Of a stretch of DNA of 64,000 nucleotides, positions 1 to 64,000 are shown piece after piece. The stretch is from Candidatus Methanoperedens sp. (GTDB lineage: Archaea > Halobacteriota > Methanosarcinia > Methanosarcinales > Methanoperedenaceae): assembly GCA_023249105.1 (NCBI GenBank), contig JAHFDG010000015.1, positions 1-64,000 of the forward strand, given 5' to 3'. Both the position numbers and the translations under genes were made by a program. Every line of letters begins with the position of its first letter. The first letter of the stretch is position 1. The notes under the pieces are model-generated. The model made no database searches, was not told the DNA's origin, and saw only the letters and a program-made list of their open reading frames with translations.

Positions 1-222
1 TGTCAATATCTTGATGATATCAACAAAATGCCTGTGATTTTCAAGTGGAAATACAAGATGGATGAAATGCCTGGAAGAATTGAGTCATTGTAATATTAAT
101 TTGGAATTGATATACTAGTTACATAATCCCCGTAACCGACTTAATTTAACCTGCAAAATAAGTAACAATAATTATAAAGTATAACGTATCATACTAACCT
201 GTCTTCGGACAAATAAAATTAA

Positions 223-849
223 ATGGACGTGGTAACAATGGCAAGCTTCGGAAAATGGGTAAAGGACACATTCAAAAAAGATCCTTTAAAAGTATCGACA
301 AATGAAATCAAGAGAGACCAGATTAAAATCGATCGTCTCGCAAGCATAAAACGAGATGAAATAGACGACCTGAATACAAAAATCGAAGATATAATAAAAA
401 AAGGCGTAGGACAGACCAAAGAGACAAAAATTTCACTCTCTCATGAACTCGGCGCAGTAAAAAACAAGAAAACTCAGCTTCAAAAGACCCATGAGGGTCT
501 GATGAGGCAAAAAAAGGCGCTGAATATGCTTGAATTCATGGTCGAACAGAAGAATACCGCACAGGTAAGTACAATTGCGAATCAGATATTCGACATGGAT
601 ATAGATAAAGTCTCTGACCTTGCAAGCGAAGTCGCTATCGAAGGAATGATGCAGGAAGACAAGATGAAAGCATTAGAAGGTGCCATGGTTGGCATATTCG
701 GTGAAGAAAGGCTATCCAAAGACACCGAAGAACTCCTGAATCAGTGGGATCAGCTCGAAGCCGGGCAGATCGATGTAGATAAATTCAAAGATACTGTTGA
801 GAAACAAAGTGAAAAAATGATTGTGAAAAGAGAGACAGAGTCAAGTTAA
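223..849 (+). CDS. ESCRT-III / Snf7-like (CdvB-like) protein
   Basis: 208 aa, basic N-terminus and acidic C-terminus, all-helical. Segment QLQKTHEGLMRQKKALNMLEFM...IFDMDIDKVSDLASEVAIEGMMQEDKMKALEG matches the Snf7 core pattern. Sits immediately upstream of a MIT-AAA Vps4-like gene. Confidence 0.5.
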   Translation: MDVVTMASFGKWVKDTFKKDPLKVSTNEIKRDQIKIDRLASIKRDEIDDLNTKIEDIIKKGVGQTKETKISLSHELGAVKNKKTQLQKTHEGLMRQKKALNMLEFMVEQKNTAQVSTIANQIFDMDIDKVSDLASEVAIEGMMQEDKMKALEGAMVGIFGEERLSKDTEELLNQWDQLEAGQIDVDKFKDTVEKQSEKMIVKRETESS

Positions 850-859
850 TCTCTTAAAT

Positions 860-897
860 AAAAAATGGCTTGCAATCACAATCCATTTTTTTTCTTA
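860..897 (+). terminator. Hairpin (AAAAAATGG...CCATTTTTT) followed by T-run; archaeal terminator-like
   Basis: Inverted repeat 860-868/883-891 plus an oligo-T tract 886-893, directly after the 849 stop. Confidence 0.35.
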
Positions 898-931
898 TAT
901 TTTTTCATAAATCCTGAAAAAGGAGACTAAA

Positions 932-2725
932 ATGGGTTTAGCTGATGAATTTGAAGCAGTCCAGCGGAAAGATTTCATAAAGCAGAAAAACATTGCAGAA
1001 AAAGCGCTTGAAAAAGGAGATTATGATACAGCAAAAAAGGCTTTTAACGCTGCTGCAAATGCTGCGCAGAAAATAAGTAATGCGGTTTCAGGAAAAGAAT
1101 CTAAAGAAAAATGGCTTTTACTTTCAAAAAATTATTTCAATGCTTCCGAGCAATTAAATAGGGGGATTATACCTGAAAAAGAAAAACCCAAAGAATATGT
1201 ACGGCAACCCGTAATAACAGCCTCTCAATCTACTGAAGCCGGTCAGGGCGAAAAGGAAGAAAACTTCGAGACGTATATAGAAGAGAATTTAATAACTTCG
1301 AGTACAGTTACCTGGCAGGAAATCGCGGGTCTTAACAACACAAAAGAGACAATCAAAGAATCCGTAGTATTGAGCATCATTGAGGGGAAACCTGAGGCTA
1401 TAAAGCCCTGGAAAGGAATTCTTCTTTTCGGACCTCCGGGCACTGGGAAAACCCTGCTTGCAGCGGCAACAGCAGGTTCTTTGAAAGCCACATTTTTTAA
1501 TGTTAAAGTGAGCAATCTGTTATCTAAATACTTCGGTGAATCTTCGAAAATCATAACCGCTTTATACAATGTTGCCCGAAAAAGATCGCCTTCCATTATT
1601 TTCTTAGATGAATTTGATTCAATTGCGATGAGCCGCTCCACTGAAATTTCTGAAGCTTCACGCAGAGTACTATCCACATTACTTTCTGAATTAGATGGAT
1701 TGCAGGATAAGAAATCCTCACAATATATTTTAACAATGGCGGCTACAAATACGCCGTGGGATCTCGATGCAGCAGTGCTCAGTCGCTTCCAGAAACGAAT
1801 CTATGTCCCATTGCCCGATGTGCAAGCTGTTGAAGAAATGATAAAAATCAATACTCAGAAAAAAGGTATAGAATTTAAGGGGGACTTGAAACCAATAGCT
1901 TCAGATTGCGTTTCGAGATTATTTGCAGGTCGCGATGTCACCACGCTATGCAATGAGGCTATCTGGAACATGGTTCGTGAACAAAATACCGGGCTTAGCA
2001 CGCTTGCTGATAAGTCTCTTGATGCAATCAAGCAGTTCAAGCTAAAAGTGAGACCCGTGTTAGAATCAGATTTTAGAAAATCGTTTGAGATAGTAGAAAG
2101 CGCTGTGAAAGAGCGCGATGTAATAAAACATGAAACCTGGGCGCAGGAATACGGCGGATACGAGTCTGATAAAAAAAAACAACCGACGGTGATTAATAAA
2201 GAGCTATCCAGAGAAAAGAATAAAGAAGAATCTTTAAAACCTATTATTGATAGATTTCCTTCTTTATTAGAGGACTCGGATATTAAACCTGAGGTTCTTG
2301 GGGCTGCATTAAATATTGCAGTGGAGATAGCCAGTGAAGGAAGGGAGGGAAAGTCTGTGGGTACAGCATTTGTTATAGGCGACAGCGAAAATATAATGAA
2401 GAATTCAAGACAGCTTATTCTGAATCCATTTGCAGGGCATCCGCCAGAGGAGAGGATGATTACACTTCATGACCTGAAAGATAATATAAAAGAATTGGCG
2501 CAGCTTGATGGTGTTTTTGTGGTAAGGGGTGATGGTCTTATGGAAGCGGCAGGGAGGTATATAACAGTGGATGCCCATGGAGTTAGCCTGCCGAAAGGCT
2601 TTGGGACAAGGCATTCATCAGTGGCTGCTATCACGATGGTGACAAAGGCGGTGGGGATTGTGGTTTCGCAGAGCGGTGGAGGGATAAGGGTGATTAAGAG
2701 AGGGAAGATTGAGGTGAAAATCTGA
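932..2725 (+). CDS. Vps4/CdvC-like AAA+ ATPase with N-terminal MIT-like helical domain and C-terminal DAC (DisA_N)-like domain
   Basis: Walker A ILLFGPPGTGKT, Walker B IIFLDEFD, SRH region ATNTPWDLDAAVLSRF, helical N-terminus. The C-terminal ~170 aa carry DAC-like motifs (VGTAFVIGD..., LHDL...DGVFVV, GFGTRHSSVAA resembling DGA/GTRHRAA). Confidence 0.8.
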   Translation: MGLADEFEAVQRKDFIKQKNIAEKALEKGDYDTAKKAFNAAANAAQKISNAVSGKESKEKWLLLSKNYFNASEQLNRGIIPEKEKPKEYVRQPVITASQSTEAGQGEKEENFETYIEENLITSSTVTWQEIAGLNNTKETIKESVVLSIIEGKPEAIKPWKGILLFGPPGTGKTLLAAATAGSLKATFFNVKVSNLLSKYFGESSKIITALYNVARKRSPSIIFLDEFDSIAMSRSTEISEASRRVLSTLLSELDGLQDKKSSQYILTMAATNTPWDLDAAVLSRFQKRIYVPLPDVQAVEEMIKINTQKKGIEFKGDLKPIASDCVSRLFAGRDVTTLCNEAIWNMVREQNTGLSTLADKSLDAIKQFKLKVRPVLESDFRKSFEIVESAVKERDVIKHETWAQEYGGYESDKKKQPTVINKELSREKNKEESLKPIIDRFPSLLEDSDIKPEVLGAALNIAVEIASEGREGKSVGTAFVIGDSENIMKNSRQLILNPFAGHPPEERMITLHDLKDNIKELAQLDGVFVVRGDGLMEAAGRYITVDAHGVSLPKGFGTRHSSVAAITMVTKAVGIVVSQSGGGIRVIKRGKIEVKI

Positions 2726-2761
2726 GTTTAGACTTTTAAAAAGTATAGCGTTGATTGAATT

Positions 2762-5700
2762 ATGGATAACAAAAAAGTGGGAATTTCTAAGGATATTAAT
2801 AGGGTATTTCTAATAGTGTTTTTAGCAGGATTGACCCTTAGCATTTACATTCCAGCCGCAAGTGCGAATACAGTTAAGCAATTTAATGTTGAGGTAGGGG
2901 ATGCTTACTGGTATGATCTAACTGTGAATGCTTCAGAAACAGTTGATGTGAGTGTTTGGACTGATGGTGCACCGAATAATAATGATATTCTTATTACATC
3001 ATCTTATGACTCAATTGGAAATCAAATGAATGCCGGTACTGCGACTCATGGAAAAGCTACGTTTGGCTCGGGTTTTACTCCAACCACAACAAGCACTTTC
3101 AAAGTTAGAGTTTATCTCTATGATTCCGATCGTGTAGGAACACGCACCATAACTATGTCAAGTCCTCAATTCATATTTACAGCACCGCATTATATGGAAA
3201 CTGCAAGCAATATTGCCGAGGGAGATACTATCTGGTATTACTTAACGGTCAATTCTACAGGGATAGTTGGTATAAATGCCTGGACTGATGGCGGTGATCT
3301 GGAATATGATCGTTTTGAATTGTATCTATTCGATCCGATTGGAAAGGAAGTATATACAACGTCTGGATCCAACAAAGCATCGATTACTTATATTGCCAAA
3401 ACAACAGGTATTTTCAAAGTTCAGGTTCATATCAATAAAATCCGTGGTGGAAACCCACACAAGATTACCGTATCAAGTAATTATCCGTTAGGAGCTACTC
3501 TGCCGACATCCACTCCTACAATATCTGAAACATATACACCACAAAAGGCAACCCCACAGCCAAGTATCGTGATAGATGGCAATCCGCAGGACTGGGCTGG
3601 AATTAAGCCTATTATGACCGATCCCGAAGGTGATAGAACAGAAAATGTGCAGGGTTCGGACTTGAAATCATTATATGCCTTAAATGACAATGAATTTCTT
3701 TATTTAATGTTAGAAGTCTATGATAATCCAAACGGTTCAAAAGAAAAAGTTCAGTATGTTTTTGAAATAGCCAATAATACCGTATCTCCTTTTCTGAAAT
3801 GGGATTATGAGATAGGAGCGGAGGCACAGGGAAATCCCTGGCTATGGAACCTCACAGAGTATGATACACGTATCAATGACAAAGATCCGAATCCTTACGG
3901 TTTGGTCAGGGGTGTATCTGGCGTTGAGGCGTTGGGTAAAGATGTGTTTGAAATGAAGATACCGCTGCGTATAATAGGAAATCTAAAAAATATGATTATC
4001 CGCGCAAGAACACAGTTTCCAAATGGAAACGGGTTATATGATGATATGCCAGGCGCTAAGTTCATAACGAATCCTTCTCTAATTATTCCTGAAAAACAAA
4101 CACCTACTCCAACGCTCACTCCAATACCTACACATGGTGAAGAATTAAATCAAGAACGGCTTTCAGAAGGGCTGAAGTATCTTGCTTTTCCTGCATTGAC
4201 ATCATTAGCAGTATTAGGTATAGTCCTATTTTTTGAAAAAAGAGAAAAGAATAAGCGTAAGTTTAATGATGATTTGAGAACAAAGCATTGGTTTGGTTAT
4301 TATTCAGTGCTAATTGGTAACTTTATTATAGGTGCTGTTTTTGCACTCATTTCCTTTGCAGTCTTCTATAAAGAACTTCCAGTCAGTTATGATGCTGGAA
4401 AATTTTTCTTTACAATACCTATTTTTTATCTGTCAGCGTCCACTTTTATTTTAATTCGTGGGTTACTATTATCAAGACCAAATACAAAATTAAACGGTTT
4501 GCATTTTCTCATTTCTTTACTGATGGGTATATTTATGGTCTTTATTTTACTGACTGACCCTCAAAAGAGCCCGCCTTTCATTTTCCCGGTTTTATTTTTT
4601 ATTTCCTCAGGAATATCTCTCTGGTACGAAAGAGTTGCGATTTTCAGACCAGAATCTATTCAGGAATCGTTATCTATAGAAAAAGGAAGTGAAAAACCAA
4701 TTCTTGCGCCAGATATCAAGCGTGGATACTCCGTTCTACCTAATAACGACATTAAATTTGGCATAAGAGTGACGAATAATACGAGTTACACTATTACAGA
4801 TGTGGATACGATTCTGGATTATCAGAAGGCATCATCAATGCCATTATTCTCAATGAAAGATTCTGAAATTCAGCACCTTGGCAACATCGCCCCAAACACT
4901 GCGCGCACTGCAACCTACATACTCAAACCCCTCGGCTGCATCCATAACGAGCAAATAAACGCTCTTATCATCTGCAAAGACCACATGGGCAAAAAGCAAA
5001 CCCTTCACATGCACCCCAAGGAAGTTCACTGCGTCTGCCCATTCCTCAAGGAAAAGCCCATGAACGAAGGAGAGTACAGCCGCCTCGCAGCTAATAGCAA
5101 ATTCGTACAAGAAGGCATATCTTTCAAAGGCATAAGTGTTGAGGAACTGGCTAATTTCATGGGTGAGACATGCAGGCACATGCTATACAAGGTCAAAGAA
5201 TACGACATTGAGGGCAAGAAAGTCATTTATCTTTCAGGTGAGTCACTCGGAGAGAAGACATATTATCTCTTGACTGCGGTTATTCAGGAGTATAAAGACT
5301 TAACTCAGGTGGTTTTGAGGGCGTACTCGGACAAGAGCTACGGGTTGAACGGCTTCATGAACGAGATGGCTGACAGTATACGGCATCTTGTGGGGTCGGT
5401 TCGGAATGCTAAGGAGATTGGGATTATTGAAAATACGCAGGTGATCAATATCATTGATTCGGTGGTGCAGCGGACGAATTTTGAAATGGGCGCAGGTGGA
5501 AATACGCAAGTTAATATTAGGGATAGTGTGGTGCAAAGCACTACGATAAAAGGCGAGGAGAAGAGGGAAGCGAAAGCGAGAAATGAAACGGATAAGAAAG
5601 CGCCTGAACCTAAAGAAAGAATTGAACGTGAAGGACAGAAAGTAACGCCATTCGAAGAGATATGGAGTCGAATTATTGTTAATTCCAGAGAATTATTCCA

Positions 5701-5911
5701 TACAAAAACTGGATTAGAATTTACATACAAAGTAGAAGGTGATCGGTTCTATCCAAGCAGAACTGAATATGCAATATCAAAAAACGATTTTAAAACTGCT
5801 TATGAATTAGTTCCAATTGATGGTCCGGGTGAGATTAATGATATTGTTAGAGGACCTGCTTATGTTTGGGCAGTGCTGCATGATCAACGGATTTTAATGA
5901 AAGAATGGTGA
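2762..5911 (+). CDS. Large multidomain membrane protein: signal peptide, two PPC-like beta-sandwich domains, ~5 TM helices, cytoplasmic IKRGY-type domain
   Basis: N-terminal hydrophobic signal. Repeated W-Y-L-T-V-N...WTDG...D..L.L.D PPC-like units. Hydrophobic helices at aa ~470-620. The C-terminal 300 aa are paralogous to the N-terminus of 5983..7602. Confidence 0.6.
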   Translation: MDNKKVGISKDINRVFLIVFLAGLTLSIYIPAASANTVKQFNVEVGDAYWYDLTVNASETVDVSVWTDGAPNNNDILITSSYDSIGNQMNAGTATHGKATFGSGFTPTTTSTFKVRVYLYDSDRVGTRTITMSSPQFIFTAPHYMETASNIAEGDTIWYYLTVNSTGIVGINAWTDGGDLEYDRFELYLFDPIGKEVYTTSGSNKASITYIAKTTGIFKVQVHINKIRGGNPHKITVSSNYPLGATLPTSTPTISETYTPQKATPQPSIVIDGNPQDWAGIKPIMTDPEGDRTENVQGSDLKSLYALNDNEFLYLMLEVYDNPNGSKEKVQYVFEIANNTVSPFLKWDYEIGAEAQGNPWLWNLTEYDTRINDKDPNPYGLVRGVSGVEALGKDVFEMKIPLRIIGNLKNMIIRARTQFPNGNGLYDDMPGAKFITNPSLIIPEKQTPTPTLTPIPTHGEELNQERLSEGLKYLAFPALTSLAVLGIVLFFEKREKNKRKFNDDLRTKHWFGYYSVLIGNFIIGAVFALISFAVFYKELPVSYDAGKFFFTIPIFYLSASTFILIRGLLLSRPNTKLNGLHFLISLLMGIFMVFILLTDPQKSPPFIFPVLFFISSGISLWYERVAIFRPESIQESLSIEKGSEKPILAPDIKRGYSVLPNNDIKFGIRVTNNTSYTITDVDTILDYQKASSMPLFSMKDSEIQHLGNIAPNTARTATYILKPLGCIHNEQINALIICKDHMGKKQTLHMHPKEVHCVCPFLKEKPMNEGEYSRLAANSKFVQEGISFKGISVEELANFMGETCRHMLYKVKEYDIEGKKVIYLSGESLGEKTYYLLTAVIQEYKDLTQVVLRAYSDKSYGLNGFMNEMADSIRHLVGSVRNAKEIGIIENTQVINIIDSVVQRTNFEMGAGGNTQVNIRDSVVQSTTIKGEEKREAKARNETDKKAPEPKERIEREGQKVTPFEEIWSRIIVNSRELFHTKTGLEFTYKVEGDRFYPSRTEYAISKNDFKTAYELVPIDGPGEINDIVRGPAYVWAVLHDQRILMKEW

Positions 5912-5982
5912 TATGAAAGAAAGTATAACTGGTTAAAATATAGAAGGTTTTTTTATCAGCATATAACAATTGGGATGACGAA

Positions 5983-7602
5983 ATGGTGGATATCGAGATA
6001 AAACGCGGTTATGAAGTCCTGCCCGACAACAATGTCAGGTTTGGAATCAGAGTTGTCAATAACAGTGACTCCGCTATTTCTGATGTCGAAGTTATACTGG
6101 ATTACAGCGAATCTCTTTTTGAGCTTGGAGGCAATAAAATACAGAAACTCGGTAATATACCGCCCACCGTGCCACGCACAGCGAAATTCATACTGAAACC
6201 GCTTGGATGTATACATAAAGAAGAAATAGGCGCAACAGTACTTTACAAAGACCACCAGTGGAAGAAGCACACGCTAGAGATGCGCCCCAAAGAAGTGCAT
6301 TGTGTCTGTCCATTCTTGAGAGAAAAATCGATTACAAGGGCTGAGTTTCTGAATCTATCAAAATCTGGATATTCGGCAGATCGAGGTATTAATTTCGAGA
6401 ATATATCCATAGATAAGCTGATGGATTTTCTTTCTCATACCTGCAAAAACAGGCTGTATAAGGTGGATGAAATTCCTGTTGAGAATGGAAAAATACTCTA
6501 TCTTGCAGGAGAATCACTCGGAGAGAAGGCATATTATCTGCTCACTGCGATTGTGAAAGAATATGAGGGGCTTTCTCAGGTACTGCTACGTGCGAATTCG
6601 GATAAGAACTATGGTCTTATCGGATTTTTGAATGAAATTCTGGATAATCTGCACCACCTTGTGCAGACAGTGAATTCGGCACGGGAAATCGGGATTATCA
6701 AGAAAGAGCAGGTTATTAATATCATTGATTCTGTTGTGCAGAGGACGACTTTTGCTGGAGGAGAGGGTGCAGCGTCGGTGAACATCAGGGACAGTGTGGT
6801 GCAAAGCACGGAGTTTAAAGGGGATGAGGAGAGAAAGAGGCGCGAGGAGGAGAGGACACAGAGGGTTACTCAAACAGCTTCACCAGCACTTGTATCCATA
6901 CCAGCCCTATACCAGAAGACCATCACCAACTCCATCGGCATGGAATTCGTTCTGATACCTGCTGGTGAGTTTGACATGTCGAAATCAAATGAATCAGGTA
7001 GATCTGAAGGACCCGTTCATCGAGTAATAATATCAAATGGTTTCTACATGGGTAAATTCGAGGTCACCCAGAAGCAGTGGCGTGATATGATGGAAACAAA
7101 TCCTTCGAAATTCAAGGGCGACAATCGGCCTGTTGAACAGGTGTCATGGACCGATGCTCAGGAATTTATCAAAAAGCTCAATGAGAATGAAGGCACGAAT
7201 AAGTACCGTCTTCCTTCTGAAGCAGAATGGGAGTATGCGGCGCGAGCAGGCACAAAAACAAGATATTCCTTTGGCGACGATGAATCGATGTTCGGCGATT
7301 ATGCATGGTATTATAGTAATTCAGGTGGCAAAACTCATGAAGTCGGTCAGAAGAAGCCCAATCCATGGGGGTTGTACGATATGCACGGCAATGTCTGGGA
7401 ATGGGTTCAGGATACGTGGCACGGCAACTACAATGGTGCGCCTACAGATGGCAGCGCATGGGAGAAAGATGGCTCGGACCGCGTCGCTCGCGGCGGTAGC
7501 TGGCGCGGCAACGCCCGGAGCTGCCGGTCAGCGTTTCGAGACGACGGCGACCCTGGCGACCGCATCACCAGCCTCGGTTTCCGTCTTCTGAGGATTTCGT
7601 AA
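5983..7602 (+). CDS. Fusion of IKRGY-type domain with C-terminal FGE-sulfatase (SUMF1/formylglycine-generating enzyme family) domain
   Basis: The C-terminus has the FGE-sulfatase hallmarks: RVIISNGFYMGKFEVTQKQWRDMM, RLPSEAEWEYAARAG, GLYDMHGNVWEWVQD, RGGSW. The N-terminal 290 aa align with the C-terminus of 2762..5911 (IKRGYxVLP, GCIH, VHCVCPFL, DSVVQRT). Confidence 0.75.
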   Translation: MVDIEIKRGYEVLPDNNVRFGIRVVNNSDSAISDVEVILDYSESLFELGGNKIQKLGNIPPTVPRTAKFILKPLGCIHKEEIGATVLYKDHQWKKHTLEMRPKEVHCVCPFLREKSITRAEFLNLSKSGYSADRGINFENISIDKLMDFLSHTCKNRLYKVDEIPVENGKILYLAGESLGEKAYYLLTAIVKEYEGLSQVLLRANSDKNYGLIGFLNEILDNLHHLVQTVNSAREIGIIKKEQVINIIDSVVQRTTFAGGEGAASVNIRDSVVQSTEFKGDEERKRREEERTQRVTQTASPALVSIPALYQKTITNSIGMEFVLIPAGEFDMSKSNESGRSEGPVHRVIISNGFYMGKFEVTQKQWRDMMETNPSKFKGDNRPVEQVSWTDAQEFIKKLNENEGTNKYRLPSEAEWEYAARAGTKTRYSFGDDESMFGDYAWYYSNSGGKTHEVGQKKPNPWGLYDMHGNVWEWVQDTWHGNYNGAPTDGSAWEKDGSDRVARGGSWRGNARSCRSAFRDDGDPGDRITSLGFRLLRIS

Positions 7603-7873
7603 CTCCTTTCCACTTTACCCCTTTACCACTTTCCACACGTTACTTACCACAAAGTAAATGTCACGGCGAAGCCTGAAGCCAGTGCATCCGCTGTGATCCA
7701 GGCGCTTGCGCCGCAAATTAACGCAGATGCTAAGTCCGAAAACTGGCGCTATTAAAAATAAACTTACGCATTTTCCGTAACAATCTTCTCATTATTCAGT
7801 TATCCAAGTAATAACCATTATATACACTTACCCTAATATAAAACTCAGTTTAAAACGAGTAAAGGGTGATATA

Positions 7874-8428
7874 ATGGAAAAAATTGAAAGTCTTAAAGGT
7901 CAGGGTTTCTGGACAAAAGTAAAAAATGCAGTCGAACCCGTGGCTGAAAAGATTCTTGGTGCGGTCATCCCCGGATATGATTACCGTGCAAAGAAAAACA
8001 GATTGAATACCGACCAGGCAGTCAGAGAAAAGTTAGCCAGGGAGCTTGAAAAATCATATAATACGCTGAAAGAAGTCAGCGACCTTGCATACAAGGATGG
8101 CAAAAGGGATGTTGTGGAGCACATCAAGGATACATTGAACGCCATCGATTTAGTGAAAAAAGAGATAGAACACGCAGCATACGGATTGTCGCCCTTATTC
8201 ACTCAGGACAATGTTGATAGCAAAAACATTATCAGGATGATAGAGTTTGATGCAAAGCTTCTGGACGAACTGGTAGTAATAACAGAAGCCAGCGATATAG
8301 TGTATGATAACGTTCTTGAAGGAAAGACCTCGGATATTGTCCTTCAGGTCAGGAAAATGAAACGAAGCGTTGATAAAATGAGGAACATATTCTCTGACAG
8401 GAACGACTACCTGACAAATCTTGCATAG
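7874..8428 (+). CDS. Hypothetical helical protein
   Basis: 184-aa ORF, charged and helical. No recognisable motif. Confidence 0.35.
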   Translation: MEKIESLKGQGFWTKVKNAVEPVAEKILGAVIPGYDYRAKKNRLNTDQAVREKLARELEKSYNTLKEVSDLAYKDGKRDVVEHIKDTLNAIDLVKKEIEHAAYGLSPLFTQDNVDSKNIIRMIEFDAKLLDELVVITEASDIVYDNVLEGKTSDIVLQVRKMKRSVDKMRNIFSDRNDYLTNLA

Positions 8429-8436
8429 GTGAAACT

Positions 8437-9633
8437 ATGGAAAAAAAACCGTTGTTTTTCAAGGACGAAGGAGAAATGGGGGATGTGCTTTCACAGGCTA
8501 AAGGGCTTGCCAAAAAAGTACAGGTAATAAACAAGCACCTTGATACACAAATTAAGGAAATTAGTGAACTGAAAGAACAGGTAGAAGAAGAAAGCTATAG
8601 CCAGGTAATTAAAGAAAGTCTTGGGAAAAAGATCGATACCGCAAAAAGCAAGTTCTCATCCTTAATTTCAAACTGGAAAGGAAAAAAGGATCAGGTTGAA
8701 CAGGAAAAGGGAGAACTTCAAGCACAGCAGGCTGAGATTCTGTCTGAGAAACAGGAACTTGAAAAGAAACAAAACGAAGTTAATCCTGAACAAAAAGAAA
8801 TTCTCACAAAAGAATTACAGAATATTTCCAGATTAGAAGAAACAGTCAGCGAAAAACTGGTAAAACTTGAAAACACGAAGGAAGCAATCGAGAACATCCT
8901 GAATGAAAACAAGGAGAAGATACGTGAAAACATACTCACGAATGAAGAAGTCGAGTTCATAAAACTCAAGTATTTTAGTCTCATCCGTTCAAGACTCTCG
9001 ACAAAAGGTATAACAAGCCCTGTATCAAATAATTTTTATTATGAAAAGGACTGGAAATTGACGTTAATGGAGAATGAGATTGTTGCAAAGACGATGACGG
9101 GTCTTATCAAAAGTCATAACGATATCTATTTTGATATAACTTTTACAGCGCCGATGGACATTGAAGGGTATGTTTATAAAAAGAAAGGGATGGAAGTAAC
9201 AAATACGATTAAGAAATTCATTAATTCAGCAGATGGCAAATCCTATAATGCGCTTGTTCTAGCCTGTCCGACTGGCTGGGATGATGAAATAAAAAGCCAC
9301 GTTGCAACCATGGGTCATTCCAATGCAAGCATATACCTTGTTGACCTTGCAGAAAAACAGATGTTTTTCAATAGAAACGATGAAAAAACCATGAATTTTT
9401 CTGAGTGGTTTGCTCCACTTTCTATGGATGATGAAATTAATGATCTCGTAGAAAAAGTAAAACTTGATATTAAGAACGGAGATATTCAATTCAGGGCTGA
9501 TAAGGTGGTCGAGAAATATAAAGTCCCAAGAAAAATAGTCATATCAGCGTTCCATAAGATTGCGGATTCAAAGAATGCTGAGATAATCGATAGAAGTGAA
9601 GGTGCAAAGGATATAATATTATTAACGAGGTGA
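8437..9633 (+). CDS. Hypothetical coiled-coil protein with globular C-terminal domain
   Basis: The N-terminal 180 aa are E/K/Q-rich coiled coil. The C-terminal ~200 aa are globular and unassigned. Confidence 0.45.
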   Translation: MEKKPLFFKDEGEMGDVLSQAKGLAKKVQVINKHLDTQIKEISELKEQVEEESYSQVIKESLGKKIDTAKSKFSSLISNWKGKKDQVEQEKGELQAQQAEILSEKQELEKKQNEVNPEQKEILTKELQNISRLEETVSEKLVKLENTKEAIENILNENKEKIRENILTNEEVEFIKLKYFSLIRSRLSTKGITSPVSNNFYYEKDWKLTLMENEIVAKTMTGLIKSHNDIYFDITFTAPMDIEGYVYKKKGMEVTNTIKKFINSADGKSYNALVLACPTGWDDEIKSHVATMGHSNASIYLVDLAEKQMFFNRNDEKTMNFSEWFAPLSMDDEINDLVEKVKLDIKNGDIQFRADKVVEKYKVPRKIVISAFHKIADSKNAEIIDRSEGAKDIILLTR

Positions 9634-9639
9634 AAAAAT

Positions 9640-11496
9640 ATGTTCGGGTTTGGTAAAATAAAATGCAGCAATCCAAAATGCGGTGCTGAGAATAGCAAAA
9701 ACGATAAATTCTGTTCCGCTTGCGGCTCAAATCTTTCAAACACGGTTTGCAGTGGATGCGGTGCTAAAATCGGACAGGGAGAAAAATTCTGCCCTGAATG
9801 CGGAGCAAGAATAACTCCGATTCCCGTGGATGCAAGAAGCAAAGAGACACCAGTTCCAACATTGGACGAAAAAATAAAGCTGTGGTCAAGACAACCTCAA
9901 GATTTTGCGCGGCGGTTTGAACTTGATGATATAAAAGGAATCTTCAGGAAACATGTGACTGTTGAACAGGGCACTAAAGCTATCTTTCTCCAGGGTGGAA
10001 GGTTCATGGGTGAGCTAATTCCCGGAATGTATGATGCCGGAGGGCTTCTTAAACGAATAGGGAATCTGAACTTCTCAGAAACAGCCACTGTTATAGTGGT
10101 GGAAGGTTCTGATACACGGCTCGAATTTGAGATAAAAGAAGGTTTAAGAACAAAAGAGTCAGTTGAAGCTACTGTCAAAGGAACCCTTACACTAAATATC
10201 GAGAATCCAATAATGTTTTTCACCAACATGATGAAAAGCAGAGATGCAATTTCAATATTAGACCTGACAAAATTTCTTCAACCTGAAATGACAAACATTG
10301 TTCAGGCTAAAATCAAGCAGTATTCTCTTGATGATTTATACGGTAATCTCGAGCTTAAAAATGAAATACAGCAGGATTTTGAGTACCACATGAGAACAAC
10401 CCTTAATCGGCTCGGGATGAAACTGATTCATATTCCATCATTTGACTATACTGAAACCAATTGGAAAGATATTCTACAGAAAAGAGGCGATTTGGGTCTC
10501 GATGAGAAACGGGTAGGTATCGATGAGGGGCGGGAAGACTTAGATTACAAAAAACTTCAAATCAAAAAGCGAGCGCAGGCAAGGGAATCTGAAGGGAAAA
10601 TCAATGAGTTAAAAAATGAAGATGAAATTAATAAATTCATTCACAACCTTGCCAAAGAAGGTATTATCCGCGACAATGAAAAGATAGAGCTACAACGAAT
10701 TTTGCAAGAGAATCTTCAAGATCTTGGACTGGTTAGAAACCAAATACGAGAAAAGCTTTCCCACAGCCACAGAATAGGCATGCAGAAGGAATCTTTCCAA
10801 TTCGAAATGGATACGACACAGGAACGTGATAAGTTAAAAGATGAAATGGAAAGAAGAGAACTCGAGCGAAACCGGATAGAGGCTGAGCAGGGAATTGAAT
10901 TACTCGGAAAACTGAAAGCGACCAAACGCACTGATGCCGCTGGCTATCAGGAAATAGAAGCTAACCGTTTGAAGTCACGCTCTGGAGCAACAGATGAAGC
11001 ATTAATTTCAACAATTGGAGAAGATGGAGGTGGAAACCCTGCCATAGGTCATCTGGGAGAGCTTGCAAAGATGAAAGTTGCAAAAGGGCTTACTGAAGAA
11101 CAAATACTTGCTCTTCAGGCTAAAGACAGTGCTGGTATTGCAAAGGCATTCGAAGCAAAATACAGCTCGGAAAAGACGGAACAACTGTACCGTGAACGCA
11201 TGGCAGACCAGCAGAAGTTCCAGGAAACCATGGTCAATCTGACAGACAAGAACGCAGACCGGGCTGAACGCATGGCTGGCAAGAGCATGGAGCAGATGGG
11301 CGCCACGGCGGTGACGAGAGGACAGGCAGCAGTTCCCACGACAACTGTGGTTGGCGGAGGCTTCGGCGGCGCGCCAGTTGTAGTCGGGGCACAAAACGCT
11401 CCTATGCAGGAGAGAAAGGTGGTATTATGCCAGGGCTGCAATGCTGAAAATGCAGTAGGAACGAAATTCTGCACCACGTGCGGAGGGAAGCTTTGA
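9640..11496 (+). CDS. Double zinc-ribbon / SPFH (band-7, flotillin-like) domain protein with long coiled-coil and C-terminal zinc ribbon
   Basis: N-terminus has CSNPKCG...CSACG...CSGCG...CPECG (three CxxC pairs). The SPFH-like core runs from KHVTVEQGTKAIFLQGG to IHIPSFDYTE. The coiled-coil EA-rich tail resembles a flotillin domain. The C-terminal CQGCN...CTTCGG is a zinc ribbon. Confidence 0.55.
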   Translation: MFGFGKIKCSNPKCGAENSKNDKFCSACGSNLSNTVCSGCGAKIGQGEKFCPECGARITPIPVDARSKETPVPTLDEKIKLWSRQPQDFARRFELDDIKGIFRKHVTVEQGTKAIFLQGGRFMGELIPGMYDAGGLLKRIGNLNFSETATVIVVEGSDTRLEFEIKEGLRTKESVEATVKGTLTLNIENPIMFFTNMMKSRDAISILDLTKFLQPEMTNIVQAKIKQYSLDDLYGNLELKNEIQQDFEYHMRTTLNRLGMKLIHIPSFDYTETNWKDILQKRGDLGLDEKRVGIDEGREDLDYKKLQIKKRAQARESEGKINELKNEDEINKFIHNLAKEGIIRDNEKIELQRILQENLQDLGLVRNQIREKLSHSHRIGMQKESFQFEMDTTQERDKLKDEMERRELERNRIEAEQGIELLGKLKATKRTDAAGYQEIEANRLKSRSGATDEALISTIGEDGGGNPAIGHLGELAKMKVAKGLTEEQILALQAKDSAGIAKAFEAKYSSEKTEQLYRERMADQQKFQETMVNLTDKNADRAERMAGKSMEQMGATAVTRGQAAVPTTTVVGGGFGGAPVVVGAQNAPMQERKVVLCQGCNAENAVGTKFCTTCGGKL

Positions 11497-11639
11497 GAAT
11501 AAATATGAGAACATTAGGAACGACAATTTGGCTTGTATATCGCTTGTGACTGCAGTGGGGCGGGGTTGTGAGAGGATGTAGAGTTAAGAAAAAAAGGAGA
11601 TCGAGGGCTACATGTATATATATTAAATAAAAAGGAAAT

Positions 11640-14600
11640 ATGACTGAAAATTCACCTGAAATTCCAGCCTATGATATATACTGGAAAAAAAAATTAAAAT
11701 CTCTTAAGGATATAAGTTATTCAAGAGATGGGAATTACTTACTTGTAGGATCAAACGAGGGCAGAGTATATTTTTTTGAAAAAGATGGGACAGAACTATG
11801 GCAGCAGAATCTAAATGATATTACATGCCTTGGTGTATCAGGGGACGCGTCAAGAATTATCACGGGAAATAACTCCGGTTCATTATGTCTAATCTCGAAA
11901 GAAGGCAGGCGCGAGTGGGAAAAAAAAGTAAATGGTTCTATTAATTCGCTTTCGATCTCAGATGATGGAAAGAACATATGTATCGGCACTGATAAAGGCA
12001 TAATCTTTGATTTTAATGATTCAGGAAATGAGTTATGGAAGCATAAGATTAAAGGTACATTGGATGGTGGGATTTGTCATTCGCCAGATGGGAAATTCAT
12101 TGCAGTTGGGTCATGGGATACAGTTCACCTTTTTAGCGTGGAAGGCAAAATTATTTGGAAATTTAAATTTAACAAAAAAATTACTAATGTTTCTTTGGCT
12201 GAGAAAGCCTCTCTTATCGCAGCGTGTACAAAAGGAAGCATAGGGTTCATCGGAAATGAGGGCAATCTAATATCTGAAAAGGCAATTGCAAATGGATTCA
12301 AAAGTGCATCGATATGTGACAACCGTATTTATGCTATATCCTCAAATAATGTATATATTTTTAATAATAGAGGAGAACAGCAAACTTTTTTCGAAGCGCC
12401 AGAGAGTCTTTTAAAGATCTATGTAAACTCAAAAGAATTTATTTCAGCAATATCAGAAAACAGGATTTATATGTTTTCGTCTTTGATGAAGCCGGAGGTG
12501 AACATTCTAACAGAATCATTAATTTTCCGTGAAAAACAACCATTGAAAGTCGAAGTCCTGAACAACAGTCCTAAAGATTTTGAGTTAGAACTAGAATTAA
12601 GATCCAACGGATTAACTCCGGGTAATTTTAAATCACTTGTTAAAGTTCCTGCTAACGGAAAATCAAATGCTGAATTTTTGGTCGCTGCTGATAAAATAGG
12701 AAAATGCAATATTGAGTTTTTTATAAAAAATAAAAATATTAAATCAAATAAAAACATCATCGAAGTTGTTCCGCCAAAGATTGAATTGAATATTTCACAT
12801 CATCCTAAATATGAATTTAATGCAGAGGATGACGAAATTACAATGATTATAGACATTGAAAATAATGGGCAAGGAACAGCAAAAAAAATCGGTGTCGTTG
12901 GGGATAACAACCTTTTCTTACCAGAACTGAAACCTGAAGCTAAAACTTCTTTAACATACAAAATAAAGTTGCCATCCGGAGAGCATAATTTATCGAAGAA
13001 TATAATTTATGAAGATGAGTTTGACAACAAATTTAATATTGAATGTTCGGGTCGTATTTTGGTTGAAAAAGCGCCTTATGTATGGGGCTTAAAACAACCT
13101 GTGCCAAAAATCACTACAGGGAAAACAGAAATTATCAAATTTGATGTGAAGAATATCAAAAAAGATGTTTTGAATTTGATATTCAATATCACATCTGAAA
13201 AAATTGAGATTAAACCTGATAGTAAAGCGGTGCAGTTGAAGCCTTCAGAAAGTCAAGAGATGGAATTTAGTTTTATGCCAAGGGAATCTGGTGAGAATAT
13301 TGAATTTAGCATCATAATAGAATATGACGGCAAAATACAAAAATACGAAAATGATATCAAAGTATACGCCGGACCGCCGCATATTATTGTAAAAAACCAC
13401 TTGCCAAAAGATAAATACCTCCTTGGTGAGGAAATCTATGAGACACTGGAATTATTAAATGATGGGGAAAGCGCTGCAAAAAATATACAGATAGATGGTA
13501 TCCCTGAAAAGATCCCAATATTGGAACCGAAAATTCTGAAATTGGTTAACAGACCACTCCAGAGCAGTGAGGCAAAATCTTACAGATCCGAAAAAAACAG
13601 GATAAAATATGAAGATGATGTGGGAGATTATTCAATTGAGTTCGACTCCAAAGCTTATACTGTTCAATCACCGGCATTAAGAATAAAAGTGCCAGAAATT
13701 AATTTACAGGAAAATATCAAAAAAGAAGTTATGTTTGAAATAACGAATGTTAGTAATGAGTTGATGAAAGGCATCTCTGTTGAGCTTTCGATCCCTGATG
13801 ATAGGACCATCATAGATAAGCGTGCTATTGCTATTGAAACCATCAGCCCCAATACTACAATACCAGCAGTGTTCCATATGACTGCAAACAAAGAAGGAAT
13901 TGTGGATTTCAGCATATGCGCAAAACATCAAGGGGCGATTATCGCTCAGCAAGCCGGAACTTTCATTGTGGGTTCAAAGACCCCGGCGCTTATAATTGAA
14001 GCTGATGATGGTGGAATGGTGCAAAATGAGCATTCCCTGTTAAAATTAAAGATTACCAATACAGGAGAAATGGAAGCCAGAGATATATCCATTAAAATAC
14101 ATTGTGAAATCGATAAAATGTTCTGCAAAGAAGTAACGCCGTCAAATCATTCCGAATTAAAAGAAATAAAACCTTACGAAAGCAAAGTAATAAATTTGGG
14201 ATTCTATCCTGAAAATGCTGGCAGAGTCTCTCTAATTATTAGGAGTTTCTGTAAATCAATATATGGCAAAGACTTGCCGGAGAAAAGGAACGAAGTTATT
14301 TGTACAATCCGTCCCCAGGCTCAGAAAGCTGAAAAGCAAATTATTGTCGGTGGCGACTATTTTGATGGAGGTGGTACTAAAATTAAAGATGCCGTGGTTC
14401 AGAAATGCTCTTTTGACCAAAGCGGAGGAAATGTAGAAGATAGTAATATCCAGAAAGGTATCAGTGGTCAAGGTAGTGTTGATATTAGAGATAGCATCGT
14501 TCAAAGAACTTCTTTGGGAGACAATAAGAAAAATATAGAAAAATACCGGGCATTATGTATCCAGGCGTTCGAAGATGGAAAAATCACCATGGGAGAGCGT

Positions 14601-14957
14601 GACTTTTTGAATAATGAGGCAATACAACTTGGTCTTTCAGAATCAGAGAAAAGACAAATCGAAGATGATATATCAAGAAATAAAGGAGTTAAAACCGTTA
14701 ATATCGAAGCATACAGAAAGCAAGCATTTGCAGTGTTTAGGAAAGGTAAAATTACCCAGGACGAAAGAGGATTACTAGATGTATCAAGATTTAACTATGG
14801 TTTAAACAGAGAACTACAAAAACAAATTGAAAATGAAATTTTAGCGGCACTTTCAAAAGATAACATTATAGTAGAAGAAGAGAAATTTTGTCCTAATTGT
14901 GGAAAGATAATAATAAAAGGTACATTCTGCGGAGATTGCGGCAGAAAAGCTACATAG
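11640..14957 (+). CDS. Large multidomain protein: PQQ-like beta-propeller, multiple CARDB/Ig-like domains, DSVVQ motif, TerB-like helical repeats, C-terminal zinc ribbon
   Basis: N-terminal repeats of the GRVYFFEKDGTELWQ type. Several xNxGxxxAxxI CARDB-like units. GGDYFDGGG...DSIVQRT. Two KITxxERxxL helical repeats. C-terminal FCPNCG...CGDCG. Confidence 0.55.
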   Translation: MTENSPEIPAYDIYWKKKLKSLKDISYSRDGNYLLVGSNEGRVYFFEKDGTELWQQNLNDITCLGVSGDASRIITGNNSGSLCLISKEGRREWEKKVNGSINSLSISDDGKNICIGTDKGIIFDFNDSGNELWKHKIKGTLDGGICHSPDGKFIAVGSWDTVHLFSVEGKIIWKFKFNKKITNVSLAEKASLIAACTKGSIGFIGNEGNLISEKAIANGFKSASICDNRIYAISSNNVYIFNNRGEQQTFFEAPESLLKIYVNSKEFISAISENRIYMFSSLMKPEVNILTESLIFREKQPLKVEVLNNSPKDFELELELRSNGLTPGNFKSLVKVPANGKSNAEFLVAADKIGKCNIEFFIKNKNIKSNKNIIEVVPPKIELNISHHPKYEFNAEDDEITMIIDIENNGQGTAKKIGVVGDNNLFLPELKPEAKTSLTYKIKLPSGEHNLSKNIIYEDEFDNKFNIECSGRILVEKAPYVWGLKQPVPKITTGKTEIIKFDVKNIKKDVLNLIFNITSEKIEIKPDSKAVQLKPSESQEMEFSFMPRESGENIEFSIIIEYDGKIQKYENDIKVYAGPPHIIVKNHLPKDKYLLGEEIYETLELLNDGESAAKNIQIDGIPEKIPILEPKILKLVNRPLQSSEAKSYRSEKNRIKYEDDVGDYSIEFDSKAYTVQSPALRIKVPEINLQENIKKEVMFEITNVSNELMKGISVELSIPDDRTIIDKRAIAIETISPNTTIPAVFHMTANKEGIVDFSICAKHQGAIIAQQAGTFIVGSKTPALIIEADDGGMVQNEHSLLKLKITNTGEMEARDISIKIHCEIDKMFCKEVTPSNHSELKEIKPYESKVINLGFYPENAGRVSLIIRSFCKSIYGKDLPEKRNEVICTIRPQAQKAEKQIIVGGDYFDGGGTKIKDAVVQKCSFDQSGGNVEDSNIQKGISGQGSVDIRDSIVQRTSLGDNKKNIEKYRALCIQAFEDGKITMGERDFLNNEAIQLGLSESEKRQIEDDISRNKGVKTVNIEAYRKQAFAVFRKGKITQDERGLLDVSRFNYGLNRELQKQIENEILAALSKDNIIVEEEKFCPNCGKIIIKGTFCGDCGRKAT

Positions 14958-15031
14958 TTGGACTGCACCCCAAAAAGTGGACAGGTAGTTAAGAAACATT
15001 CTTAACAAACATCTACAGAAAGGGTGCAAAT

Positions 15032-15349
15032 ATGAAAACAAGGAAAAAATTCACACGAGAATTTAAAATATCGATTCTTCGTGAACTTGAGAACGGAAAA
15101 AGTGCAGCACAGGTATGCCGGGAAAACGGCATTCATCCCCCAATGCTATCAAAATGGAAACGGGAATACAAAGAAAATCCCGGGACAGCATTCAGCGGCA
15201 ATGGCGATATCAGCAAACCGGAAGCAAAATTAGCAGAATCAGAACGTCTCATAGGTCAGTTGTATGCTGAAAATGCATTTCTAAAAAAAGTATTGAGCAG
15301 CTTAGAGACCAAGCTGCAGGAGCATCAAAAACAGAGAGAAAGGAATTGA
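15032..15349 (+). CDS. IS3-family transposase OrfA (HTH)
   Basis: MKTRKKFTREFKISILRELENGKSAAQVCRENGIHPPMLSKWKREY is the classic IS3/IS911 OrfA helix-turn-helix. A leucine-zipper-like tail follows. Confidence 0.85.
   Translation: MKTRKKFTREFKISILRELENGKSAAQVCRENGIHPPMLSKWKREYKENPGTAFSGNGDISKPEAKLAESERLIGQLYAENAFLKKVLSSLETKLQEHQKQRERN
15283..15289 (+). promoter_or_regulatory. Putative -1 programmed frameshift slippery heptamer A AAA AAA (OrfA to OrfAB fusion)
   Basis: A-run at 15283-15290 in the OrfA frame. The -1 frame is open from here into OrfB (KKSIEQLRDQAAGASKTERKELMYM...). Confidence 0.5.
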
Positions 15350-16221
15350 TGTATATGACAATCCAGAACATGCATAAAGAGACCAATCAAATAAGCATAA
15401 GCAGAGGATGCTCAGCTCTCGGGGTCAACAGAAGCGTATACAGCAAATGGATCAGGCAGGACCAGACACATTACTCCGATCCTGAAGAGATGAAACTCAA
15501 GAACGAGATACAGGCGATTGCAATAGATTTTCCCAGATATGGATACAGACGGATAACAATCGAATTGCATCGACGTGGATTTGAAGTAAATCATAAGGTC
15601 GTTTACGAACTTATGAGAATAGACAACCTGCTGTGCATAAAAAAGCAATTTGTCCCAAAGACAACTGATTCTGAACACAACCTGCCAGTCTATCCTAATC
15701 TGGCGAGAGATATTGTGGTAACTGGCATTAATCAACTATGGGCGGCTGATATCACATATATACGCATGGTGCGGGAATTCATATATCTCGCGGTTATAAT
15801 CGATGTATTCAGCAGGAAGTGCATTGGATGGAAATTGGGCAGGGATATTGATGCAAAACTCGCTCTGGCAGCTCTGAATATGGCTTTAGCGGATCGCAAG
15901 GATTTGGGTATTTCGAACCTTATTCATCATTCTGACCAGGGAGTTCAATACGCCTCATGGGAGTATGTTGATAGACTCAAAGAAAACGGTATCAAGATCA
16001 GCATGAGCAGAAGGGGAAATCCATATGATAATGCTATCGCTGAGAGCTTCATTAAGACTTTGAAATACGAGGAGGTATATCTCTGGGAATATGAAACGTT
16101 TGATGAAGCCCACAAGAATATCAAGAAATTCCTGGAAGTGGTATATAATAAAAAGCGGGTTCATTCATCTATCGGGTATGTCACTCCTGAAGAATTTGAA
16201 AAATCTGAAGGGAGGTTTTAA
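15346..16221 (+). CDS. IS3-family transposase OrfB (rve integrase/DDE catalytic core)
   Basis: WAADITYI...HSDQGVQYAS...NPYDNAIAESFIKTLKYE are the DDE motifs D...D...E(35). It overlaps OrfA in the -1 frame. Confidence 0.9.
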   Translation: MMYMTIQNMHKETNQISISRGCSALGVNRSVYSKWIRQDQTHYSDPEEMKLKNEIQAIAIDFPRYGYRRITIELHRRGFEVNHKVVYELMRIDNLLCIKKQFVPKTTDSEHNLPVYPNLARDIVVTGINQLWAADITYIRMVREFIYLAVIIDVFSRKCIGWKLGRDIDAKLALAALNMALADRKDLGISNLIHHSDQGVQYASWEYVDRLKENGIKISMSRRGNPYDNAIAESFIKTLKYEEVYLWEYETFDEAHKNIKKFLEVVYNKKRVHSSIGYVTPEEFEKSEGRF

Positions 16222-16260
16222 ATAGTGAAGTTTCTTAACTGGTTGTACACAAAATGGGGT

Positions 16261-19200
16261 TCAGTCCAAGTATTTCTTGATCCTTTTAATAATTTCTTCG
16301 TTATTGAACATCGCTCTTGTCTTATCAAGCAATATGTTCCCAAATAATAGCGATGCACCTTCTTTACTTTTATCTTTGGTTTCTATTTGTATCAATTTTT
16401 GTGAAACTGCCCAGAGATCAGCAATAGGCGAAACATTGTAGTTCTGGATACTGCCTGTTATCTCCCGGTCCACAAGTTGAAGTTTGTTGAGTACATCTTT
16501 TTTGTGTTTATCTATGAATTCTTCGGGGTTGGTCATGTATAAGTTGATCATTTGATTATAATCTGCCATATTTATCGACACTTCTACTTTTCCGGACGCT
16601 TTAGAGCGCATGTTAATGAAATCCGAGATATTTTCTTCATTAGTCAGTGTGGTTTCCATTTCCTTGGTAATTTCCTCAGCCACAAAATAGAGATTATAAA
16701 TCTTTTCTTTTGAGGGATCAGAATCTAAATACCCTGGTGTAGTGGCTATAGTTTCAATGAGCCTTATGATCTCAATACAGATGCCCTTATAATATTCCGG
16801 GATGCACATATCGCATGAAGAAGATAGTTTTTTCATAGATTCATGCAATGATTTTTTGATATTATCCCCAATAGCTTTCAGTTCCTCATCAAGGTTTATT
16901 TCGGGCTTTAAGTAGATTTTCTTGTTCAGCTTTATATCGTTCACATCCAGAGACAGTACTTCAGTTTTATAATATTCCTTTTGAACCGATATGTCATGGC
17001 TGCCAAGCGATATGTCTGGGATCACCACATCTCCTTTCTCGTCGGTCATAAAGCTCATCTCGCCAAGTTTAACTTCAGCTCCAGAGAGTGGTCTTTCATT
17101 AGCAAATTCATACACTGAAATTTGCATTGTTGCTTTACCCCCGAGTTCGATGAGAATCCTATCATTTTTATTAACCTCTAATTCTCGTTTTTCTTCTTCG
17201 AACCCTTTAGAATTAATTCTCAGTTTGTACCATCCTTCTCTAACCTTTCCAAAAATCACCTTGCCGTCAATATCACTTACCCTTTCAATAAGCTCTCCGT
17301 CAGCGGATTCGAGAATTACTGTTGCTTTCCGGATTGGAGTTTTATTATACATGTTTTTTACTTCCAAAATCAAAGTGTAGGTATTTTCAATTTTTCTTGG
17401 TGGTTCTGGAACTGTAATCTCTTTTTTGCCAGGCTTTGATTTTGGCTTATCTACCTTGAGTGCAGTATCTACCCCCCGGGTATCTTTAGGTATGACTTTT
17501 TTGGGTTTGAAAAAGTGAAAAACCACAAGAAGAAAGACTACTAATACGACCAATAATATGACCAGAAAAGTTAGGGACTTATTTGAAGATGAGTCGTTCG
17601 AATAGTTCAGAGTATAAGTAGTTGGAATGCTGGGCGTAGAGGTTGATGTAATTTCATATCCACCTGAAAGAAGAGAACTTTCGCCGCTTATGGATTTTTC
17701 AATCAAAGGATAGAACCTGAGATTTGAGCCATCGTTTGCAACTTTAAATTTCAACCCGCCCATTAAATCGACAGTTCCAGAATTTAATAGGATTCTATTC
17801 TTATTAACTAAAACAACTGAGTCGCTATTAGAGCCTGTGACTTCGAATACTCCAAATCTGTCTCCGAGCCTAATATTACCAGCAGAATCAGAAGTCAGAA
17901 AAGTATATCTTAACTGCACCATATCTGAGGTTGCGCCCGCAAAAACACTATCTAAATAAGTGACCAGTATCGGCACAGATCCTTCATCGCCAAAATTAGC
18001 TTCGTATGTATATATTTGACCCTGTGCTAATACCTTATCATCCAGTTTTTTACCGTTTTTACTAAATACAAGCCATGCTTGCCGTGGAGATGCTTTGGCA
18101 TCGATTGATTGTGCTGTGATCGTATATCCGTATCCTATATCCCATGTTTCGCCGACTGTGAGCGATTTCTTTTCAGATGTTGACGCACCTTGTTCTAGCA
18201 GTATTTTTGCAAGTTTATTACTTTTTCCATTAATTGCAATGTATTTGTCTCCCTGCCAGCCAACTGCATTATAATAATTTTTGCCACCAACAGATATGCC
18301 CTTGGCTGATGTAACTTTATAGTTTACAGGAGCCGCTGAGGTTCGATAAGTAAGACTATTAGTTTCAATAAAATTATTGTTAGCATTAAATGAGCTAAGA
18401 GTAAGGGTCTCTGTGCTCTGGTCACTATCAAGATCGTACCATAACCCTGCAAAGTTATTAGCATTCCATGAGGCAGATCCCTTCGCCAGTTCACCTCTGA
18501 TTGTGTATTTATCCGATTCCTGTAATCTGATTACAGGAAAATATGTAAGGCGATCGCTATCAGCAACCATAAACTTAATATTACCCATCAAATCAACGCT
18601 CGCTCCTTTTAGAAGCTGTACTCCCACGTCATTTATCAATGCTAAATTATTATCATTTGCCGTAGAGACTTTGAATATTCCGTATTTATCACCTGACTGG
18701 ATTGTTAGGACGCTTTTTGAAACCAACCAGGAATATTTGAATTCAACAACATCACTTGTAGTACCAGAATTGATATTATTTATGTATGTTACAAAAATCG
18801 GTACGTTTGTTTCTCCTGCAAGGTATCCGCTGTAACTGTATATTTGCCCTTTAGCGATTACCTTATCATCCAGTTTTATGCCATCTTTACCGAGTACGAT
18901 CCATGCTTGCGGTGGAGATGCCTTAGCATCGATTGATTGTGCTGTAAGCGTGTAGCCGTCTCCCATGTCCCATGTTTGACCGACCCCAAGAACTTTGCTT
19001 TCCTGCGACTCTTGCTCTAAAACCAGCTTTGAGAGTTTATTTGCTTTACCATTAATAGCGATATACTTTTGTCCCTGCCATCCGATAGCGTAATAAGAAG
19101 TCTTTCCATCCACAGGCAGCCCTGTTGCAGAGTATACTCTAAATAGAATAGCCGTATCGAAAGTGGTGTATTGTAAGTTACCCTGCTCTATAAAGCGATT

Positions 19201-19413
19201 GTAATCATTTATTGAACCACGGACAACTAAAGACTCTGTACTTTTGTCAGCTTCGATATCGTACCAGAAACCTGCAAAGCTCTGGGCATTCCATGAAGCC
19301 TGTCCTGTGGCTTTAGAACCCCTGATTTCAATGCCTGCTGCTGCAATATTGGTTAAAAGAATTATTAATGCTGCGATTAAAATTAATTGTTTTATTTTAA
19401 GTGATTTAATCAT
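16261..19413 (-). CDS. S-layer-type protein with tandem DUF1608-like domains, TM helix and cytoplasmic CarbopepD_reg-like domains plus conserved C-module
   Basis: Signal peptide. Two ~280-aa repeats (SWNAxxFAGxWYD...AIGWQGxKYIAINGKxNKL...GxTWDxGxGYTxTAQSIDAKASP) are typical of Methanosarcina S-layer DUF1608. A TM segment LTFLVILLVVLVVFLLVVF follows. Cytoplasmic beta-sandwich repeats and a C-module with CDMCIPEYYKGIC and PIADLW complete the protein. Confidence 0.65.
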   Translation of the reverse strand: MIKSLKIKQLILIAALIILLTNIAAAGIEIRGSKATGQASWNAQSFAGFWYDIEADKSTESLVVRGSINDYNRFIEQGNLQYTTFDTAILFRVYSATGLPVDGKTSYYAIGWQGQKYIAINGKANKLSKLVLEQESQESKVLGVGQTWDMGDGYTLTAQSIDAKASPPQAWIVLGKDGIKLDDKVIAKGQIYSYSGYLAGETNVPIFVTYINNINSGTTSDVVEFKYSWLVSKSVLTIQSGDKYGIFKVSTANDNNLALINDVGVQLLKGASVDLMGNIKFMVADSDRLTYFPVIRLQESDKYTIRGELAKGSASWNANNFAGLWYDLDSDQSTETLTLSSFNANNNFIETNSLTYRTSAAPVNYKVTSAKGISVGGKNYYNAVGWQGDKYIAINGKSNKLAKILLEQGASTSEKKSLTVGETWDIGYGYTITAQSIDAKASPRQAWLVFSKNGKKLDDKVLAQGQIYTYEANFGDEGSVPILVTYLDSVFAGATSDMVQLRYTFLTSDSAGNIRLGDRFGVFEVTGSNSDSVVLVNKNRILLNSGTVDLMGGLKFKVANDGSNLRFYPLIEKSISGESSLLSGGYEITSTSTPSIPTTYTLNYSNDSSSNKSLTFLVILLVVLVVFLLVVFHFFKPKKVIPKDTRGVDTALKVDKPKSKPGKKEITVPEPPRKIENTYTLILEVKNMYNKTPIRKATVILESADGELIERVSDIDGKVIFGKVREGWYKLRINSKGFEEEKRELEVNKNDRILIELGGKATMQISVYEFANERPLSGAEVKLGEMSFMTDEKGDVVIPDISLGSHDISVQKEYYKTEVLSLDVNDIKLNKKIYLKPEINLDEELKAIGDNIKKSLHESMKKLSSSCDMCIPEYYKGICIEIIRLIETIATTPGYLDSDPSKEKIYNLYFVAEEITKEMETTLTNEENISDFINMRSKASGKVEVSINMADYNQMINLYMTNPEEFIDKHKKDVLNKLQLVDREITGSIQNYNVSPIADLWAVSQKLIQIETKDKSKEGASLLFGNILLDKTRAMFNNEEIIKRIKKYLD

Positions 19414-19429
19414 TTATACCTCTATGGCG

Positions 19430-21019
19430 TCAGAGAGGGTTTATTTTTAGCACTCTTATTATTTCTGGAGAAGTTAACATTTTTTTAGTAGTGTCAAGCA
19501 GTATGTTTGCAAGCAAGAGTGACGCCGCTTCCTCATATTCATTTTTGGCTCCTGTAATAATTTTTTGTGATATGCTCCATAGATTGGCTATAGGATTTAT
19601 GTTAAAATTTTGTAGGCATTTGGTTATTTCCGCATCAGTATCCTGAAGTTTCTTTAAAATCTTAGATTTATAAGTTATCAAGAATTCAACCGGGCTGCTC
19701 ATATATGATTGTATTGTAGCATCATAATCAGAGGGGTTAATAGCTATTCTTGGATTCGTCTTGATGCCCCTGCTCGCCATGTTAATAAATTCCGTGATGT
19801 TCTCGCTGTTTGTTAAAATAAGTTCCATTTCCTTGCAGATTTGACTAGTTACTTTGTACAGTGTATTTATTTTATCAGATGATTGATCTGCGTAAACATA
19901 AACAGAAGTGGAAGCTATTGTTTCATTCAGTTTAATCAACTCGTTGCATATACCTTTATAATACTCCGGAATACACATATCGCAGGCATAGGAGAGTTTC
20001 TTCATCGATTCGTTTATTGAATTCCTGAGCTTCTCTCCCTGAATTATATACTCATCACTCAATTTAATATCGGGTTTCAGAAATATCTTTATATCCTGAT
20101 TAATCTCTTTGATTTCCTGGGTGGTCGTTTCCAGTTTATAGGAATCTTTTGTAACAGTCAAGTCATATTTTCCAAACGAAATATCCTGAATGAACGCAGC
20201 CCCTTTTTCATCGGTTCTGACTTCTCTGTCTCCAAGATTTATTCTTGCATCAGCGATTGCACTCTGGTTCACACTATCTAAAACATGAATTGTCAGATTG
20301 GCTTTTCCTTTAAGTTCAATACTAATCCTGTCATTTTTATTTAATGCTATTTCACGGGATTCTTCTTCAAACCCTTTTGAATTAACAATTAATGTATACG
20401 CACCTTCCTTCACCTTCCCAAAAATAACTTTCCCATCAATATCGCTAATTCTTTCTAATTTTTCTGTATCATTCCGAAGAAAAACAATGGCTTTAGGTAA
20501 AGGTTCTTTGTTAAATTTGTTTTTAATTTCAACTATCAAGGTATAAGTAGGAACATCAGTTATTGTTTTCTGGGTCGGAGTTTCAGTCTCAGGTTCACCT
20601 TCGCCTTCTTCGACATACTCTTTCCTGCAATTTTCACATAACAATTCTCCATCAGAATAAACTAAATCATCCGTGATTTTACCGCAGTTTTGACATGCCA
20701 TTCTAATGGGGACCGTTGTACCTGCAGGTTCACCAGAAGTTGTTTTTTTGCAGTGTGGACACCGTTGCAACGTCTCCAATTTTTCTTTTCCACAATGTTC
20801 ACAAAAAACGATTTTGCCTTTCGGTCTGACATAGACGTATAACGGGACTATAAGTAAAGCTAAAATAAAAGTACCAATGCCCCAAAGAAAAATAGCCAAA
20901 ATAAAAGTACTAATGCCCCAGAGAGACCAGTTTTTGGCTCTTTTTTTTGCATCGCTGGCAATCCAGAATACGATTGCAATCAAAAAGAGAAATAATATCC
21001 AGCTACTGTCATTAGCCAT
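19430..21019 (-). CDS. Membrane protein: 2 TM, cytoplasmic zinc ribbons, 2 CarbopepD_reg-like domains, conserved C-module
   Basis: N-terminal hydrophobic helices. CEHCG...CPHCK...CQNCG...CENC. The C-terminal ~330 aa are paralogous to the C-terminus of 16261..19413 (ACDMCIPEYYKGIC, PIANLW). Confidence 0.6.
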   Translation of the reverse strand: MANDSSWILFLFLIAIVFWIASDAKKRAKNWSLWGISTFILAIFLWGIGTFILALLIVPLYVYVRPKGKIVFCEHCGKEKLETLQRCPHCKKTTSGEPAGTTVPIRMACQNCGKITDDLVYSDGELLCENCRKEYVEEGEGEPETETPTQKTITDVPTYTLIVEIKNKFNKEPLPKAIVFLRNDTEKLERISDIDGKVIFGKVKEGAYTLIVNSKGFEEESREIALNKNDRISIELKGKANLTIHVLDSVNQSAIADARINLGDREVRTDEKGAAFIQDISFGKYDLTVTKDSYKLETTTQEIKEINQDIKIFLKPDIKLSDEYIIQGEKLRNSINESMKKLSYACDMCIPEYYKGICNELIKLNETIASTSVYVYADQSSDKINTLYKVTSQICKEMELILTNSENITEFINMASRGIKTNPRIAINPSDYDATIQSYMSSPVEFLITYKSKILKKLQDTDAEITKCLQNFNINPIANLWSISQKIITGAKNEYEEAASLLLANILLDTTKKMLTSPEIIRVLKINPL

Positions 21020-21114
21020 CTTACATCCCTTTAACTTTTATCAAGATTACCTCTTTCTTATTTTAATTAATCGTAAATTTCAAATTAATAGCGCAATCAC
21101 CATTTAAGTCAATA

Positions 21115-23175
21115 TTAAAACATGCTGATCGCCAGGCGCGCTTTCACCTCTTCTTTATTATACATTTCCCTTACATGGTCAAGCAATTTATCGTCGATGA
21201 ATAGCATAACGCCCCGTTTCTTTGCATCTGCTTCATTCATACTGTTCTCCAGCAATTTTTGCGCCACCCTCCAGAGATCAGCCACAGGCTGTATAGTAAG
21301 AGTGCCGCTTAATTGCGTCAGTTCATTATCTATCTCATTGAGCTTGTTACCAACATCCCTGAAATGGTTCTTGTGATAATTCGCGGTGTCGCGTACAAGT
21401 TCGCTGAACTTTTCAGGTGAATAGTCAGATACAGTCAGATCATCAACAGGAGGCAGATTCTGGATTGAAAAGTAAAAGTCCACATTGCTTTTTTCCCTCA
21501 TGATTCTTGAAATTTCATCCGCTAAAAATTCTGTTGTGCTAAGAGTATATTTTATTATTTCGTCTGGACTTGTTTTTGCACCAAGAAATTCAACAGGTCT
21601 TTTTATTATTTTGTCTACTAATTGCGTGGGTTTTTCTCCTACCTTTTTAAAGAATAATGGAATGCACGTATCGTATGTAGAAACTTCTTTAAAACCAGTA
21701 TTGAGTTTCTCATTGATTTTACTGATCGAGTTGAGAAATTCCGGCTTTGGTTGATAGTTGAATCTGAGGTCAAGCGTCACAGCACATGTTCTGTTTTCAA
21801 TGATAGTTACCTGTTTTTCGACCGGATCGTACAGTGAGGGAATGCTTGTTTTAAGGCGGACAATATAATCTCCAATAGACAATTTCTGGTTTATTCTACC
21901 GTTGTCATCTGTAGCAAAATCCATCGCCTGAGAAGCGCCTTTTTTCATCAAGCTAACTGGGGTTCCAGCAAAGGGTTTACCAGTTGCTTGCTCAGAGATT
22001 GTTATATCAAGCGTACCTGCTTTTTTGAAAAGCTGGATTCTCTTTGTAGTTTCTGAACTGCTTAAGGGAATATTCTTTTGTTCAACGAATTCCCCGCCCG
22101 AACTGCGTATAGAAACGACATATTGTTTATTTTTGGAAATGGTAAACTTCGCAATCCCTGAAGCATCTGTAACACCAGGGCTCCCGTTTGCATCCACCAG
22201 AGAAGTAGTCTCTTTAACACTCACGTTGATTCCGCTGATAGGGTTACCAGCTTCGTCCACTACCTCTATCTGTACTGGCTGCCGTTTGATCAGGGATATT
22301 TTGATTCTTTCATCGTCGGAAGGGATGTTTACTTCTCTTGAAGTGGATTCATAATTCCCACCACCGTCAACTTCAATTTTGTAGGTTCCCTTAGGAAGTT
22401 CTAAGTGATATGTCCCGTCAAACTCAATGCGGGCAAGGTAAGGCATACCACTTTTATTAACCGCTCTGACTTTTGCATCTGTGATTCTTACAAATCCTGA
22501 TTCATCGAGTAAGTCAATTTGCAATTTATTGGTTAACGTTGCAATAGAAGGGCTCACGAGCCTTTGTTCAGATTCGTTCTCATCAGATGTTTTAATTCTT
22601 ATGAGACCTAGTTTATATAATCCCCAAAATACTCCAGCGAGACCTAATAAAAACAAAGCTAAATTAATATAAACATTGGAAAACAACTTAGATAGTATAC
22701 CCTGCGGAGGGGTTTCTGTAGGTGCGGTCGTAATTTCTGGAGTGGTAGCCGCTGGTGTTGTTGGTGCTGGAGTCGTGGGTGATGGGGTGGGTGCAGGTGT
22801 CGGAGTGGAAGTCGGAGCAGGGGGATTTTTATTGATGACTGTAATTTTAGTTGCTAAATTATCACTTATATTAGTTACCGTTACATCAAAACTTTTTCTT
22901 AATGTTAGATTTTTTAGGGATTCTGGATATAAATTTGAATTAGATATATTTAGCACTAATTTTCCATCATCCTTAATTGTTTCATTGAATGAAGACTCTG
23001 GAAAATCTAGTCTATAAGTAGCTCCTTTACTGAAATTTAGATAAGATAATGTTAAGTTATCTCCGTTTAGTTCGCCTGTGGGTTCCGTAGCAGCAGTGGT
23101 GGTAATCGAAAACGAAAACATCACCAAAAATACAAAAAATATCCTCAATCCGTTCATAGATGACCCCGTTATCAT
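21115..23175 (-). CDS. Envelope-spanning protein: signal peptide, extracellular domain, Pro/Thr linker, TM, 3 CarbopepD_reg-like domains, divergent C-module
   Basis: PPAPTSTPTPAPTPSPTTPAPTTPAATTPEITTAPTETPP linker and a TM helix LALFLLGLAGVFWGLY. The C-terminus has TYDTCIPLFFKKVG...PVADLWRVAQKL, homologous to the C-module of the two downstream genes. Confidence 0.6.
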   Translation of the reverse strand: MITGSSMNGLRIFFVFLVMFSFSITTTAATEPTGELNGDNLTLSYLNFSKGATYRLDFPESSFNETIKDDGKLVLNISNSNLYPESLKNLTLRKSFDVTVTNISDNLATKITVINKNPPAPTSTPTPAPTPSPTTPAPTTPAATTPEITTAPTETPPQGILSKLFSNVYINLALFLLGLAGVFWGLYKLGLIRIKTSDENESEQRLVSPSIATLTNKLQIDLLDESGFVRITDAKVRAVNKSGMPYLARIEFDGTYHLELPKGTYKIEVDGGGNYESTSREVNIPSDDERIKISLIKRQPVQIEVVDEAGNPISGINVSVKETTSLVDANGSPGVTDASGIAKFTISKNKQYVVSIRSSGGEFVEQKNIPLSSSETTKRIQLFKKAGTLDITISEQATGKPFAGTPVSLMKKGASQAMDFATDDNGRINQKLSIGDYIVRLKTSIPSLYDPVEKQVTIIENRTCAVTLDLRFNYQPKPEFLNSISKINEKLNTGFKEVSTYDTCIPLFFKKVGEKPTQLVDKIIKRPVEFLGAKTSPDEIIKYTLSTTEFLADEISRIMREKSNVDFYFSIQNLPPVDDLTVSDYSPEKFSELVRDTANYHKNHFRDVGNKLNEIDNELTQLSGTLTIQPVADLWRVAQKLLENSMNEADAKKRGVMLFIDDKLLDHVREMYNKEEVKARLAISMF

Positions 23176-24542
23176 TCCTCCTCCACCTCGTCCTCGTCTT
23201 CCTCCTCTTTGCAGAACTCCTTCACTACTTTCTCTGTATGGTCTATATAATTCTTTAAAATTCCTTCAATACGCACAATCTCTTCCACTGAAAGTTTCAC
23301 ATTATCCAGCTCCACATGACCGCCTTCTTCAGCCATCATGAGGATTTTCTTTAATGATTTGAAATCCTGCCAGGGCTTCTCCAGCATTTCTTTTAAACTG
23401 AAACCTCCAAGAAGCAGCAGCACATCGAAAGTATCTTTCTTACTTTTATTATACGCCAGGGAAACCATTCCCATCTTTCCGCAAATGTTTTCCTTCTTCC
23501 ACTTATTGAAAATACTGTTGATTTTATCCTCTGTGAAATCCCCTTTGTTCAAATGCTTCTCAGGTACGCTAACAATCAGGTACCCGATAACAGCAGTCTT
23601 GGGATCCATATTTACGAATGAATTTTTTGCTGCTTCATCAAGAGCCATTTCAATTTCAATGAAATTAATATCATTATCAACAGAAACACATGGAGTAAAA
23701 TGATACAGGTTCATTAAACTTGGAAACTTCACATAATCCTTGATATCGATCACGCCTTTCGAAAGTCTCCCCGGTGCGATCATCAAATCAATGGCTTTGA
23801 TTATTTTTTTATTTATATCAGGGAATTTAGGATCAATTCCCTCGGTTAATTCAATATTTTCAGCAATTTTTGAATTATCAACTATCAAGACCATATCTGC
23901 ATTTTGCTGAGAATTATCCCCGAATTTCAGAAGCCTTGAAAGCCCGCACACAGCATTGAATTGCCTCTGATCAGGTTCAGTCGAGTATGGAAGTATTGCC
24001 AGCGCCACATGGATATGGTTTTGAAGAGACACAGAGGTGCCGTGTTTCATCTGATGGATAATGTACGGAATACTGCCATTCCCTGTTCCGCCGCCCAGCG
24101 CAGCCATGTCCAGAACAACATCCCCTGCTGCCGTGCCGAGCGCTTCAATCGGTCTGCGGATTTTCGTCTCAAAATCTTTCCTGGCGTACTCCTCGCCTTC
24201 CTTATAAACATTGCCTGCGCCGCCGCCGCCAAATAAAAGTATATTCCTCCTTCCTATTTGCGCAATCAGGGCTTTTTCTTCCTCGGTTACAGCCTTTTTT
24301 TCAAGCTCTAATAAAGTATTACTTATATCAGTCCTGTTGCTGTTCATCAATAAAATTCTGTTATCTATCGCTTCATTTTTCATTTTCGTGAAATAGAGAG
24401 AAGCTACCTTTCCGGCACCTTCGCCTGATGCTAGGATGATCCACCGGGTAAATTGCCTTTCAGCGCTTTCTTCAATCGTTTCTGCTCTTGATGGCCGGAC
24501 AGCCTCAAGGTTCTCTTCTAACTGGCTCATAAAATACCTCAA
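23172..24542 (-). CDS. Divergent tubulin/FtsZ-superfamily GTPase with acidic C-terminal tail
   Basis: T1-like Gly loops IILASGEGAGK and LLFGGGGAGN. T4 signature LGGGTGNGS. LIVDNSKI corresponds to the DNEAL region of FtsZ/tubulin. T7-like GVIDIKD. The C-terminal EEEDEDEVEEE resembles a tubulin E-hook. Confidence 0.7.
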   Translation of the reverse strand: MRYFMSQLEENLEAVRPSRAETIEESAERQFTRWIILASGEGAGKVASLYFTKMKNEAIDNRILLMNSNRTDISNTLLELEKKAVTEEEKALIAQIGRRNILLFGGGGAGNVYKEGEEYARKDFETKIRRPIEALGTAAGDVVLDMAALGGGTGNGSIPYIIHQMKHGTSVSLQNHIHVALAILPYSTEPDQRQFNAVCGLSRLLKFGDNSQQNADMVLIVDNSKIAENIELTEGIDPKFPDINKKIIKAIDLMIAPGRLSKGVIDIKDYVKFPSLMNLYHFTPCVSVDNDINFIEIEMALDEAAKNSFVNMDPKTAVIGYLIVSVPEKHLNKGDFTEDKINSIFNKWKKENICGKMGMVSLAYNKSKKDTFDVLLLLGGFSLKEMLEKPWQDFKSLKKILMMAEEGGHVELDNVKLSVEEIVRIEGILKNYIDHTEKVVKEFCKEEEDEDEVEEE

Positions 24543-26680
24543 CTATTTTTCCATATCAATTTCGAATCATATTCTATATTTTTATAATAATCATATTCTT
24601 TTTTAAGCCCTTCAATAATCGCAATAATTTCCTCCACTGGCAGTGGCGCCGAGAGGTAACCTTCGGTCAGCTCTTGGATTTTTTCCTTCTTGCCGACCTC
24701 TATATTTTCTTCAAGAAGGGTCTCGATTTCCTTTCGCAGGGCATCGACATCATAAACCATGTAATCTTTTCGGTATTTGATGATTTTGAACTTCTCATTG
24801 TCCTTTGACCACAGATAGAGCAAACATGGACTATATTCAACTTTCAGTCTATCATACGTAGAGAGTATAAATTTTTTAGAATCAATTTCTTTCTGTATTA
24901 TGTCTTTGAATTTAACTAATGACTTTTGTAAAGATTCTTCCTTATCCTGGCATAGTTTTTCCCCGAGCGGTACTTCTTTTAATTTGAGTTCGATGGAAAG
25001 GTCGTTATCCAGTTCAATTTCTTTACTCTGACTTTTATGTCCTTTTTGTTTGATTAATAATTTATACGAACCTTTACTCAAACCCATCAAAATTGCATTT
25101 CCACCATTATCCGATACTTCTTTTTTAATAATTTTGTCGTCAAGCTTCAGGGAAACTTCGGCACCGTTTAACGGCAGGTTATCCTTATTTAATACTCTCA
25201 CAGAAACTTTATACAATTTTCTCGCAACCTGAAGAGAAGTAGTTAGAATTTTTTGGAAGCTGTCATATAAGGCATCCGGATGGAAATAACTGTATAATTC
25301 CATGAATTCTTCGGGATTTTTGACTTTAAGTTCAGCAACAGTAACTTTTCCTTTAGCATCAAGCTCACTTTTGATTTTATTTTCAATTTTACTGTAGATC
25401 CCAATTATCTTTGCTTTTAAGCCACTTTTTTCCATTATTGGAATCATTATTTTTAAGAGGCTTGAGAACTTTTCGGGATAAGCTTTCACTTTTGTTTCAT
25501 TCAGCAACTCGTCATATTCTTTTTCAACTGGTTGCCTTTCTGGATAGAAACGTTGTGGAAAATTAGCCTGCTTGATCGTGGTTTCATTATTTTTTAGAGT
25601 TGTGTATACCTCTTTAACTATTTCGTTTGCAGTTGGGATTATTTGGGGTTCTATTTGTTGCAGTTCTCCAATCTTTGAAGCGGATTCGAATCTTTTTGCA
25701 CGTTCTTCTAAAATCAATAACTTTTGGGTGTAATCATTATCGATTTTACCTTCAACTGTAGCAAGAATCTTCCCAATTGCAGAAAGTAAATCAGTCTTAT
25801 ATGCACTGAAATCCCCTCCAGCAATAGATTCAAGAGAATTCTTTATTCTTGTAAGGGATGCTATGCCTTTTTCGAAATCTCTGTAATTCTTGCTCTGAAT
25901 TATCTCCTCGATGCTGTTCATCTCCCGTTCTATGCTGGAGACGTCTTTGCCCAATTCCTTAGCCTTTTGCTTCCATTGTTTTGCTTCAGTTAAACAGGAT
26001 GATACGATATCTCTGAAGATGGAAGTAATATTATCGAGATAACGGGCATTTTCTATTATAGAGTTAGTTTCAAGGCTCTTATTGTTAATCTCAGCTTGAA
26101 GCCTTGATGCTGATGGATCTACGGTGTAACCAGCGCTCTTAAGGGTGTTTATATACGAAAGGTATGCCTTCGAAACTATATCTGTGAAATCTTTTATTTT
26201 GTTTTTCAAATGATTATCCATAGAATTTATATTTTTGGCGACATTATCAATGGTGTCGAGGTCGATTTTTTGGATGGATATTTCATTTAAGTTAGTGGTG
26301 TACGTTCCGTCAGTCTCAACAGCATTGATCCCTATCAAGGGTAATTCTTTATTCGCTAGAGTTTTTATTGCCTCATCAATATCATCTACCTGTAAACCAT
26401 AGGTTCTATTAATATCTCGTGCAACGGAGTGTAAATTCTTAAAATCGTAAGCGATTTTCTCAGTTTCCTGTGCTTTCAGAGTTAAACCAGGATCATGTCT
26501 TGAAGTTCTTAGTTGTTTAATATACTGATAAGCAAATGCTATGAAAAATAAAGGGATACCTATTATGGTGTAATAAAGAGCTGTCTCATAACCTTTAAAT
26601 AAAAATAATATGACGCTAACGCTAAACAATCCAACTATGATCAAAATTATTTTTAGATTATTTTTTGTCTCCATTTTCAT
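24539..26680 (-). CDS. Membrane protein (2 N-terminal TM) with long cytoplasmic coiled-coil and CarbopepD_reg-like beta-sandwich domain
   Basis: Hydrophobic helices at aa 10-55, then an extended heptad-rich region. KVSVRVLNKDNLPLNGAEVSLKLDDKIIKKEVSDNGGNAILMGLSKGSYKLLIKQKGH is a transthyretin-like fold motif. Confidence 0.55.
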   Translation of the reverse strand: MKMETKNNLKIILIIVGLFSVSVILFLFKGYETALYYTIIGIPLFFIAFAYQYIKQLRTSRHDPGLTLKAQETEKIAYDFKNLHSVARDINRTYGLQVDDIDEAIKTLANKELPLIGINAVETDGTYTTNLNEISIQKIDLDTIDNVAKNINSMDNHLKNKIKDFTDIVSKAYLSYINTLKSAGYTVDPSASRLQAEINNKSLETNSIIENARYLDNITSIFRDIVSSCLTEAKQWKQKAKELGKDVSSIEREMNSIEEIIQSKNYRDFEKGIASLTRIKNSLESIAGGDFSAYKTDLLSAIGKILATVEGKIDNDYTQKLLILEERAKRFESASKIGELQQIEPQIIPTANEIVKEVYTTLKNNETTIKQANFPQRFYPERQPVEKEYDELLNETKVKAYPEKFSSLLKIMIPIMEKSGLKAKIIGIYSKIENKIKSELDAKGKVTVAELKVKNPEEFMELYSYFHPDALYDSFQKILTTSLQVARKLYKVSVRVLNKDNLPLNGAEVSLKLDDKIIKKEVSDNGGNAILMGLSKGSYKLLIKQKGHKSQSKEIELDNDLSIELKLKEVPLGEKLCQDKEESLQKSLVKFKDIIQKEIDSKKFILSTYDRLKVEYSPCLLYLWSKDNEKFKIIKYRKDYMVYDVDALRKEIETLLEENIEVGKKEKIQELTEGYLSAPLPVEEIIAIIEGLKKEYDYYKNIEYDSKLIWKNS

Positions 26681-26692
26681 AGCTGTATAGCC

Positions 26693-27883
26693 TCATATCA
26701 GGAATTTGAACATGTTTAAGTCACCTTCAATATAAATTATGATTCCAATCAATATTGATATTACTACAGTTAATATTATTGCAATTGTTATCGGACTTGT
26801 AATATTTGCCTTGCTTGTATAAAGCCCGAAATATTCGGATTCTTTTTTCCATCTGTTAACATTGAAATATCCGATGATGAGACCTAATAAAATCATTGCT
26901 CCAGCAGGAACGAATACTCCAGTTCTATAATCTGACATGGTAGATTCGAATTGATCTGAACTGTTTTTTTCCCGTCCCTGGGCGGCTTTAAGTTCATTTG
27001 TCAGCAGGCTATCTCTCTTTGTTATGAATATTGTTATTAATTCGCTGTTTATAATATTCATGTCTTCATTTATCAATTTTAATTCATTTGTCGACTGATC
27101 TTTTATTGGTTTATCGTCTTTGACCTTGTCTTCATATTCTTTCATTGATTTTTTCAGTCCGTCCCGTGAAACCTTTACTTTACTGACAGAATCCTTAAAC
27201 TCAGTATTATCGGGATTATCGGTCAAATTCAATATTTTTTTATGTAAGTCATTACTTGCATCCAAAAATTCTCTAATATTTTTTATTAAATTATCTGCAG
27301 TCTGGGATGTATCAGTATGATATTTCAAACTCCGGGCGCTTAGATTCTTCAATGGTGCATCATATGTCCTGCCTGGGGAACCAACAGTTTTAGTAATGTA
27401 TCTTGACTGGACATATATGGTAATTGTATTGATCGTTGAATTTGAATTATATATCCCCTTCACTATAACAGAATAACTTTCAGCTTTAGAGTTCTCATTG
27501 AATTTATATTCTGCATAATACTCACTATTGTTACCCACAGTGCTTTCTCCGCCAAAAACAGACGAAATTAATTTTCTGAATCTATCTTTCAAATCTTCTG
27601 TAAAACTGTGTGACTCGATTTTTGCAGTATCGTCTCCTATTTTGATCTCACCATTTGTAGTAAATACTTTAGTCGAATTGTCAAAAATCCTGAATTCCAA
27701 AGTATTGCCAGCAGAGATATTTAATCTATTATCTGTAAAAGCAATTTTATCACCTAAAGTTACATAGTATTCAATATTGCCAGATGTCACATTTTTATCC
27801 GCAGCTTGTGCAGGGTTCAACATGCTGAATACTAAAATAAAGCTTAATAAACTGATTTTAGAAAATAACTGTTTCTTTTTCAA
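26693..27883 (-). CDS. Secreted protein anchored by two C-terminal TM helices
   Basis: Signal peptide LLSFILVFSMLNPAQA and two C-terminal hydrophobic helices. Confidence 0.5.
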   Translation of the reverse strand: MKKKQLFSKISLLSFILVFSMLNPAQAADKNVTSGNIEYYVTLGDKIAFTDNRLNISAGNTLEFRIFDNSTKVFTTNGEIKIGDDTAKIESHSFTEDLKDRFRKLISSVFGGESTVGNNSEYYAEYKFNENSKAESYSVIVKGIYNSNSTINTITIYVQSRYITKTVGSPGRTYDAPLKNLSARSLKYHTDTSQTADNLIKNIREFLDASNDLHKKILNLTDNPDNTEFKDSVSKVKVSRDGLKKSMKEYEDKVKDDKPIKDQSTNELKLINEDMNIINSELITIFITKRDSLLTNELKAAQGREKNSSDQFESTMSDYRTGVFVPAGAMILLGLIIGYFNVNRWKKESEYFGLYTSKANITSPITIAIILTVVISILIGIIIYIEGDLNMFKFLI

Positions 27884-27888
27884 TCAAA

Positions 27889-28269
27889 TCACCCTTTGAA
27901 TAAACCCCTACTTTCCTTGATATACAAAATAATGGTCGATATCCACAATCCCAGAATGATGCTGAGTCCCCCGCCAATTGCATATTTCTGGATGTTTTTA
28001 TCAGCATAACTTTTAAGTATGCTGGTTTTGTCATTCAGTTTTTTTGCATTTTCATTGGCTTCATTAATCTTGTCGTTTCTATCATTATATTGTTTTTTGA
28101 GTTGATCATAAGCAGAATCCAAATCCTTTGGAGATGAAGGACCAGTGGGCATCAATATTGATGATAACACATCAGGAAATAGAAGGTTCATGACGGCTGC
28201 CACGAGCAGTATGGTAGATATGACCAGAACCAGTTTTGCAATTGTCCTTTTCATTTCATTTGATGTCAA
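27889..28269 (-). CDS. Small 2-TM membrane protein with intervening coiled coil
   Basis: 126 aa. TM helices at aa 10-30 and 98-118. Confidence 0.45.
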   Translation of the reverse strand: MTSNEMKRTIAKLVLVISTILLVAAVMNLLFPDVLSSILMPTGPSSPKDLDSAYDQLKKQYNDRNDKINEANENAKKLNDKTSILKSYADKNIQKYAIGGGLSIILGLWISTIILYIKESRGLFKG

Positions 28270-28281
28270 TGTTCGGATCCT

Positions 28282-29583
28282 CTAAGCTTCGATATTTGCA
28301 AGATTTTTCGACTTCTCCTCATAGCTCTGCGCCAGGCGACTGATTTCATTTAATCTCTGGATTTTATCCTTTTCAAAAGTGAACAGGGTTGTAAGTGAAA
28401 CAAGGTTTCTTTTTGTTAAGGATACACCGAGATGGCACTCATTAAGTGTTGAATTTTTCACCATGAATTCTTCAATTCCCCTCGTATTTATTCTTATTTC
28501 GGATTTCTTGAGGTAATGAGGAGGCGCTCTTATTAGAGCGAGATTTTTTTCACATTCGTTTAAATTTATGTTAGCTAAAGACTGCTTTTTAGCAGCCAAT
28601 CTGGCTAGCATGAGGGTGTCAATTTTTTTATTTTTGTTTAATGGAATTATATAATTCAGAAGATCACAGGTTATTGAACAGGCCCTTCCAATCGTAGCAA
28701 AACCTGGTTCCCTTCCCTTGCCTTTATGGTCAAACGATAATGCCGTTACAACGTCGTTCATATCTATAACAGGAGGATTTAATTCTGGATATTGCTTTGG
28801 GTCAATTCTTTCCAAAATTAGCCCAGATATCAGATCGGCTATGCATGTCGCAATATAATCATTATAGCTCAGATACATACTTTCCATATTTGATTCAAAA
28901 GAAATGCGCTGGTTATCTACTATGATGAACCCGCTAACAACATCTTTTAATCGCATTATCCCGTAATTTGCATTCCATGCCTGTCTATCGCTGGATTCAT
29001 CTTCTGTTTGATTTGATTTGACTATATTTCTCCGTGTGGCAGGAAGGACACCAACAGCGATAATGTTAACTTTATTATTCGTATATTCTTTCAAAGCCTT
29101 GGCTATGATAGGGCTAATACCGCAACCTGTTCCACCACCCAGACCGAAAAATAAAAATGCGAAAGGAATATCGGATTTTTCATTAGTTTCTTCGGTTTCA
29201 GCATCAACAGCTTTTCTATGCGTCTTGCTTTTAAATCTTTCATCAAACATATCCAGAATGGACTGGTAACGCTGCTCCAGAACATCATTAGCACGTACCG
29301 GGTTCTTTCCAAACCCACCCACTACTTTTTCTTCAAATCCCTGCGTTTTTCCAGAAACTAGACCATGCGTTTGAGATATGCCATACCAGTTATTTCTATC
29401 CGGTATATTTTTTATATTATGAAGGTCTTTGGCTGTTGAATTGATTAAAATCGGGTCAGCTATAAGATTCATGTATTTGTACTTGAACAGCGAATCGACA
29501 ATCGCACCACCTGCCTGACCAGAGCCGATCATTAAATAAGCCATAAGGATACCACAAATCTCATTGATACCTGAAATTAACAA
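28282..29583 (-). CDS. Second divergent tubulin/FtsZ-superfamily GTPase
   Basis: T1 MIGSGQAGGAIV. T4 FGLGGGTGCGISP. IIVDNQRI (DNEAL-like). T7-like PPVIDMNDV. The true start is probably at MAYLMIGSG (about 29544) rather than the first in-frame Met. Confidence 0.7.
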   Translation of the reverse strand: MLISGINEICGILMAYLMIGSGQAGGAIVDSLFKYKYMNLIADPILINSTAKDLHNIKNIPDRNNWYGISQTHGLVSGKTQGFEEKVVGGFGKNPVRANDVLEQRYQSILDMFDERFKSKTHRKAVDAETEETNEKSDIPFAFLFFGLGGGTGCGISPIIAKALKEYTNNKVNIIAVGVLPATRRNIVKSNQTEDESSDRQAWNANYGIMRLKDVVSGFIIVDNQRISFESNMESMYLSYNDYIATCIADLISGLILERIDPKQYPELNPPVIDMNDVVTALSFDHKGKGREPGFATIGRACSITCDLLNYIIPLNKNKKIDTLMLARLAAKKQSLANINLNECEKNLALIRAPPHYLKKSEIRINTRGIEEFMVKNSTLNECHLGVSLTKRNLVSLTTLFTFEKDKIQRLNEISRLAQSYEEKSKNLANIEA

Positions 29584-29640
29584 TAGTAATCTATTTATAT
29601 CTTTTCATTGATTGATGTATCGGGTATGCATGTGCGACAG
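29546..29640. promoter_or_regulatory. Divergent AT-rich promoter region between the tubulin-like cluster (minus) and the 29612 gene (plus); TATA-like ATTTATAT
   Basis: Short AT-rich intergenic stretch with a TATA-like octamer near 29565. Confidence 0.3.
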
Positions 29641-30607
29641 GTATCATAAGACATTATTAAGTCTATTATTAGCATTAATTAGCTTGACAATTCTTGCAAA
29701 TGGGGCAACGGATTGCAGTTTGGACACAAAAGAATATGTCAAAAAAGTTAACGAGCTCAATTATCCAGAAATGTATGGCGATTACCCTGAACTCAAAACT
29801 ATTCAGAGCCAAACTGTTTCATCGTTGCAAGGGCGACCTTGTTTAGATAAAGAAACAAAAAATTACGTAGATATAATTGTAAAAATTATTAACACATACA
29901 ACGAACTGTATTCGTTATCTGAATCCAATATTCCAGAAAATCATGAAAGTGCTATAACTAAAGCGGAATTAATCAAGCCAGATATTGAAAGTTTGGAGAT
30001 TTATAAAGAATCGAGAGAAAAATATTATCCCTTACTAATAAAAATTTCTCTAAGAAAGTTTTATAAAAATGAGGCAGAATATTTTGAAAATAGAGTAAAA
30101 AATGAGCGAAATACAAACAACAAAATCAAATTTAGCTTAAATGAAGCAAGGGCATATAAAAATATAGGGGACCCTAAATATGCAGAAATAAGTTATCGTG
30201 CTGAAGCAGAAAAAGCAGCGTATGATTACGACATCAATCTAATTAAAGAAGCAATTCAAAATTCCAATGATTTTTTAAATTATGCAGATAGCAACGTTAA
30301 AGGATTCTTTACTTCTATCGAATTGTTCGGGAAGGGGTTCAAACTGGAAGAAAGCATTATCTATGCAAACAAATTATCCATTCATCACGAAGAAGATCAA
30401 CTCAAGAATCTGGGAGACGAGCTAACAGGGAAAATTCAAATAATAAAAAAGGAAGCTGCTGCTTCAATAATTAAATATATATTAATTATAAGTGTAATTT
30501 ATTTAATAGTTTCATTATATTTTTCCGGGTCAATAACGCGATGGAAAAAAGAAATAGATAATGTTGATTTAGGGAATGATTTGTTGGAGGGATTAACGCT
30601 TGAATAA
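29612..30607 (+). CDS. Secreted protein with C-terminal TM anchor
   Basis: Signal peptide LLSLLLALISLTILANG and a C-terminal hydrophobic helix. The true start is likely a few codons downstream of 29612. Confidence 0.45.
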   Translation: MMYRVCMCDRYHKTLLSLLLALISLTILANGATDCSLDTKEYVKKVNELNYPEMYGDYPELKTIQSQTVSSLQGRPCLDKETKNYVDIIVKIINTYNELYSLSESNIPENHESAITKAELIKPDIESLEIYKESREKYYPLLIKISLRKFYKNEAEYFENRVKNERNTNNKIKFSLNEARAYKNIGDPKYAEISYRAEAEKAAYDYDINLIKEAIQNSNDFLNYADSNVKGFFTSIELFGKGFKLEESIIYANKLSIHHEEDQLKNLGDELTGKIQIIKKEAAASIIKYILIISVIYLIVSLYFSGSITRWKKEIDNVDLGNDLLEGLTLE

Positions 30608-32654
30608 AATAAATAATTACCGGCAACTTATAATATTATTCTTTTTTAGTATACTTTTTATATCTCCGTCATGTGCAGCGCCTGTTTTAAGACTTAGTAA
30701 TGATCAAACTGTAAATAAAAATTTTGATAACCGTTTTGGTCCGGATTCTGCATATTCCGATTCCAGAACATTTTATATTTACAATGACGGCAATACTTCT
30801 ATGACCATTTCTAGTGTAACTGTTGATGGCCCAGGATACGGGATTACTATGAGTATTTATTCCTCCCCAAATTCGATTTCGGCAGGAGGTTCTGGCGCAA
30901 TAACAGTTTCATTTAACGTTCCGTCTAGCGTTTCTACAGGAACATATACCGGGGTTATTAATGTAAATACGGTGTCAGGTGGGAGTGGAACAATGAAACT
31001 AGTCTTAGTTGTTACTACAAAAATACCTGCTGAACTAGGTAGTATTGGAAGTCGCTCTGTTACAATTAAATTTGATAAACCAAAAGGATCTGTACCCAGT
31101 TTTCAAGGTAACGAAAGCATTACATTAAGAAACATTGGCGATTCGATATTATACATTGATAGTATATATGTATCTAATCCGAATAGTGACATAACACTTT
31201 CTATTTCAGGTTATCAGACACCGATTTCTCCAAAAGATAGTACAATGGCGACTCTTGTAATCACAGCCCAACCCAGTGCGCGCGAGGGAACGTTTAATGG
31301 ACAAATTACAGTTACTACCTCAAAGGAGGGTAGATATAGTGGAAAATATGGCACCCCAAAAACCGATAATGTGGAGGTTAGAGTAACTATTGAACATGGA
31401 ATAAACATGGAAATAACAAAATCATCAATAAATTTTGGAGATACGGAGTTATTAAAACAAAAAGAAGACTATATTGATATTAGCGAGACACTTGGATACA
31501 AGTCAATAAAAGACATTAAAATAACAAAATCAGGCCCTAACAAATGGCTCAGCGTTAGTCCTAATAGTCTGAGTAGCATAAATGCCTTCGGTTCAGAGAG
31601 AATTTCTGCTAAGCTACTTTATGAAGGGGATGCAGAACCTTATATAAATCATGAATGGATGTACACTATTTCTACTATTAACGCGGGTTCAAAAAGCTTT
31701 AAAGTAAGTTCAAAAATGATATTTGACCCCATTGTTCCTGAAAAAATCTGTAGTTCAAAATATAAGAGCATTGATGATACTAAAGAAATTGCTGAAAAGA
31801 TGTGCAGTGCATTGGGGTATGGTATTAATACTGCTGCAAAAACTTTTAAAATTAGTGAATTAATTTTATTATTTTCCATTGGGAGTTCTACTATAGATTT
31901 GTTAGATTCCTATATAATAGCTGAAGATTCTATAAATAAAGAGGAGCATGATACTGCCTATGAAAATCTTATTAAAGGGGTTGTATCAGCAAAAATAATT
32001 AATACCTATGCTGAAAAAATTTCTGATTATAACGTAAAACTTGATGTAAACTTTGTGAACGAGAAATCCAGTAATCTAATGAACAGCCTCTTGGAAAAAG
32101 AAACGAACTATTATGAATCGAAAAAAGATTCTGATTCACTTGATTCACTTCAATCAATGATTGCTTATGAAAGATTAAGCGAAATGTGGGGAGTTCTTGG
32201 TAATGACGAAAAACAAGTACATTATGATACTCTGGCAAAAGAAAAGTTTAAAGAACATAATAATTATGTTGATTCTGCAAAAGATAGCAGGCTTGAGGCA
32301 GAAAATCTGCTTAAAGAAACACAAAATAATTATCTTTCAAAATGGGGGGGGATGTATCTTTTGATTAATCCTTTTTATTACAGTACAGTCTCTCGCGAGC
32401 ATAATTCTATTGTTTCAAAATACGAGGAAGCAACTCAAAATTATGGGTTGGCAGGAGAAAAAGCAATTGCTGATAAAACAAAAGAACGTCTAAATGATAT
32501 AGAATCATTATTTAATAAAATCTATTCAATATTTTTTGTATTTACTGGGTTCTATACATTAGCATTTCTTGGAGTTTTATCACGAAGTACAAAGGCTATG
32601 ACGGCTTTTGTCAGAGATACTTCAGAAACCCGTATGGGGGATGATTTTCTGTGA
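30600..32654 (+). CDS. Secreted protein with CARDB/Ig-like repeats and helical C-terminal region, C-terminal TM
   Basis: Signal peptide. YIYNDGNTSMTISSVTVDG and ITLRNIGDSILYIDSIYVSN are CARDB-like. C-terminal hydrophobic helix. Confidence 0.5.
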   Translation: MNKINNYRQLIILFFFSILFISPSCAAPVLRLSNDQTVNKNFDNRFGPDSAYSDSRTFYIYNDGNTSMTISSVTVDGPGYGITMSIYSSPNSISAGGSGAITVSFNVPSSVSTGTYTGVINVNTVSGGSGTMKLVLVVTTKIPAELGSIGSRSVTIKFDKPKGSVPSFQGNESITLRNIGDSILYIDSIYVSNPNSDITLSISGYQTPISPKDSTMATLVITAQPSAREGTFNGQITVTTSKEGRYSGKYGTPKTDNVEVRVTIEHGINMEITKSSINFGDTELLKQKEDYIDISETLGYKSIKDIKITKSGPNKWLSVSPNSLSSINAFGSERISAKLLYEGDAEPYINHEWMYTISTINAGSKSFKVSSKMIFDPIVPEKICSSKYKSIDDTKEIAEKMCSALGYGINTAAKTFKISELILLFSIGSSTIDLLDSYIIAEDSINKEEHDTAYENLIKGVVSAKIINTYAEKISDYNVKLDVNFVNEKSSNLMNSLLEKETNYYESKKDSDSLDSLQSMIAYERLSEMWGVLGNDEKQVHYDTLAKEKFKEHNNYVDSAKDSRLEAENLLKETQNNYLSKWGGMYLLINPFYYSTVSREHNSIVSKYEEATQNYGLAGEKAIADKTKERLNDIESLFNKIYSIFFVFTGFYTLAFLGVLSRSTKAMTAFVRDTSETRMGDDFL

Positions 32655-32799
32655 TTTTTAGTTCGTGGTACCAATTCATCTCCACCTTAAAATGGCGGAG
32701 GGACGAACTAAACCTCACTTTTTTCGTTTCCATAAATTTTGTTCACAAAATATGTTAACTCTTTTACTTCTTCACTCTTTACTTGTACTTTTTTATCAT

Positions 32800-33042
32800 T
32801 CAATCACTATGCAATAAGTAGAACCCTGCGCCCCATATTAGCATTATAAGTGAACTCAGGATAGTATAGCCCAATATAGTGTCTGAAATATTAAATGGCA
32901 ATTTTGTCGCAAGCTGACCTGCAAAGTCTATAAATATATTATAAACTTGGGGTAGAAAATCTTTTCCTATAGCAGATAGGCCGACGGCTCCAATCATACT
33001 AAAAAATGCTCCGAAAGCATGGGAAAGTGCATGTTTTTTCAT
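32800..33042 (-). CDS. Small membrane protein
   Basis: 80 aa with two hydrophobic helices. Confidence 0.3.
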   Translation of the reverse strand: MKKHALSHAFGAFFSMIGAVGLSAIGKDFLPQVYNIFIDFAGQLATKLPFNISDTILGYTILSSLIMLIWGAGFYLLHSD

Positions 33043-33203
33043 GTTACCTCCTATTTTCTCATAACCTCTTTATCCTTTATCTTTGTTATGTCATATAATT
33101 ATCCGGCATATTTTATCTCAGCGCTCTTTTGATTCGCCAAACTTGCGCGCATTCGATGCATTATCATTCATCTGATTACCGAAGTTCGGACAGAATTTGG
33201 ACA

Positions 33204-34298
33204 TCAAAATTCACCTTTTTTTGTTCCTTCCATTAATTTCTTTGCAAGATACCTAACATCCCTTGATTTCTCTATTTTTATCTGCTTTGCAGCAGGGCCG
33301 TCTCCTGTCTTTAAAGATGCAAAGTTAGCCTTAATTTCTTCCTTTCCCCCGATTTCTTCAATCTCAGGTTCAATGTAGCATAATAGATGTTCAATAGCTT
33401 TAGAAGCTGTTATTTCCTCGCTTTCTTTGGAATACCGGTTACAATGGTATGAACACGTCTCTCCCTCTTTTAAATAATCAACATTTGTATCCACCCTGAA
33501 GCGAGCGCCAAGACCATTAATGACTGCCTGCAATCGATTGTACTCAATTATGCTATTATTGACTTTAGGGGGCGTAACATTCTTAGCGCTCATCTTTTTT
33601 GCTTTCAATCCTATAGCTTCAAGAAGTATGGCAATCCCCAGTGAATATGGTACAGATATCAGCGTATCAAAAAGCCTGACTTCTACGGTGGGGAGATTGT
33701 TCTCCGTGAAAGGCGTGACATCCCAGTAGCGTATATTTCCGCCAAGTTTATCTTCTATTGGTTTGGGGTTGACTTTCCAAGATTCAAAAGAATCCACACT
33801 AACTCTTGGGGGCACTTTAATATGTTTGCTTCTGAACACCCTTGTGCTCATGAAACCTGTTTCATGACCTTCATAATAAGGAGAGTTCACAGTTAAAGCC
33901 ATCAACTCAGGTATGAAGTTCCTGAGCAGATTGGTCACTCTGACTTTTTCACCTGCATCCTTTACTCCAATGTGGTGATGCTCCCCAAAATTCTCATTAC
34001 TCCTGCTTGAACTTATTGGATTTACCCCCGTTGCGATAAGTCCAACTCCGCATCCTTCTGCGGTCTCGTAAGCCTTGGCTCTAAGGTTAGGCAGCCCCTT
34101 TTTTATCTGTTCAAAGTCGTCGGATATGCCGGTCACTATTTCAAGCTGCGTATCGTAGTGGTCTCGCGTGATGGTACTGCCCCAGGAACCTTTCAGGTTA
34201 TTGAGCATGACATCAACTTTACCAACAAGCTTGCCTGTATCAGGGTCAACCACCTGGATTTCCTGCTCGATGCCGTGAGTGAAGCTTGCCTGTTTCAT
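33204..34298 (-). CDS. Glutamate-cysteine-ligase family 2 (GCS2) / YbdK-type carboxylate-amine ligase
   Basis: N-terminal FTHGIEQEIQVVD and further GCS2-like blocks. Its start overlaps the stop of the upstream surface-protein gene by 4 bp. Confidence 0.7.
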   Translation of the reverse strand: MKQASFTHGIEQEIQVVDPDTGKLVGKVDVMLNNLKGSWGSTITRDHYDTQLEIVTGISDDFEQIKKGLPNLRAKAYETAEGCGVGLIATGVNPISSSRSNENFGEHHHIGVKDAGEKVRVTNLLRNFIPELMALTVNSPYYEGHETGFMSTRVFRSKHIKVPPRVSVDSFESWKVNPKPIEDKLGGNIRYWDVTPFTENNLPTVEVRLFDTLISVPYSLGIAILLEAIGLKAKKMSAKNVTPPKVNNSIIEYNRLQAVINGLGARFRVDTNVDYLKEGETCSYHCNRYSKESEEITASKAIEHLLCYIEPEIEEIGGKEEIKANFASLKTGDGPAAKQIKIEKSRDVRYLAKKLMEGTKKGEF

Positions 34299-34480
34299 TT
34301 CTTTTTCACCTTCTTTGCTGTGTCATATTTTGTTTCTACGAGGGTCTTCTGACCGCAGTGGGGGCATGTCGTTACTCCGCCTGTGAACTTGTGGCAGTTA
34401 GGACACCAATCCGTAGGTGTCATTGCCATCTCACGCTTGAGCTTGGCGCGTTTATAATAGGGTCTTATGAAAATAGCACC
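34295..34480 (-). repeat. Copy 1 of ~170-bp nucleotide-level repeat encoding the TM-proximal zinc-ribbon tail
   Basis: Shares stretches such as ttgccgcaatgcggacaa / ggcaccaatc with the other copies. Confidence 0.5.
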
Positions 34481-35392
34481 AAGAATCAGTGATAACATAA
34501 TCCCTGCAAAAACGATTCTTGTATCAATTATATTTTCTACATTTTTTGGTAAAATTGTGAATACAATTTCTTTACCCCATCTACTTTCTTTACTATCTGA
34601 GTATATTGCTTTAACATTCAAACTATGTTTTCCAGCATTCAATGGCTTATCTATTGTGTAACTATTTCCAACAATTTCCCTTTCGATTCCATCTATTCTA
34701 ATAATATACTTGATTGCCCCCTCAAAATTTGACCATCTTAAGGTTGGAGTTGTTTCCTCTATCGTTCCTTCTTTGGGATATTCAATAATTGGAACAATAG
34801 CAGAGTAAACGATATTCCTATTTCCATTAATCTCCACTTTCCAATCAGCAGAGTCGATTAGTTTTTTATTGGAAAAAGGGGCACTATCAGTCTTCCTACC
34901 TTTTAAATCGAAAATTTGAGAATTTACTTTAATATATTCACCGTCTGAAGAAAAACTAACACTGTTTCCTTCGACTTGATTCATCCATAAGAATTTACCC
35001 TTATTATCAAATAAATAGAGACTATTATAAGAAACTCTTGTATTTTTAGCTGTATCCCATTTAGAATCAACTATCACAGCACCAACATACCTGCCATTTA
35101 CTGAGATATCAATGTCTTTTATTCCCTCGGGGGCTTTTTCTTTCCAGAGAAGCATCCCAGTGTTGTTTAAAAATCGGATATAATTATTTGTAATAAAAAC
35201 AACTGAACCATCCTCTGAGGAAACTGTCTTTAAAACATCTTCATCAGACGAGTAGCTCCAAACGTATTGGAAGTTTTCTTTAGCAGATGCAACCATCAAG
35301 ATAGAATAAATGAAAGCTATGCCAACAACTATCAAAAACGCTTTGCGCACATAATTTTGATTCTTCTTAGTATAATTAATCATGTTATTCAT
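34295..35392 (-). CDS. Surface protein paralog: signal peptide, PQQ-like beta-propeller repeats, FN3/Ig-like domain, TM, cytoplasmic zinc-ribbon tail
   Basis: C-terminal RPYYKRAKLKREMAMTPTDWCPNCHKFTGGVTTCPHCGQKTLV is shared with five upstream paralogs. Confidence 0.65.
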   Translation of the reverse strand: MNNMINYTKKNQNYVRKAFLIVVGIAFIYSILMVASAKENFQYVWSYSSDEDVLKTVSSEDGSVVFITNNYIRFLNNTGMLLWKEKAPEGIKDIDISVNGRYVGAVIVDSKWDTAKNTRVSYNSLYLFDNKGKFLWMNQVEGNSVSFSSDGEYIKVNSQIFDLKGRKTDSAPFSNKKLIDSADWKVEINGNRNIVYSAIVPIIEYPKEGTIEETTPTLRWSNFEGAIKYIIRIDGIEREIVGNSYTIDKPLNAGKHSLNVKAIYSDSKESRWGKEIVFTILPKNVENIIDTRIVFAGIMLSLILGAIFIRPYYKRAKLKREMAMTPTDWCPNCHKFTGGVTTCPHCGQKTLVETKYDTAKKVKKK

Positions 35393-35575
35393 TTTTTCTT
35401 AGCCTTTTTTGATATCTCATATGTTTGAGTAACTAACGTCTCTTTGCCGCAATGCGGACAAACCTTTGCGCTACCTGTAAACTTATGGCAGTGCGGGCAC
35501 CAATCAGTGGGTGTTTGAGCCATTTCTCGTTTTAGTTTCGCCCGTTTATAATAAGGTATTGCAAATATTATAGCC
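35389..35575 (-). repeat. Copy 2 of zinc-ribbon-tail repeat
   Basis: Conserved with the other copies at DNA and protein level. Confidence 0.5.
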
Positions 35576-37689
35576 AATAGAACAAACACAATTATTGCAA
35601 CCGTCTGAAAAGTTATATTTACTGGATTCTCTGATACCTTAGGAACTGTAATGGTTCTATTTTTTGTCCATGGTCCCTGATATCCATCTGAATATGCAGC
35701 TCTAACACGCCAAGTATGATTGCCTTCGCTCAATTCAGGCGTGCTGAATTTAACACCGGTAGTTTCGTACGTTTTGTTATCAATTTGAATTATATATTTA
35801 TCTGCACCTACGTCACCCCATTCCAAATCGATGGAGCTTGACTCAGCAACCGCACTATCCGGAGGTGATTTTATGGGCAAACCAATTGCATATAAAAAAA
35901 CATTCGTTATATCGGAAAGTACAATTTTATCTCCTTTTGTAGAAATACCAACTTTTCGTATTGGTTGTTTAAAATCATTTTCCCATAACAATTTCCCTTG
36001 CTTATCCAACAGGTAAGCTTTGCCTTCATCTTTATCTTGTGATACCGAGCCTGAACCTGCCAGTATGTAATTGCCATCCATAGACATTACAATATGATAG
36101 ATATCATCTTTTGTTTTATAAGTCCATAGCATCTTTCCATTTTTATCAAGTGCTTTTATACTCGCACCAATTATAGCATTCCGGCTACTTAATCCAGCCA
36201 CAATCATATCAGTATTTTGAGATATAGCAACCGTATAAACCTCATATCCCGAAAAATCATAATTCCATAATTCATTGCCAGTTTTATCATAAAAATGTAC
36301 TAAATCTGATCCTATGCCAGCTACTACATAATTCCCATCCTTGGAGTTGATGACGGACTCGTGGGGTTCTTCAAGCGATGCAACGAGTTCTCCCTCATAA
36401 TAAATCAATTTATTTTCAAAATCATCAATTTTCTTTTCATATATTAACTCTGGAGAAACCGCATTGTGTCCTGACGAAGCAGTTGAAGTTTGCACAGGAG
36501 TATCGAGTTCGCGAGGGATACCCCTGAAATCATCAAGATAAATAACGAAATTTCCGGATGAATCTTTACCTGTGTAACTAAGCGAAAAAGAGAACAGTAC
36601 TGGTTCATCCACATCCAACTTACCATTAGTGTCCTTTTTAGACCAATCCTGCCATTTAAAATCCGAAAACATAAGAGTCGTCTTGACCCAGCCACTCGTT
36701 CTAAGGGATCTCGTTGCAGCTCTGTACGCGGCACCTTCACCGTTTTGCTCTATGATTGTTACGCTAAATTGCCAATTTCTTTTAGGTTCTGGAACATAAG
36801 ACCAGAAACTAATCCCTTTATATTTAGAAAAATCGATATCTTCTGTCTCGGTAGAAAACGAATGATAGTCTCTGAGCGTATTAAATTCAGATTTTATTTC
36901 CAGTGATGAATAACCTTCTTTAACAAAATTACTATCATGATTGGGTGTGATATCTAACTTATCTCCCGATTTTACCCCAAGTTTCCATTTTTCAGTCAGT
37001 TCTTTCGTTTCAAAACCTTCTATTAGAGATGCCGATGCATCTACCGAACTAACTGGTGTTTGTACCACACCTACACTTTCTTGAGCAATCCCTCGCAGAT
37101 CATCAAGATAAATAATGAAATCGCCCGATGAATCTTTACCAGAGTAAGTAAGTGAAAACCATATTGATACAGGTTTGTCTAAATCTAAATGACCATTATC
37201 ATCCTTTTTAGACCAATCCTGCCACTCAAAATCTGAAAACAAAAAAGTTGTTTTAACCCATCCATCCTGATCCAAGGATTTAGTTGCCCTGTATCCAGCG
37301 CCCTCACCATTTTGTTCTTTGATAGTCACTTTGAGTTTCCAATCTTTTTTTGCATCTGGGACATAAGACCAAAAACTAATCCCTTTAAATTTTGACAAAT
37401 CCATATCCAATGTTTTAATATAAAATGCATGATACTCTTCCAGTGCATTAAATTTTGATTTTAGTTCTAGCGAATATTTACCTTCTTTAACAAAATTAGA
37501 GTTTGTTGCTATACTTATATTCCCTGCGTTTGTCCAGTAGTCCCAGTTTTCAATTGATTCAAAGCCGTCTATTAAAGGGTTTGAAGTGTCTTCCTCTGCT
37601 GCAATGGATTTAGGTATGGCAGTTGTTATCAAAAGCAATGAAAAAATTAATACAGCGATTCCGTGTGATTTTCCCATTTTAATTTTCAT
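35389..37689 (-). CDS. Surface protein paralog with two N-terminal CBM-like domains, PQQ-like propeller, FN3-like domain, TM, zinc-ribbon tail
   Basis: Duplicated ~170-aa unit (DGFE..W.....FVKEG..SLE.KS.FN.L..YH....T.D.D.SK.KGISFWSYVP....W...VTI.EQNGEGA.YRA...WVKTT..FSDF.WQDWSKKD). Zinc-ribbon tail PYYKRAKLKREMAQTPTDWCPHCHKFTGSAKVCPHCGKETLV. Confidence 0.65.
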   Translation of the reverse strand: MKIKMGKSHGIAVLIFSLLLITTAIPKSIAAEEDTSNPLIDGFESIENWDYWTNAGNISIATNSNFVKEGKYSLELKSKFNALEEYHAFYIKTLDMDLSKFKGISFWSYVPDAKKDWKLKVTIKEQNGEGAGYRATKSLDQDGWVKTTFLFSDFEWQDWSKKDDNGHLDLDKPVSIWFSLTYSGKDSSGDFIIYLDDLRGIAQESVGVVQTPVSSVDASASLIEGFETKELTEKWKLGVKSGDKLDITPNHDSNFVKEGYSSLEIKSEFNTLRDYHSFSTETEDIDFSKYKGISFWSYVPEPKRNWQFSVTIIEQNGEGAAYRAATRSLRTSGWVKTTLMFSDFKWQDWSKKDTNGKLDVDEPVLFSFSLSYTGKDSSGNFVIYLDDFRGIPRELDTPVQTSTASSGHNAVSPELIYEKKIDDFENKLIYYEGELVASLEEPHESVINSKDGNYVVAGIGSDLVHFYDKTGNELWNYDFSGYEVYTVAISQNTDMIVAGLSSRNAIIGASIKALDKNGKMLWTYKTKDDIYHIVMSMDGNYILAGSGSVSQDKDEGKAYLLDKQGKLLWENDFKQPIRKVGISTKGDKIVLSDITNVFLYAIGLPIKSPPDSAVAESSSIDLEWGDVGADKYIIQIDNKTYETTGVKFSTPELSEGNHTWRVRAAYSDGYQGPWTKNRTITVPKVSENPVNITFQTVAIIVFVLLAIIFAIPYYKRAKLKREMAQTPTDWCPHCHKFTGSAKVCPHCGKETLVTQTYEISKKAKKK

Positions 37690-37870
37690 TTCTTCTTCGC
37701 CTTCTTTGATATATCATAACCTGCACTTACCAGGGTTTCTTTGCCGCAATGAGGACAAGTTTTTGCTCCGCCTGTAAATTTATGGCAATTCGGACACCAG
37801 TCGGTTGGTGTCATTGCCATTTCTCGTTTGAGCTTGGCGCGCTTGTAGTAAGGTCTTACGAAAATTGCTG
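37686..37870 (-). repeat. Copy 3 of zinc-ribbon-tail repeat
   Basis: Conserved with the other copies at DNA and protein level. Confidence 0.5.
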
Positions 37871-39299
37871 CAATTATTATTATCACAATTGCCGCGCCAA
37901 TACTTGAATAGATATTCAGCGGATCCTCTTTAGTTTCTTTAGTTATTGTAACATTTTCTTTTGTAGTAATCAAAAAAGTCTTAGTTGCCGACCAGGAACT
38001 TTCTTTCCCATCAGAATCTACGCTTTTAACAGACCATGTGTGAGTTCCGGCTGAGAGAGCCTTTAATGTGGTATACTTCGGCACTGATGTCTCATTTTCT
38101 TCATTATCAATTCTTATAATGTATTTTTTTGACGAACTCGACCCGATCCACTCAAACGTGGGTATACTGGTATTGATTACATCATTATCAGCAGGATACA
38201 TTGTTCGTATTCCTTTTCCAAAAAATGAAATTCCAGAGTCTGTTCCTAAAACAATGAAATTACCGTCGGAAGATAACGCTATGTCCTGAATATTAGGTTT
38301 AAATTCAGTTGACCAAATTTGACCTTTTTGATTGAAGACGTATGCCTTGCCATAGCTTGAAATAGCAGCAACTGTTTCTCCATCTAAAGACGGCGAAGCT
38401 CTTTGAATATTTCCCTCAATTTTTTGTTTCCATATAATATTTCCTTTTTTGTTAAGAACCACAATATTATTCCCTTCAACAGCAGCAATGAAATTTCCAT
38501 CATGTGTAATTTCAGGTATTGATAAACCGTCTTTTGCCCACAATATTTCTCCATTTTTGTTGAATAGATAGAGTTTGTCAGAGCCCATTACAAAATTACC
38601 GTTATCTGCTATGGAAACCCCATTAATGCATTGGGATTTTTCAGCTACATTCACTTTAGTAGCACATTGAGTTTCGAATTTGAATATCTCCTTACCAGAA
38701 CTATCGAATAAATACACATTCCCATCACTGGAACCAACCACAGAAAACTCGCCGTTTGATGAAATGTCCATCATATGCGTAAAGAAATACGGCTGAACAC
38801 GTACACTGTTTTCCCATATATATTTCCCTTCTTTGTAATATGCAACGCTTGGAATTTCTTTAAATTTTGTACCAGTGTAAAACTCTTGTTTTATTTTACT
38901 TGCTAAATAATATTTGCCATCAGGCGATAATGATACTCCATTAAAAGTTATCATGTCATTCCTTTCATTTTCCCAAACAAGTTTCCCGGCAGAATCCAGT
39001 AGATAAATCTTATTGTTTGAATTAGCAATAATTTTATCTCCAAAAGCGCTTATATCAACTTGAATGCCGCCCTTATTGGTCCATAGCAATTGATATTCAG
39101 TATTTGCTGTCGCTATGTTGGATAAAGAAATAAAAATTAAAAATAATGAAGCCATCCACAGCAAGCTATAATATATCTCCATGTTCCTCGTCTGTTGTTG
39201 TTCTTCCTTTCGACTGTACCCAACCACACCACCACGCTGCGAAGTGTTTCGATAAAATAAAGTAAGAAATATGCTGCTGTTGAACTGTTTTTCCTTCAT
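37686..39299 (-). CDS. Surface protein paralog (PQQ-like propeller, FN3-like, TM, zinc-ribbon tail)
   Basis: Same architecture. Tail RPYYKRAKLKREMAMTPTDWCPNCHKFTGGAKTCPHCGKETLV. Confidence 0.65.
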   Translation of the reverse strand: MKEKQFNSSIFLTLFYRNTSQRGGVVGYSRKEEQQQTRNMEIYYSLLWMASLFLIFISLSNIATANTEYQLLWTNKGGIQVDISAFGDKIIANSNNKIYLLDSAGKLVWENERNDMITFNGVSLSPDGKYYLASKIKQEFYTGTKFKEIPSVAYYKEGKYIWENSVRVQPYFFTHMMDISSNGEFSVVGSSDGNVYLFDSSGKEIFKFETQCATKVNVAEKSQCINGVSIADNGNFVMGSDKLYLFNKNGEILWAKDGLSIPEITHDGNFIAAVEGNNIVVLNKKGNIIWKQKIEGNIQRASPSLDGETVAAISSYGKAYVFNQKGQIWSTEFKPNIQDIALSSDGNFIVLGTDSGISFFGKGIRTMYPADNDVINTSIPTFEWIGSSSSKKYIIRIDNEENETSVPKYTTLKALSAGTHTWSVKSVDSDGKESSWSATKTFLITTKENVTITKETKEDPLNIYSSIGAAIVIIIIAAIFVRPYYKRAKLKREMAMTPTDWCPNCHKFTGGAKTCPHCGKETLVSAGYDISKKAKKK

Positions 39300-39334
39300 T
39301 CCTTTTTCACCTTCTTGGAGTTATCATAAATCGT

Positions 39335-42220
39335 TCATTTGCGATTCTTTCTATTTCTTGAGTTTTTTAGGCTTTTTCCTTTTACAGTATTCTTTGATGA
39401 TTCAGGTTTCACTGTTCGCTTTTTTCGTAAGGAAGATTCTCCTGTTTTACTGGTCTTTTTATTAAGAATCGCTTTAGGTTCTTCTTTTAATTCTTCTACA
39501 TCTTTTTCAGATATCAAGCCTTCAGTCTTAGGTTCAACTTTTTCCGGGATTGAAATATTATCTAATGGCGTTACAATCCCTTCTTTGTCTTTCTTTTTCA
39601 CCTTCTTAGACATATCATAACCTATACTTGCTAGAGTTTCTTTTCCGCAATGCGGACAAACTTTTGCTCCACCAGTGAATTTATGGCAATGAGGACACCA
39701 ATCCGTTGGGGTCTGAGCCATTTTTTTCTTTAATACCCATCTCTTATAAAATGGTCTGGCAATTATTCCAGCCAGGAATAAAAACAGAATAGCCCCACCT
39801 GCCGTTATTCTTGGATCAAAAGGTTTTTCCTCTACAATTTTTTTGGTGACATTCATTTCTTCAGAACTGACTATCGAAAATGTCCTTGGTGATAACCAGT
39901 CTCCTTCATTTCCAGAGAAATCTACAACTTTAACCGACCATTGATGTCTGCCGGTATTTAACGGTTCATCCAGAGTAAATTCAGAATTGGTTGTTGTAAA
40001 TGTTTCGTTATCGATTTTTAGTATATATTTAGAAGCATTAGATTTTGTCCATTTGAAGTTGGGTTTTGTATTATTCAAAATAGCGTCAGAAGATGGTGAG
40101 AGTAAGGCAACAACATTGTAGTTGGTAAATATATAAAGCTCATTATCACCTGATTTCACTGCGACATAGTTCCCATCAGCAGAAGAAACAATAGAATTTG
40201 CTGGCTTTTCGAGTTCATGGGTTTGAATCAAATCTCCTAATTTATTTACAAAATTTATATATTTATCACCAGTAATAGTTACTATTAAATCGTTATTACT
40301 AGACGAATCTATATCATCTACTGGTAATTTTTCTTTGGTATTCCCTGCTGCCAAGTAGTAATCTACAAGCTTAATAGCATTCATTTCTCTTAAAAATGTC
40401 TTGTCCCATTTTTTGTTCATATTATAATCTAACAGCATGACACCAGTACTACCGACAACGATATTATTTTCTCCTGCTACCGATTTTGCATAGCCAAATA
40501 AGTCCTTATTAAATTTTTGGACAAGCTTGCCCTGATTATCAAAAAGGTATATTCGTGATTTTTGTGCTTCATCCGATGAAAATTTATCATCTAACCCCAT
40601 TACGGATATATAGCTTCCATTCGGAGAAACAGAAACACTATCAGCTACAAAGGATAAAGAGGATTTCCACAGCAGTTTTCCATTTTTCAGAAAGTACAAA
40701 CTATTGTTAGTAATGTATATGTTTAGCCTATTAGAAATGTTTTCAACGTATAGATCTATAGTTCTTCCATCACTAATTTTCAGTATCGCCTTTTTTTTCT
40801 CATCGTCAAGTGTTATTTCAAGCCAGTTTTTATCAGTAGAGGCTCGGATGGTTTTGTTATCTTCGGTTTTAATAATTTCAGCATTTTCTATCCACTCGAG
40901 ACCAAGAGCATTTTTTAGCTTTTTTCGAATAAAATCGCTATAGATATTAAGCCTGCCATTTTCATTTTTTGCAAGGAGTACATCACTTCCATGGTCATTT
41001 AATGCCAAGTTCGCCTTAGTTTTTTCATTATTAAGTCGGATGAAAATAGAGTTATTTTCATCATAAATTTTTAATGTATTTCCACCATCAACCTTTTCGA
41101 TTTTTGCTGTTCTTACCCATGCATCTCCATAATACTGTATCAGAAATTCTATAACGCTGCTATTACCTTTTCCTGGAACGTCATCCCAACTAAACAGAAA
41201 TGATTCACTACCTTTCATTGAGACTGAATTCCATTCCAGCAACCAATTTTTGATACTTTTTATAGCAGCAACATATTCTCCATCAGCAGAAATGGAAATT
41301 TCGTCAGCCGATGTGGACATATCCCATTTAAGTTTACCATTTTTATCTAATGCAAAAATTTTATCACTGTCTGAAAAAATAATTGAATCTCCAGTTGCAG
41401 ATATCGCCACTTTACGTGGGTTCAAAGTTGAGTATTTCCATAAAATATTTCCATTTTTATCAACTAATAAAACGTTATTATTTGTTCCATAAATATTATA
41501 TGTTCCATAAACTATTGAGCCAGTGTTAGATATGTCAATATTAGATTTTATTCCAGTTATGTTAAATTTATTTATGACCTTATAATCTGACGACGATTGA
41601 TCCGGCTGTTTTATGGAAGAACTTTTTAGTATTCCTCTTAAATCGTCTATGTAAAGTATTGACGGCTCTCCGATGACCCGTTTATCATTAAAAAATTTTT
41701 CACAAGTGTAACAACCATCATTTCCTAGCCTTATATATAGTTTTAAATTTGTAATATCTTCATCTTCAGGCATTTCTAAACCGCCTTTAGAAAAAAATGG
41801 GAATGTATATTCTTTCCAGCCAGATCCATCCAGTTCACCGCCAGATACTGAATATTCTTTTCCACTAGGTAACTCAGCGTCAATTCTTAATTGCCACTGA
41901 GGGTCAGCAGATGGAACATACAACCAAAATTTAATCCCGCTATAAGCAGAAAAATCTCTTTTGGTTATTATTTTGAAATAACTACTCTTTGTTGTTGAAT
42001 ATTTAAAGCTCATTTTCATTGAGCTTGAACCTTCCTTAACGAAATCTGAACTTTTTGTTAAAGATAAATCTCCGCCTGATATTTCTGTTTTCCAATTATC
42101 GACATCCCCATTAAAACCATCTATTAATTCACTTTCTGCATGAACAGGAGCTATAAAAATAAAAGATAAAACTATGTATATTGATAAAGTTCTTAAACTA
42201 TACGAAAAATTCCATTTCAT
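39335..42220 (-). CDS. Surface protein paralog with CBM-like N-domain, propeller repeats, TM, zinc-ribbon tail plus extra basic C-terminal extension
   Basis: Tail RPFYKRWVLKKKMAQTPTDWCPHCHKFTGGAKVCPHCGKETLA, then a ~95-aa K/E-rich extension. Confidence 0.65.
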   Translation of the reverse strand: MKWNFSYSLRTLSIYIVLSFIFIAPVHAESELIDGFNGDVDNWKTEISGGDLSLTKSSDFVKEGSSSMKMSFKYSTTKSSYFKIITKRDFSAYSGIKFWLYVPSADPQWQLRIDAELPSGKEYSVSGGELDGSGWKEYTFPFFSKGGLEMPEDEDITNLKLYIRLGNDGCYTCEKFFNDKRVIGEPSILYIDDLRGILKSSSIKQPDQSSSDYKVINKFNITGIKSNIDISNTGSIVYGTYNIYGTNNNVLLVDKNGNILWKYSTLNPRKVAISATGDSIIFSDSDKIFALDKNGKLKWDMSTSADEISISADGEYVAAIKSIKNWLLEWNSVSMKGSESFLFSWDDVPGKGNSSVIEFLIQYYGDAWVRTAKIEKVDGGNTLKIYDENNSIFIRLNNEKTKANLALNDHGSDVLLAKNENGRLNIYSDFIRKKLKNALGLEWIENAEIIKTEDNKTIRASTDKNWLEITLDDEKKKAILKISDGRTIDLYVENISNRLNIYITNNSLYFLKNGKLLWKSSLSFVADSVSVSPNGSYISVMGLDDKFSSDEAQKSRIYLFDNQGKLVQKFNKDLFGYAKSVAGENNIVVGSTGVMLLDYNMNKKWDKTFLREMNAIKLVDYYLAAGNTKEKLPVDDIDSSSNNDLIVTITGDKYINFVNKLGDLIQTHELEKPANSIVSSADGNYVAVKSGDNELYIFTNYNVVALLSPSSDAILNNTKPNFKWTKSNASKYILKIDNETFTTTNSEFTLDEPLNTGRHQWSVKVVDFSGNEGDWLSPRTFSIVSSEEMNVTKKIVEEKPFDPRITAGGAILFLFLAGIIARPFYKRWVLKKKMAQTPTDWCPHCHKFTGGAKVCPHCGKETLASIGYDMSKKVKKKDKEGIVTPLDNISIPEKVEPKTEGLISEKDVEELKEEPKAILNKKTSKTGESSLRKKRTVKPESSKNTVKGKSLKNSRNRKNRK
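39600..39790 (-). repeat. Copy 4 of zinc-ribbon-tail repeat (internal to gene)
   Basis: Conserved with the other copies at DNA and protein level. Confidence 0.5.
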
Positions 42221-42405
42221 TTCTTTTTCACCTTCTTAGACCTGTCATAACTTACACTTACCAGAGTTTCCTTTCCACAATGCGGACACGTTTTCGCTCC
42301 ACCTGTGAATTTATGGCAGTTAGGGCACCAGTCGGTTGGGGTTTTTGCCATTTCACGCTTGAGTTTGGCGCGCTTGTAGTAAGGTCTAGCGAAAAATCCT
42401 GCAAC
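42217..42405 (-). repeat. Copy 5 of zinc-ribbon-tail repeat
   Basis: Conserved with the other copies at DNA and protein level. Confidence 0.5.
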
Positions 42406-43734
42406 AATAATACCGATTACGATGGCTGCAACCCACGCGTAGTTTGTTCGGGTGGGATCTGCAACTTCGACTGTCTCTGTGACTTCTTTAGGTGGTACTA
42501 TCTGGTAACCCTCTTTAGCGAACATAAGCACGCCTTTGTCAAAATCACCTACTGCAAGGAAAAATCCATCTGAAGAAATTTTGATATTTTTTGCATTGAT
42601 GCCTTTATTGATAGTCGATTTCAAATTTCCCTGTGAGTCGAAAATACTGATATTAGAATTTCCACTTAATATAGCAACTTCTCCATTTGATATAATCGAA
42701 ATATCGTTGCCATAACCCTGGTATCTGCTTATCGTATTGCCCCTTGAGTCTGTTATTTCTACGCCAGTATTTATCAAAAAAACTATATATTGTCCATTTG
42801 GTGAAACAGCCGCTCTTGCTTCTATATAATCGCCGTATTTTCGTGACCATAAGAGATTCCCCTTTGTATCAAAAACGAACGCTTCACCTTTGCCCCCTGC
42901 AACTATAATTGAACCATCGTCCGATATCGACACCCCTCCCCACAACATTTTTCCTGTTGGATAACTCCACAGTTCTTTTCCTGACTTATCAAATAGATAA
43001 ACAATAGTCCCTTCTGAGACTACTACATACTTGCCATTAGAGGATACATCCAATGAAACGAGAGCCTCTCCAGTTTTGTCCTTTGTTTTACTCCAAAGTA
43101 TAGTTCCTTTATTATCTAAAAAATCAATTTCAAATTTGTTGTCTATATATTTATATGTAACAAGATAATTACCCTCATGAGAAATCGACACGTCACCGTT
43201 ATTGTGAAGTTCTTTAAATAGTATCCGATTTCCTGCCATGCTGAGTAGACTGATTCCTTTACCAGCCTCAGCCACAGCTACTGAATTGTTAGAAATATCA
43301 ACCCCAGGCATCTGTCTTGTTTTATATTTCCATATATTATAATATTCTGTTTGAGATGATGTAAGATTCGATGAACCTGGCATATTGGTTTCTGGGAAAG
43401 TGATATACAGCCACACCATATCACTTGATTTGCTGCCCCAGATGCTGGCAATCTGGAAAATAGTATCTTTGTATTCATATACATCGTCCTCTTTTAAAAG
43501 CTTGGAATCTATTTGGTTACCTGACTCTGAAATAACCAGCAAAACTTGCTTAGGGGTAGATTTCGCATCAATAGATTGAGCTGTTATTAATAGCCCATTG
43601 CCTAAATCCCATGTTTCTCCAACTGATAAATTGCGGTCAACAAAAGCATTTGCATTGGCATTTTGAATGAATATTATAACAAATACTGTTGAAATAATCA
43701 ATGCAAGTTTTAATTTGCGACAAAAATTTTGCAT
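42217..43734 (-). CDS. Surface protein paralog with N-terminal DUF1608-like half-domain, propeller repeats, TM, zinc-ribbon tail
   Basis: The N-terminus GETWDLGNGLLITAQSIDAKSTPKQ matches the S-layer DUF1608 C-subdomain of 16261..19413. Tail RPYYKRAKLKREMAKTPTDWCPNCHKFTGGAKTCPHCGKETLV. Confidence 0.65.
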   Translation of the reverse strand: MQNFCRKLKLALIISTVFVIIFIQNANANAFVDRNLSVGETWDLGNGLLITAQSIDAKSTPKQVLLVISESGNQIDSKLLKEDDVYEYKDTIFQIASIWGSKSSDMVWLYITFPETNMPGSSNLTSSQTEYYNIWKYKTRQMPGVDISNNSVAVAEAGKGISLLSMAGNRILFKELHNNGDVSISHEGNYLVTYKYIDNKFEIDFLDNKGTILWSKTKDKTGEALVSLDVSSNGKYVVVSEGTIVYLFDKSGKELWSYPTGKMLWGGVSISDDGSIIVAGGKGEAFVFDTKGNLLWSRKYGDYIEARAAVSPNGQYIVFLINTGVEITDSRGNTISRYQGYGNDISIISNGEVAILSGNSNISIFDSQGNLKSTINKGINAKNIKISSDGFFLAVGDFDKGVLMFAKEGYQIVPPKEVTETVEVADPTRTNYAWVAAIVIGIIVAGFFARPYYKRAKLKREMAKTPTDWCPNCHKFTGGAKTCPHCGKETLVSVSYDRSKKVKKK

Positions 43735-43744
43735 TTTTCACCTG

Positions 43745-43930
43745 CTACTTTTTAGATTTAATCTGTTTCTCTTTAGTGTATTCACTGCTTGTTAAGGTGC
43801 TCAGCCCGCAATGAGGACAGGTTTCTGCCCCTCCTGTAAACTTATGACAGTGCGGGCACCAATCCGTCGCAGTTTTTTCGAGTTTTTTCTTGACTGCCCA
43901 TCTTTTATAAAATGGTCTTACAATGATTCC
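43745..43930 (-). repeat. Copy 6 of zinc-ribbon-tail repeat
   Basis: Conserved with the other copies at DNA and protein level. Confidence 0.5.
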
Positions 43931-45664
43931 AAGCAGCAGGATAAATAAAATCATACCTCCAGCCAGCACTCTTCTATCAACCACAAGCGCTTGAACGGTT
44001 TTTAAAATTGTCTTTCCTTCAGAACTTACTATAGAAAAACTTCTCGGTTGAGTCCAAGAACTTTCGCTATTCGATGAGATGGACTTGACCATCCATTCAT
44101 GTTTTCCTAAACTCAAATTTTTTACCAGCGTAAATTCCGATGTAGCCGTTTCAAAAGTTTCTTCATCGATTTTGATTAGATATTTAGAAGCTCCTTTAAC
44201 ATCGCTCCAATCAAAAGCAGGCATTGGATTATCAAGGGCTTCGCCATCCCGTGGACTGACCAAATTTATAGTAGTTGTTTCATCGCCCTTTGAATTGATC
44301 TGATTTACAGTCGAGGTACTACTTGATTTTTTAATAAGGTATATCACATCATTTGACCTCGCTGCGATATAATCTCCACCAGCAGACATAGAAATATATC
44401 GAATAGCATCATTTATTTCTAATTGCTCCGAGACTACTCCGTTATTAATGATAGCCAATTTGCCCTCCGAACCCCCTTCAGCTTCTGTTTGAGTAACAAT
44501 TACGTCTCCAGAAATTGATGATGCAAGATTGCCTGTAGATCTAAGTGTATAATATATGTTAAACTTGCCATTTTCTTCATATTCGTCAAATTCATAAATA
44601 CTTCCATCATCGAAAGTAATGGTTTCTTCATGAAGTCGAAGCAAAACGTTATGATTTTCTGTAAATATTTTTATAGCCTTGTTGTTATCGATTTTTTCGA
44701 TCTTTGCAGTTTTTACCCATTTTGCACCATAATTTTGCACTAGAAATTCTATGAGTCTGCTATTATCTTTACCTGGGATTTCGTCCCAGCTAAACAAAAA
44801 TAATTTCGAAATTCGCCATTTTTCATTAAATTCATGGTCAAAATATGCTATTTTTGTATAGCTTTTTAAAACAATTCCTTCATGAGTAATTTTTTGGATT
44901 ATTTCTGAGCCATAAAAATCTTTATCATCAAAAGTTTTTATTTTTTGGCCATTTTTGTTAAAGAGATATGATATAGATTTAACTGTTTGACCAGGAATTG
45001 CACTAGTTATCGTACTTACACTAACATAATCACCATTTGGTGAAATCGAAATATGTTGTAAGGATTCATTCTCTATGTGCTGACTCCATATGACTTGCCC
45101 TATATTATTTAAAAAATAAATGGTACCGCCAAATGGGTCAATTCCATCCGGGTGACTGTAAAACATGGCTGCTATATATTCGCCATTAGAAGATATTGAA
45201 ACCCTGTTAAAATTTAAGTAATCGTTGTTATTCAAAACATTATTGGGTTTATATTTCCATCTTAATTTCCCCGCACCATCTAGTGCATAAAGTTCAGAAT
45301 TAAATCCAAATACTGTATAATTGCCATCAAAAGAAGTATCTATATTTTTGCTATAAATTGCCATCAAATTTGTGGTGTCATAATATTTTGATGAAGCCTC
45401 ATAAGTCCATTTTTTCCGCCCATATTTATCCATCGCTACAATAGTATATTTGAAGTCTTCGTTATATTTCCCTCCTCTAAATTCATCATATACGATAGTA
45501 TTTCCATCTCCGGAAATTGCCACACTTCCATCACGATAATTTGTTTCAAACTTTCTAGCTATCACTGATTCATCTGCACTGGTTATTTGAATACTCATTA
45601 AACCCACAATAATAAAAAACAAAATCCAGCCCGTGCATCTCATCTCTTCAACCCTCCGCCGCAT
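43745..45664 (-). CDS. Surface protein paralog (propeller repeats, FN3-like, TM, zinc-ribbon tail)
   Basis: Tail RPFYKRWAVKKKLEKTATDWCPHCHKFTGGAETCPHCGLSTL. Confidence 0.65.
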   Translation of the reverse strand: MRRRVEEMRCTGWILFFIIVGLMSIQITSADESVIARKFETNYRDGSVAISGDGNTIVYDEFRGGKYNEDFKYTIVAMDKYGRKKWTYEASSKYYDTTNLMAIYSKNIDTSFDGNYTVFGFNSELYALDGAGKLRWKYKPNNVLNNNDYLNFNRVSISSNGEYIAAMFYSHPDGIDPFGGTIYFLNNIGQVIWSQHIENESLQHISISPNGDYVSVSTITSAIPGQTVKSISYLFNKNGQKIKTFDDKDFYGSEIIQKITHEGIVLKSYTKIAYFDHEFNEKWRISKLFLFSWDEIPGKDNSRLIEFLVQNYGAKWVKTAKIEKIDNNKAIKIFTENHNVLLRLHEETITFDDGSIYEFDEYEENGKFNIYYTLRSTGNLASSISGDVIVTQTEAEGGSEGKLAIINNGVVSEQLEINDAIRYISMSAGGDYIAARSNDVIYLIKKSSSTSTVNQINSKGDETTTINLVSPRDGEALDNPMPAFDWSDVKGASKYLIKIDEETFETATSEFTLVKNLSLGKHEWMVKSISSNSESSWTQPRSFSIVSSEGKTILKTVQALVVDRRVLAGGMILFILLLGIIVRPFYKRWAVKKKLEKTATDWCPHCHKFTGGAETCPHCGLSTLTSSEYTKEKQIKSKK

Positions 45665-46242
45665 GAGTTACAAAACTTATGCTGTATTTCATTTTCCGCT
45701 CCGCACCCAGGGCAGAACGTCTTCTTGTTCGAACTCACCTGCGCGCCTTGAAGAACTGCACCCTCTTCTTCCACCTTCCCCAGACTCGACCCCTGCACTA
45801 CGCTATCCGTGACCTTGCTTCCACCCACATCGTCTCCGCCCACTATCTTCTCCGCAATCGTTTGCTCATAATGGTTCGTATAGATCACTTGATGCGGCAC
45901 ATTCTCTTTCAATAAAAGGGGCTGGGGTTTCAGTTTCTTTTCTTCCAGCTTATAATCAAGATAATTAATGACGTCAACCGGGCTTCCATCATCCACCCCG
46001 AGCATCTGGCGCTGCTTCTCATCAACCTTCAGGATATTCTTGCCCACATCATGCTTTATTGCTGTTTTTACAATCGCAGTGATTACGCTGATATTGCTTC
46101 TTACAATAACAGCGTCACCGATCTCAACGCCAAGCTCTTTACGTTTTTTCTCGTCGAGCCTTACCACATTTTGAGCCACATCATAGCTTTTGGATTTTTC
46201 AACCTTGAGGGAAGCAACACGCACCATAATCGCACCATCCAA
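45640..46242 (-). CDS. Protein with two AbrB/SpoVT-like swapped-hairpin repeats, DSVVQ motif and C-terminal zinc ribbon
   Basis: VRLDEKKRKELGVEIGDAVIV and LKVDEKQRQMLGVDDGSPVDV resemble AbrB/MazE-type motifs. GGDDVGGSKVTDSVVQGSSLG follows. C-terminal CPGCG...CNSCGG. Confidence 0.5.
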   Translation of the reverse strand: MDGAIMVRVASLKVEKSKSYDVAQNVVRLDEKKRKELGVEIGDAVIVRSNISVITAIVKTAIKHDVGKNILKVDEKQRQMLGVDDGSPVDVINYLDYKLEEKKLKPQPLLLKENVPHQVIYTNHYEQTIAEKIVGGDDVGGSKVTDSVVQGSSLGKVEEEGAVLQGAQVSSNKKTFCPGCGAENEIQHKFCNSCGGGLKR

Positions 46243-46283
46243 GCGATGTTTCTAAGCTGCATTGAAATATAAAAGTTTCTAAT

Positions 46284-46778
46284 ATGTTAGATGGTGCGAG
46301 TTATTTCTTTTTGCCAACTTTTTTATATTCAAGAGTACTCTTAATATCTGTGCCATTGAAAAAGCTTGCCAAATTAAGTCAAAAATCAAATGACAAATGT
46401 AACATTGCTCTCGTATGTTCCAAAGACTCCAATCTTAAAAATATTGTAGATGAGATTGCTTTAGAAATTGGTGCCTCAACTAATGATAATCAAGCCAGCT
46501 CAAAAAATTCATTATTGCTTGAAATCGCTCCTTCTGAAAAACTTGTGTTGCAGTTCGACCATTCAAATTTCGCAGACGGTTTTACTGAAAGTGTGACCAG
46601 AAATATCGGAAAAATATGGCAGCAAGAATTTGAGGTTTGTGGAGAGGGATGCCAGAAAGGCTCTAATGCTGTAAAAATATATCTTCCACCTGAGTTGTAT
46701 TCAAGAGTACAATGGTTCGTTTATCTGTTTCTTGACGGGCTGACTGATAAGAGAATCGGCAGGCGATGGATTAAATGA
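46284..46778 (+). CDS. Hypothetical protein
   Basis: 164-aa ORF with no recognisable motif. Translationally coupled to the next gene. Confidence 0.35.
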   Translation: MLDGASYFFLPTFLYSRVLLISVPLKKLAKLSQKSNDKCNIALVCSKDSNLKNIVDEIALEIGASTNDNQASSKNSLLLEIAPSEKLVLQFDHSNFADGFTESVTRNIGKIWQQEFEVCGEGCQKGSNAVKIYLPPELYSRVQWFVYLFLDGLTDKRIGRRWIK

Positions 46779-47758
46779 TAACTTTTGAGCATAATAGTCG
46801 TACTTACAATTTCAAGGTTTTTGATGCCCACAACCACATAGGCTTGGATAAGGAAGGAACAGTAAAAGATTCAGCTTATAGTGATTTAGAAAATGTATTG
46901 GGAAATATTGACAAAACTGTTCTATTCCCAGCAAACTCTCCTGTGAGCGGACCTTTCGGTATTCTTTCAAACATGAAAATACTGGATGCTACACAGGAAA
47001 GCAAAGGAAAAGTAGTTCCCTTTTATCGTTTCGATATATTCGAGGCTGAAGGATGTAAATACTGGCAAACAGGACTATGTGACGCCGCACATAGATGTTT
47101 AATTAAAAAATGTTTTAATATCGAATGTTGCTCAGATTTTGATCTTGAAAAATTTTTTATGGAAATCAAACAATCAGGCTTTTTAGGGTTGAAACTGCAT
47201 CCAAGAGCATCTGAAATAGATTACATCACGCCACAGCTTGACAGCGACATCATGCTAAAAATAATCCCTGCCGCTGGAAAAGCAGGTCTTGCAGTGACCA
47301 TGCACACCCATAATAGTAAAATGCTTGCTGAGTTTTTTAATCTTGCAAAAAAAGTATTGCCTGAACATAAGAAATTAGTTCTGATTTGCGCTCATTCAGG
47401 CGGTGGTTCAACGCAATTGGAGCGTAAAGAATCAAGAGAATATGCAGGTAAGCGATTGAATAATTGCCTCAACAGTGGGGAAGAATGGGTAAGCAGAATG
47501 CTTTTTGAAACCTCTAATGTGTTCTGGACATACCTTTTAAATGGCTTGTTGTTATGCAAGAATCTGCAAAAAACAGATAAAAGTACAGAAAATATTAAAA
47601 ATATAGTATATGGCACTGATTGGCCATTTGTGAAAGATATTACTCCTGAACAAAAGGCTACGAATATTATAAAGTCTCTTCTCTCAGGTGGATTTAACGA
47701 AAACGATATTGATATGATCATGTATTCCAATCTGGAGAATAGAATTAAAGAGCTATAG
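46775..47758 (+). CDS. Putative metal-dependent amidohydrolase (TIM-barrel, Amidohydro_2-like)
   Basis: N-terminal FKVFDAHNHIG has a DxHxH metal-binding motif. Length and spacing are consistent with amidohydrolase-2. Confidence 0.45.
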   Translation: MITFEHNSRTYNFKVFDAHNHIGLDKEGTVKDSAYSDLENVLGNIDKTVLFPANSPVSGPFGILSNMKILDATQESKGKVVPFYRFDIFEAEGCKYWQTGLCDAAHRCLIKKCFNIECCSDFDLEKFFMEIKQSGFLGLKLHPRASEIDYITPQLDSDIMLKIIPAAGKAGLAVTMHTHNSKMLAEFFNLAKKVLPEHKKLVLICAHSGGGSTQLERKESREYAGKRLNNCLNSGEEWVSRMLFETSNVFWTYLLNGLLLCKNLQKTDKSTENIKNIVYGTDWPFVKDITPEQKATNIIKSLLSGGFNENDIDMIMYSNLENRIKEL

Positions 47759-47919
47759 CTTGGGCACTTTTTGAAATCTTAAAAAGTATAATGATGCCTG
47801 CTGATTACAATTAAAATAAGGGTTTAATTTGTGAAATTCTCCGCGGCAAGCTGTGGGTATTGGCATAAAATAAACACTATCAGTATATATACTAAAATCC
47901 ATATCATATTCTACACATC

Positions 47920-48486
47920 ATGTTCACCACCTCCCTCATAGACCTCTCCAAAACCCTTGGCAGAAAAAGCAGGTTTGAAATATTAAAAAAATTAGGCATA
48001 AAATCCTATCGAAACACAGAGCTATCCGAGGATTTAGACATCCGCAAAGAAAGAGTCTCAGAGGCGCTCGCTGACCTCGTGGCATCCCGCCTTGTTATAA
48101 TGTTCGAAAGGGAAGCCATCATAGGTGAAAAGCATACCATGTACGTTTCATCGCCTTTCGGAAGCGAGATTCTGAACATCAACGACAAGCTCGATACCAT
48201 CAAAGAAAAATTCCCTGAGAAGATAATGGATTTCGGTGATGGGATTGCGTATATCTTAAGATATTATTTGGAGACCGATGTTAAGGTTACTCACAACACA
48301 ATCATAACTCGAGGAGGTCGTAAAATCAATCTGGTCATAGAAAGAACGCCGTGCGAGAAAAAAAATTGCGAGATTACATGCGACCCTTTGATTAAAAGTA
48401 TAGTAAAACGATTCGGAGAGCTTGACCAGTTTGAAAGAACAACTCAGGACAAATGCTGCTTTAATATAAAATTCTGGCGCAAATAG
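47920..48486 (+). CDS. Putative winged-helix transcriptional regulator
   Basis: N-terminal LGRKSRFEILKKLGIKSYRNTELSEDLDIRKERVSEALADLVASRLV is ArsR/wHTH-like. Confidence 0.4.
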   Translation: MFTTSLIDLSKTLGRKSRFEILKKLGIKSYRNTELSEDLDIRKERVSEALADLVASRLVIMFEREAIIGEKHTMYVSSPFGSEILNINDKLDTIKEKFPEKIMDFGDGIAYILRYYLETDVKVTHNTIITRGGRKINLVIERTPCEKKNCEITCDPLIKSIVKRFGELDQFERTTQDKCCFNIKFWRK

Positions 48487-48897
48487 TCATTCATAATTTT
48501 TTTTCTTCGGTTTGAGACTATCCAATATCCGCCCTATGTGCGTGAGTTCCCTGTCGAGCCACTCATCCTCGCCTTCATCTTCTTTATCACCCAGCATCAG
48601 GGAAACATTCTTAAAAAAAGCAGTTGGAATGTTCTTACTTATAAGCTCCATTGCAGTGATTTCTATCATTTTTAATACTTCATCGTGGGTCAAAAAGCCA
48701 TTCTTTTCAAATTCGATCAATATATTACCCGTATTTTCAAGTTCTGAAAGAATGCTCAATTTTTTATAGGCGTAGTTGCTCTTTTCAAGATATGGAAATT
48801 CTGAATTAAGCTTATTATCAAAAAATCTGCTTGAGATTAATTTTACTTTTTCTTGCCCGATGATATTTTCCCAGTCACTCAGCATCTCTGTATTCAT
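48487..48897 (-). CDS. Hypothetical protein, last gene of ESCRT-III/Vps4 operon
   Basis: 136-aa ORF, acidic C-terminus. Confidence 0.4.
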   Translation of the reverse strand: MNTEMLSDWENIIGQEKVKLISSRFFDNKLNSEFPYLEKSNYAYKKLSILSELENTGNILIEFEKNGFLTHDEVLKMIEITAMELISKNIPTAFFKNVSLMLGDKEDEGEDEWLDRELTHIGRILDSLKPKKKNYE

Positions 48898-48965
48898 ATA
48901 GCCGGACTACGATACATATGGTAATAAAAATTGTTACTGAGAAAATGTATGATATTTTATTGAAC

Positions 48966-50042
48966 TCATTTGTTGAAAGAATACTCTTCAAACCGCTTCA
49001 GATCTTTTTCATTTATTGAAGGCTTCACACTTTCAAGCGCTTTCATCAAATCTGCCATCCCTATATCCCGTTCAATACCTGTCAGGATAGATTCTTTAAA
49101 TGGGATTACTGACGCTTTTATACATACTTCCTTAATGTCCGCGCCGCTGTAGCCTCCAGTCGCCTGCGCTAAAGCATCAAGATCAATATCCTTTGAAAGC
49201 GGTTTATCCTTCAGGTACAATTCAAACAATTTTTTCCTTGAAGCAAGGTCAGGCGGCGGTATGTATATTTTTTCACCAAACCTTCCAGGTCTCAGGATCG
49301 CAGCATCCAGTGACCAAGGCTCATTCGTAGCGCCGATGAACAATAGGTTGCTGTTATCTGAATTCATGCCGTCCATCTCGGCAAGAATCTGGGGAACCAG
49401 ACGCACCATAACAGTTGAACCTGTGTTCCTCCTTTTTGGTACCAGAGCCTCGACCTCATCAATAAAAATAACAGATTTCGAATGGCTTCTTGCCATTCTG
49501 AATAGTTCAGCGACATTTTGCTCTGCCTCGCCGACCCATTTACTCATAATATCCGAAGGCTTGATGCTAAAGAAAAAAGCATTGACTTCGCCAGCTATTG
49601 CTTTTGCAATATAGGTTTTACCTGTCCCGGGGGGACCGTATAATAGAATTCCTCCACCCGAACCTATTCCGTATTTCTTCGCCCCCTCAGGATGTTCAAA
49701 TGGATAAATTATCTTAATACGGATCTCTTCCTTAACATCCTCCAGCCCTGCAACATCATTAAAAGCCACATCGGGTTTCTTGTTTATCAGCCATTTTCCT
49801 TCCTTACTGGAAAGTTCTGCTGCGCCCCCTATTTTTTCTCGTGTTTCAAGTTCTTTTACTCTTTTCAATATTTTTTCTGCATTTGCCAAACGGATTTCTT
49901 TCATCTTTCCTTTGGATTGTTCCGCCGCCTTGAACAAACATTCTGAAGATAATATATACGAACTCTTTGCGGCGCTGAAATTTTGCTGCCGCTCAGATGC
50001 CATTGCCTCCTCCAGGTATTTATTAGCTTTTTCAAGCAACAA
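48966..50042 (-). CDS. Vps4/CdvC-like AAA+ ATPase with N-terminal MIT-like domain
   Basis: MIT-like helices MLLEKANKYLEEAMASERQQNFSAAKSSY. Walker A LLYGPPGTGKT, Walker B VIFIDEVE, SRH ATNEPWSLDAAILRPGRF. Confidence 0.85.
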   Translation of the reverse strand: MLLEKANKYLEEAMASERQQNFSAAKSSYILSSECLFKAAEQSKGKMKEIRLANAEKILKRVKELETREKIGGAAELSSKEGKWLINKKPDVAFNDVAGLEDVKEEIRIKIIYPFEHPEGAKKYGIGSGGGILLYGPPGTGKTYIAKAIAGEVNAFFFSIKPSDIMSKWVGEAEQNVAELFRMARSHSKSVIFIDEVEALVPKRRNTGSTVMVRLVPQILAEMDGMNSDNSNLLFIGATNEPWSLDAAILRPGRFGEKIYIPPPDLASRKKLFELYLKDKPLSKDIDLDALAQATGGYSGADIKEVCIKASVIPFKESILTGIERDIGMADLMKALESVKPSINEKDLKRFEEYSFNK

Positions 50043-50056
50043 ATCTACTGTAATAA

Positions 50057-50692
50057 TTAACTCCCTTTCTTCATAGCCTCTTCAACTTGTTTTAATCCAT
50101 TTTCAATTTTTAAGTCCATTTTTGATTCCCCTGCTGCCGCTTCTCCTTCCATTGTTTTGATTATATTATTAAGATTCATATCGAGTTCAGAAGAGTTAAG
50201 CACTTTTTCACTTGTCATGTCCAGGGATGTAGAGAGAGCCAGATCCACCTGCTCAGCCTTCATCATAGCTTTATCAAGTTCTACTTGCATTCCTGCAAGA
50301 TCTTTAACATCAATGCCTTCAATAATAGAACTGCTCATATCTTTTGCAAAAGCTACAAATTCACTTGACATATGCACGGCTTCACGCTGGATTTTGATTC
50401 CTTCCATATGCAGTAAGAGTTTTTTTCCCTTCCTTATTTTATCGTTCATCGTGAAATATCCAGCCGCAAATCTTTTCAGCATTTCTTCATCTCCAATTTT
50501 TGCGGCTTCTACTCCCTGATCCCAATATTTTTTCTTAATGTTGTCACAGTTATCAATATAGTTGTTGACAACAGATTTTGCTTTCCTATAAGAGATTTCT
50601 CGTTCAATCTCTACTTCTTGTTTAGATTTTTTGTGAAAGAGTCCCATGGACTTATTGTTTAATCGATAAGGTTTATAAAAGTTTGGAATCAC
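50057..50692 (-). CDS. ESCRT-III / Snf7-like protein
   Basis: 211 aa. Core LLHMEGIKIQREAVHMSSEFVAFAKDMSSSIIEGIDVKDLAGMQVELDKAMMKAEQVD fits the Snf7 pattern. Directly upstream of Vps4-like. Confidence 0.55.
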   Translation of the reverse strand: MIPNFYKPYRLNNKSMGLFHKKSKQEVEIEREISYRKAKSVVNNYIDNCDNIKKKYWDQGVEAAKIGDEEMLKRFAAGYFTMNDKIRKGKKLLLHMEGIKIQREAVHMSSEFVAFAKDMSSSIIEGIDVKDLAGMQVELDKAMMKAEQVDLALSTSLDMTSEKVLNSSELDMNLNNIIKTMEGEAAAGESKMDLKIENGLKQVEEAMKKGS

Positions 50693-51635
50693 TTTCTATC
50701 TTCTATCTATAATGATTGCTTATTCCACAATTCTCTTCATAGCTAACTTCTGTAAAGCCTTAAAGGTTGCCTCTTTTTAAGTATCAATGAGCATCTGAAC
50801 CAGACATTCAAATTCCATGGCTCTTTATTTCAAAGGTTTGCGTCTCTTGTTTTTAAATCAAGCCCGCCATTTGCAAGCAGTTTTTCCCTCAGCTTCGCAT
50901 GCATCTCAGAATCTAATAGCATAACCTCATATGCTCCCATAAACTATATTCGAGTAACGCCCTTCACTTTCCTTCATATCATCGGAAGGGAAGAATGCCA
51001 TATTCAGACCAAACATCACAGAGTACATCAACAACACCCGGATTTCAACCAGAACAAGTAAACAAACCAGAAACCGTTTCAGAGACGCCACCTATAACAA
51101 GTTCTGAGAACGCACCGCTTACTCAATCCACTTCACCAATAGAGCAGCCAGGTGAAACAGGTCAAGCCCCCTCTCTGCCTCGATAAGCTTTCCCTCAACA
51201 AAATAAATATTGGCATGCAACGTCATTATTTCGACATCATTAGGGCTTATTTCTAAAAGTTTAGTCAAATGGGGTCAAGGGGTAGAGAACCCTCAGCCCT
51301 TGGAGGGCTGAGATGAATCGTACCCCTTGGAAGAACGACGAAACGTTCCAGGAAACTGATTGTAGAAGCTTCAAACAAGAGTCGCATAACTTGCATCAAA
51401 CAGGTATAATTCTTACTAACCCCAAACCACAACGAACGCTCAGGGCTTTAGCCCTGAGTAGTTTACTAAAGACATCTTTAGCCGCTTCATACTTATGTTC
51501 AATAACTAATTTTGAAGCGAACCCAATTCCTCCACTTCTTATTTCTTCAACATTGGGTGTCGAGGACTTGCGCGACATAGCTCCTTTGAATAATTTTAAC
51601 CGATATAATTCTTACTGCCATTCACCGTAAGTGGA

Positions 51636-52040
51636 TTACTTCTTTTTGCCCTTCATAAAGAACTGCAATAAATCTTTGCTCAATCCAGTTTCTCTTTCCA
51701 TTTTATCTATAATCTCAGCCTCCGACAAGCCCTCTGATTTGAGTTTATTAATCTTATCGAACACCTCTTGTTCTATCTCATAATATTCACTAATATCTGT
51801 TCTGTGTCCCCATATATCTCCTTCAAGCAGAGCGATGCCCTGCATTTCTAAGAACATTTTTATGGAATTTGAAATTGTCTTGAGATAAGAACCTGGTATG
51901 TGTATGGCTTTTACTTCAGGACATTTTTGTACCATAGAGAAAATGTCTTTGTCTGATGGTCTGAAGGTAAAATGGATTATCTTTTCAGCTTTGCTGAGCG
52001 AATCTATTTCGCTCTTTGAACTTACTATTTTTATTCTCAT
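51636..52040 (-). CDS. Hypothetical protein
   Basis: 134-aa ORF adjacent to the phosphoesterase gene. Confidence 0.4.
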   Translation of the reverse strand: MRIKIVSSKSEIDSLSKAEKIIHFTFRPSDKDIFSMVQKCPEVKAIHIPGSYLKTISNSIKMFLEMQGIALLEGDIWGHRTDISEYYEIEQEVFDKINKLKSEGLSEAEIIDKMERETGLSKDLLQFFMKGKKK

Positions 52041-52067
52041 AGTTTACCCTTCTTTCAAAAATATTTC

Positions 52068-52853
52068 TTAGTATAAAAATATATCCCAATTTGGTTCTGT
52101 TGCGTTAACTTTTAATGTTTCTGTCGTCTCTATGTATGTAAATATCCCATTCTCAAGTATTCCTATATGTTTGTTTTTTGTATCTAAACAATAGTTCTTA
52201 CTGTTATCTGTGATTTTCTCTTCTGGATATCTTAGCTCTGTATGACCAACTATCTGATTTAAATCGGGTACTGGTTCAAATTCATCGTGCCAATCCAGCC
52301 ACGTTATTCCTCCAACGATTTGCATTCCTCCCCTGGCAAATCCAGCATCTAACCAAAGATTTGTGTTCTTAGTTTCAACATCTTTTAACGCATTTTCAGT
52401 TGCGGGTTTTATAATTTGATTGATCACTTCTTGTGTATTCAAATTATTTTTAAGAGCGTACTTCTCAATAAGATATGAGTGCACCCCAGCATGTGTAAAT
52501 AAGAAATTTTGTTCATAATGATATAGTTTTAATAAATTCCAATCTTTTGTAGTAAGAATATGGTTTATTGCATCTGATTTTTTCTTTGTATTTCCGCTTG
52601 CCTGGAGAAATGGATTGTCTGGAAATCTATACCACATATCATGAGTCCCATATAGATGGATTCTTTTTGGTTTGGATAGAGATTGTTTAAGCCATTTTGC
52701 AGAATTCAAGACATCTTTAGGGGTGTCGTTAAAATCATCAAAATAATCTCCAAGGAATATAACATTGTCATATGGTTTCAGCAGTAGAGATGATAGAGCA
52801 TGTTCCACCCAATCAACTCTATTGTGGAGGTCTGAAATAATTATAGTTTTCAT
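52068..52853 (-). CDS. Calcineurin-like metallophosphoesterase
   Basis: IIISDLHN, FLGDYFD, GTHD, FTHAGV are the MPP motifs D-x-H, GD, GNH-like, H. Confidence 0.7.
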   Translation of the reverse strand: MKTIIISDLHNRVDWVEHALSSLLLKPYDNVIFLGDYFDDFNDTPKDVLNSAKWLKQSLSKPKRIHLYGTHDMWYRFPDNPFLQASGNTKKKSDAINHILTTKDWNLLKLYHYEQNFLFTHAGVHSYLIEKYALKNNLNTQEVINQIIKPATENALKDVETKNTNLWLDAGFARGGMQIVGGITWLDWHDEFEPVPDLNQIVGHTELRYPEEKITDNSKNYCLDTKNKHIGILENGIFTYIETTETLKVNATEPNWDIFLY

Positions 52854-53416
52854 ATTTGATTGTTTATGGGTTCTGTTAAGTCTTTATCTTGACAGGCTGT
52901 CAAAATCAGTGATAAAATTAAAGGGTTTTTTGTTTCGTTTTCGTATCGTTTTTCTGGACTTTTACCCTTTCTACTTTTTTGAAGGTTAGGTCTCCCCCAT
53001 GATTTGACTTCATAGCACCATTCTTGAAGGAGCCTATAACAACCAATTTCTCTTTCCATACCTTGGTCAAACTTGTTTCTGAACTCATTGCACATAAAGG
53101 ATGATGTATGACATATAAATGACATAGATATCTTTCGATTTTTTGTCGCGTAAAAATTCCACCGACCATTTTAAATTTACTTTTTCTTCATTAACTCCCG
53201 TCATGCAACACCTCATTTAAAAATCGCTTAACTCCCGACAACGCAACACAACCGTTCATCCAATAGAATCGGTGCTTCTACAATTTTTATTTACCTTTTT
53301 TATTACATTACTGTCTAAATATAAGATATTTTATAAATATCAGATTAATGATAATGGTGCTTGTAAGGTCAATTTGTGTTATATTCAACCTCAGGGAAGG
53401 ATCGCAGGTATGAGGT

Positions 53417-54004
53417 TTAATCTATCTCCTTAAACTTATATTCCATTGGTTGATAACCTTCAATCAACAGCCGCAAAGTTACGTTGGTACTGTTGACAAA
53501 ATGTATTTTTTCATTTGCAAAGCTATAGCTACTGCCCGCTCTTTCGAATATAAATGATTTTTCTTCAAGAATTTGCTCGCCGCTCAATATCTGTGCGTCT
53601 ATTGAAATAGGAATATCTCTCTGGTTAAGGATTTCGACTCGCAAATCTCTAAGCTCATATTTTTCTTTTTCCCAAAATGCTGGCTTTTTCATTCGTGCCG
53701 ATACGAAGAGAGTGTTTGGTGGTAGCTCTTTTGGTGCTGTCACTAATGGTGTAGATGATGGAACCGTTACATGATATTCTACGATTATAGTACCATTTAG
53801 ATTTTTATTTTCAAGAGAGAAGCTATAAGATCCAGATTTCTTGAATATATATCGATATTGCTGGTGATATGCCAATAATCGAGCATCAAAAAGCCCATCG
53901 TTACTGATAAGGGTAATCGTATCGGCATAATAATTATCCCACACAATTTCATCTCCCGCATTGATTGTTACAATATTCGGAACAAAACCTCTGTTGCTAT
54001 CCAA
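53417..54004 (-). CDS. Putative secreted lipoprotein (beta-sandwich); true N-terminus probably extends upstream to ~54190
   Basis: The track ORF starts at TTG. The same frame upstream encodes IILITVIGLAVLFSGCIGQQGGAPTPTLTPTPTVTATP (signal + lipobox-like Cys + PT linker). It contains no ATG/GTG/TTG before an in-frame TGA. Confidence 0.45.
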   Translation of the reverse strand: MDSNRGFVPNIVTINAGDEIVWDNYYADTITLISNDGLFDARLLAYHQQYRYIFKKSGSYSFSLENKNLNGTIIVEYHVTVPSSTPLVTAPKELPPNTLFVSARMKKPAFWEKEKYELRDLRVEILNQRDIPISIDAQILSGEQILEEKSFIFERAGSSYSFANEKIHFVNSTNVTLRLLIEGYQPMEYKFKEID

Positions 54005-54791
54005 TTTTACAAGCGTCTGGTTACCTGTTGGTGTAGCCTCAGGAAAGGGGGTTACCGTTACAAGTGGTGTGGCTGTTACTGTTGGTGTTGGGGTTAGCGT
54101 TGGAGTTGGTGCACCTCCCTGTTGTCCTATACATCCCGAAAAGAGAACTGCAAGCCCAATGACAGTTATAAGAATAATAGATTTAAATTGTACCGTATCA
54201 ACACCAGAGGTTCAATCACTTGATTTAAGATAAAGTTGTCGATTGTATGCTCAATACAGCTTTGGGTCAAGTAGTGGTAATTGTTAGGCGTTATATCCAA
54301 TTCCGTTCAACTTAAAGTAAAATAACCGTTACTTTTACCTATTCCACCCTACTATGAACCGCAAGGACTGTGAGAATACCACCTTATCCACTATTAGTTT
54401 TTTTTTCAGTCCTTGCACCCATGCGGTTGAAGTGCAGCATCTACAGAACATGCTCTTTTAACTCTAGACACGGGCGCGCAGGTCAGAATATCGATAATCA
54501 CATGCGGGAATCTCCGTAGCTATTCTACTGCCGTGTTTTATGAATCCAGTCCCACCTTGGTTTTACATGCCAAAAACGCTAACAAGCCCTGTCCCTTTCA
54601 AGTACAGGTCTAGAGTACTGAAAACATTAGGCGTCTTTCATGCTCGTATTGGATATAAGAAGTTAGAGCAAATTCATCTAAACCCAAAAGTCAGGCGCAG
54701 ATGATGAACTGTTAAAGTTGCGACCGGGATGGCGAAATGAATCGAAAATTATTTAAATTCAACAGTGTTCTACCTTTGATGGTGGTAAAAA

Positions 54792-55343
54792 ATGATTAAT
54801 AAATTAAGACTGTTTATATTATTGGGATTATTGACGATTGGAGTTGTTTTTATAAGTGGCTGCGTACAAGAAAAAGCTGCAACATCAACACCAACAGGGG
54901 TGGCAACTCGGTTACCAACCGTAATCTATACTACTATCGAGGATACCGACCCGTCTTTTATATTTTCAAATAAATGCGAAATTCAAAAAAATCCTGGAGC
55001 AAGTGGTGGCTCATGGCTCGCTTGTCCTCAAGCAGGTCAACCTCCAGCTCCTGGTGAAAAAATAAATGTTACGTTCACAGGAACGGCAGTTTCAGTAATA
55101 CACCTGACAGGTCCAAACGGGGGAATTGCAAAAGTGCAAATTGATGGAAAGGCGTACCCTGAAATCGATATGTATTCCAAAGATATTGCAATCAAAGTTA
55201 AAACAGAAATCGCAAGCGGTTTACAAAACGCCAATCATACATTGACCTTTGAAATTGCCAACATGCGTAACCCATCTTCAGGGCGACCAAATGAAGCTGG
55301 AGTAATATCCATCGATGCTATTGAAATAACCACGCTGCAATAA
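54792..55343 (+). CDS. Secreted lipoprotein-like protein
   Basis: LFILLGLLTIGVVFISGC signal/lipobox-like, then a T/P-rich linker. Confidence 0.5.
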   Translation: MINKLRLFILLGLLTIGVVFISGCVQEKAATSTPTGVATRLPTVIYTTIEDTDPSFIFSNKCEIQKNPGASGGSWLACPQAGQPPAPGEKINVTFTGTAVSVIHLTGPNGGIAKVQIDGKAYPEIDMYSKDIAIKVKTEIASGLQNANHTLTFEIANMRNPSSGRPNEAGVISIDAIEITTLQ

Positions 55344-55360
55344 AGGAAAAGTAGCTAAAG

Positions 55361-55400
55361 AGTTCACTGGAGAGATTCCGTGAACTTCACTCTTTTTTTT
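55361..55400 (+). terminator. Hairpin AGTTCAC...GTGAACT followed by T8; terminator-like
   Basis: Inverted repeat 55361-55367/55380-55386, then TTTTTTTT 55392-55400. Confidence 0.4.
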
Positions 55401-55506
55401 CTAAGACAATGCTATGCGTTTTTTCATGGTCTTGATATGCTACATAGGCGAGCATTAGGATATTCGGCAACCTTTACCATCCCCTTTTTAAATTGATACA
55501 TGCGGC

Positions 55507-55518
55507 ACGGCGCGCCGT
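55507..55518. repeat. 12-bp GC palindrome ACGGCGCGCCGT (copy 1)
   Basis: Perfect palindrome in an AT-rich context. An identical copy is at 56882-56893. Confidence 0.6.
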
Positions 55519-55699
55519 CCGTTGACGGTGGGAGCAGTCTGGCTGGTTTTTAAGAAATATAGGGTCCCACTGCCATGTTTCCATGAGCTTCACATACAGG
55601 CAAAAGGTTTCTGCCGCCTCTTATAGAATCCGCAAAGAAAATTTTCATCCGAATTCCTTAAATAATGCCTGATTATATATGAATTATAGGAGGTGAGTT

Positions 55700-55963
55700 A
55701 TGCTGTGTATACTATGGTTTAAGTGGCAGCCTGAGAACACTTCACGGCTTCTTGAACTCTGGAAAGAATTCAAATATCCCGAAGAAGTGAAGCTGATAGG
55801 CAGGTATCTCCTCATTGGAAGGCACATCTCTGTGGCTATATTCGATGCCCCCAACGAGGAAGCTATCCTGAAAATAACATACCCGTTCAGGGAATTGGGA
55901 GTTCCCCATATAGCGCCCGCGCTGCCGCTTGAAGAAGCGCTGGAAATGATGGAAAAGATGTAG
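55700..55963 (+). CDS. Small hypothetical protein
   Basis: 87-aa ORF coupled (3-bp gap) to the PRTase gene. Confidence 0.4.
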   Translation: MLCILWFKWQPENTSRLLELWKEFKYPEEVKLIGRYLLIGRHISVAIFDAPNEEAILKITYPFRELGVPHIAPALPLEEALEMMEKM

Positions 55964-55965
55964 CA

Positions 55966-56643
55966 ATGGGCAGGTTAATTGAAGAAATTTCATTGAGAAA
56001 TAAACTCCATGTCTTTAAGGACAGAACCGAAGCAGGCGGCCTCATTGCTGGAAAACTAATACAGTACAGGGATTCTGGCGGCATAGTGCTGGGAATCCCT
56101 TCCGGCGGTGTGCCCGTGGCTCGTGAGATAGCGGTTACGCTTCATCTTCCCTTGGATTTAATGATAGTGAGAAAGCTCCAGATACCTTACAATCCCGAAG
56201 CAGGCTTTGGCGCAATGGGGCTGGATGGAGAAATTATCTTAAATGAAGGACTGCTCGCCCAACTTGGTCTTACCGAAGATGAGATAAGGGATCAGGCTGA
56301 AAAGACGAAAGAGGTAATCAAAAGGCGAGATCAGGTCTTCAGGGGAGGAAGACCCTTTCAAGTCTTGAAAGACAGGATTGTGATTCTTGTAGACGACGGT
56401 CTTGCATCGGGCTATACGATGCTTGCTGCTGTCAGGTTTGTAAAAAGAAACAAGCCAAGGAAAATTATTGTTGCTGTTCCAACAGCCTCAAAAAGAACTG
56501 TGGAGCTTGTTCTTCTTGAAGTGGATGAACTTGTATGCTTGAATGTGAGGCACGGGATTTCTTTTGCAGTGGCGGATGCGTACAGGAACTGGTATGACCT
56601 TTCGGACAAGGAGGTTCTTTCTATCATCGGGAAGATTTGTTAG
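55966..56643 (+). CDS. Phosphoribosyltransferase-family protein
   Basis: PRPP-binding motif RIVILVDDGLASGYTM (type I PRTase). Confidence 0.7.
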   Translation: MGRLIEEISLRNKLHVFKDRTEAGGLIAGKLIQYRDSGGIVLGIPSGGVPVAREIAVTLHLPLDLMIVRKLQIPYNPEAGFGAMGLDGEIILNEGLLAQLGLTEDEIRDQAEKTKEVIKRRDQVFRGGRPFQVLKDRIVILVDDGLASGYTMLAAVRFVKRNKPRKIIVAVPTASKRTVELVLLEVDELVCLNVRHGISFAVADAYRNWYDLSDKEVLSIIGKIC

Positions 56644-56881
56644 TCCCCGGGTCAAAGTACCCATGGTGCCGTGCTACCAGCACGATGGCGACTATGATAC
56701 CACCATCTTTCAAAGCACGGGCGCGATCTGCTGGAGGTCAAGTTCATACTGGAGGAAGAGCGCCAGGGGAAGAGGTCACTGCTTCGAAGGATAGCCGGGT
56801 TCTTCGGGCTGTGTTAATTTTTTTGCCACTGGATTACCAATCATTCTGTTTGTCCGTCATTCACTCAATCTCATTCATGGA

Positions 56882-56893
56882 ACGGCGCGCCGT
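56882..56893. repeat. 12-bp GC palindrome ACGGCGCGCCGT (copy 2)
   Basis: Identical to 55507-55518. Both are embedded in catgNNACGGCGCGCCGTCyG. Confidence 0.6.
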
Positions 56894-57092
56894 CTGCGGG
56901 CGGGGGGCTGTTTTTCTTCAGCTTAAATAAAATTGTCAGGGGTGAATTATCAGGAGGTTATGATATTACTTTATTATTCATAACTGGATTATTGGACTGT
57001 GCCCAAGATATATATAAATTATATTCATCTTTCGATAAACTTCTTTTTGTAGAGAAAGAAAAGAGGTAATTGAATACTTCTTTCACCTTTTT

Positions 57093-57617
57093 TTAAACAG
57101 AAATAAATTGCTCAGACAGTATATTTTTTATTTTCAAACGCACCCCTACAATCCTTCCTATCATTATTCCTGCAAGAATACTATAAATGAAGGCAGTGAG
57201 GACATAACCATGTATCCAATGTCCAAAAAGCCATGTTCTTGATACGGAAAAAACCACATATAATAGCATTATAATAATGCCAATCTTATCAAAACGAGAA
57301 ACAACTTTTGCCCTTTCTTCATGCCAGTGAATAATAAACATGCGAGTGGCAATGAACCCAAGGAATAATCCTAAGAGAAATCCGCCTAGAGATAGCTCGA
57401 TTCCTATAATACCTTCCAAGACATCATACAGCATAAGCCCAGTCAGGATGATACCTATCACATAAAACATCCTTATCCTGAAAATAAGCTTTCGGTCTAT
57501 GTGTTTCTTCGCTGGATGTTCTTTAATATTCAGAAAATTTAAAGTTTTTTTGAAGAAGTTTTTGTTTTGTAACATAATTTGATGAATTTTCCTACTATCA
57601 TTGAGTTCTATCCTCAT
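57093..57617 (-). CDS. Integral membrane protein
   Basis: 174 aa with 4 predicted TM helices. Confidence 0.45.
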   Translation of the reverse strand: MRIELNDSRKIHQIMLQNKNFFKKTLNFLNIKEHPAKKHIDRKLIFRIRMFYVIGIILTGLMLYDVLEGIIGIELSLGGFLLGLFLGFIATRMFIIHWHEERAKVVSRFDKIGIIIMLLYVVFSVSRTWLFGHWIHGYVLTAFIYSILAGIMIGRIVGVRLKIKNILSEQFISV

Positions 57618-57702
57618 TATTGTTTTTGGCTTATAAAAACAGGGGTGTAAATAGCGGTCTAATTTTGCACCCAGTTCGGCAATATTGATACAGGCTCATA
57701 CC

Positions 57703-58110
57703 CTACCTCCTGCAACTTCCACGCTTTTTGAGATATATTTGAATGCTTTTATAGCAGTCCTCACATAACGCCCATGGGGTTTCGCTCTTATCAACGATGG
57801 ATTTCCACGATTCAAGTACTATTTCCATGAGGTCATCAGGATTTTTCTCACCCATCCCTTTGAGCATATTTTCAGTGGCTTTTAGCATTTGCTCAGGCTT
57901 GAATCCATTCCTTACCGCAATTGTAATTGTTTCAGGCGACTCTATGTGTTTCACGTCCTTCATTTTTCCGAGCTGTTTTGAACATATGTCGCATATCACC
58001 TGGGCACTGTCGTCCATGCCAGACGTCTGCATGAATGTTTCAACTATGTTCAACCCATCTTTTTCTATTTCAACAACAAGTGTTTCGGAAGGAACTTCGA
58101 TTCGGGTCAT
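57703..58110 (-). CDS. Hypothetical protein (Cys-containing)
   Basis: 135-aa ORF, CDIC...CEDC pairs. Confidence 0.4.
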   Translation of the reverse strand: MTRIEVPSETLVVEIEKDGLNIVETFMQTSGMDDSAQVICDICSKQLGKMKDVKHIESPETITIAVRNGFKPEQMLKATENMLKGMGEKNPDDLMEIVLESWKSIVDKSETPWALCEDCYKSIQIYLKKRGSCRR

Positions 58111-58513
58111 TATTTTATACTCTTATCTCTTTTCAGTTTAATCAAAAAAGAACCTTTGTATCCTCGAACAATTTAACCTTCTCATTTGTCTTCAATTACT
58201 AATTTTGAAGATTTGTGACGAGGAATAGAACCATAGAATAATTCTCAATGATATAAAAATGCATTGACACATTGCATCGCAAGACTATTACTTTCAACCC
58301 GCTTGGCTTTCCCATAAGTACTCACAGAGTCATTTTTGATCGAGGTGAACAATATGGATTTATTCTGGAGCGGTCTTGCGCAGCGCGCTTCTGAGCATAC
58401 AAGAATTGAACGGAGAAGCCAGTTCAGCAAGGTACATGAAACAGCTATCCAAGATATTGAAATGGAGAAAACTATAAACTAACTCAAGCGTATTTAAATA
58501 TGGGTGCGTTATT

Positions 58514-59089
58514 TTGAAAGACATAATTGAAATGATAAGAACACGGCGAAGTGTAAAAGAATATACTGATGAACCAGTATCTGATGACGATATAAAATTC
58601 CTGATAGATTGCGCAAGATATGCGCCATTTGGTTCCATGCAGCAGCCTTGGAGCTTCTTAGTAATAACAAACAAAGAAATTATGCATATGCTCTCTGAAA
58701 GCGGCAAGAAGGCGATGATTTCTTTTCTTGAACCTTATAAAAATACTACCAAACAAACTTCTGAATACCTTGATTTTTTCAAAACAAAAGGCAGGGATAT
58801 ATTCTACAATGCTCCTGTGCTTATAATTATTTTCGGAAATAAAAACCTCCCAACTACTGTTTTAGATTGTTCGATGGCAGCACAGAATATGATGCTTGTG
58901 GCGCATTCGCGGGGCATGGGGAGCTGCTGGATTGGTAATGCAATTCCCGCTCTCATGGACGAAAAGATATTGAAAGAACTCGGCGCACCTGCTGGCTATA
59001 AGGCGGTTGCTCCATTGATATTTAGATACCCGAAAAGTAAAACCATTATGCCTGAAAGAATGGAACCTGAAGTGAAATGGATAAAATAG
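58514..59089 (+). CDS. Nitroreductase-family protein
   Basis: IRTRRSVKEYTDEPVSDDDIKFLIDCARYAPFGSMQQPWSFLVI is the nitroreductase N-terminal signature. Confidence 0.7.
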   Translation: MKDIIEMIRTRRSVKEYTDEPVSDDDIKFLIDCARYAPFGSMQQPWSFLVITNKEIMHMLSESGKKAMISFLEPYKNTTKQTSEYLDFFKTKGRDIFYNAPVLIIIFGNKNLPTTVLDCSMAAQNMMLVAHSRGMGSCWIGNAIPALMDEKILKELGAPAGYKAVAPLIFRYPKSKTIMPERMEPEVKWIK

Positions 59090-59167
59090 TATCAGTGCAG
59101 TAAGGTACATGAAAAATGCAATTACAAACTTATATGCAGAAACAATACGTGAGGAGTTGATATAATA

Positions 59168-60571
59168 ATGTCGATCCTTAACCTCATATCCCTGCCAGAA
59201 AGCAAGACCCTGGAATTCAAAGAAATAATGCCGGACCCTCTTGCAATAGCGAAAACAGCTTGTGCGTTCGCAAATGGAGGTGGGGGAACGATCCTTATTG
59301 GAGTGGCTGATAAGAAGAAAACCATTACTGGAATAAATGAACCGGAAATACACATATTGGAAGAAAAGATAGCCAATGTAGTATATACGATGGTTGAACC
59401 GACAGCAGCATTTCACATATCGATCCATAATCTTGAAGGAAAACTGGTATTGAAGATGGATATTTTTCCTGGAAGTCTCAAACCATATCATCTTAAGAAC
59501 AAAGGGGTGATCGAGGGCACTTACATCAGAGTAGGTTCAACAAACAGGAAGGCAGACATCGAAACCTTAGAAGAACTAAGCCGACAAAGAATGAATATAA
59601 GCTTTGATGAAACACCTGTCATTGATGCTTCGATAGAAGAGATCGATCCGAAAAATATAGAGATTTATCTCAATAAAAGAAAAGAGGTCAGGGACATACC
59701 AAAGGTTGAACCTGATGCTGAATTTCTCAAAAGGATCAAAGCCATAAAACAGCAAAATGGCAGTGTTCATCCCACTGTTGCTGGAATACTCTTATTTTCA
59801 AGTGAACCTGAAAAATACATTCAAGGGGCTGTCATAAAATGTGCCAGATTCAAAGGCATCGAAATGGATGAGTTCATTGACCAGAAAATAATCACAGGCT
59901 CGCTTTTTTCGCAGATAGAGGAAACGATTGCATTCTTTAAAAAGAACGTAAAAAGAGGGGCGAAGATCGAGGGTATTTATAGAAAAGAAGAATATGAATA
60001 TCCAGAAAAAGCCATACGAGAGGCAGTAGTAAATGCTGTGTGTCACAGGGACTACAGCCGTAAAGGCGCGGATATAAAGTTTGCAATTTTTGATGACAGG
60101 ATTGAAATTACAAGTCCTGGAGGGCTTCTTCCCCAGATATCTATTTCGGATATAGGTACTGGAGTATCAGAACTCAGGAATAAAATAATAGGTAGGATAT
60201 TTAATGAAGCGGGTTTGATCGAGGGCTGGGGAACAGGTATCCGGCGGATAAGAACAGAAATTGAAGAAATGGGGCTTATAGCGCCTGAATTTAAGGACAT
60301 TAACAGTTTCTTTAAAACGATTATTTATAATGAACCTCTGCAAAAGAGGTTAAAATTTGATCTGGATGAAAAAGAGATTATGGCATATATCCAAAAACAA
60401 GGAAGAGCAAGCACAAAGGAATTGGAAAAAGAATTGGGGAAAAGTAAAGCTACGATAAAAAGAAAAATCAGAAACCTTGCCGATAAGGGATATCTCATAT
60501 GGGTTGGAACAAGTCAAAAAGATCCGTCTGGATATTATGAACTTACTGGCTCAAAGAAAGTCCCATCGTGA
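59168..60571 (+). CDS. AlbA_2 (divergent AAA/Schlafen-like) + HATPase_c_4 putative transcriptional regulator
   Basis: N-terminal ESKTLEFKE...AFANGGGGTILIGV. The C-terminus has VVNAVCHRDYS...ITSPGGL and a wHTH tail. Confidence 0.6.
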   Translation: MSILNLISLPESKTLEFKEIMPDPLAIAKTACAFANGGGGTILIGVADKKKTITGINEPEIHILEEKIANVVYTMVEPTAAFHISIHNLEGKLVLKMDIFPGSLKPYHLKNKGVIEGTYIRVGSTNRKADIETLEELSRQRMNISFDETPVIDASIEEIDPKNIEIYLNKRKEVRDIPKVEPDAEFLKRIKAIKQQNGSVHPTVAGILLFSSEPEKYIQGAVIKCARFKGIEMDEFIDQKIITGSLFSQIEETIAFFKKNVKRGAKIEGIYRKEEYEYPEKAIREAVVNAVCHRDYSRKGADIKFAIFDDRIEITSPGGLLPQISISDIGTGVSELRNKIIGRIFNEAGLIEGWGTGIRRIRTEIEEMGLIAPEFKDINSFFKTIIYNEPLQKRLKFDLDEKEIMAYIQKQGRASTKELEKELGKSKATIKRKIRNLADKGYLIWVGTSQKDPSGYYELTGSKKVPS

Positions 60572-60630
60572 GCTAGTAATGAGCTAGTATGAGCCAGTAA
60601 TATAATTCATGAGCCAGTATGAATCCGAGA
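60572..60630 (+). repeat. Short tandem repeat, ~4 copies of GAGC(T/C)AGTA(A)T
   Basis: gagctagtaatgagctagtatgagccagtaat...gagccagtatg immediately after the 60571 stop. Confidence 0.4.
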
Positions 60631-61051
60631 AATTGAGGCCGACGTAACAGTCTTGAAGTTAAAATAGAACATGAAAAAACAGGATGCAAGTCTCGTTCTT
60701 AACATGATTTGTGACTCACTGTCCCAAATCATACCTCTTCCGGTCCTTTAACTCCTGCTTCTTTGCATTGTTCCACCCATCTACATCTCCTATATAGCAT
60801 GTAACTCTTGAAAGCTGTGATACATTATGGTTTCCACTGTCTGGACACATTGGCTTATTGCAAACAGGGCATGATTTAATAGTAGCCACTGCTTTTTTGG
60901 TATTGCCCTCCTAATCTACTGATGTTTTAAAAAACATTAACGGATTACACCTTTCAATAAATCATCAAATAAACATAAATCGATAACAAGACAAAGAGAT
61001 TTAAAACATCAGTAATTAAAAGGGTCAATACCGCTTTTTTGCATGGTTTAT

Positions 61052-61627
61052 TTATCCTTTTATTTTTTTTAGCAGCCAAGCCATATTGTCTCCGAGATTC
61101 TTCATATTCCGAATTCCTTCATCATCTTTATTCACATCCCCTATTTCCCTTCCCAATCCCATGTTCCAGTAACTTGAGCCGGGGACGATCATCTGATTGA
61201 TATGGAAGAAATGATTGATAGAGTCAAAAGCGTGTATTGCGCCTCCTCTTCGCACTGCGATTACAGCGGCGCCTACCTTTCGTTTGAACATGGAACCATT
61301 CGCCATTGCCGTGAAACCTGCCCGTTCTATCAGAGCCTTCATTTCCGAGGTTATATCGGCGAAATATGTTGGTGAACCGAGGATAATTCCATCGGCTTCC
61401 ACCATCTTTTCAATGCAATCATTCACGATATCATTCTTGACCGCACATTTCCTGTCTTTAGTTTCAAAACATTTATAGCAGGCTGTGCATCCCTGGATTT
61501 TCCTGCCCGCAAGCTCCACCAATTCTGTTTCTATCCCAGCTTTCTCCAATTCACTGAACACATGGTTTATGAGAATTGCAGTGTTGCCCTGTTTTCTGGC
61601 GCTTCCGTTAAATGCTATTACTTTCAT
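61052..61627 (-). CDS. Iron-sulfur flavoprotein (Isf)-like / NADPH-dependent FMN reductase family
   Basis: Flavodoxin-like N-terminus MKVIAFNGSARKQGNT. Compact Cys motif CTACYKCFETKDRKC (CX2CX2CX7C), as in methanoarchaeal Isf. Confidence 0.6.
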   Translation of the reverse strand: MKVIAFNGSARKQGNTAILINHVFSELEKAGIETELVELAGRKIQGCTACYKCFETKDRKCAVKNDIVNDCIEKMVEADGIILGSPTYFADITSEMKALIERAGFTAMANGSMFKRKVGAAVIAVRRGGAIHAFDSINHFFHINQMIVPGSSYWNMGLGREIGDVNKDDEGIRNMKNLGDNMAWLLKKIKG

Positions 61628-61635
61628 GGTGCCTC

Positions 61636-62187
61636 CTAAAAATCAAGTGGTTTAACCAGATATTCCCTCAGTTTAATATCAAAAAACTTATTTGAAGAAT
61701 TAGCTTTAATAACGGCAGCAGTATCCGCTCCCCTGCCTGTTCCAGCTACTGCAATAACATCTGAGAATGGGATCAGTCCAGCGTCAGCACTCATAGCCAC
61801 AATCTCAACAACCACTTTTGTTCCCTGACCAAAAATTCTCAGGGTATCAGCCACGGTCTGCTCGTAAGATTGAGAGCCTTTCTCTTTAAGTGCAGTCCCT
61901 ATACCTCTCAAAACCATAGTTCCTGTATGAACCTTTCCACCCATACTCTCGATTTTCTTTTTTATTTCTGGATCAAACGTTTGAAGATTTGGCTCTCTGA
62001 TACCTGTATTATGGGTAACAACTATCAGTTTTATTACTGTGCCTTTCAGCATCTGGGCAGCAGCAAGTCCTGTATCTCCAAAGGTTGATGCAACAACGAT
62101 ATGACTGATTCCACGCTTTAATGCCTCTTCTTTGGCAATTTGTAGAGTTCTTTGAGTGTTCTCTTTACCTGCCTTTTCAAAATACAT
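61636..62187 (-). CDS. Pyruvate-kinase C-terminal-like (PK_C) domain protein
   Basis: Alpha/beta fold with GTMVLRGIG...AGTGRGADTA. A common stand-alone PK_C-like protein in methanogens. Confidence 0.5.
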   Translation of the reverse strand: MYFEKAGKENTQRTLQIAKEEALKRGISHIVVASTFGDTGLAAAQMLKGTVIKLIVVTHNTGIREPNLQTFDPEIKKKIESMGGKVHTGTMVLRGIGTALKEKGSQSYEQTVADTLRIFGQGTKVVVEIVAMSADAGLIPFSDVIAVAGTGRGADTAAVIKANSSNKFFDIKLREYLVKPLDF

Positions 62188-62687
62188 TTTTGTTCACCTT
62201 TTCTTATGGCACGTATCAGATCATCAGTGTAGGGTTGCTCTTCATATCAAATCTTTCTTTTTTTCTTCTAATTCTTATTTATTTATCTCTCCTTTTGCAT
62301 ACCTTTTCTTCAGGATTTCAATAGCTGATTTTTGGGCTCACTGGAATTGGGTTACTTCTTTAATCCGCAGGCTGGAAGTTCTCACAAGCTGCGCTATCTG
62401 CTCTTACTGTTCCGTAGAATCGGCACTGGTCATAGGCTGGGTTGAACCATAAGCAATCCCTGCACATAGCATCGTATTCTGCATTCAACGCTAACACCCT
62501 AATTCTGATAAGATCTGGCAGTTTTTGATGGAGGCTTGATTGGTTACTGAATGAGCCCTAATACTGCCAGGTCATAAGAGAGTTTTTTATTCGTAAAGAA
62601 TATATACTTATCTGCTCAGTCATTATAATTCGTTATAATTCCACTGGAAATAACGGGGTCATCAGCAGTTTAAACAGCGGATAGCCC

Positions 62688-63728
62688 TTATGTCTTCCAT
62701 TCCGGGATTTTTATCTTATCCCATTCGATATGACGAAAGAACTTCCTCTTGTACTCTCGGGAAGGTATGTATCTGAAATTATGCTCTTCGTAGCCATTCA
62801 CTGTAAAATATGTCTCTCCTGCAAGATAGTCCAGGACATTTTTGAACTCATGCGCCCTGAAAGGAATATTTTCTTTAATAAGCGCTTTAGCCATTTTAAT
62901 AAATTCTGTAGCATATGCATAATTCGTTACCACGAGATGGTAATAGGGCTGGTATGAGGATGGAGGATAGAGGTGTATCCCGTGCCTGTGCCAGCTGAAC
63001 ACTATTTCAAACGGGTGCTCGCCTGCATCTTTGCCGCTATCCATCCAATCCTGAAATTCTTTCCTGTCGCTCCAGTCCTTGATGGAAAGCATTCCTCCGT
63101 CCCTCCCGTCAGCCCATTTTTTATACATTTCAAGAGGCGAAAGGCTCTTTGCCTTTTTCCCGTATGCTGCGATGTAACAGATGCCTGCTGTTCTCAAATA
63201 TTCGTTAAGGGAAATCTCTTTTATCTCTGGATTTCTTTCGACATGTCGTGCATAATCCTTCAGTATTTTTTCCTTGCTATTTTTCGAAAGTACCTTTTCC
63301 AAAACATACAATCCTTTGATCTTGCCAGTGCGAATATCATAGGGTATGAGTTTTTCTAGAATCTTTTCATCGGCTTTGATCACCGGCATGAATCTAAGCG
63401 CCTCTGAAAAGATGTTTTTATAGAATTCTTCGCTTTCTTTTTCGCCTCTTTTGATGTGCAGGTTTCCAAGAAGATGAAAATGCACGAAAAATTCTTTATT
63501 ATATTCATGAATGCCAAACGGCAGAGCTATTACTCTTCCTTCTCTCTTTACCAGCAGGTAAAACCCTTCCCATATCGTATCCAACTTGTCCTGATAGCTC
63601 GGGAGCGCTTCATCTGATAGCGTTCTTGCAAGAGTATATATCTCGGTATTTTCTATCTCTTTCTCGCCGAAACCATGTAGGTAATACTCCATTTCGGCAT
63701 AAATTATCTGAGGTTTAATCTTGTCCAT
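62688..63728 (-). CDS. Hypothetical protein
   Basis: 346-aa ORF with no recognisable motif. Confidence 0.4.
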   Translation of the reverse strand: MDKIKPQIIYAEMEYYLHGFGEKEIENTEIYTLARTLSDEALPSYQDKLDTIWEGFYLLVKREGRVIALPFGIHEYNKEFFVHFHLLGNLHIKRGEKESEEFYKNIFSEALRFMPVIKADEKILEKLIPYDIRTGKIKGLYVLEKVLSKNSKEKILKDYARHVERNPEIKEISLNEYLRTAGICYIAAYGKKAKSLSPLEMYKKWADGRDGGMLSIKDWSDRKEFQDWMDSGKDAGEHPFEIVFSWHRHGIHLYPPSSYQPYYHLVVTNYAYATEFIKMAKALIKENIPFRAHEFKNVLDYLAGETYFTVNGYEEHNFRYIPSREYKRKFFRHIEWDKIKIPEWKT

Positions 63729-64000
63729 TTTCTCCGGCTCTATTCAATTTCTTCCACGATTTCGTATTGCTTATCGATCATTATTCTTTCTTCTCAAAAA
63801 CCGATTCGTTTCCAGGCATTTTCTAACTCAAAGAGTTATGTGCGCTTGTGCCGACTTTGACCCTGCTTACAACAGCAAAAACACGCTCGTTGGCACAATA
63901 AGCATCTTTTCATTCTCAAAGAACTCAAAATCCTCCTTGGAGAGCAAAATCTTGTTCTTCAGCTCAACAGCAGAAAAGTCGCTCTTCTTAACGCGCTTCT

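Follow-up and report, generated by a model that had tools for sequence, protein, structure and literature searches.

Generic terminal zinc ribbons of the Zn_ribbon_3 (PF13248), Zn_Ribbon_1 (PF13240) and DZR (PF12773) families, which occur in membrane-associated proteins of archaea and bacteria, are cytoplasmic, adjoin a transmembrane (TM) segment, carry two close CxxC knuckles, and have a presumed protein-binding role. The C-terminal signals of archaeosortase, exosortase, sortase, and rhombosortase systems (PGF-CTERM, PEP-CTERM, LPXTG, and GlyGly-CTERM) are clade-restricted, TM-containing modules shared by many paralogues per genome with unrelated N-terminal regions, and they place a recognition motif before the TM and a short basic end after it. 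Mini ribbons such as those of archaeal Nop10, the aIF2-gamma knuckle, the NrdD C-terminal ribbon, and RanBP2/NZF combine CPxCG-type knuckles with very short inter-knuckle spacing (C-x2-C-x8-9-C-x2-C-G), and in archaea small CPxCG-type zinc fingers bind nucleic acids and take part in regulation. Clostridial RsgI anti-sigma factors and ToxR/CadC regulators connect diverse extracellular modules, including CBM-like ones, through one TM to a conserved cytoplasmic domain, which is N-terminal and has SigI or DNA as its partner. Eukaryotic integrin alpha (juxtamembrane GFFKR), plexin/semaphorin, and LDLR-type receptors are built from a 7-bladed propeller, one or more Ig-like domains, and a single TM, and in integrin-type receptors an aromatic-aromatic-Lys-Arg motif, placed where the chain leaves the membrane on the cytoplasmic side, leads into a short, adaptor-binding tail.

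The window, a 64,000-nucleotide stretch from the uncultured, methanogen-like archaeon Candidatus Methanoperedens sp., contains six co-oriented minus-strand genes at 34295-45664 that a sequence-only reading had described as a tandem array of surface proteins, and the open reading frames were found exactly there. The operon begins with a 195-aa double-psi beta-barrel/zinc-ribbon protein (DPBB-ZnR; 45640-46227, minus strand) and ends with a GCS2-family carboxylate-amine ligase (33204-34298, minus strand; Pfam GCS2 E 1e-18), while the conserved upstream limit of the locus is a divergent plus-strand pair encoding a 164-aa protein and an Amidohydro_2 protein (46284-47758). The three ATGA stop/start overlaps that had been noted within the array were confirmed between the genes for the 505- and 961-aa, 537- and 766-aa, and 766- and 365-aa proteins, and two more lie at the flanks, joining DPBB-ZnR to array gene 1 and array gene 6 to GCS2. 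A junction motif, in which the closing tail codons K-V-K-K-K-stop (AAGGTGAAAAAGAAATGA) hold a Shine-Dalgarno-like GGTGA together with the ATG of the next gene, recurs at each gene boundary of the array (repeat family D5; for example at 34294-34334 on the minus strand, and also at 35388, 37685, 39295, 39586, and 42216). The GGTGA would serve as a ribosome-binding site. The nucleotide-level constraint that this embedded site and the ATGA impose accounts for part of the conservation of the extreme C-terminus. The array genes are probably co-transcribed, and they would be translationally coupled through these overlaps.

In each array protein there are exactly two hydrophobic stretches: a signal peptide with an AxA site at the N-terminus and a single TM near the C-terminus. 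The 15 residues after the TM carry a net charge of +4 to +6, compared with -2 to +3 before it, an asymmetry that places the tail in the cytoplasm, and the proteins are accordingly type-I membrane proteins (N-out/C-in). The common head consists of a 7-bladed beta-propeller followed in five of the six by an Ig/FN3-like domain, and PQQ_2 (PF13360) exceeds its own threshold in three of the proteins. Array gene 1 (43745-45664, minus strand; tail codons 43745-43918) is a 639-aa frame whose likelier product has 632 aa, starting from the ATGA-coupled ATG at 45643, and its propeller, which carries an inserted domain of about 70 aa of no assigned family, precedes an FN3-like domain. Array gene 2 (42217-43734, minus strand; tail 42217-42387) encodes 505 aa with a weakly S-layer-like segment upstream of the propeller; no FN3/Ig-like domain was found in this protein, so the earlier attribution of such a domain to every member holds for the other five. 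Its syntenic orthologue P0006 in L004 is 37% identical in the ectodomain. Array gene 3 (961 aa; 39335-42220, minus strand; tail core 39590-39757) has a CBM11-like N-domain, a propeller with an insert domain, a Big_13 Ig-like domain, and, beyond the tail core, a Lys/Ser-rich extension of 84 aa, absent from its close orthologue P0004; positions 39295-39335 hold a relic SD/ATGA junction. Array gene 4 (537 aa; 37686-39299, minus strand; tail 37686-37856) matches PQQ_2 (39.5 bits) and DUF5711 (44 bits), and its AlphaFold model (pLDDT 82.9) shows the 7-bladed propeller, an Ig/FN3-like beta-sandwich, and a TM helix that runs on as a basic stalk into a mini zinc ribbon; Foldseek searches with this model return generic WD40-type propellers. 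Array gene 5 (766 aa; 35389-37689, minus strand; tail 35389-35559) has, after its signal peptide, two tandem CBM-like domains that form an internal 567-570-nt repeat (D3/D4), followed by propeller, FN3-like domain, and TM, and array gene 6 (365 aa; 34295-35392, minus strand; tail 34295-34465) has only a short propeller before its FN3-like domain and TM. The additional N-domains proposed earlier remain sub-threshold hints, the CBM_11 match scoring 22 bits where 27 are required and the DUF1608-like match (PF07752), about 60 aa long, scoring 20 where 30 are required. In outline, the variable head is a secreted propeller, in most cases with an Ig/FN3-like domain after it and in some with additional beta-sandwich modules before it, and such heads most likely bind extracellular ligands or partners. 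This module order, together with an aromatic-aromatic-Lys-Arg motif just inside the membrane, is that of the integrin-type receptors; however, sequence homology and FG-GAP matches are absent and integrins have no zinc ribbon, so the likeness is architectural only and probably convergent.

The part common to all six proteins is a cytoplasmic tail of about 56 aa, in which a basic P-[YF]-Y-K-R stalk is joined to a C-x2-C-x9-C-x2-C mini zinc ribbon. As the sequence-only reading had stated, the six C-termini share a near-invariant TM-proximal segment, RP[YF]YKR..K..M..T.TDWCP[NH]CHKFTGG...CPHCG, and 28 columns are invariant across 78 aa. On the cytoplasmic side the TM helix runs on as a short, basic helix, the stalk P-Y-Y-K-R-A-K-L-K-R-E-M, which presents the four-cysteine ribbon T-P-T-D-W-C-P-x-C-H-K-F-T-G-G-x3-C-P-H-C-G. 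Four invariant cysteines and a model of moderate confidence (pLDDT about 64-80) suggest that the tail binds zinc. Among Pfam and NCBIfam models, the only match was the generic Zn_ribbon_3, below threshold (about 17 bits versus 27). The tail also differs from generic ribbons in being C-terminal on type-I proteins, in its conserved juxtamembrane P-Y-Y-K-R stalk, in the far stronger conservation of its non-Cys residues, and in forming a sharply bounded family of its own. Other ribbons occur in the window besides that of DPBB-ZnR, in a DZR-SPFH protein at 9640-11496 and in a propeller protein with a terminal ribbon at 11640-14957, and the propeller-TM-ribbon layout recurs in an unrelated protein (P0060, JGI). 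The nearest neighbours of the tail in both sequence and fold were mini ribbons such as Nop10, but Foldseek and searches of PDB sequences gave only non-significant matches to them (E 0.03 for the PDB profile, no better than 0.8 for Foldseek), and they lack the TM context and the TPTDW/HKFTGG signature, and thus the fold gives no functional hint.

Tail cores are 59-95% identical among the six proteins, versus 25-38% (local) for the ectodomains. Within the tails, pN is 0.02-0.32 with pS at the saturation level; pS values of 0.61-0.97, where codon usage alone predicts 0.80 +/- 0.13, go with pN of 0.02-0.23. The synonymous sites are thus saturated, and the conservation reflects purifying selection on the protein rather than recent gene conversion. 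The earlier claim of a tail under purifying selection on diverged heads is therefore borne out, although the word diversifying applies to the heads in the sense of high divergence and domain shuffling and not of positive selection. The tail-coding DNA segments are 58-86% identical, but this DNA-level similarity is modest (no in-register stretch of identity exceeds 22 nt) and fully explained by amino-acid constraint. Gene conversion in the window, which had also been suggested, finds no support, since synonymous sites are randomised and only one of 15 pairs is marginal. As an internal control, non-Cys identity across the same lineages is 71% for the tail ribbons versus 46% for the zinc ribbon of the neighbouring DPBB-ZnR. 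Lineages with only 58% identity in GCS2 show 83% identity in their tail cores. Conservation of the ribbon may be partly structural, as a 25-residue domain leaves little room for variation.

When a profile HMM of the tail was searched against a library of 1.84 billion representative proteins, the window's own proteins scoring at E = 1e-37 to 5e-39, far beyond chance, the family comprised 26 representative clusters at E <= 4e-20, separated by a gap from the generic multi-ribbon proteins that begin at 2e-8. The module sits at the extreme C-terminus in all members. The tail is not confined to one genome, as at least five further related lineages conserve it, and all occurrences come from metagenomic contigs of one uncultured clade; the family is rare and lineage-specific. 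At least six or seven ectodomain subfamilies, including TolB/PEGA/TSP3-type heads (P0023, P0024), bear this one tail type, and 33 aligned tails share 12 invariant and six near-invariant positions that include non-Cys P, K, R, T, D, W, P, H, K, and F.

Where array ends are visible, the operon slot is constant. Of five lineages, four have DPBB-ZnR ahead of the array (the window, L001, L007/8, and L016); the exception is L005, where it is absent upstream of P0023. GCS2 follows in five lineages (L001, L003, L014, L016, and L017), that is, after every array with a visible 3' end; the window GCS2 is 84% identical to its L001 orthologue. Array gene number varies from two (L016) through four (L006 + L014) to six (the window and L001). 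In a more distant relative, L013, GCS2, DPBB-ZnR, a small protein, and the amidohydrolase are contiguous without an array, and the array was probably inserted into this older four-gene cluster. It probably grows and shrinks by in-frame unequal crossing-over inside the tail-coding repeat. The proposal that tail segments are recombination substrates is supported by two related cold-seep contigs: 94 of 94 informative sites in L017 match L014 gene 1, after which 38 of 39 match gene 2, with the switch point within the CPNCHKF codons and one whole gene missing from L017. This clean crossover identifies the tail as a recombination hinge.

Selection keeps the non-Cys residues of the ribbon nearly unchanged from paralogue to paralogue and from lineage to lineage, whereas the heads have become barely recognisable; the likeliest role of the ribbon is therefore that of a docking surface. 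We infer a lineage-restricted "many heads, one tail" surface-protein family whose ribbon docks one shared cytoplasmic partner, a reading to which we give about an even chance; the partner could be a scaffold, adaptor, or signalling protein. In DPBB-ZnR, a CDC48/VAT-N-type double-psi beta-barrel (Pfam CDC48_N E 1e-10; E 6e-11 for PDB matches to DPBB and VAT-N) is followed by a conserved linker (DSVVQ.SSLG) and, at the C-terminus, by a zinc ribbon of the generic kind (DZR/Zn_ribbon matches). Sequence-based prediction found no TM in it, indicating a cytoplasmic protein, and it has only 14 homologues in 5.8 billion proteins. It is the sole cytoplasmic protein regularly co-encoded with the array, but two facts count against the docking reading here: it is absent before P0023 in L005, and, as the array-free cluster of L013 indicates, it predates the array. 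A connection to tubulin-like proteins, also raised by the sequence-only reading, is not upheld: those genes lie 5-11 kb away, and in the syntenic locus L001 vWA, MoxR, and other genes, not tubulin, lie downstream of GCS2. The tubulin genes of the window are interleaved with another surface-protein set that has its own conserved C-terminal domain.

It is also conceivable, though unlikely, that the tail is a self-association module, with ribbons of different paralogues pairing as homo- or hetero-oligomers and the surface proteins acting as dimers or clusters instead of docking to a separate partner. There is precedent for homotypic adaptor domains common to paralogues of a single lineage (EADs, PMC7159879). 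The smallest array (L016) has exactly two genes with two head types, P0025 and P0012, and by ectodomain best hits the six genes of L001 alternate between these types (A-B-A-B-A-B); the window array, however, shows no such alternation. Tails within one genome share lineage-specific residues (GGAAIC in L001, GGAK[TV]C in the window), as expected if they must fit each other, but lineage-specific duplication explains this equally well, and a ribbon-ribbon interface has neither structural nor co-variation support.

Quite unlikely, in our estimation, is a role of the tail as a biogenesis, sorting, or quality-control handle for insertion, localisation, or extraction/turnover, read by the co-encoded DPBB (Cdc48-N-like) protein or an AAA+ unfoldase, for example, rather than a signalling or anchoring site. 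A C-terminal module common to many paralogues is the signature of dedicated sorting systems, and the operon leader, a stand-alone Cdc48/VAT N-domain of a substrate- or adaptor-binding fold, is translationally coupled to array gene 1 and co-occurs with arrays in most lineages. Known C-terminal sorting signals are laid out differently, since the tail carries its motif after the TM in a folded zinc domain of about 40 aa; NCBIfam and Pfam sorting-signal models gave no match, and no cognate processing enzyme of the sortase or rhomboid type was seen in the conserved locus. In addition, DPBB-ZnR occurs without arrays (L013) and is missing upstream of one (L005).

That the array proteins act as regulators tethered to the membrane, in the manner of ToxR/CadC or anti-sigma/RsgI, with a ligand-sensing head and a stalk and ribbon that bind DNA, RNA, or a transcription factor, seems very improbable. 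The tail is strongly basic, with a KR-rich stalk and a KKxKKK end, and its top structural neighbours, none significant, include the RNA- and protein-binding mini-fingers of Nop10 and RanBP2/NZF. However, the terminal lysines are partly set by the embedded ribosome-binding site, and six near-identical tails would give six sensors one output without specificity. Significant similarity to DNA-binding ribbons is absent, as is a cognate regulator gene in the conserved locus. RsgI and ToxR/CadC resemble the array proteins in design, but their cytoplasmic domain is N-terminal, whereas here it is C-terminal; they are not known to be homologous to the array proteins, and archaea are not known to have sigma factors. 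Finally, we can hardly credit that tail similarity simply results from recent duplication or continuing gene conversion and serves no specific function: the genes do resemble one another most in their tail-coding DNA, one L014 pair falls below the null (pS 0.46, p about 0.003), and the L017/L014 tail-to-tail crossover is genuine, but the window tails, which contradict this reading, keep their amino acids despite synonymous saturation, the motif persists across lineages whose flanking enzymes are just 58-84% identical, and the same 12 residues are invariant in 33 of 33 tails.

The very narrow distribution of the family, in one uncultured clade, lowers its general importance. Within that clade, if the ribbon docks a shared partner, every head would pass its input to, or owe its position to, common intracellular machinery.

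The six array proteins are encoded consecutively on the minus strand (34295-45664) and, according to the ORF list, are 639, 505, 961, 537, 766, and 365 aa long in transcription order. Each contains exactly two hydrophobic segments: a signal peptide at the N-terminus, with an AxA-type site, and one TM helix close to the C-terminus. The net charge is +4 to +6 in the 15 residues past this helix compared with -2 to +3 before it. These segments and charges give a type-I topology, in which the head lies outside and the tail is cytoplasmic. Pfam assigned PQQ_2 to three of them (35.4-39.5 bits, cut-off 27.6) and DUF5711 to one (44 bits), while the remaining proteins gave weaker matches to propeller and Ig-like domains. 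An AlphaFold model of the 537-aa protein, built from a 24-sequence family alignment (pLDDT 82.9), places in order a signal helix, a 7-bladed propeller, a beta-sandwich, a flexible linker, the TM helix, and a small ribbon, with most propeller blades at pLDDT >= 90. The hallmarks of propeller-type surface proteins, namely a repeated blade motif (consensus S.nG.yI...y.fD..G.llW), a significant profile, and a closed multi-bladed fold in the predicted structure, were thus found in the array proteins. With this model, Foldseek retrieved only generic WD40-type propellers (7-bladed, E 1e-16, TM-score about 0.72-0.77 on the target), and an ectodomain search for the same heads on other anchors yielded only distant WD40-like proteins (<= 29% identical). 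The sequence-only reading had placed an FN3/Ig-like domain in every array protein, which does not hold for the 505-aa protein, and the CBM-like (CBM_11) and S-layer (DUF1608) domains that it proposed reached only sub-threshold Pfam scores.

In the 639- and 961-aa proteins, the propeller carries an inserted domain of ~70 aa (window ~44687-44805 and 41087-41205, minus strand) with the motif F.W(D/N)..PG..N...I.FL.Q.YG..WV..AKIEK.D and no Pfam match. The same domain directly follows the signal peptide of P0023, a homologue from another contig (L005 1950-3827; 51% identity over 70 aa).

All six proteins end in a hydrophobic helix, the motif RP[YF]YKR..K..M..T.TDWCP[NH]CHKFTGG...CPHCG, and a Lys-rich end, and 28 of 78 positions are invariant in the tail alignment within the window. 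When 33 tails were compared, the two CxxC knuckles with four ligands (C-x2-C-x9-C-x2-C) were invariant in 33/33, with one C-x4-C variant, as were P and K-R of the stalk, T, D-W-C, C, and C-P-H-C; K, T, P, K-F, and G were near-invariant. The TM helix of the 537-aa model runs on through RPYYKRAKLKREMA, and the AlphaFold models show isolated beta-bridges after this stalk helix (pLDDT 64-80). Zn_ribbon_3, the curated zinc-ribbon profile in Pfam, reached 16.6-17.3 bits, below its cut-off of 27, and matched only three of the six proteins. The top Foldseek matches of the tail were mini-ribbons, but with E >= 0.8, and sequence and fold searches of the PDB returned only non-significant mini-ribbon neighbours such as Nop10. 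Neither Pfam, NCBIfam, nor PADLOC holds a model for the module. In the 961-aa protein, 84 Lys/Ser/Glu-rich residues extend beyond the usual KKVKKK end (39335-39586, minus strand), at which its close orthologue P0004 terminates, and a degraded copy of the tail-end/SD/ATGA junction follows the extension (39295-39335, minus strand). The arrangement suggests that a stop codon was lost and that translation now runs on into a degraded spacer.

A word-indexed homologue search with the tail profile recovered a single fragment (P0001), so the family is visible only by exhaustive HMM search, which yielded 26 clusters at E <= 4e-20 among 1.84 billion cluster representatives, followed by a gap to E 2e-8, where generic multi-ribbon proteins start. 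No relatives were found with tail patterns in GTDB species representatives, and a scan of GTDB genomes for GCS2, the carboxylate-amine ligase whose gene ends the operon (33204-34298, minus strand), gave only one archaeal MAG, 49% identical and lacking the array (L002). In every family member the module lies at the extreme C-terminus, and it is borne by at least six or seven head subfamilies, including TolB/PEGA/thrombospondin-repeat heads. The tail family is real, well-bounded, and previously unmodelled, and it is a variant of an already known theme, in which a single-pass surface protein ends in a zinc ribbon. Nine matches on viral contigs were rejected as members, all being generic soluble zinc ribbons (e.g., DW[LI]CP.C.RLTGNYRTCPHCG) with neither TM helix nor stalk.

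The tail-coding DNA of the paralogues is 58-86% identical, with a longest in-register identical run of 22 nt. Over the 36-codon tail core, synonymous divergence (pS) is 0.61-0.97 and matches the null drawn from the array's own codon usage (0.80 +/- 0.13), only one of 15 pairs falling marginally under it, whereas non-synonymous divergence (pN) is low (0.02-0.23). This null-calibrated synonymous divergence rules out gene conversion within the window, and the DNA similarity there thus reflects amino-acid constraint on old paralogues. The best local alignments between ectodomains are 25-38% identical, compared with 59-95% for the tail core. As a control, the generic ribbon of DPBB-ZnR, the 195-aa operon leader (45640-46227, minus strand), is 46% identical outside the cysteines in the same lineages, compared with 71% for tail ribbons across all paralogues and lineages.

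Five junctions show an ATGA stop/start overlap: DPBB-ZnR/gene 1, 505/961, 537/766, 766/365, and 365/GCS2. The first of these uses the 632-aa start of gene 1, which is also the start picked by gene callers. The last tail codons, K-V-K-K-K-stop, read AAGGTGAAAAAGAAATGA and hold the start codon (ATG) of the following gene together with a GGTGA that resembles a Shine-Dalgarno sequence; for this reason, conservation of the extreme C-terminus probably reflects in part a nucleotide-level constraint for translational coupling. The AGGTGAAAAA element also lies upstream of both non-overlapping starts and corresponds to the 41-nt repeat family D5.

Recombination at the tail can be followed between two contigs of relatives. 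In L014, a z3-like gene and a 533-aa gene precede GCS2, while in the related L017 (GCA_023144475.1) a z3-like head stands directly before GCS2. With L014-like sequence standing in for the true parents of L017, the two being metagenomic contigs from different samples, L017 matches L014 gene 1 at 94/94 informative sites up to nt 1206 and L014 gene 2 at 38/39 from nt 1215, so that the switch point falls inside the CPNCHKF codons. The two tails of the L014 lineage are 90% identical (pS 0.46), and the exact run shared at the breakpoint is shorter than a k-mer mis-join between L014-like sequences would require. The pattern of informative sites at the L017 junction is the trace left by unequal crossing-over, in frame, between tail repeats, by which one gene was removed or, in reverse, created. 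Putative translational coupling within the tail codons and tail-mediated copy-number change are the two clear mechanistic features of the family.

The L001 locus, on a JGI contig, is syntenic with the window: an amidohydrolase gene and a gene for a small protein (164 aa in the window; pair at 46284-47758, plus strand) diverge from DPBB-ZnR, six tail genes, and GCS2. Samples from a South China Sea marine cold seep (PMC9357000) contain further arrays, in which DPBB-ZnR precedes genes of 685, 521, and 536 aa and the array continues (L006-8), the 533-aa gene is followed by GCS2 (L014), and a two-gene array runs in the order DPBB-ZnR, 590, 444, GCS2 (L016). In L005, the array begins right after the small protein, with no DPBB-ZnR. 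Homologues of DPBB-ZnR number only 14 among 5.8 billion proteins, and the most distant (41% identity) lies in L013, where GCS2, DPBB-ZnR, the small protein, and the amidohydrolase are contiguous with no array. Since the L013 cluster lacks the array and the L005 array lacks DPBB-ZnR, the array is a lineage-specific insertion into an older cluster and DPBB-ZnR is not its obligate partner. Flanking proteins of the window are 73-84% identical to those of L001 (49% for the small protein), 52-66% to those of the seep lineage, and 41-50% to those of L013 (25% for the small protein). The tail core is ~83% identical between the window and the seep lineage; the window heads have no orthologue above ~37% identity. 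The DPBB-ZnR linker contains a D-S-V-[VI]-Q-[RGK]-S motif that occurs twice in the distant orthologue P0056 (L013 4609-5196) and also in an unrelated 676-aa coiled-coil/TM/DUF2341 protein (L001 49-2079, plus strand); it may be a shared short linear motif.

The tail differs from C-terminal sorting signals such as PGF-CTERM/archaeosortase and its analogues. These consist of a signature motif, a TM helix, and a short basic cluster at the extreme end, whereas the tail has its conserved motif after the TM helix, in ~56 aa that are predicted to include a folded domain. No curated sorting-domain model in NCBIfam or Pfam matched the array proteins at E <= 0.01, and no dedicated processing enzyme was seen within the 64-kb window or the related loci. 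Integrin alpha-type receptors combine FG-GAP propeller repeats with a GFFKR hinge; the array proteins have no FG-GAP or integrin Pfam match, and their P[YF]YKR resembles GFFKR in composition only. In MoxR-vWA-beta-propeller ternary conflict systems, MoxR AAA+ and vWA genes are conserved beside the propeller, which is fused to vWA (Kaur et al. 2020, PMC7159879). In L001, genes for a vWA protein and for a MoxR ATPase of this ternary-system type (PF20030, 184 bits) do lie just downstream of GCS2 (14805-17471, minus strand), but they adjoin the array only there, the vWA protein lacks a propeller, and the array propellers are extracellular. Because bpMoxR-vWA is absent from the window, its association with the propeller array is probably incidental. 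A defence system was rejected, as the operon has no PADLOC matches and the bpMoxR-vWA neighbours of L001 are not conserved; a Borg or other mobile-element origin was likewise rejected given no perfect tandem repeats, no tRNA or Rfam matches, and ordinary flanking genes.

Judged from sequence, the tail is most likely a docking surface for a shared cytoplasmic partner, because many heads are combined with a rigid basic stalk and a tiny ribbon whose exposed residues are frozen and which is under stronger constraint than the neighbouring generic ribbon. In L001, heads of two subfamilies take turns along the array, and L016 has one head from each in its two-gene array; such A/B pairs hint at ribbon-ribbon self-association of the tails, which we nevertheless regard as unlikely. 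Slightly less probable still is a role of the tail as a handle for biogenesis or quality control, which might be read by the DPBB protein, whose gene leads the operon here and is missing from the L005 locus. That the array proteins are membrane-tethered regulators is very unlikely.

The sequence-only reading had also named the products of the Tubulin/FtsZ-family genes of the window (23172-24542 and 28282-29583, minus strand) as a possible binding target of the tail, a link that synteny does not bear out, as the tubulin-like genes are not syntenic with the array in L001. A second set with variable heads and a constant tail (16261-23175, minus strand) is interleaved with these two genes and comprises an S-layer-domain protein (1050 aa) and two CarboxypepD_reg proteins (529 and 686 aa) with a common C-terminal domain of ~140 aa (46% identity between the first two). 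Should any surface proteins here interact with tubulin-like proteins, this second set is, by gene order, a better candidate than the zinc-ribbon array. Elsewhere in the window, a MIT + AAA + Vps4_C ATPase (48966-50042, minus strand) scores 260 bits with NCBIfam CdvC, below the cut-off of 650, and the 211-aa protein encoded directly upstream of it (50057-50692, minus strand), for which Pfam gave no match, may be an ESCRT-III/PspA-like partner. The window has an unusual number of terminal zinc ribbons: a 1105-aa protein (11640-14957, plus strand) with the same kind of blades plus CARDB and Ig-like domains, and with neither signal peptide nor TM helix, ends in a generic ribbon (FCPNCGKIIIKGTFCGDCG), and another (9640-11496, plus strand) has N-terminal double ribbons, an SPFH/Band-7 domain, and a further C-terminal ribbon. 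An rve-family transposase (IS element; 15346-16221, plus strand) separates the 1105-aa propeller gene from the S-layer cluster, an AAA ATPase is fused to a diadenylate cyclase (DAC) domain (932-2725, plus strand), and close to the right end a Schlafen AlbA_2/HATPase_c_4/wHTH protein is encoded (59168-60571, plus strand).

To our knowledge, communication between archaeal surface proteins and the cell interior is poorly understood. It is rather improbable, though conceivable, that the tail acts as the docking site, on the cytoplasmic side, of an archaeal system for outside-in coupling that resembles integrins in function. Interchangeable adhesins or receptors with propeller/Ig-like heads would then all connect to a single intracellular scaffold or cytoskeletal/membrane-remodelling machine of a Methanosarcinales-like, possibly seep-dwelling and consortium-forming host, and tail-mediated unequal crossing-over would remodel the array and change surface specificity. 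The S-layer protein of the window scores 355 bits with PF07752 and matches Methanosarcina MA0829 (PDB 3u2g) at E 2.6e-34; a DUF1699 protein is also present, and G+C is about 37%. Together, these three features suggest that the host is a Methanosarcinales-like archaeon. The restricted occurrence of the family, 26 clusters among about 15 billion proteins, limits its general reach. The tail is nonetheless a compact, sequence-defined module of about 45 residues (basic stalk and mini zinc ribbon), and since it is held constant by selection on at least six head kinds, it could be used as a ready-made bait for the intracellular partner. The locus also offers a clean case of modular gene-array evolution in nature, in which an in-frame 3'-end repeat carries the putative ribosome-binding site and the start codon of the next gene and doubles as a crossover point for whole-gene gain or loss. 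If the host is a cold-seep methane-cycling archaeon, such fast-evolving surface arrays would be candidates for partner or virus recognition.
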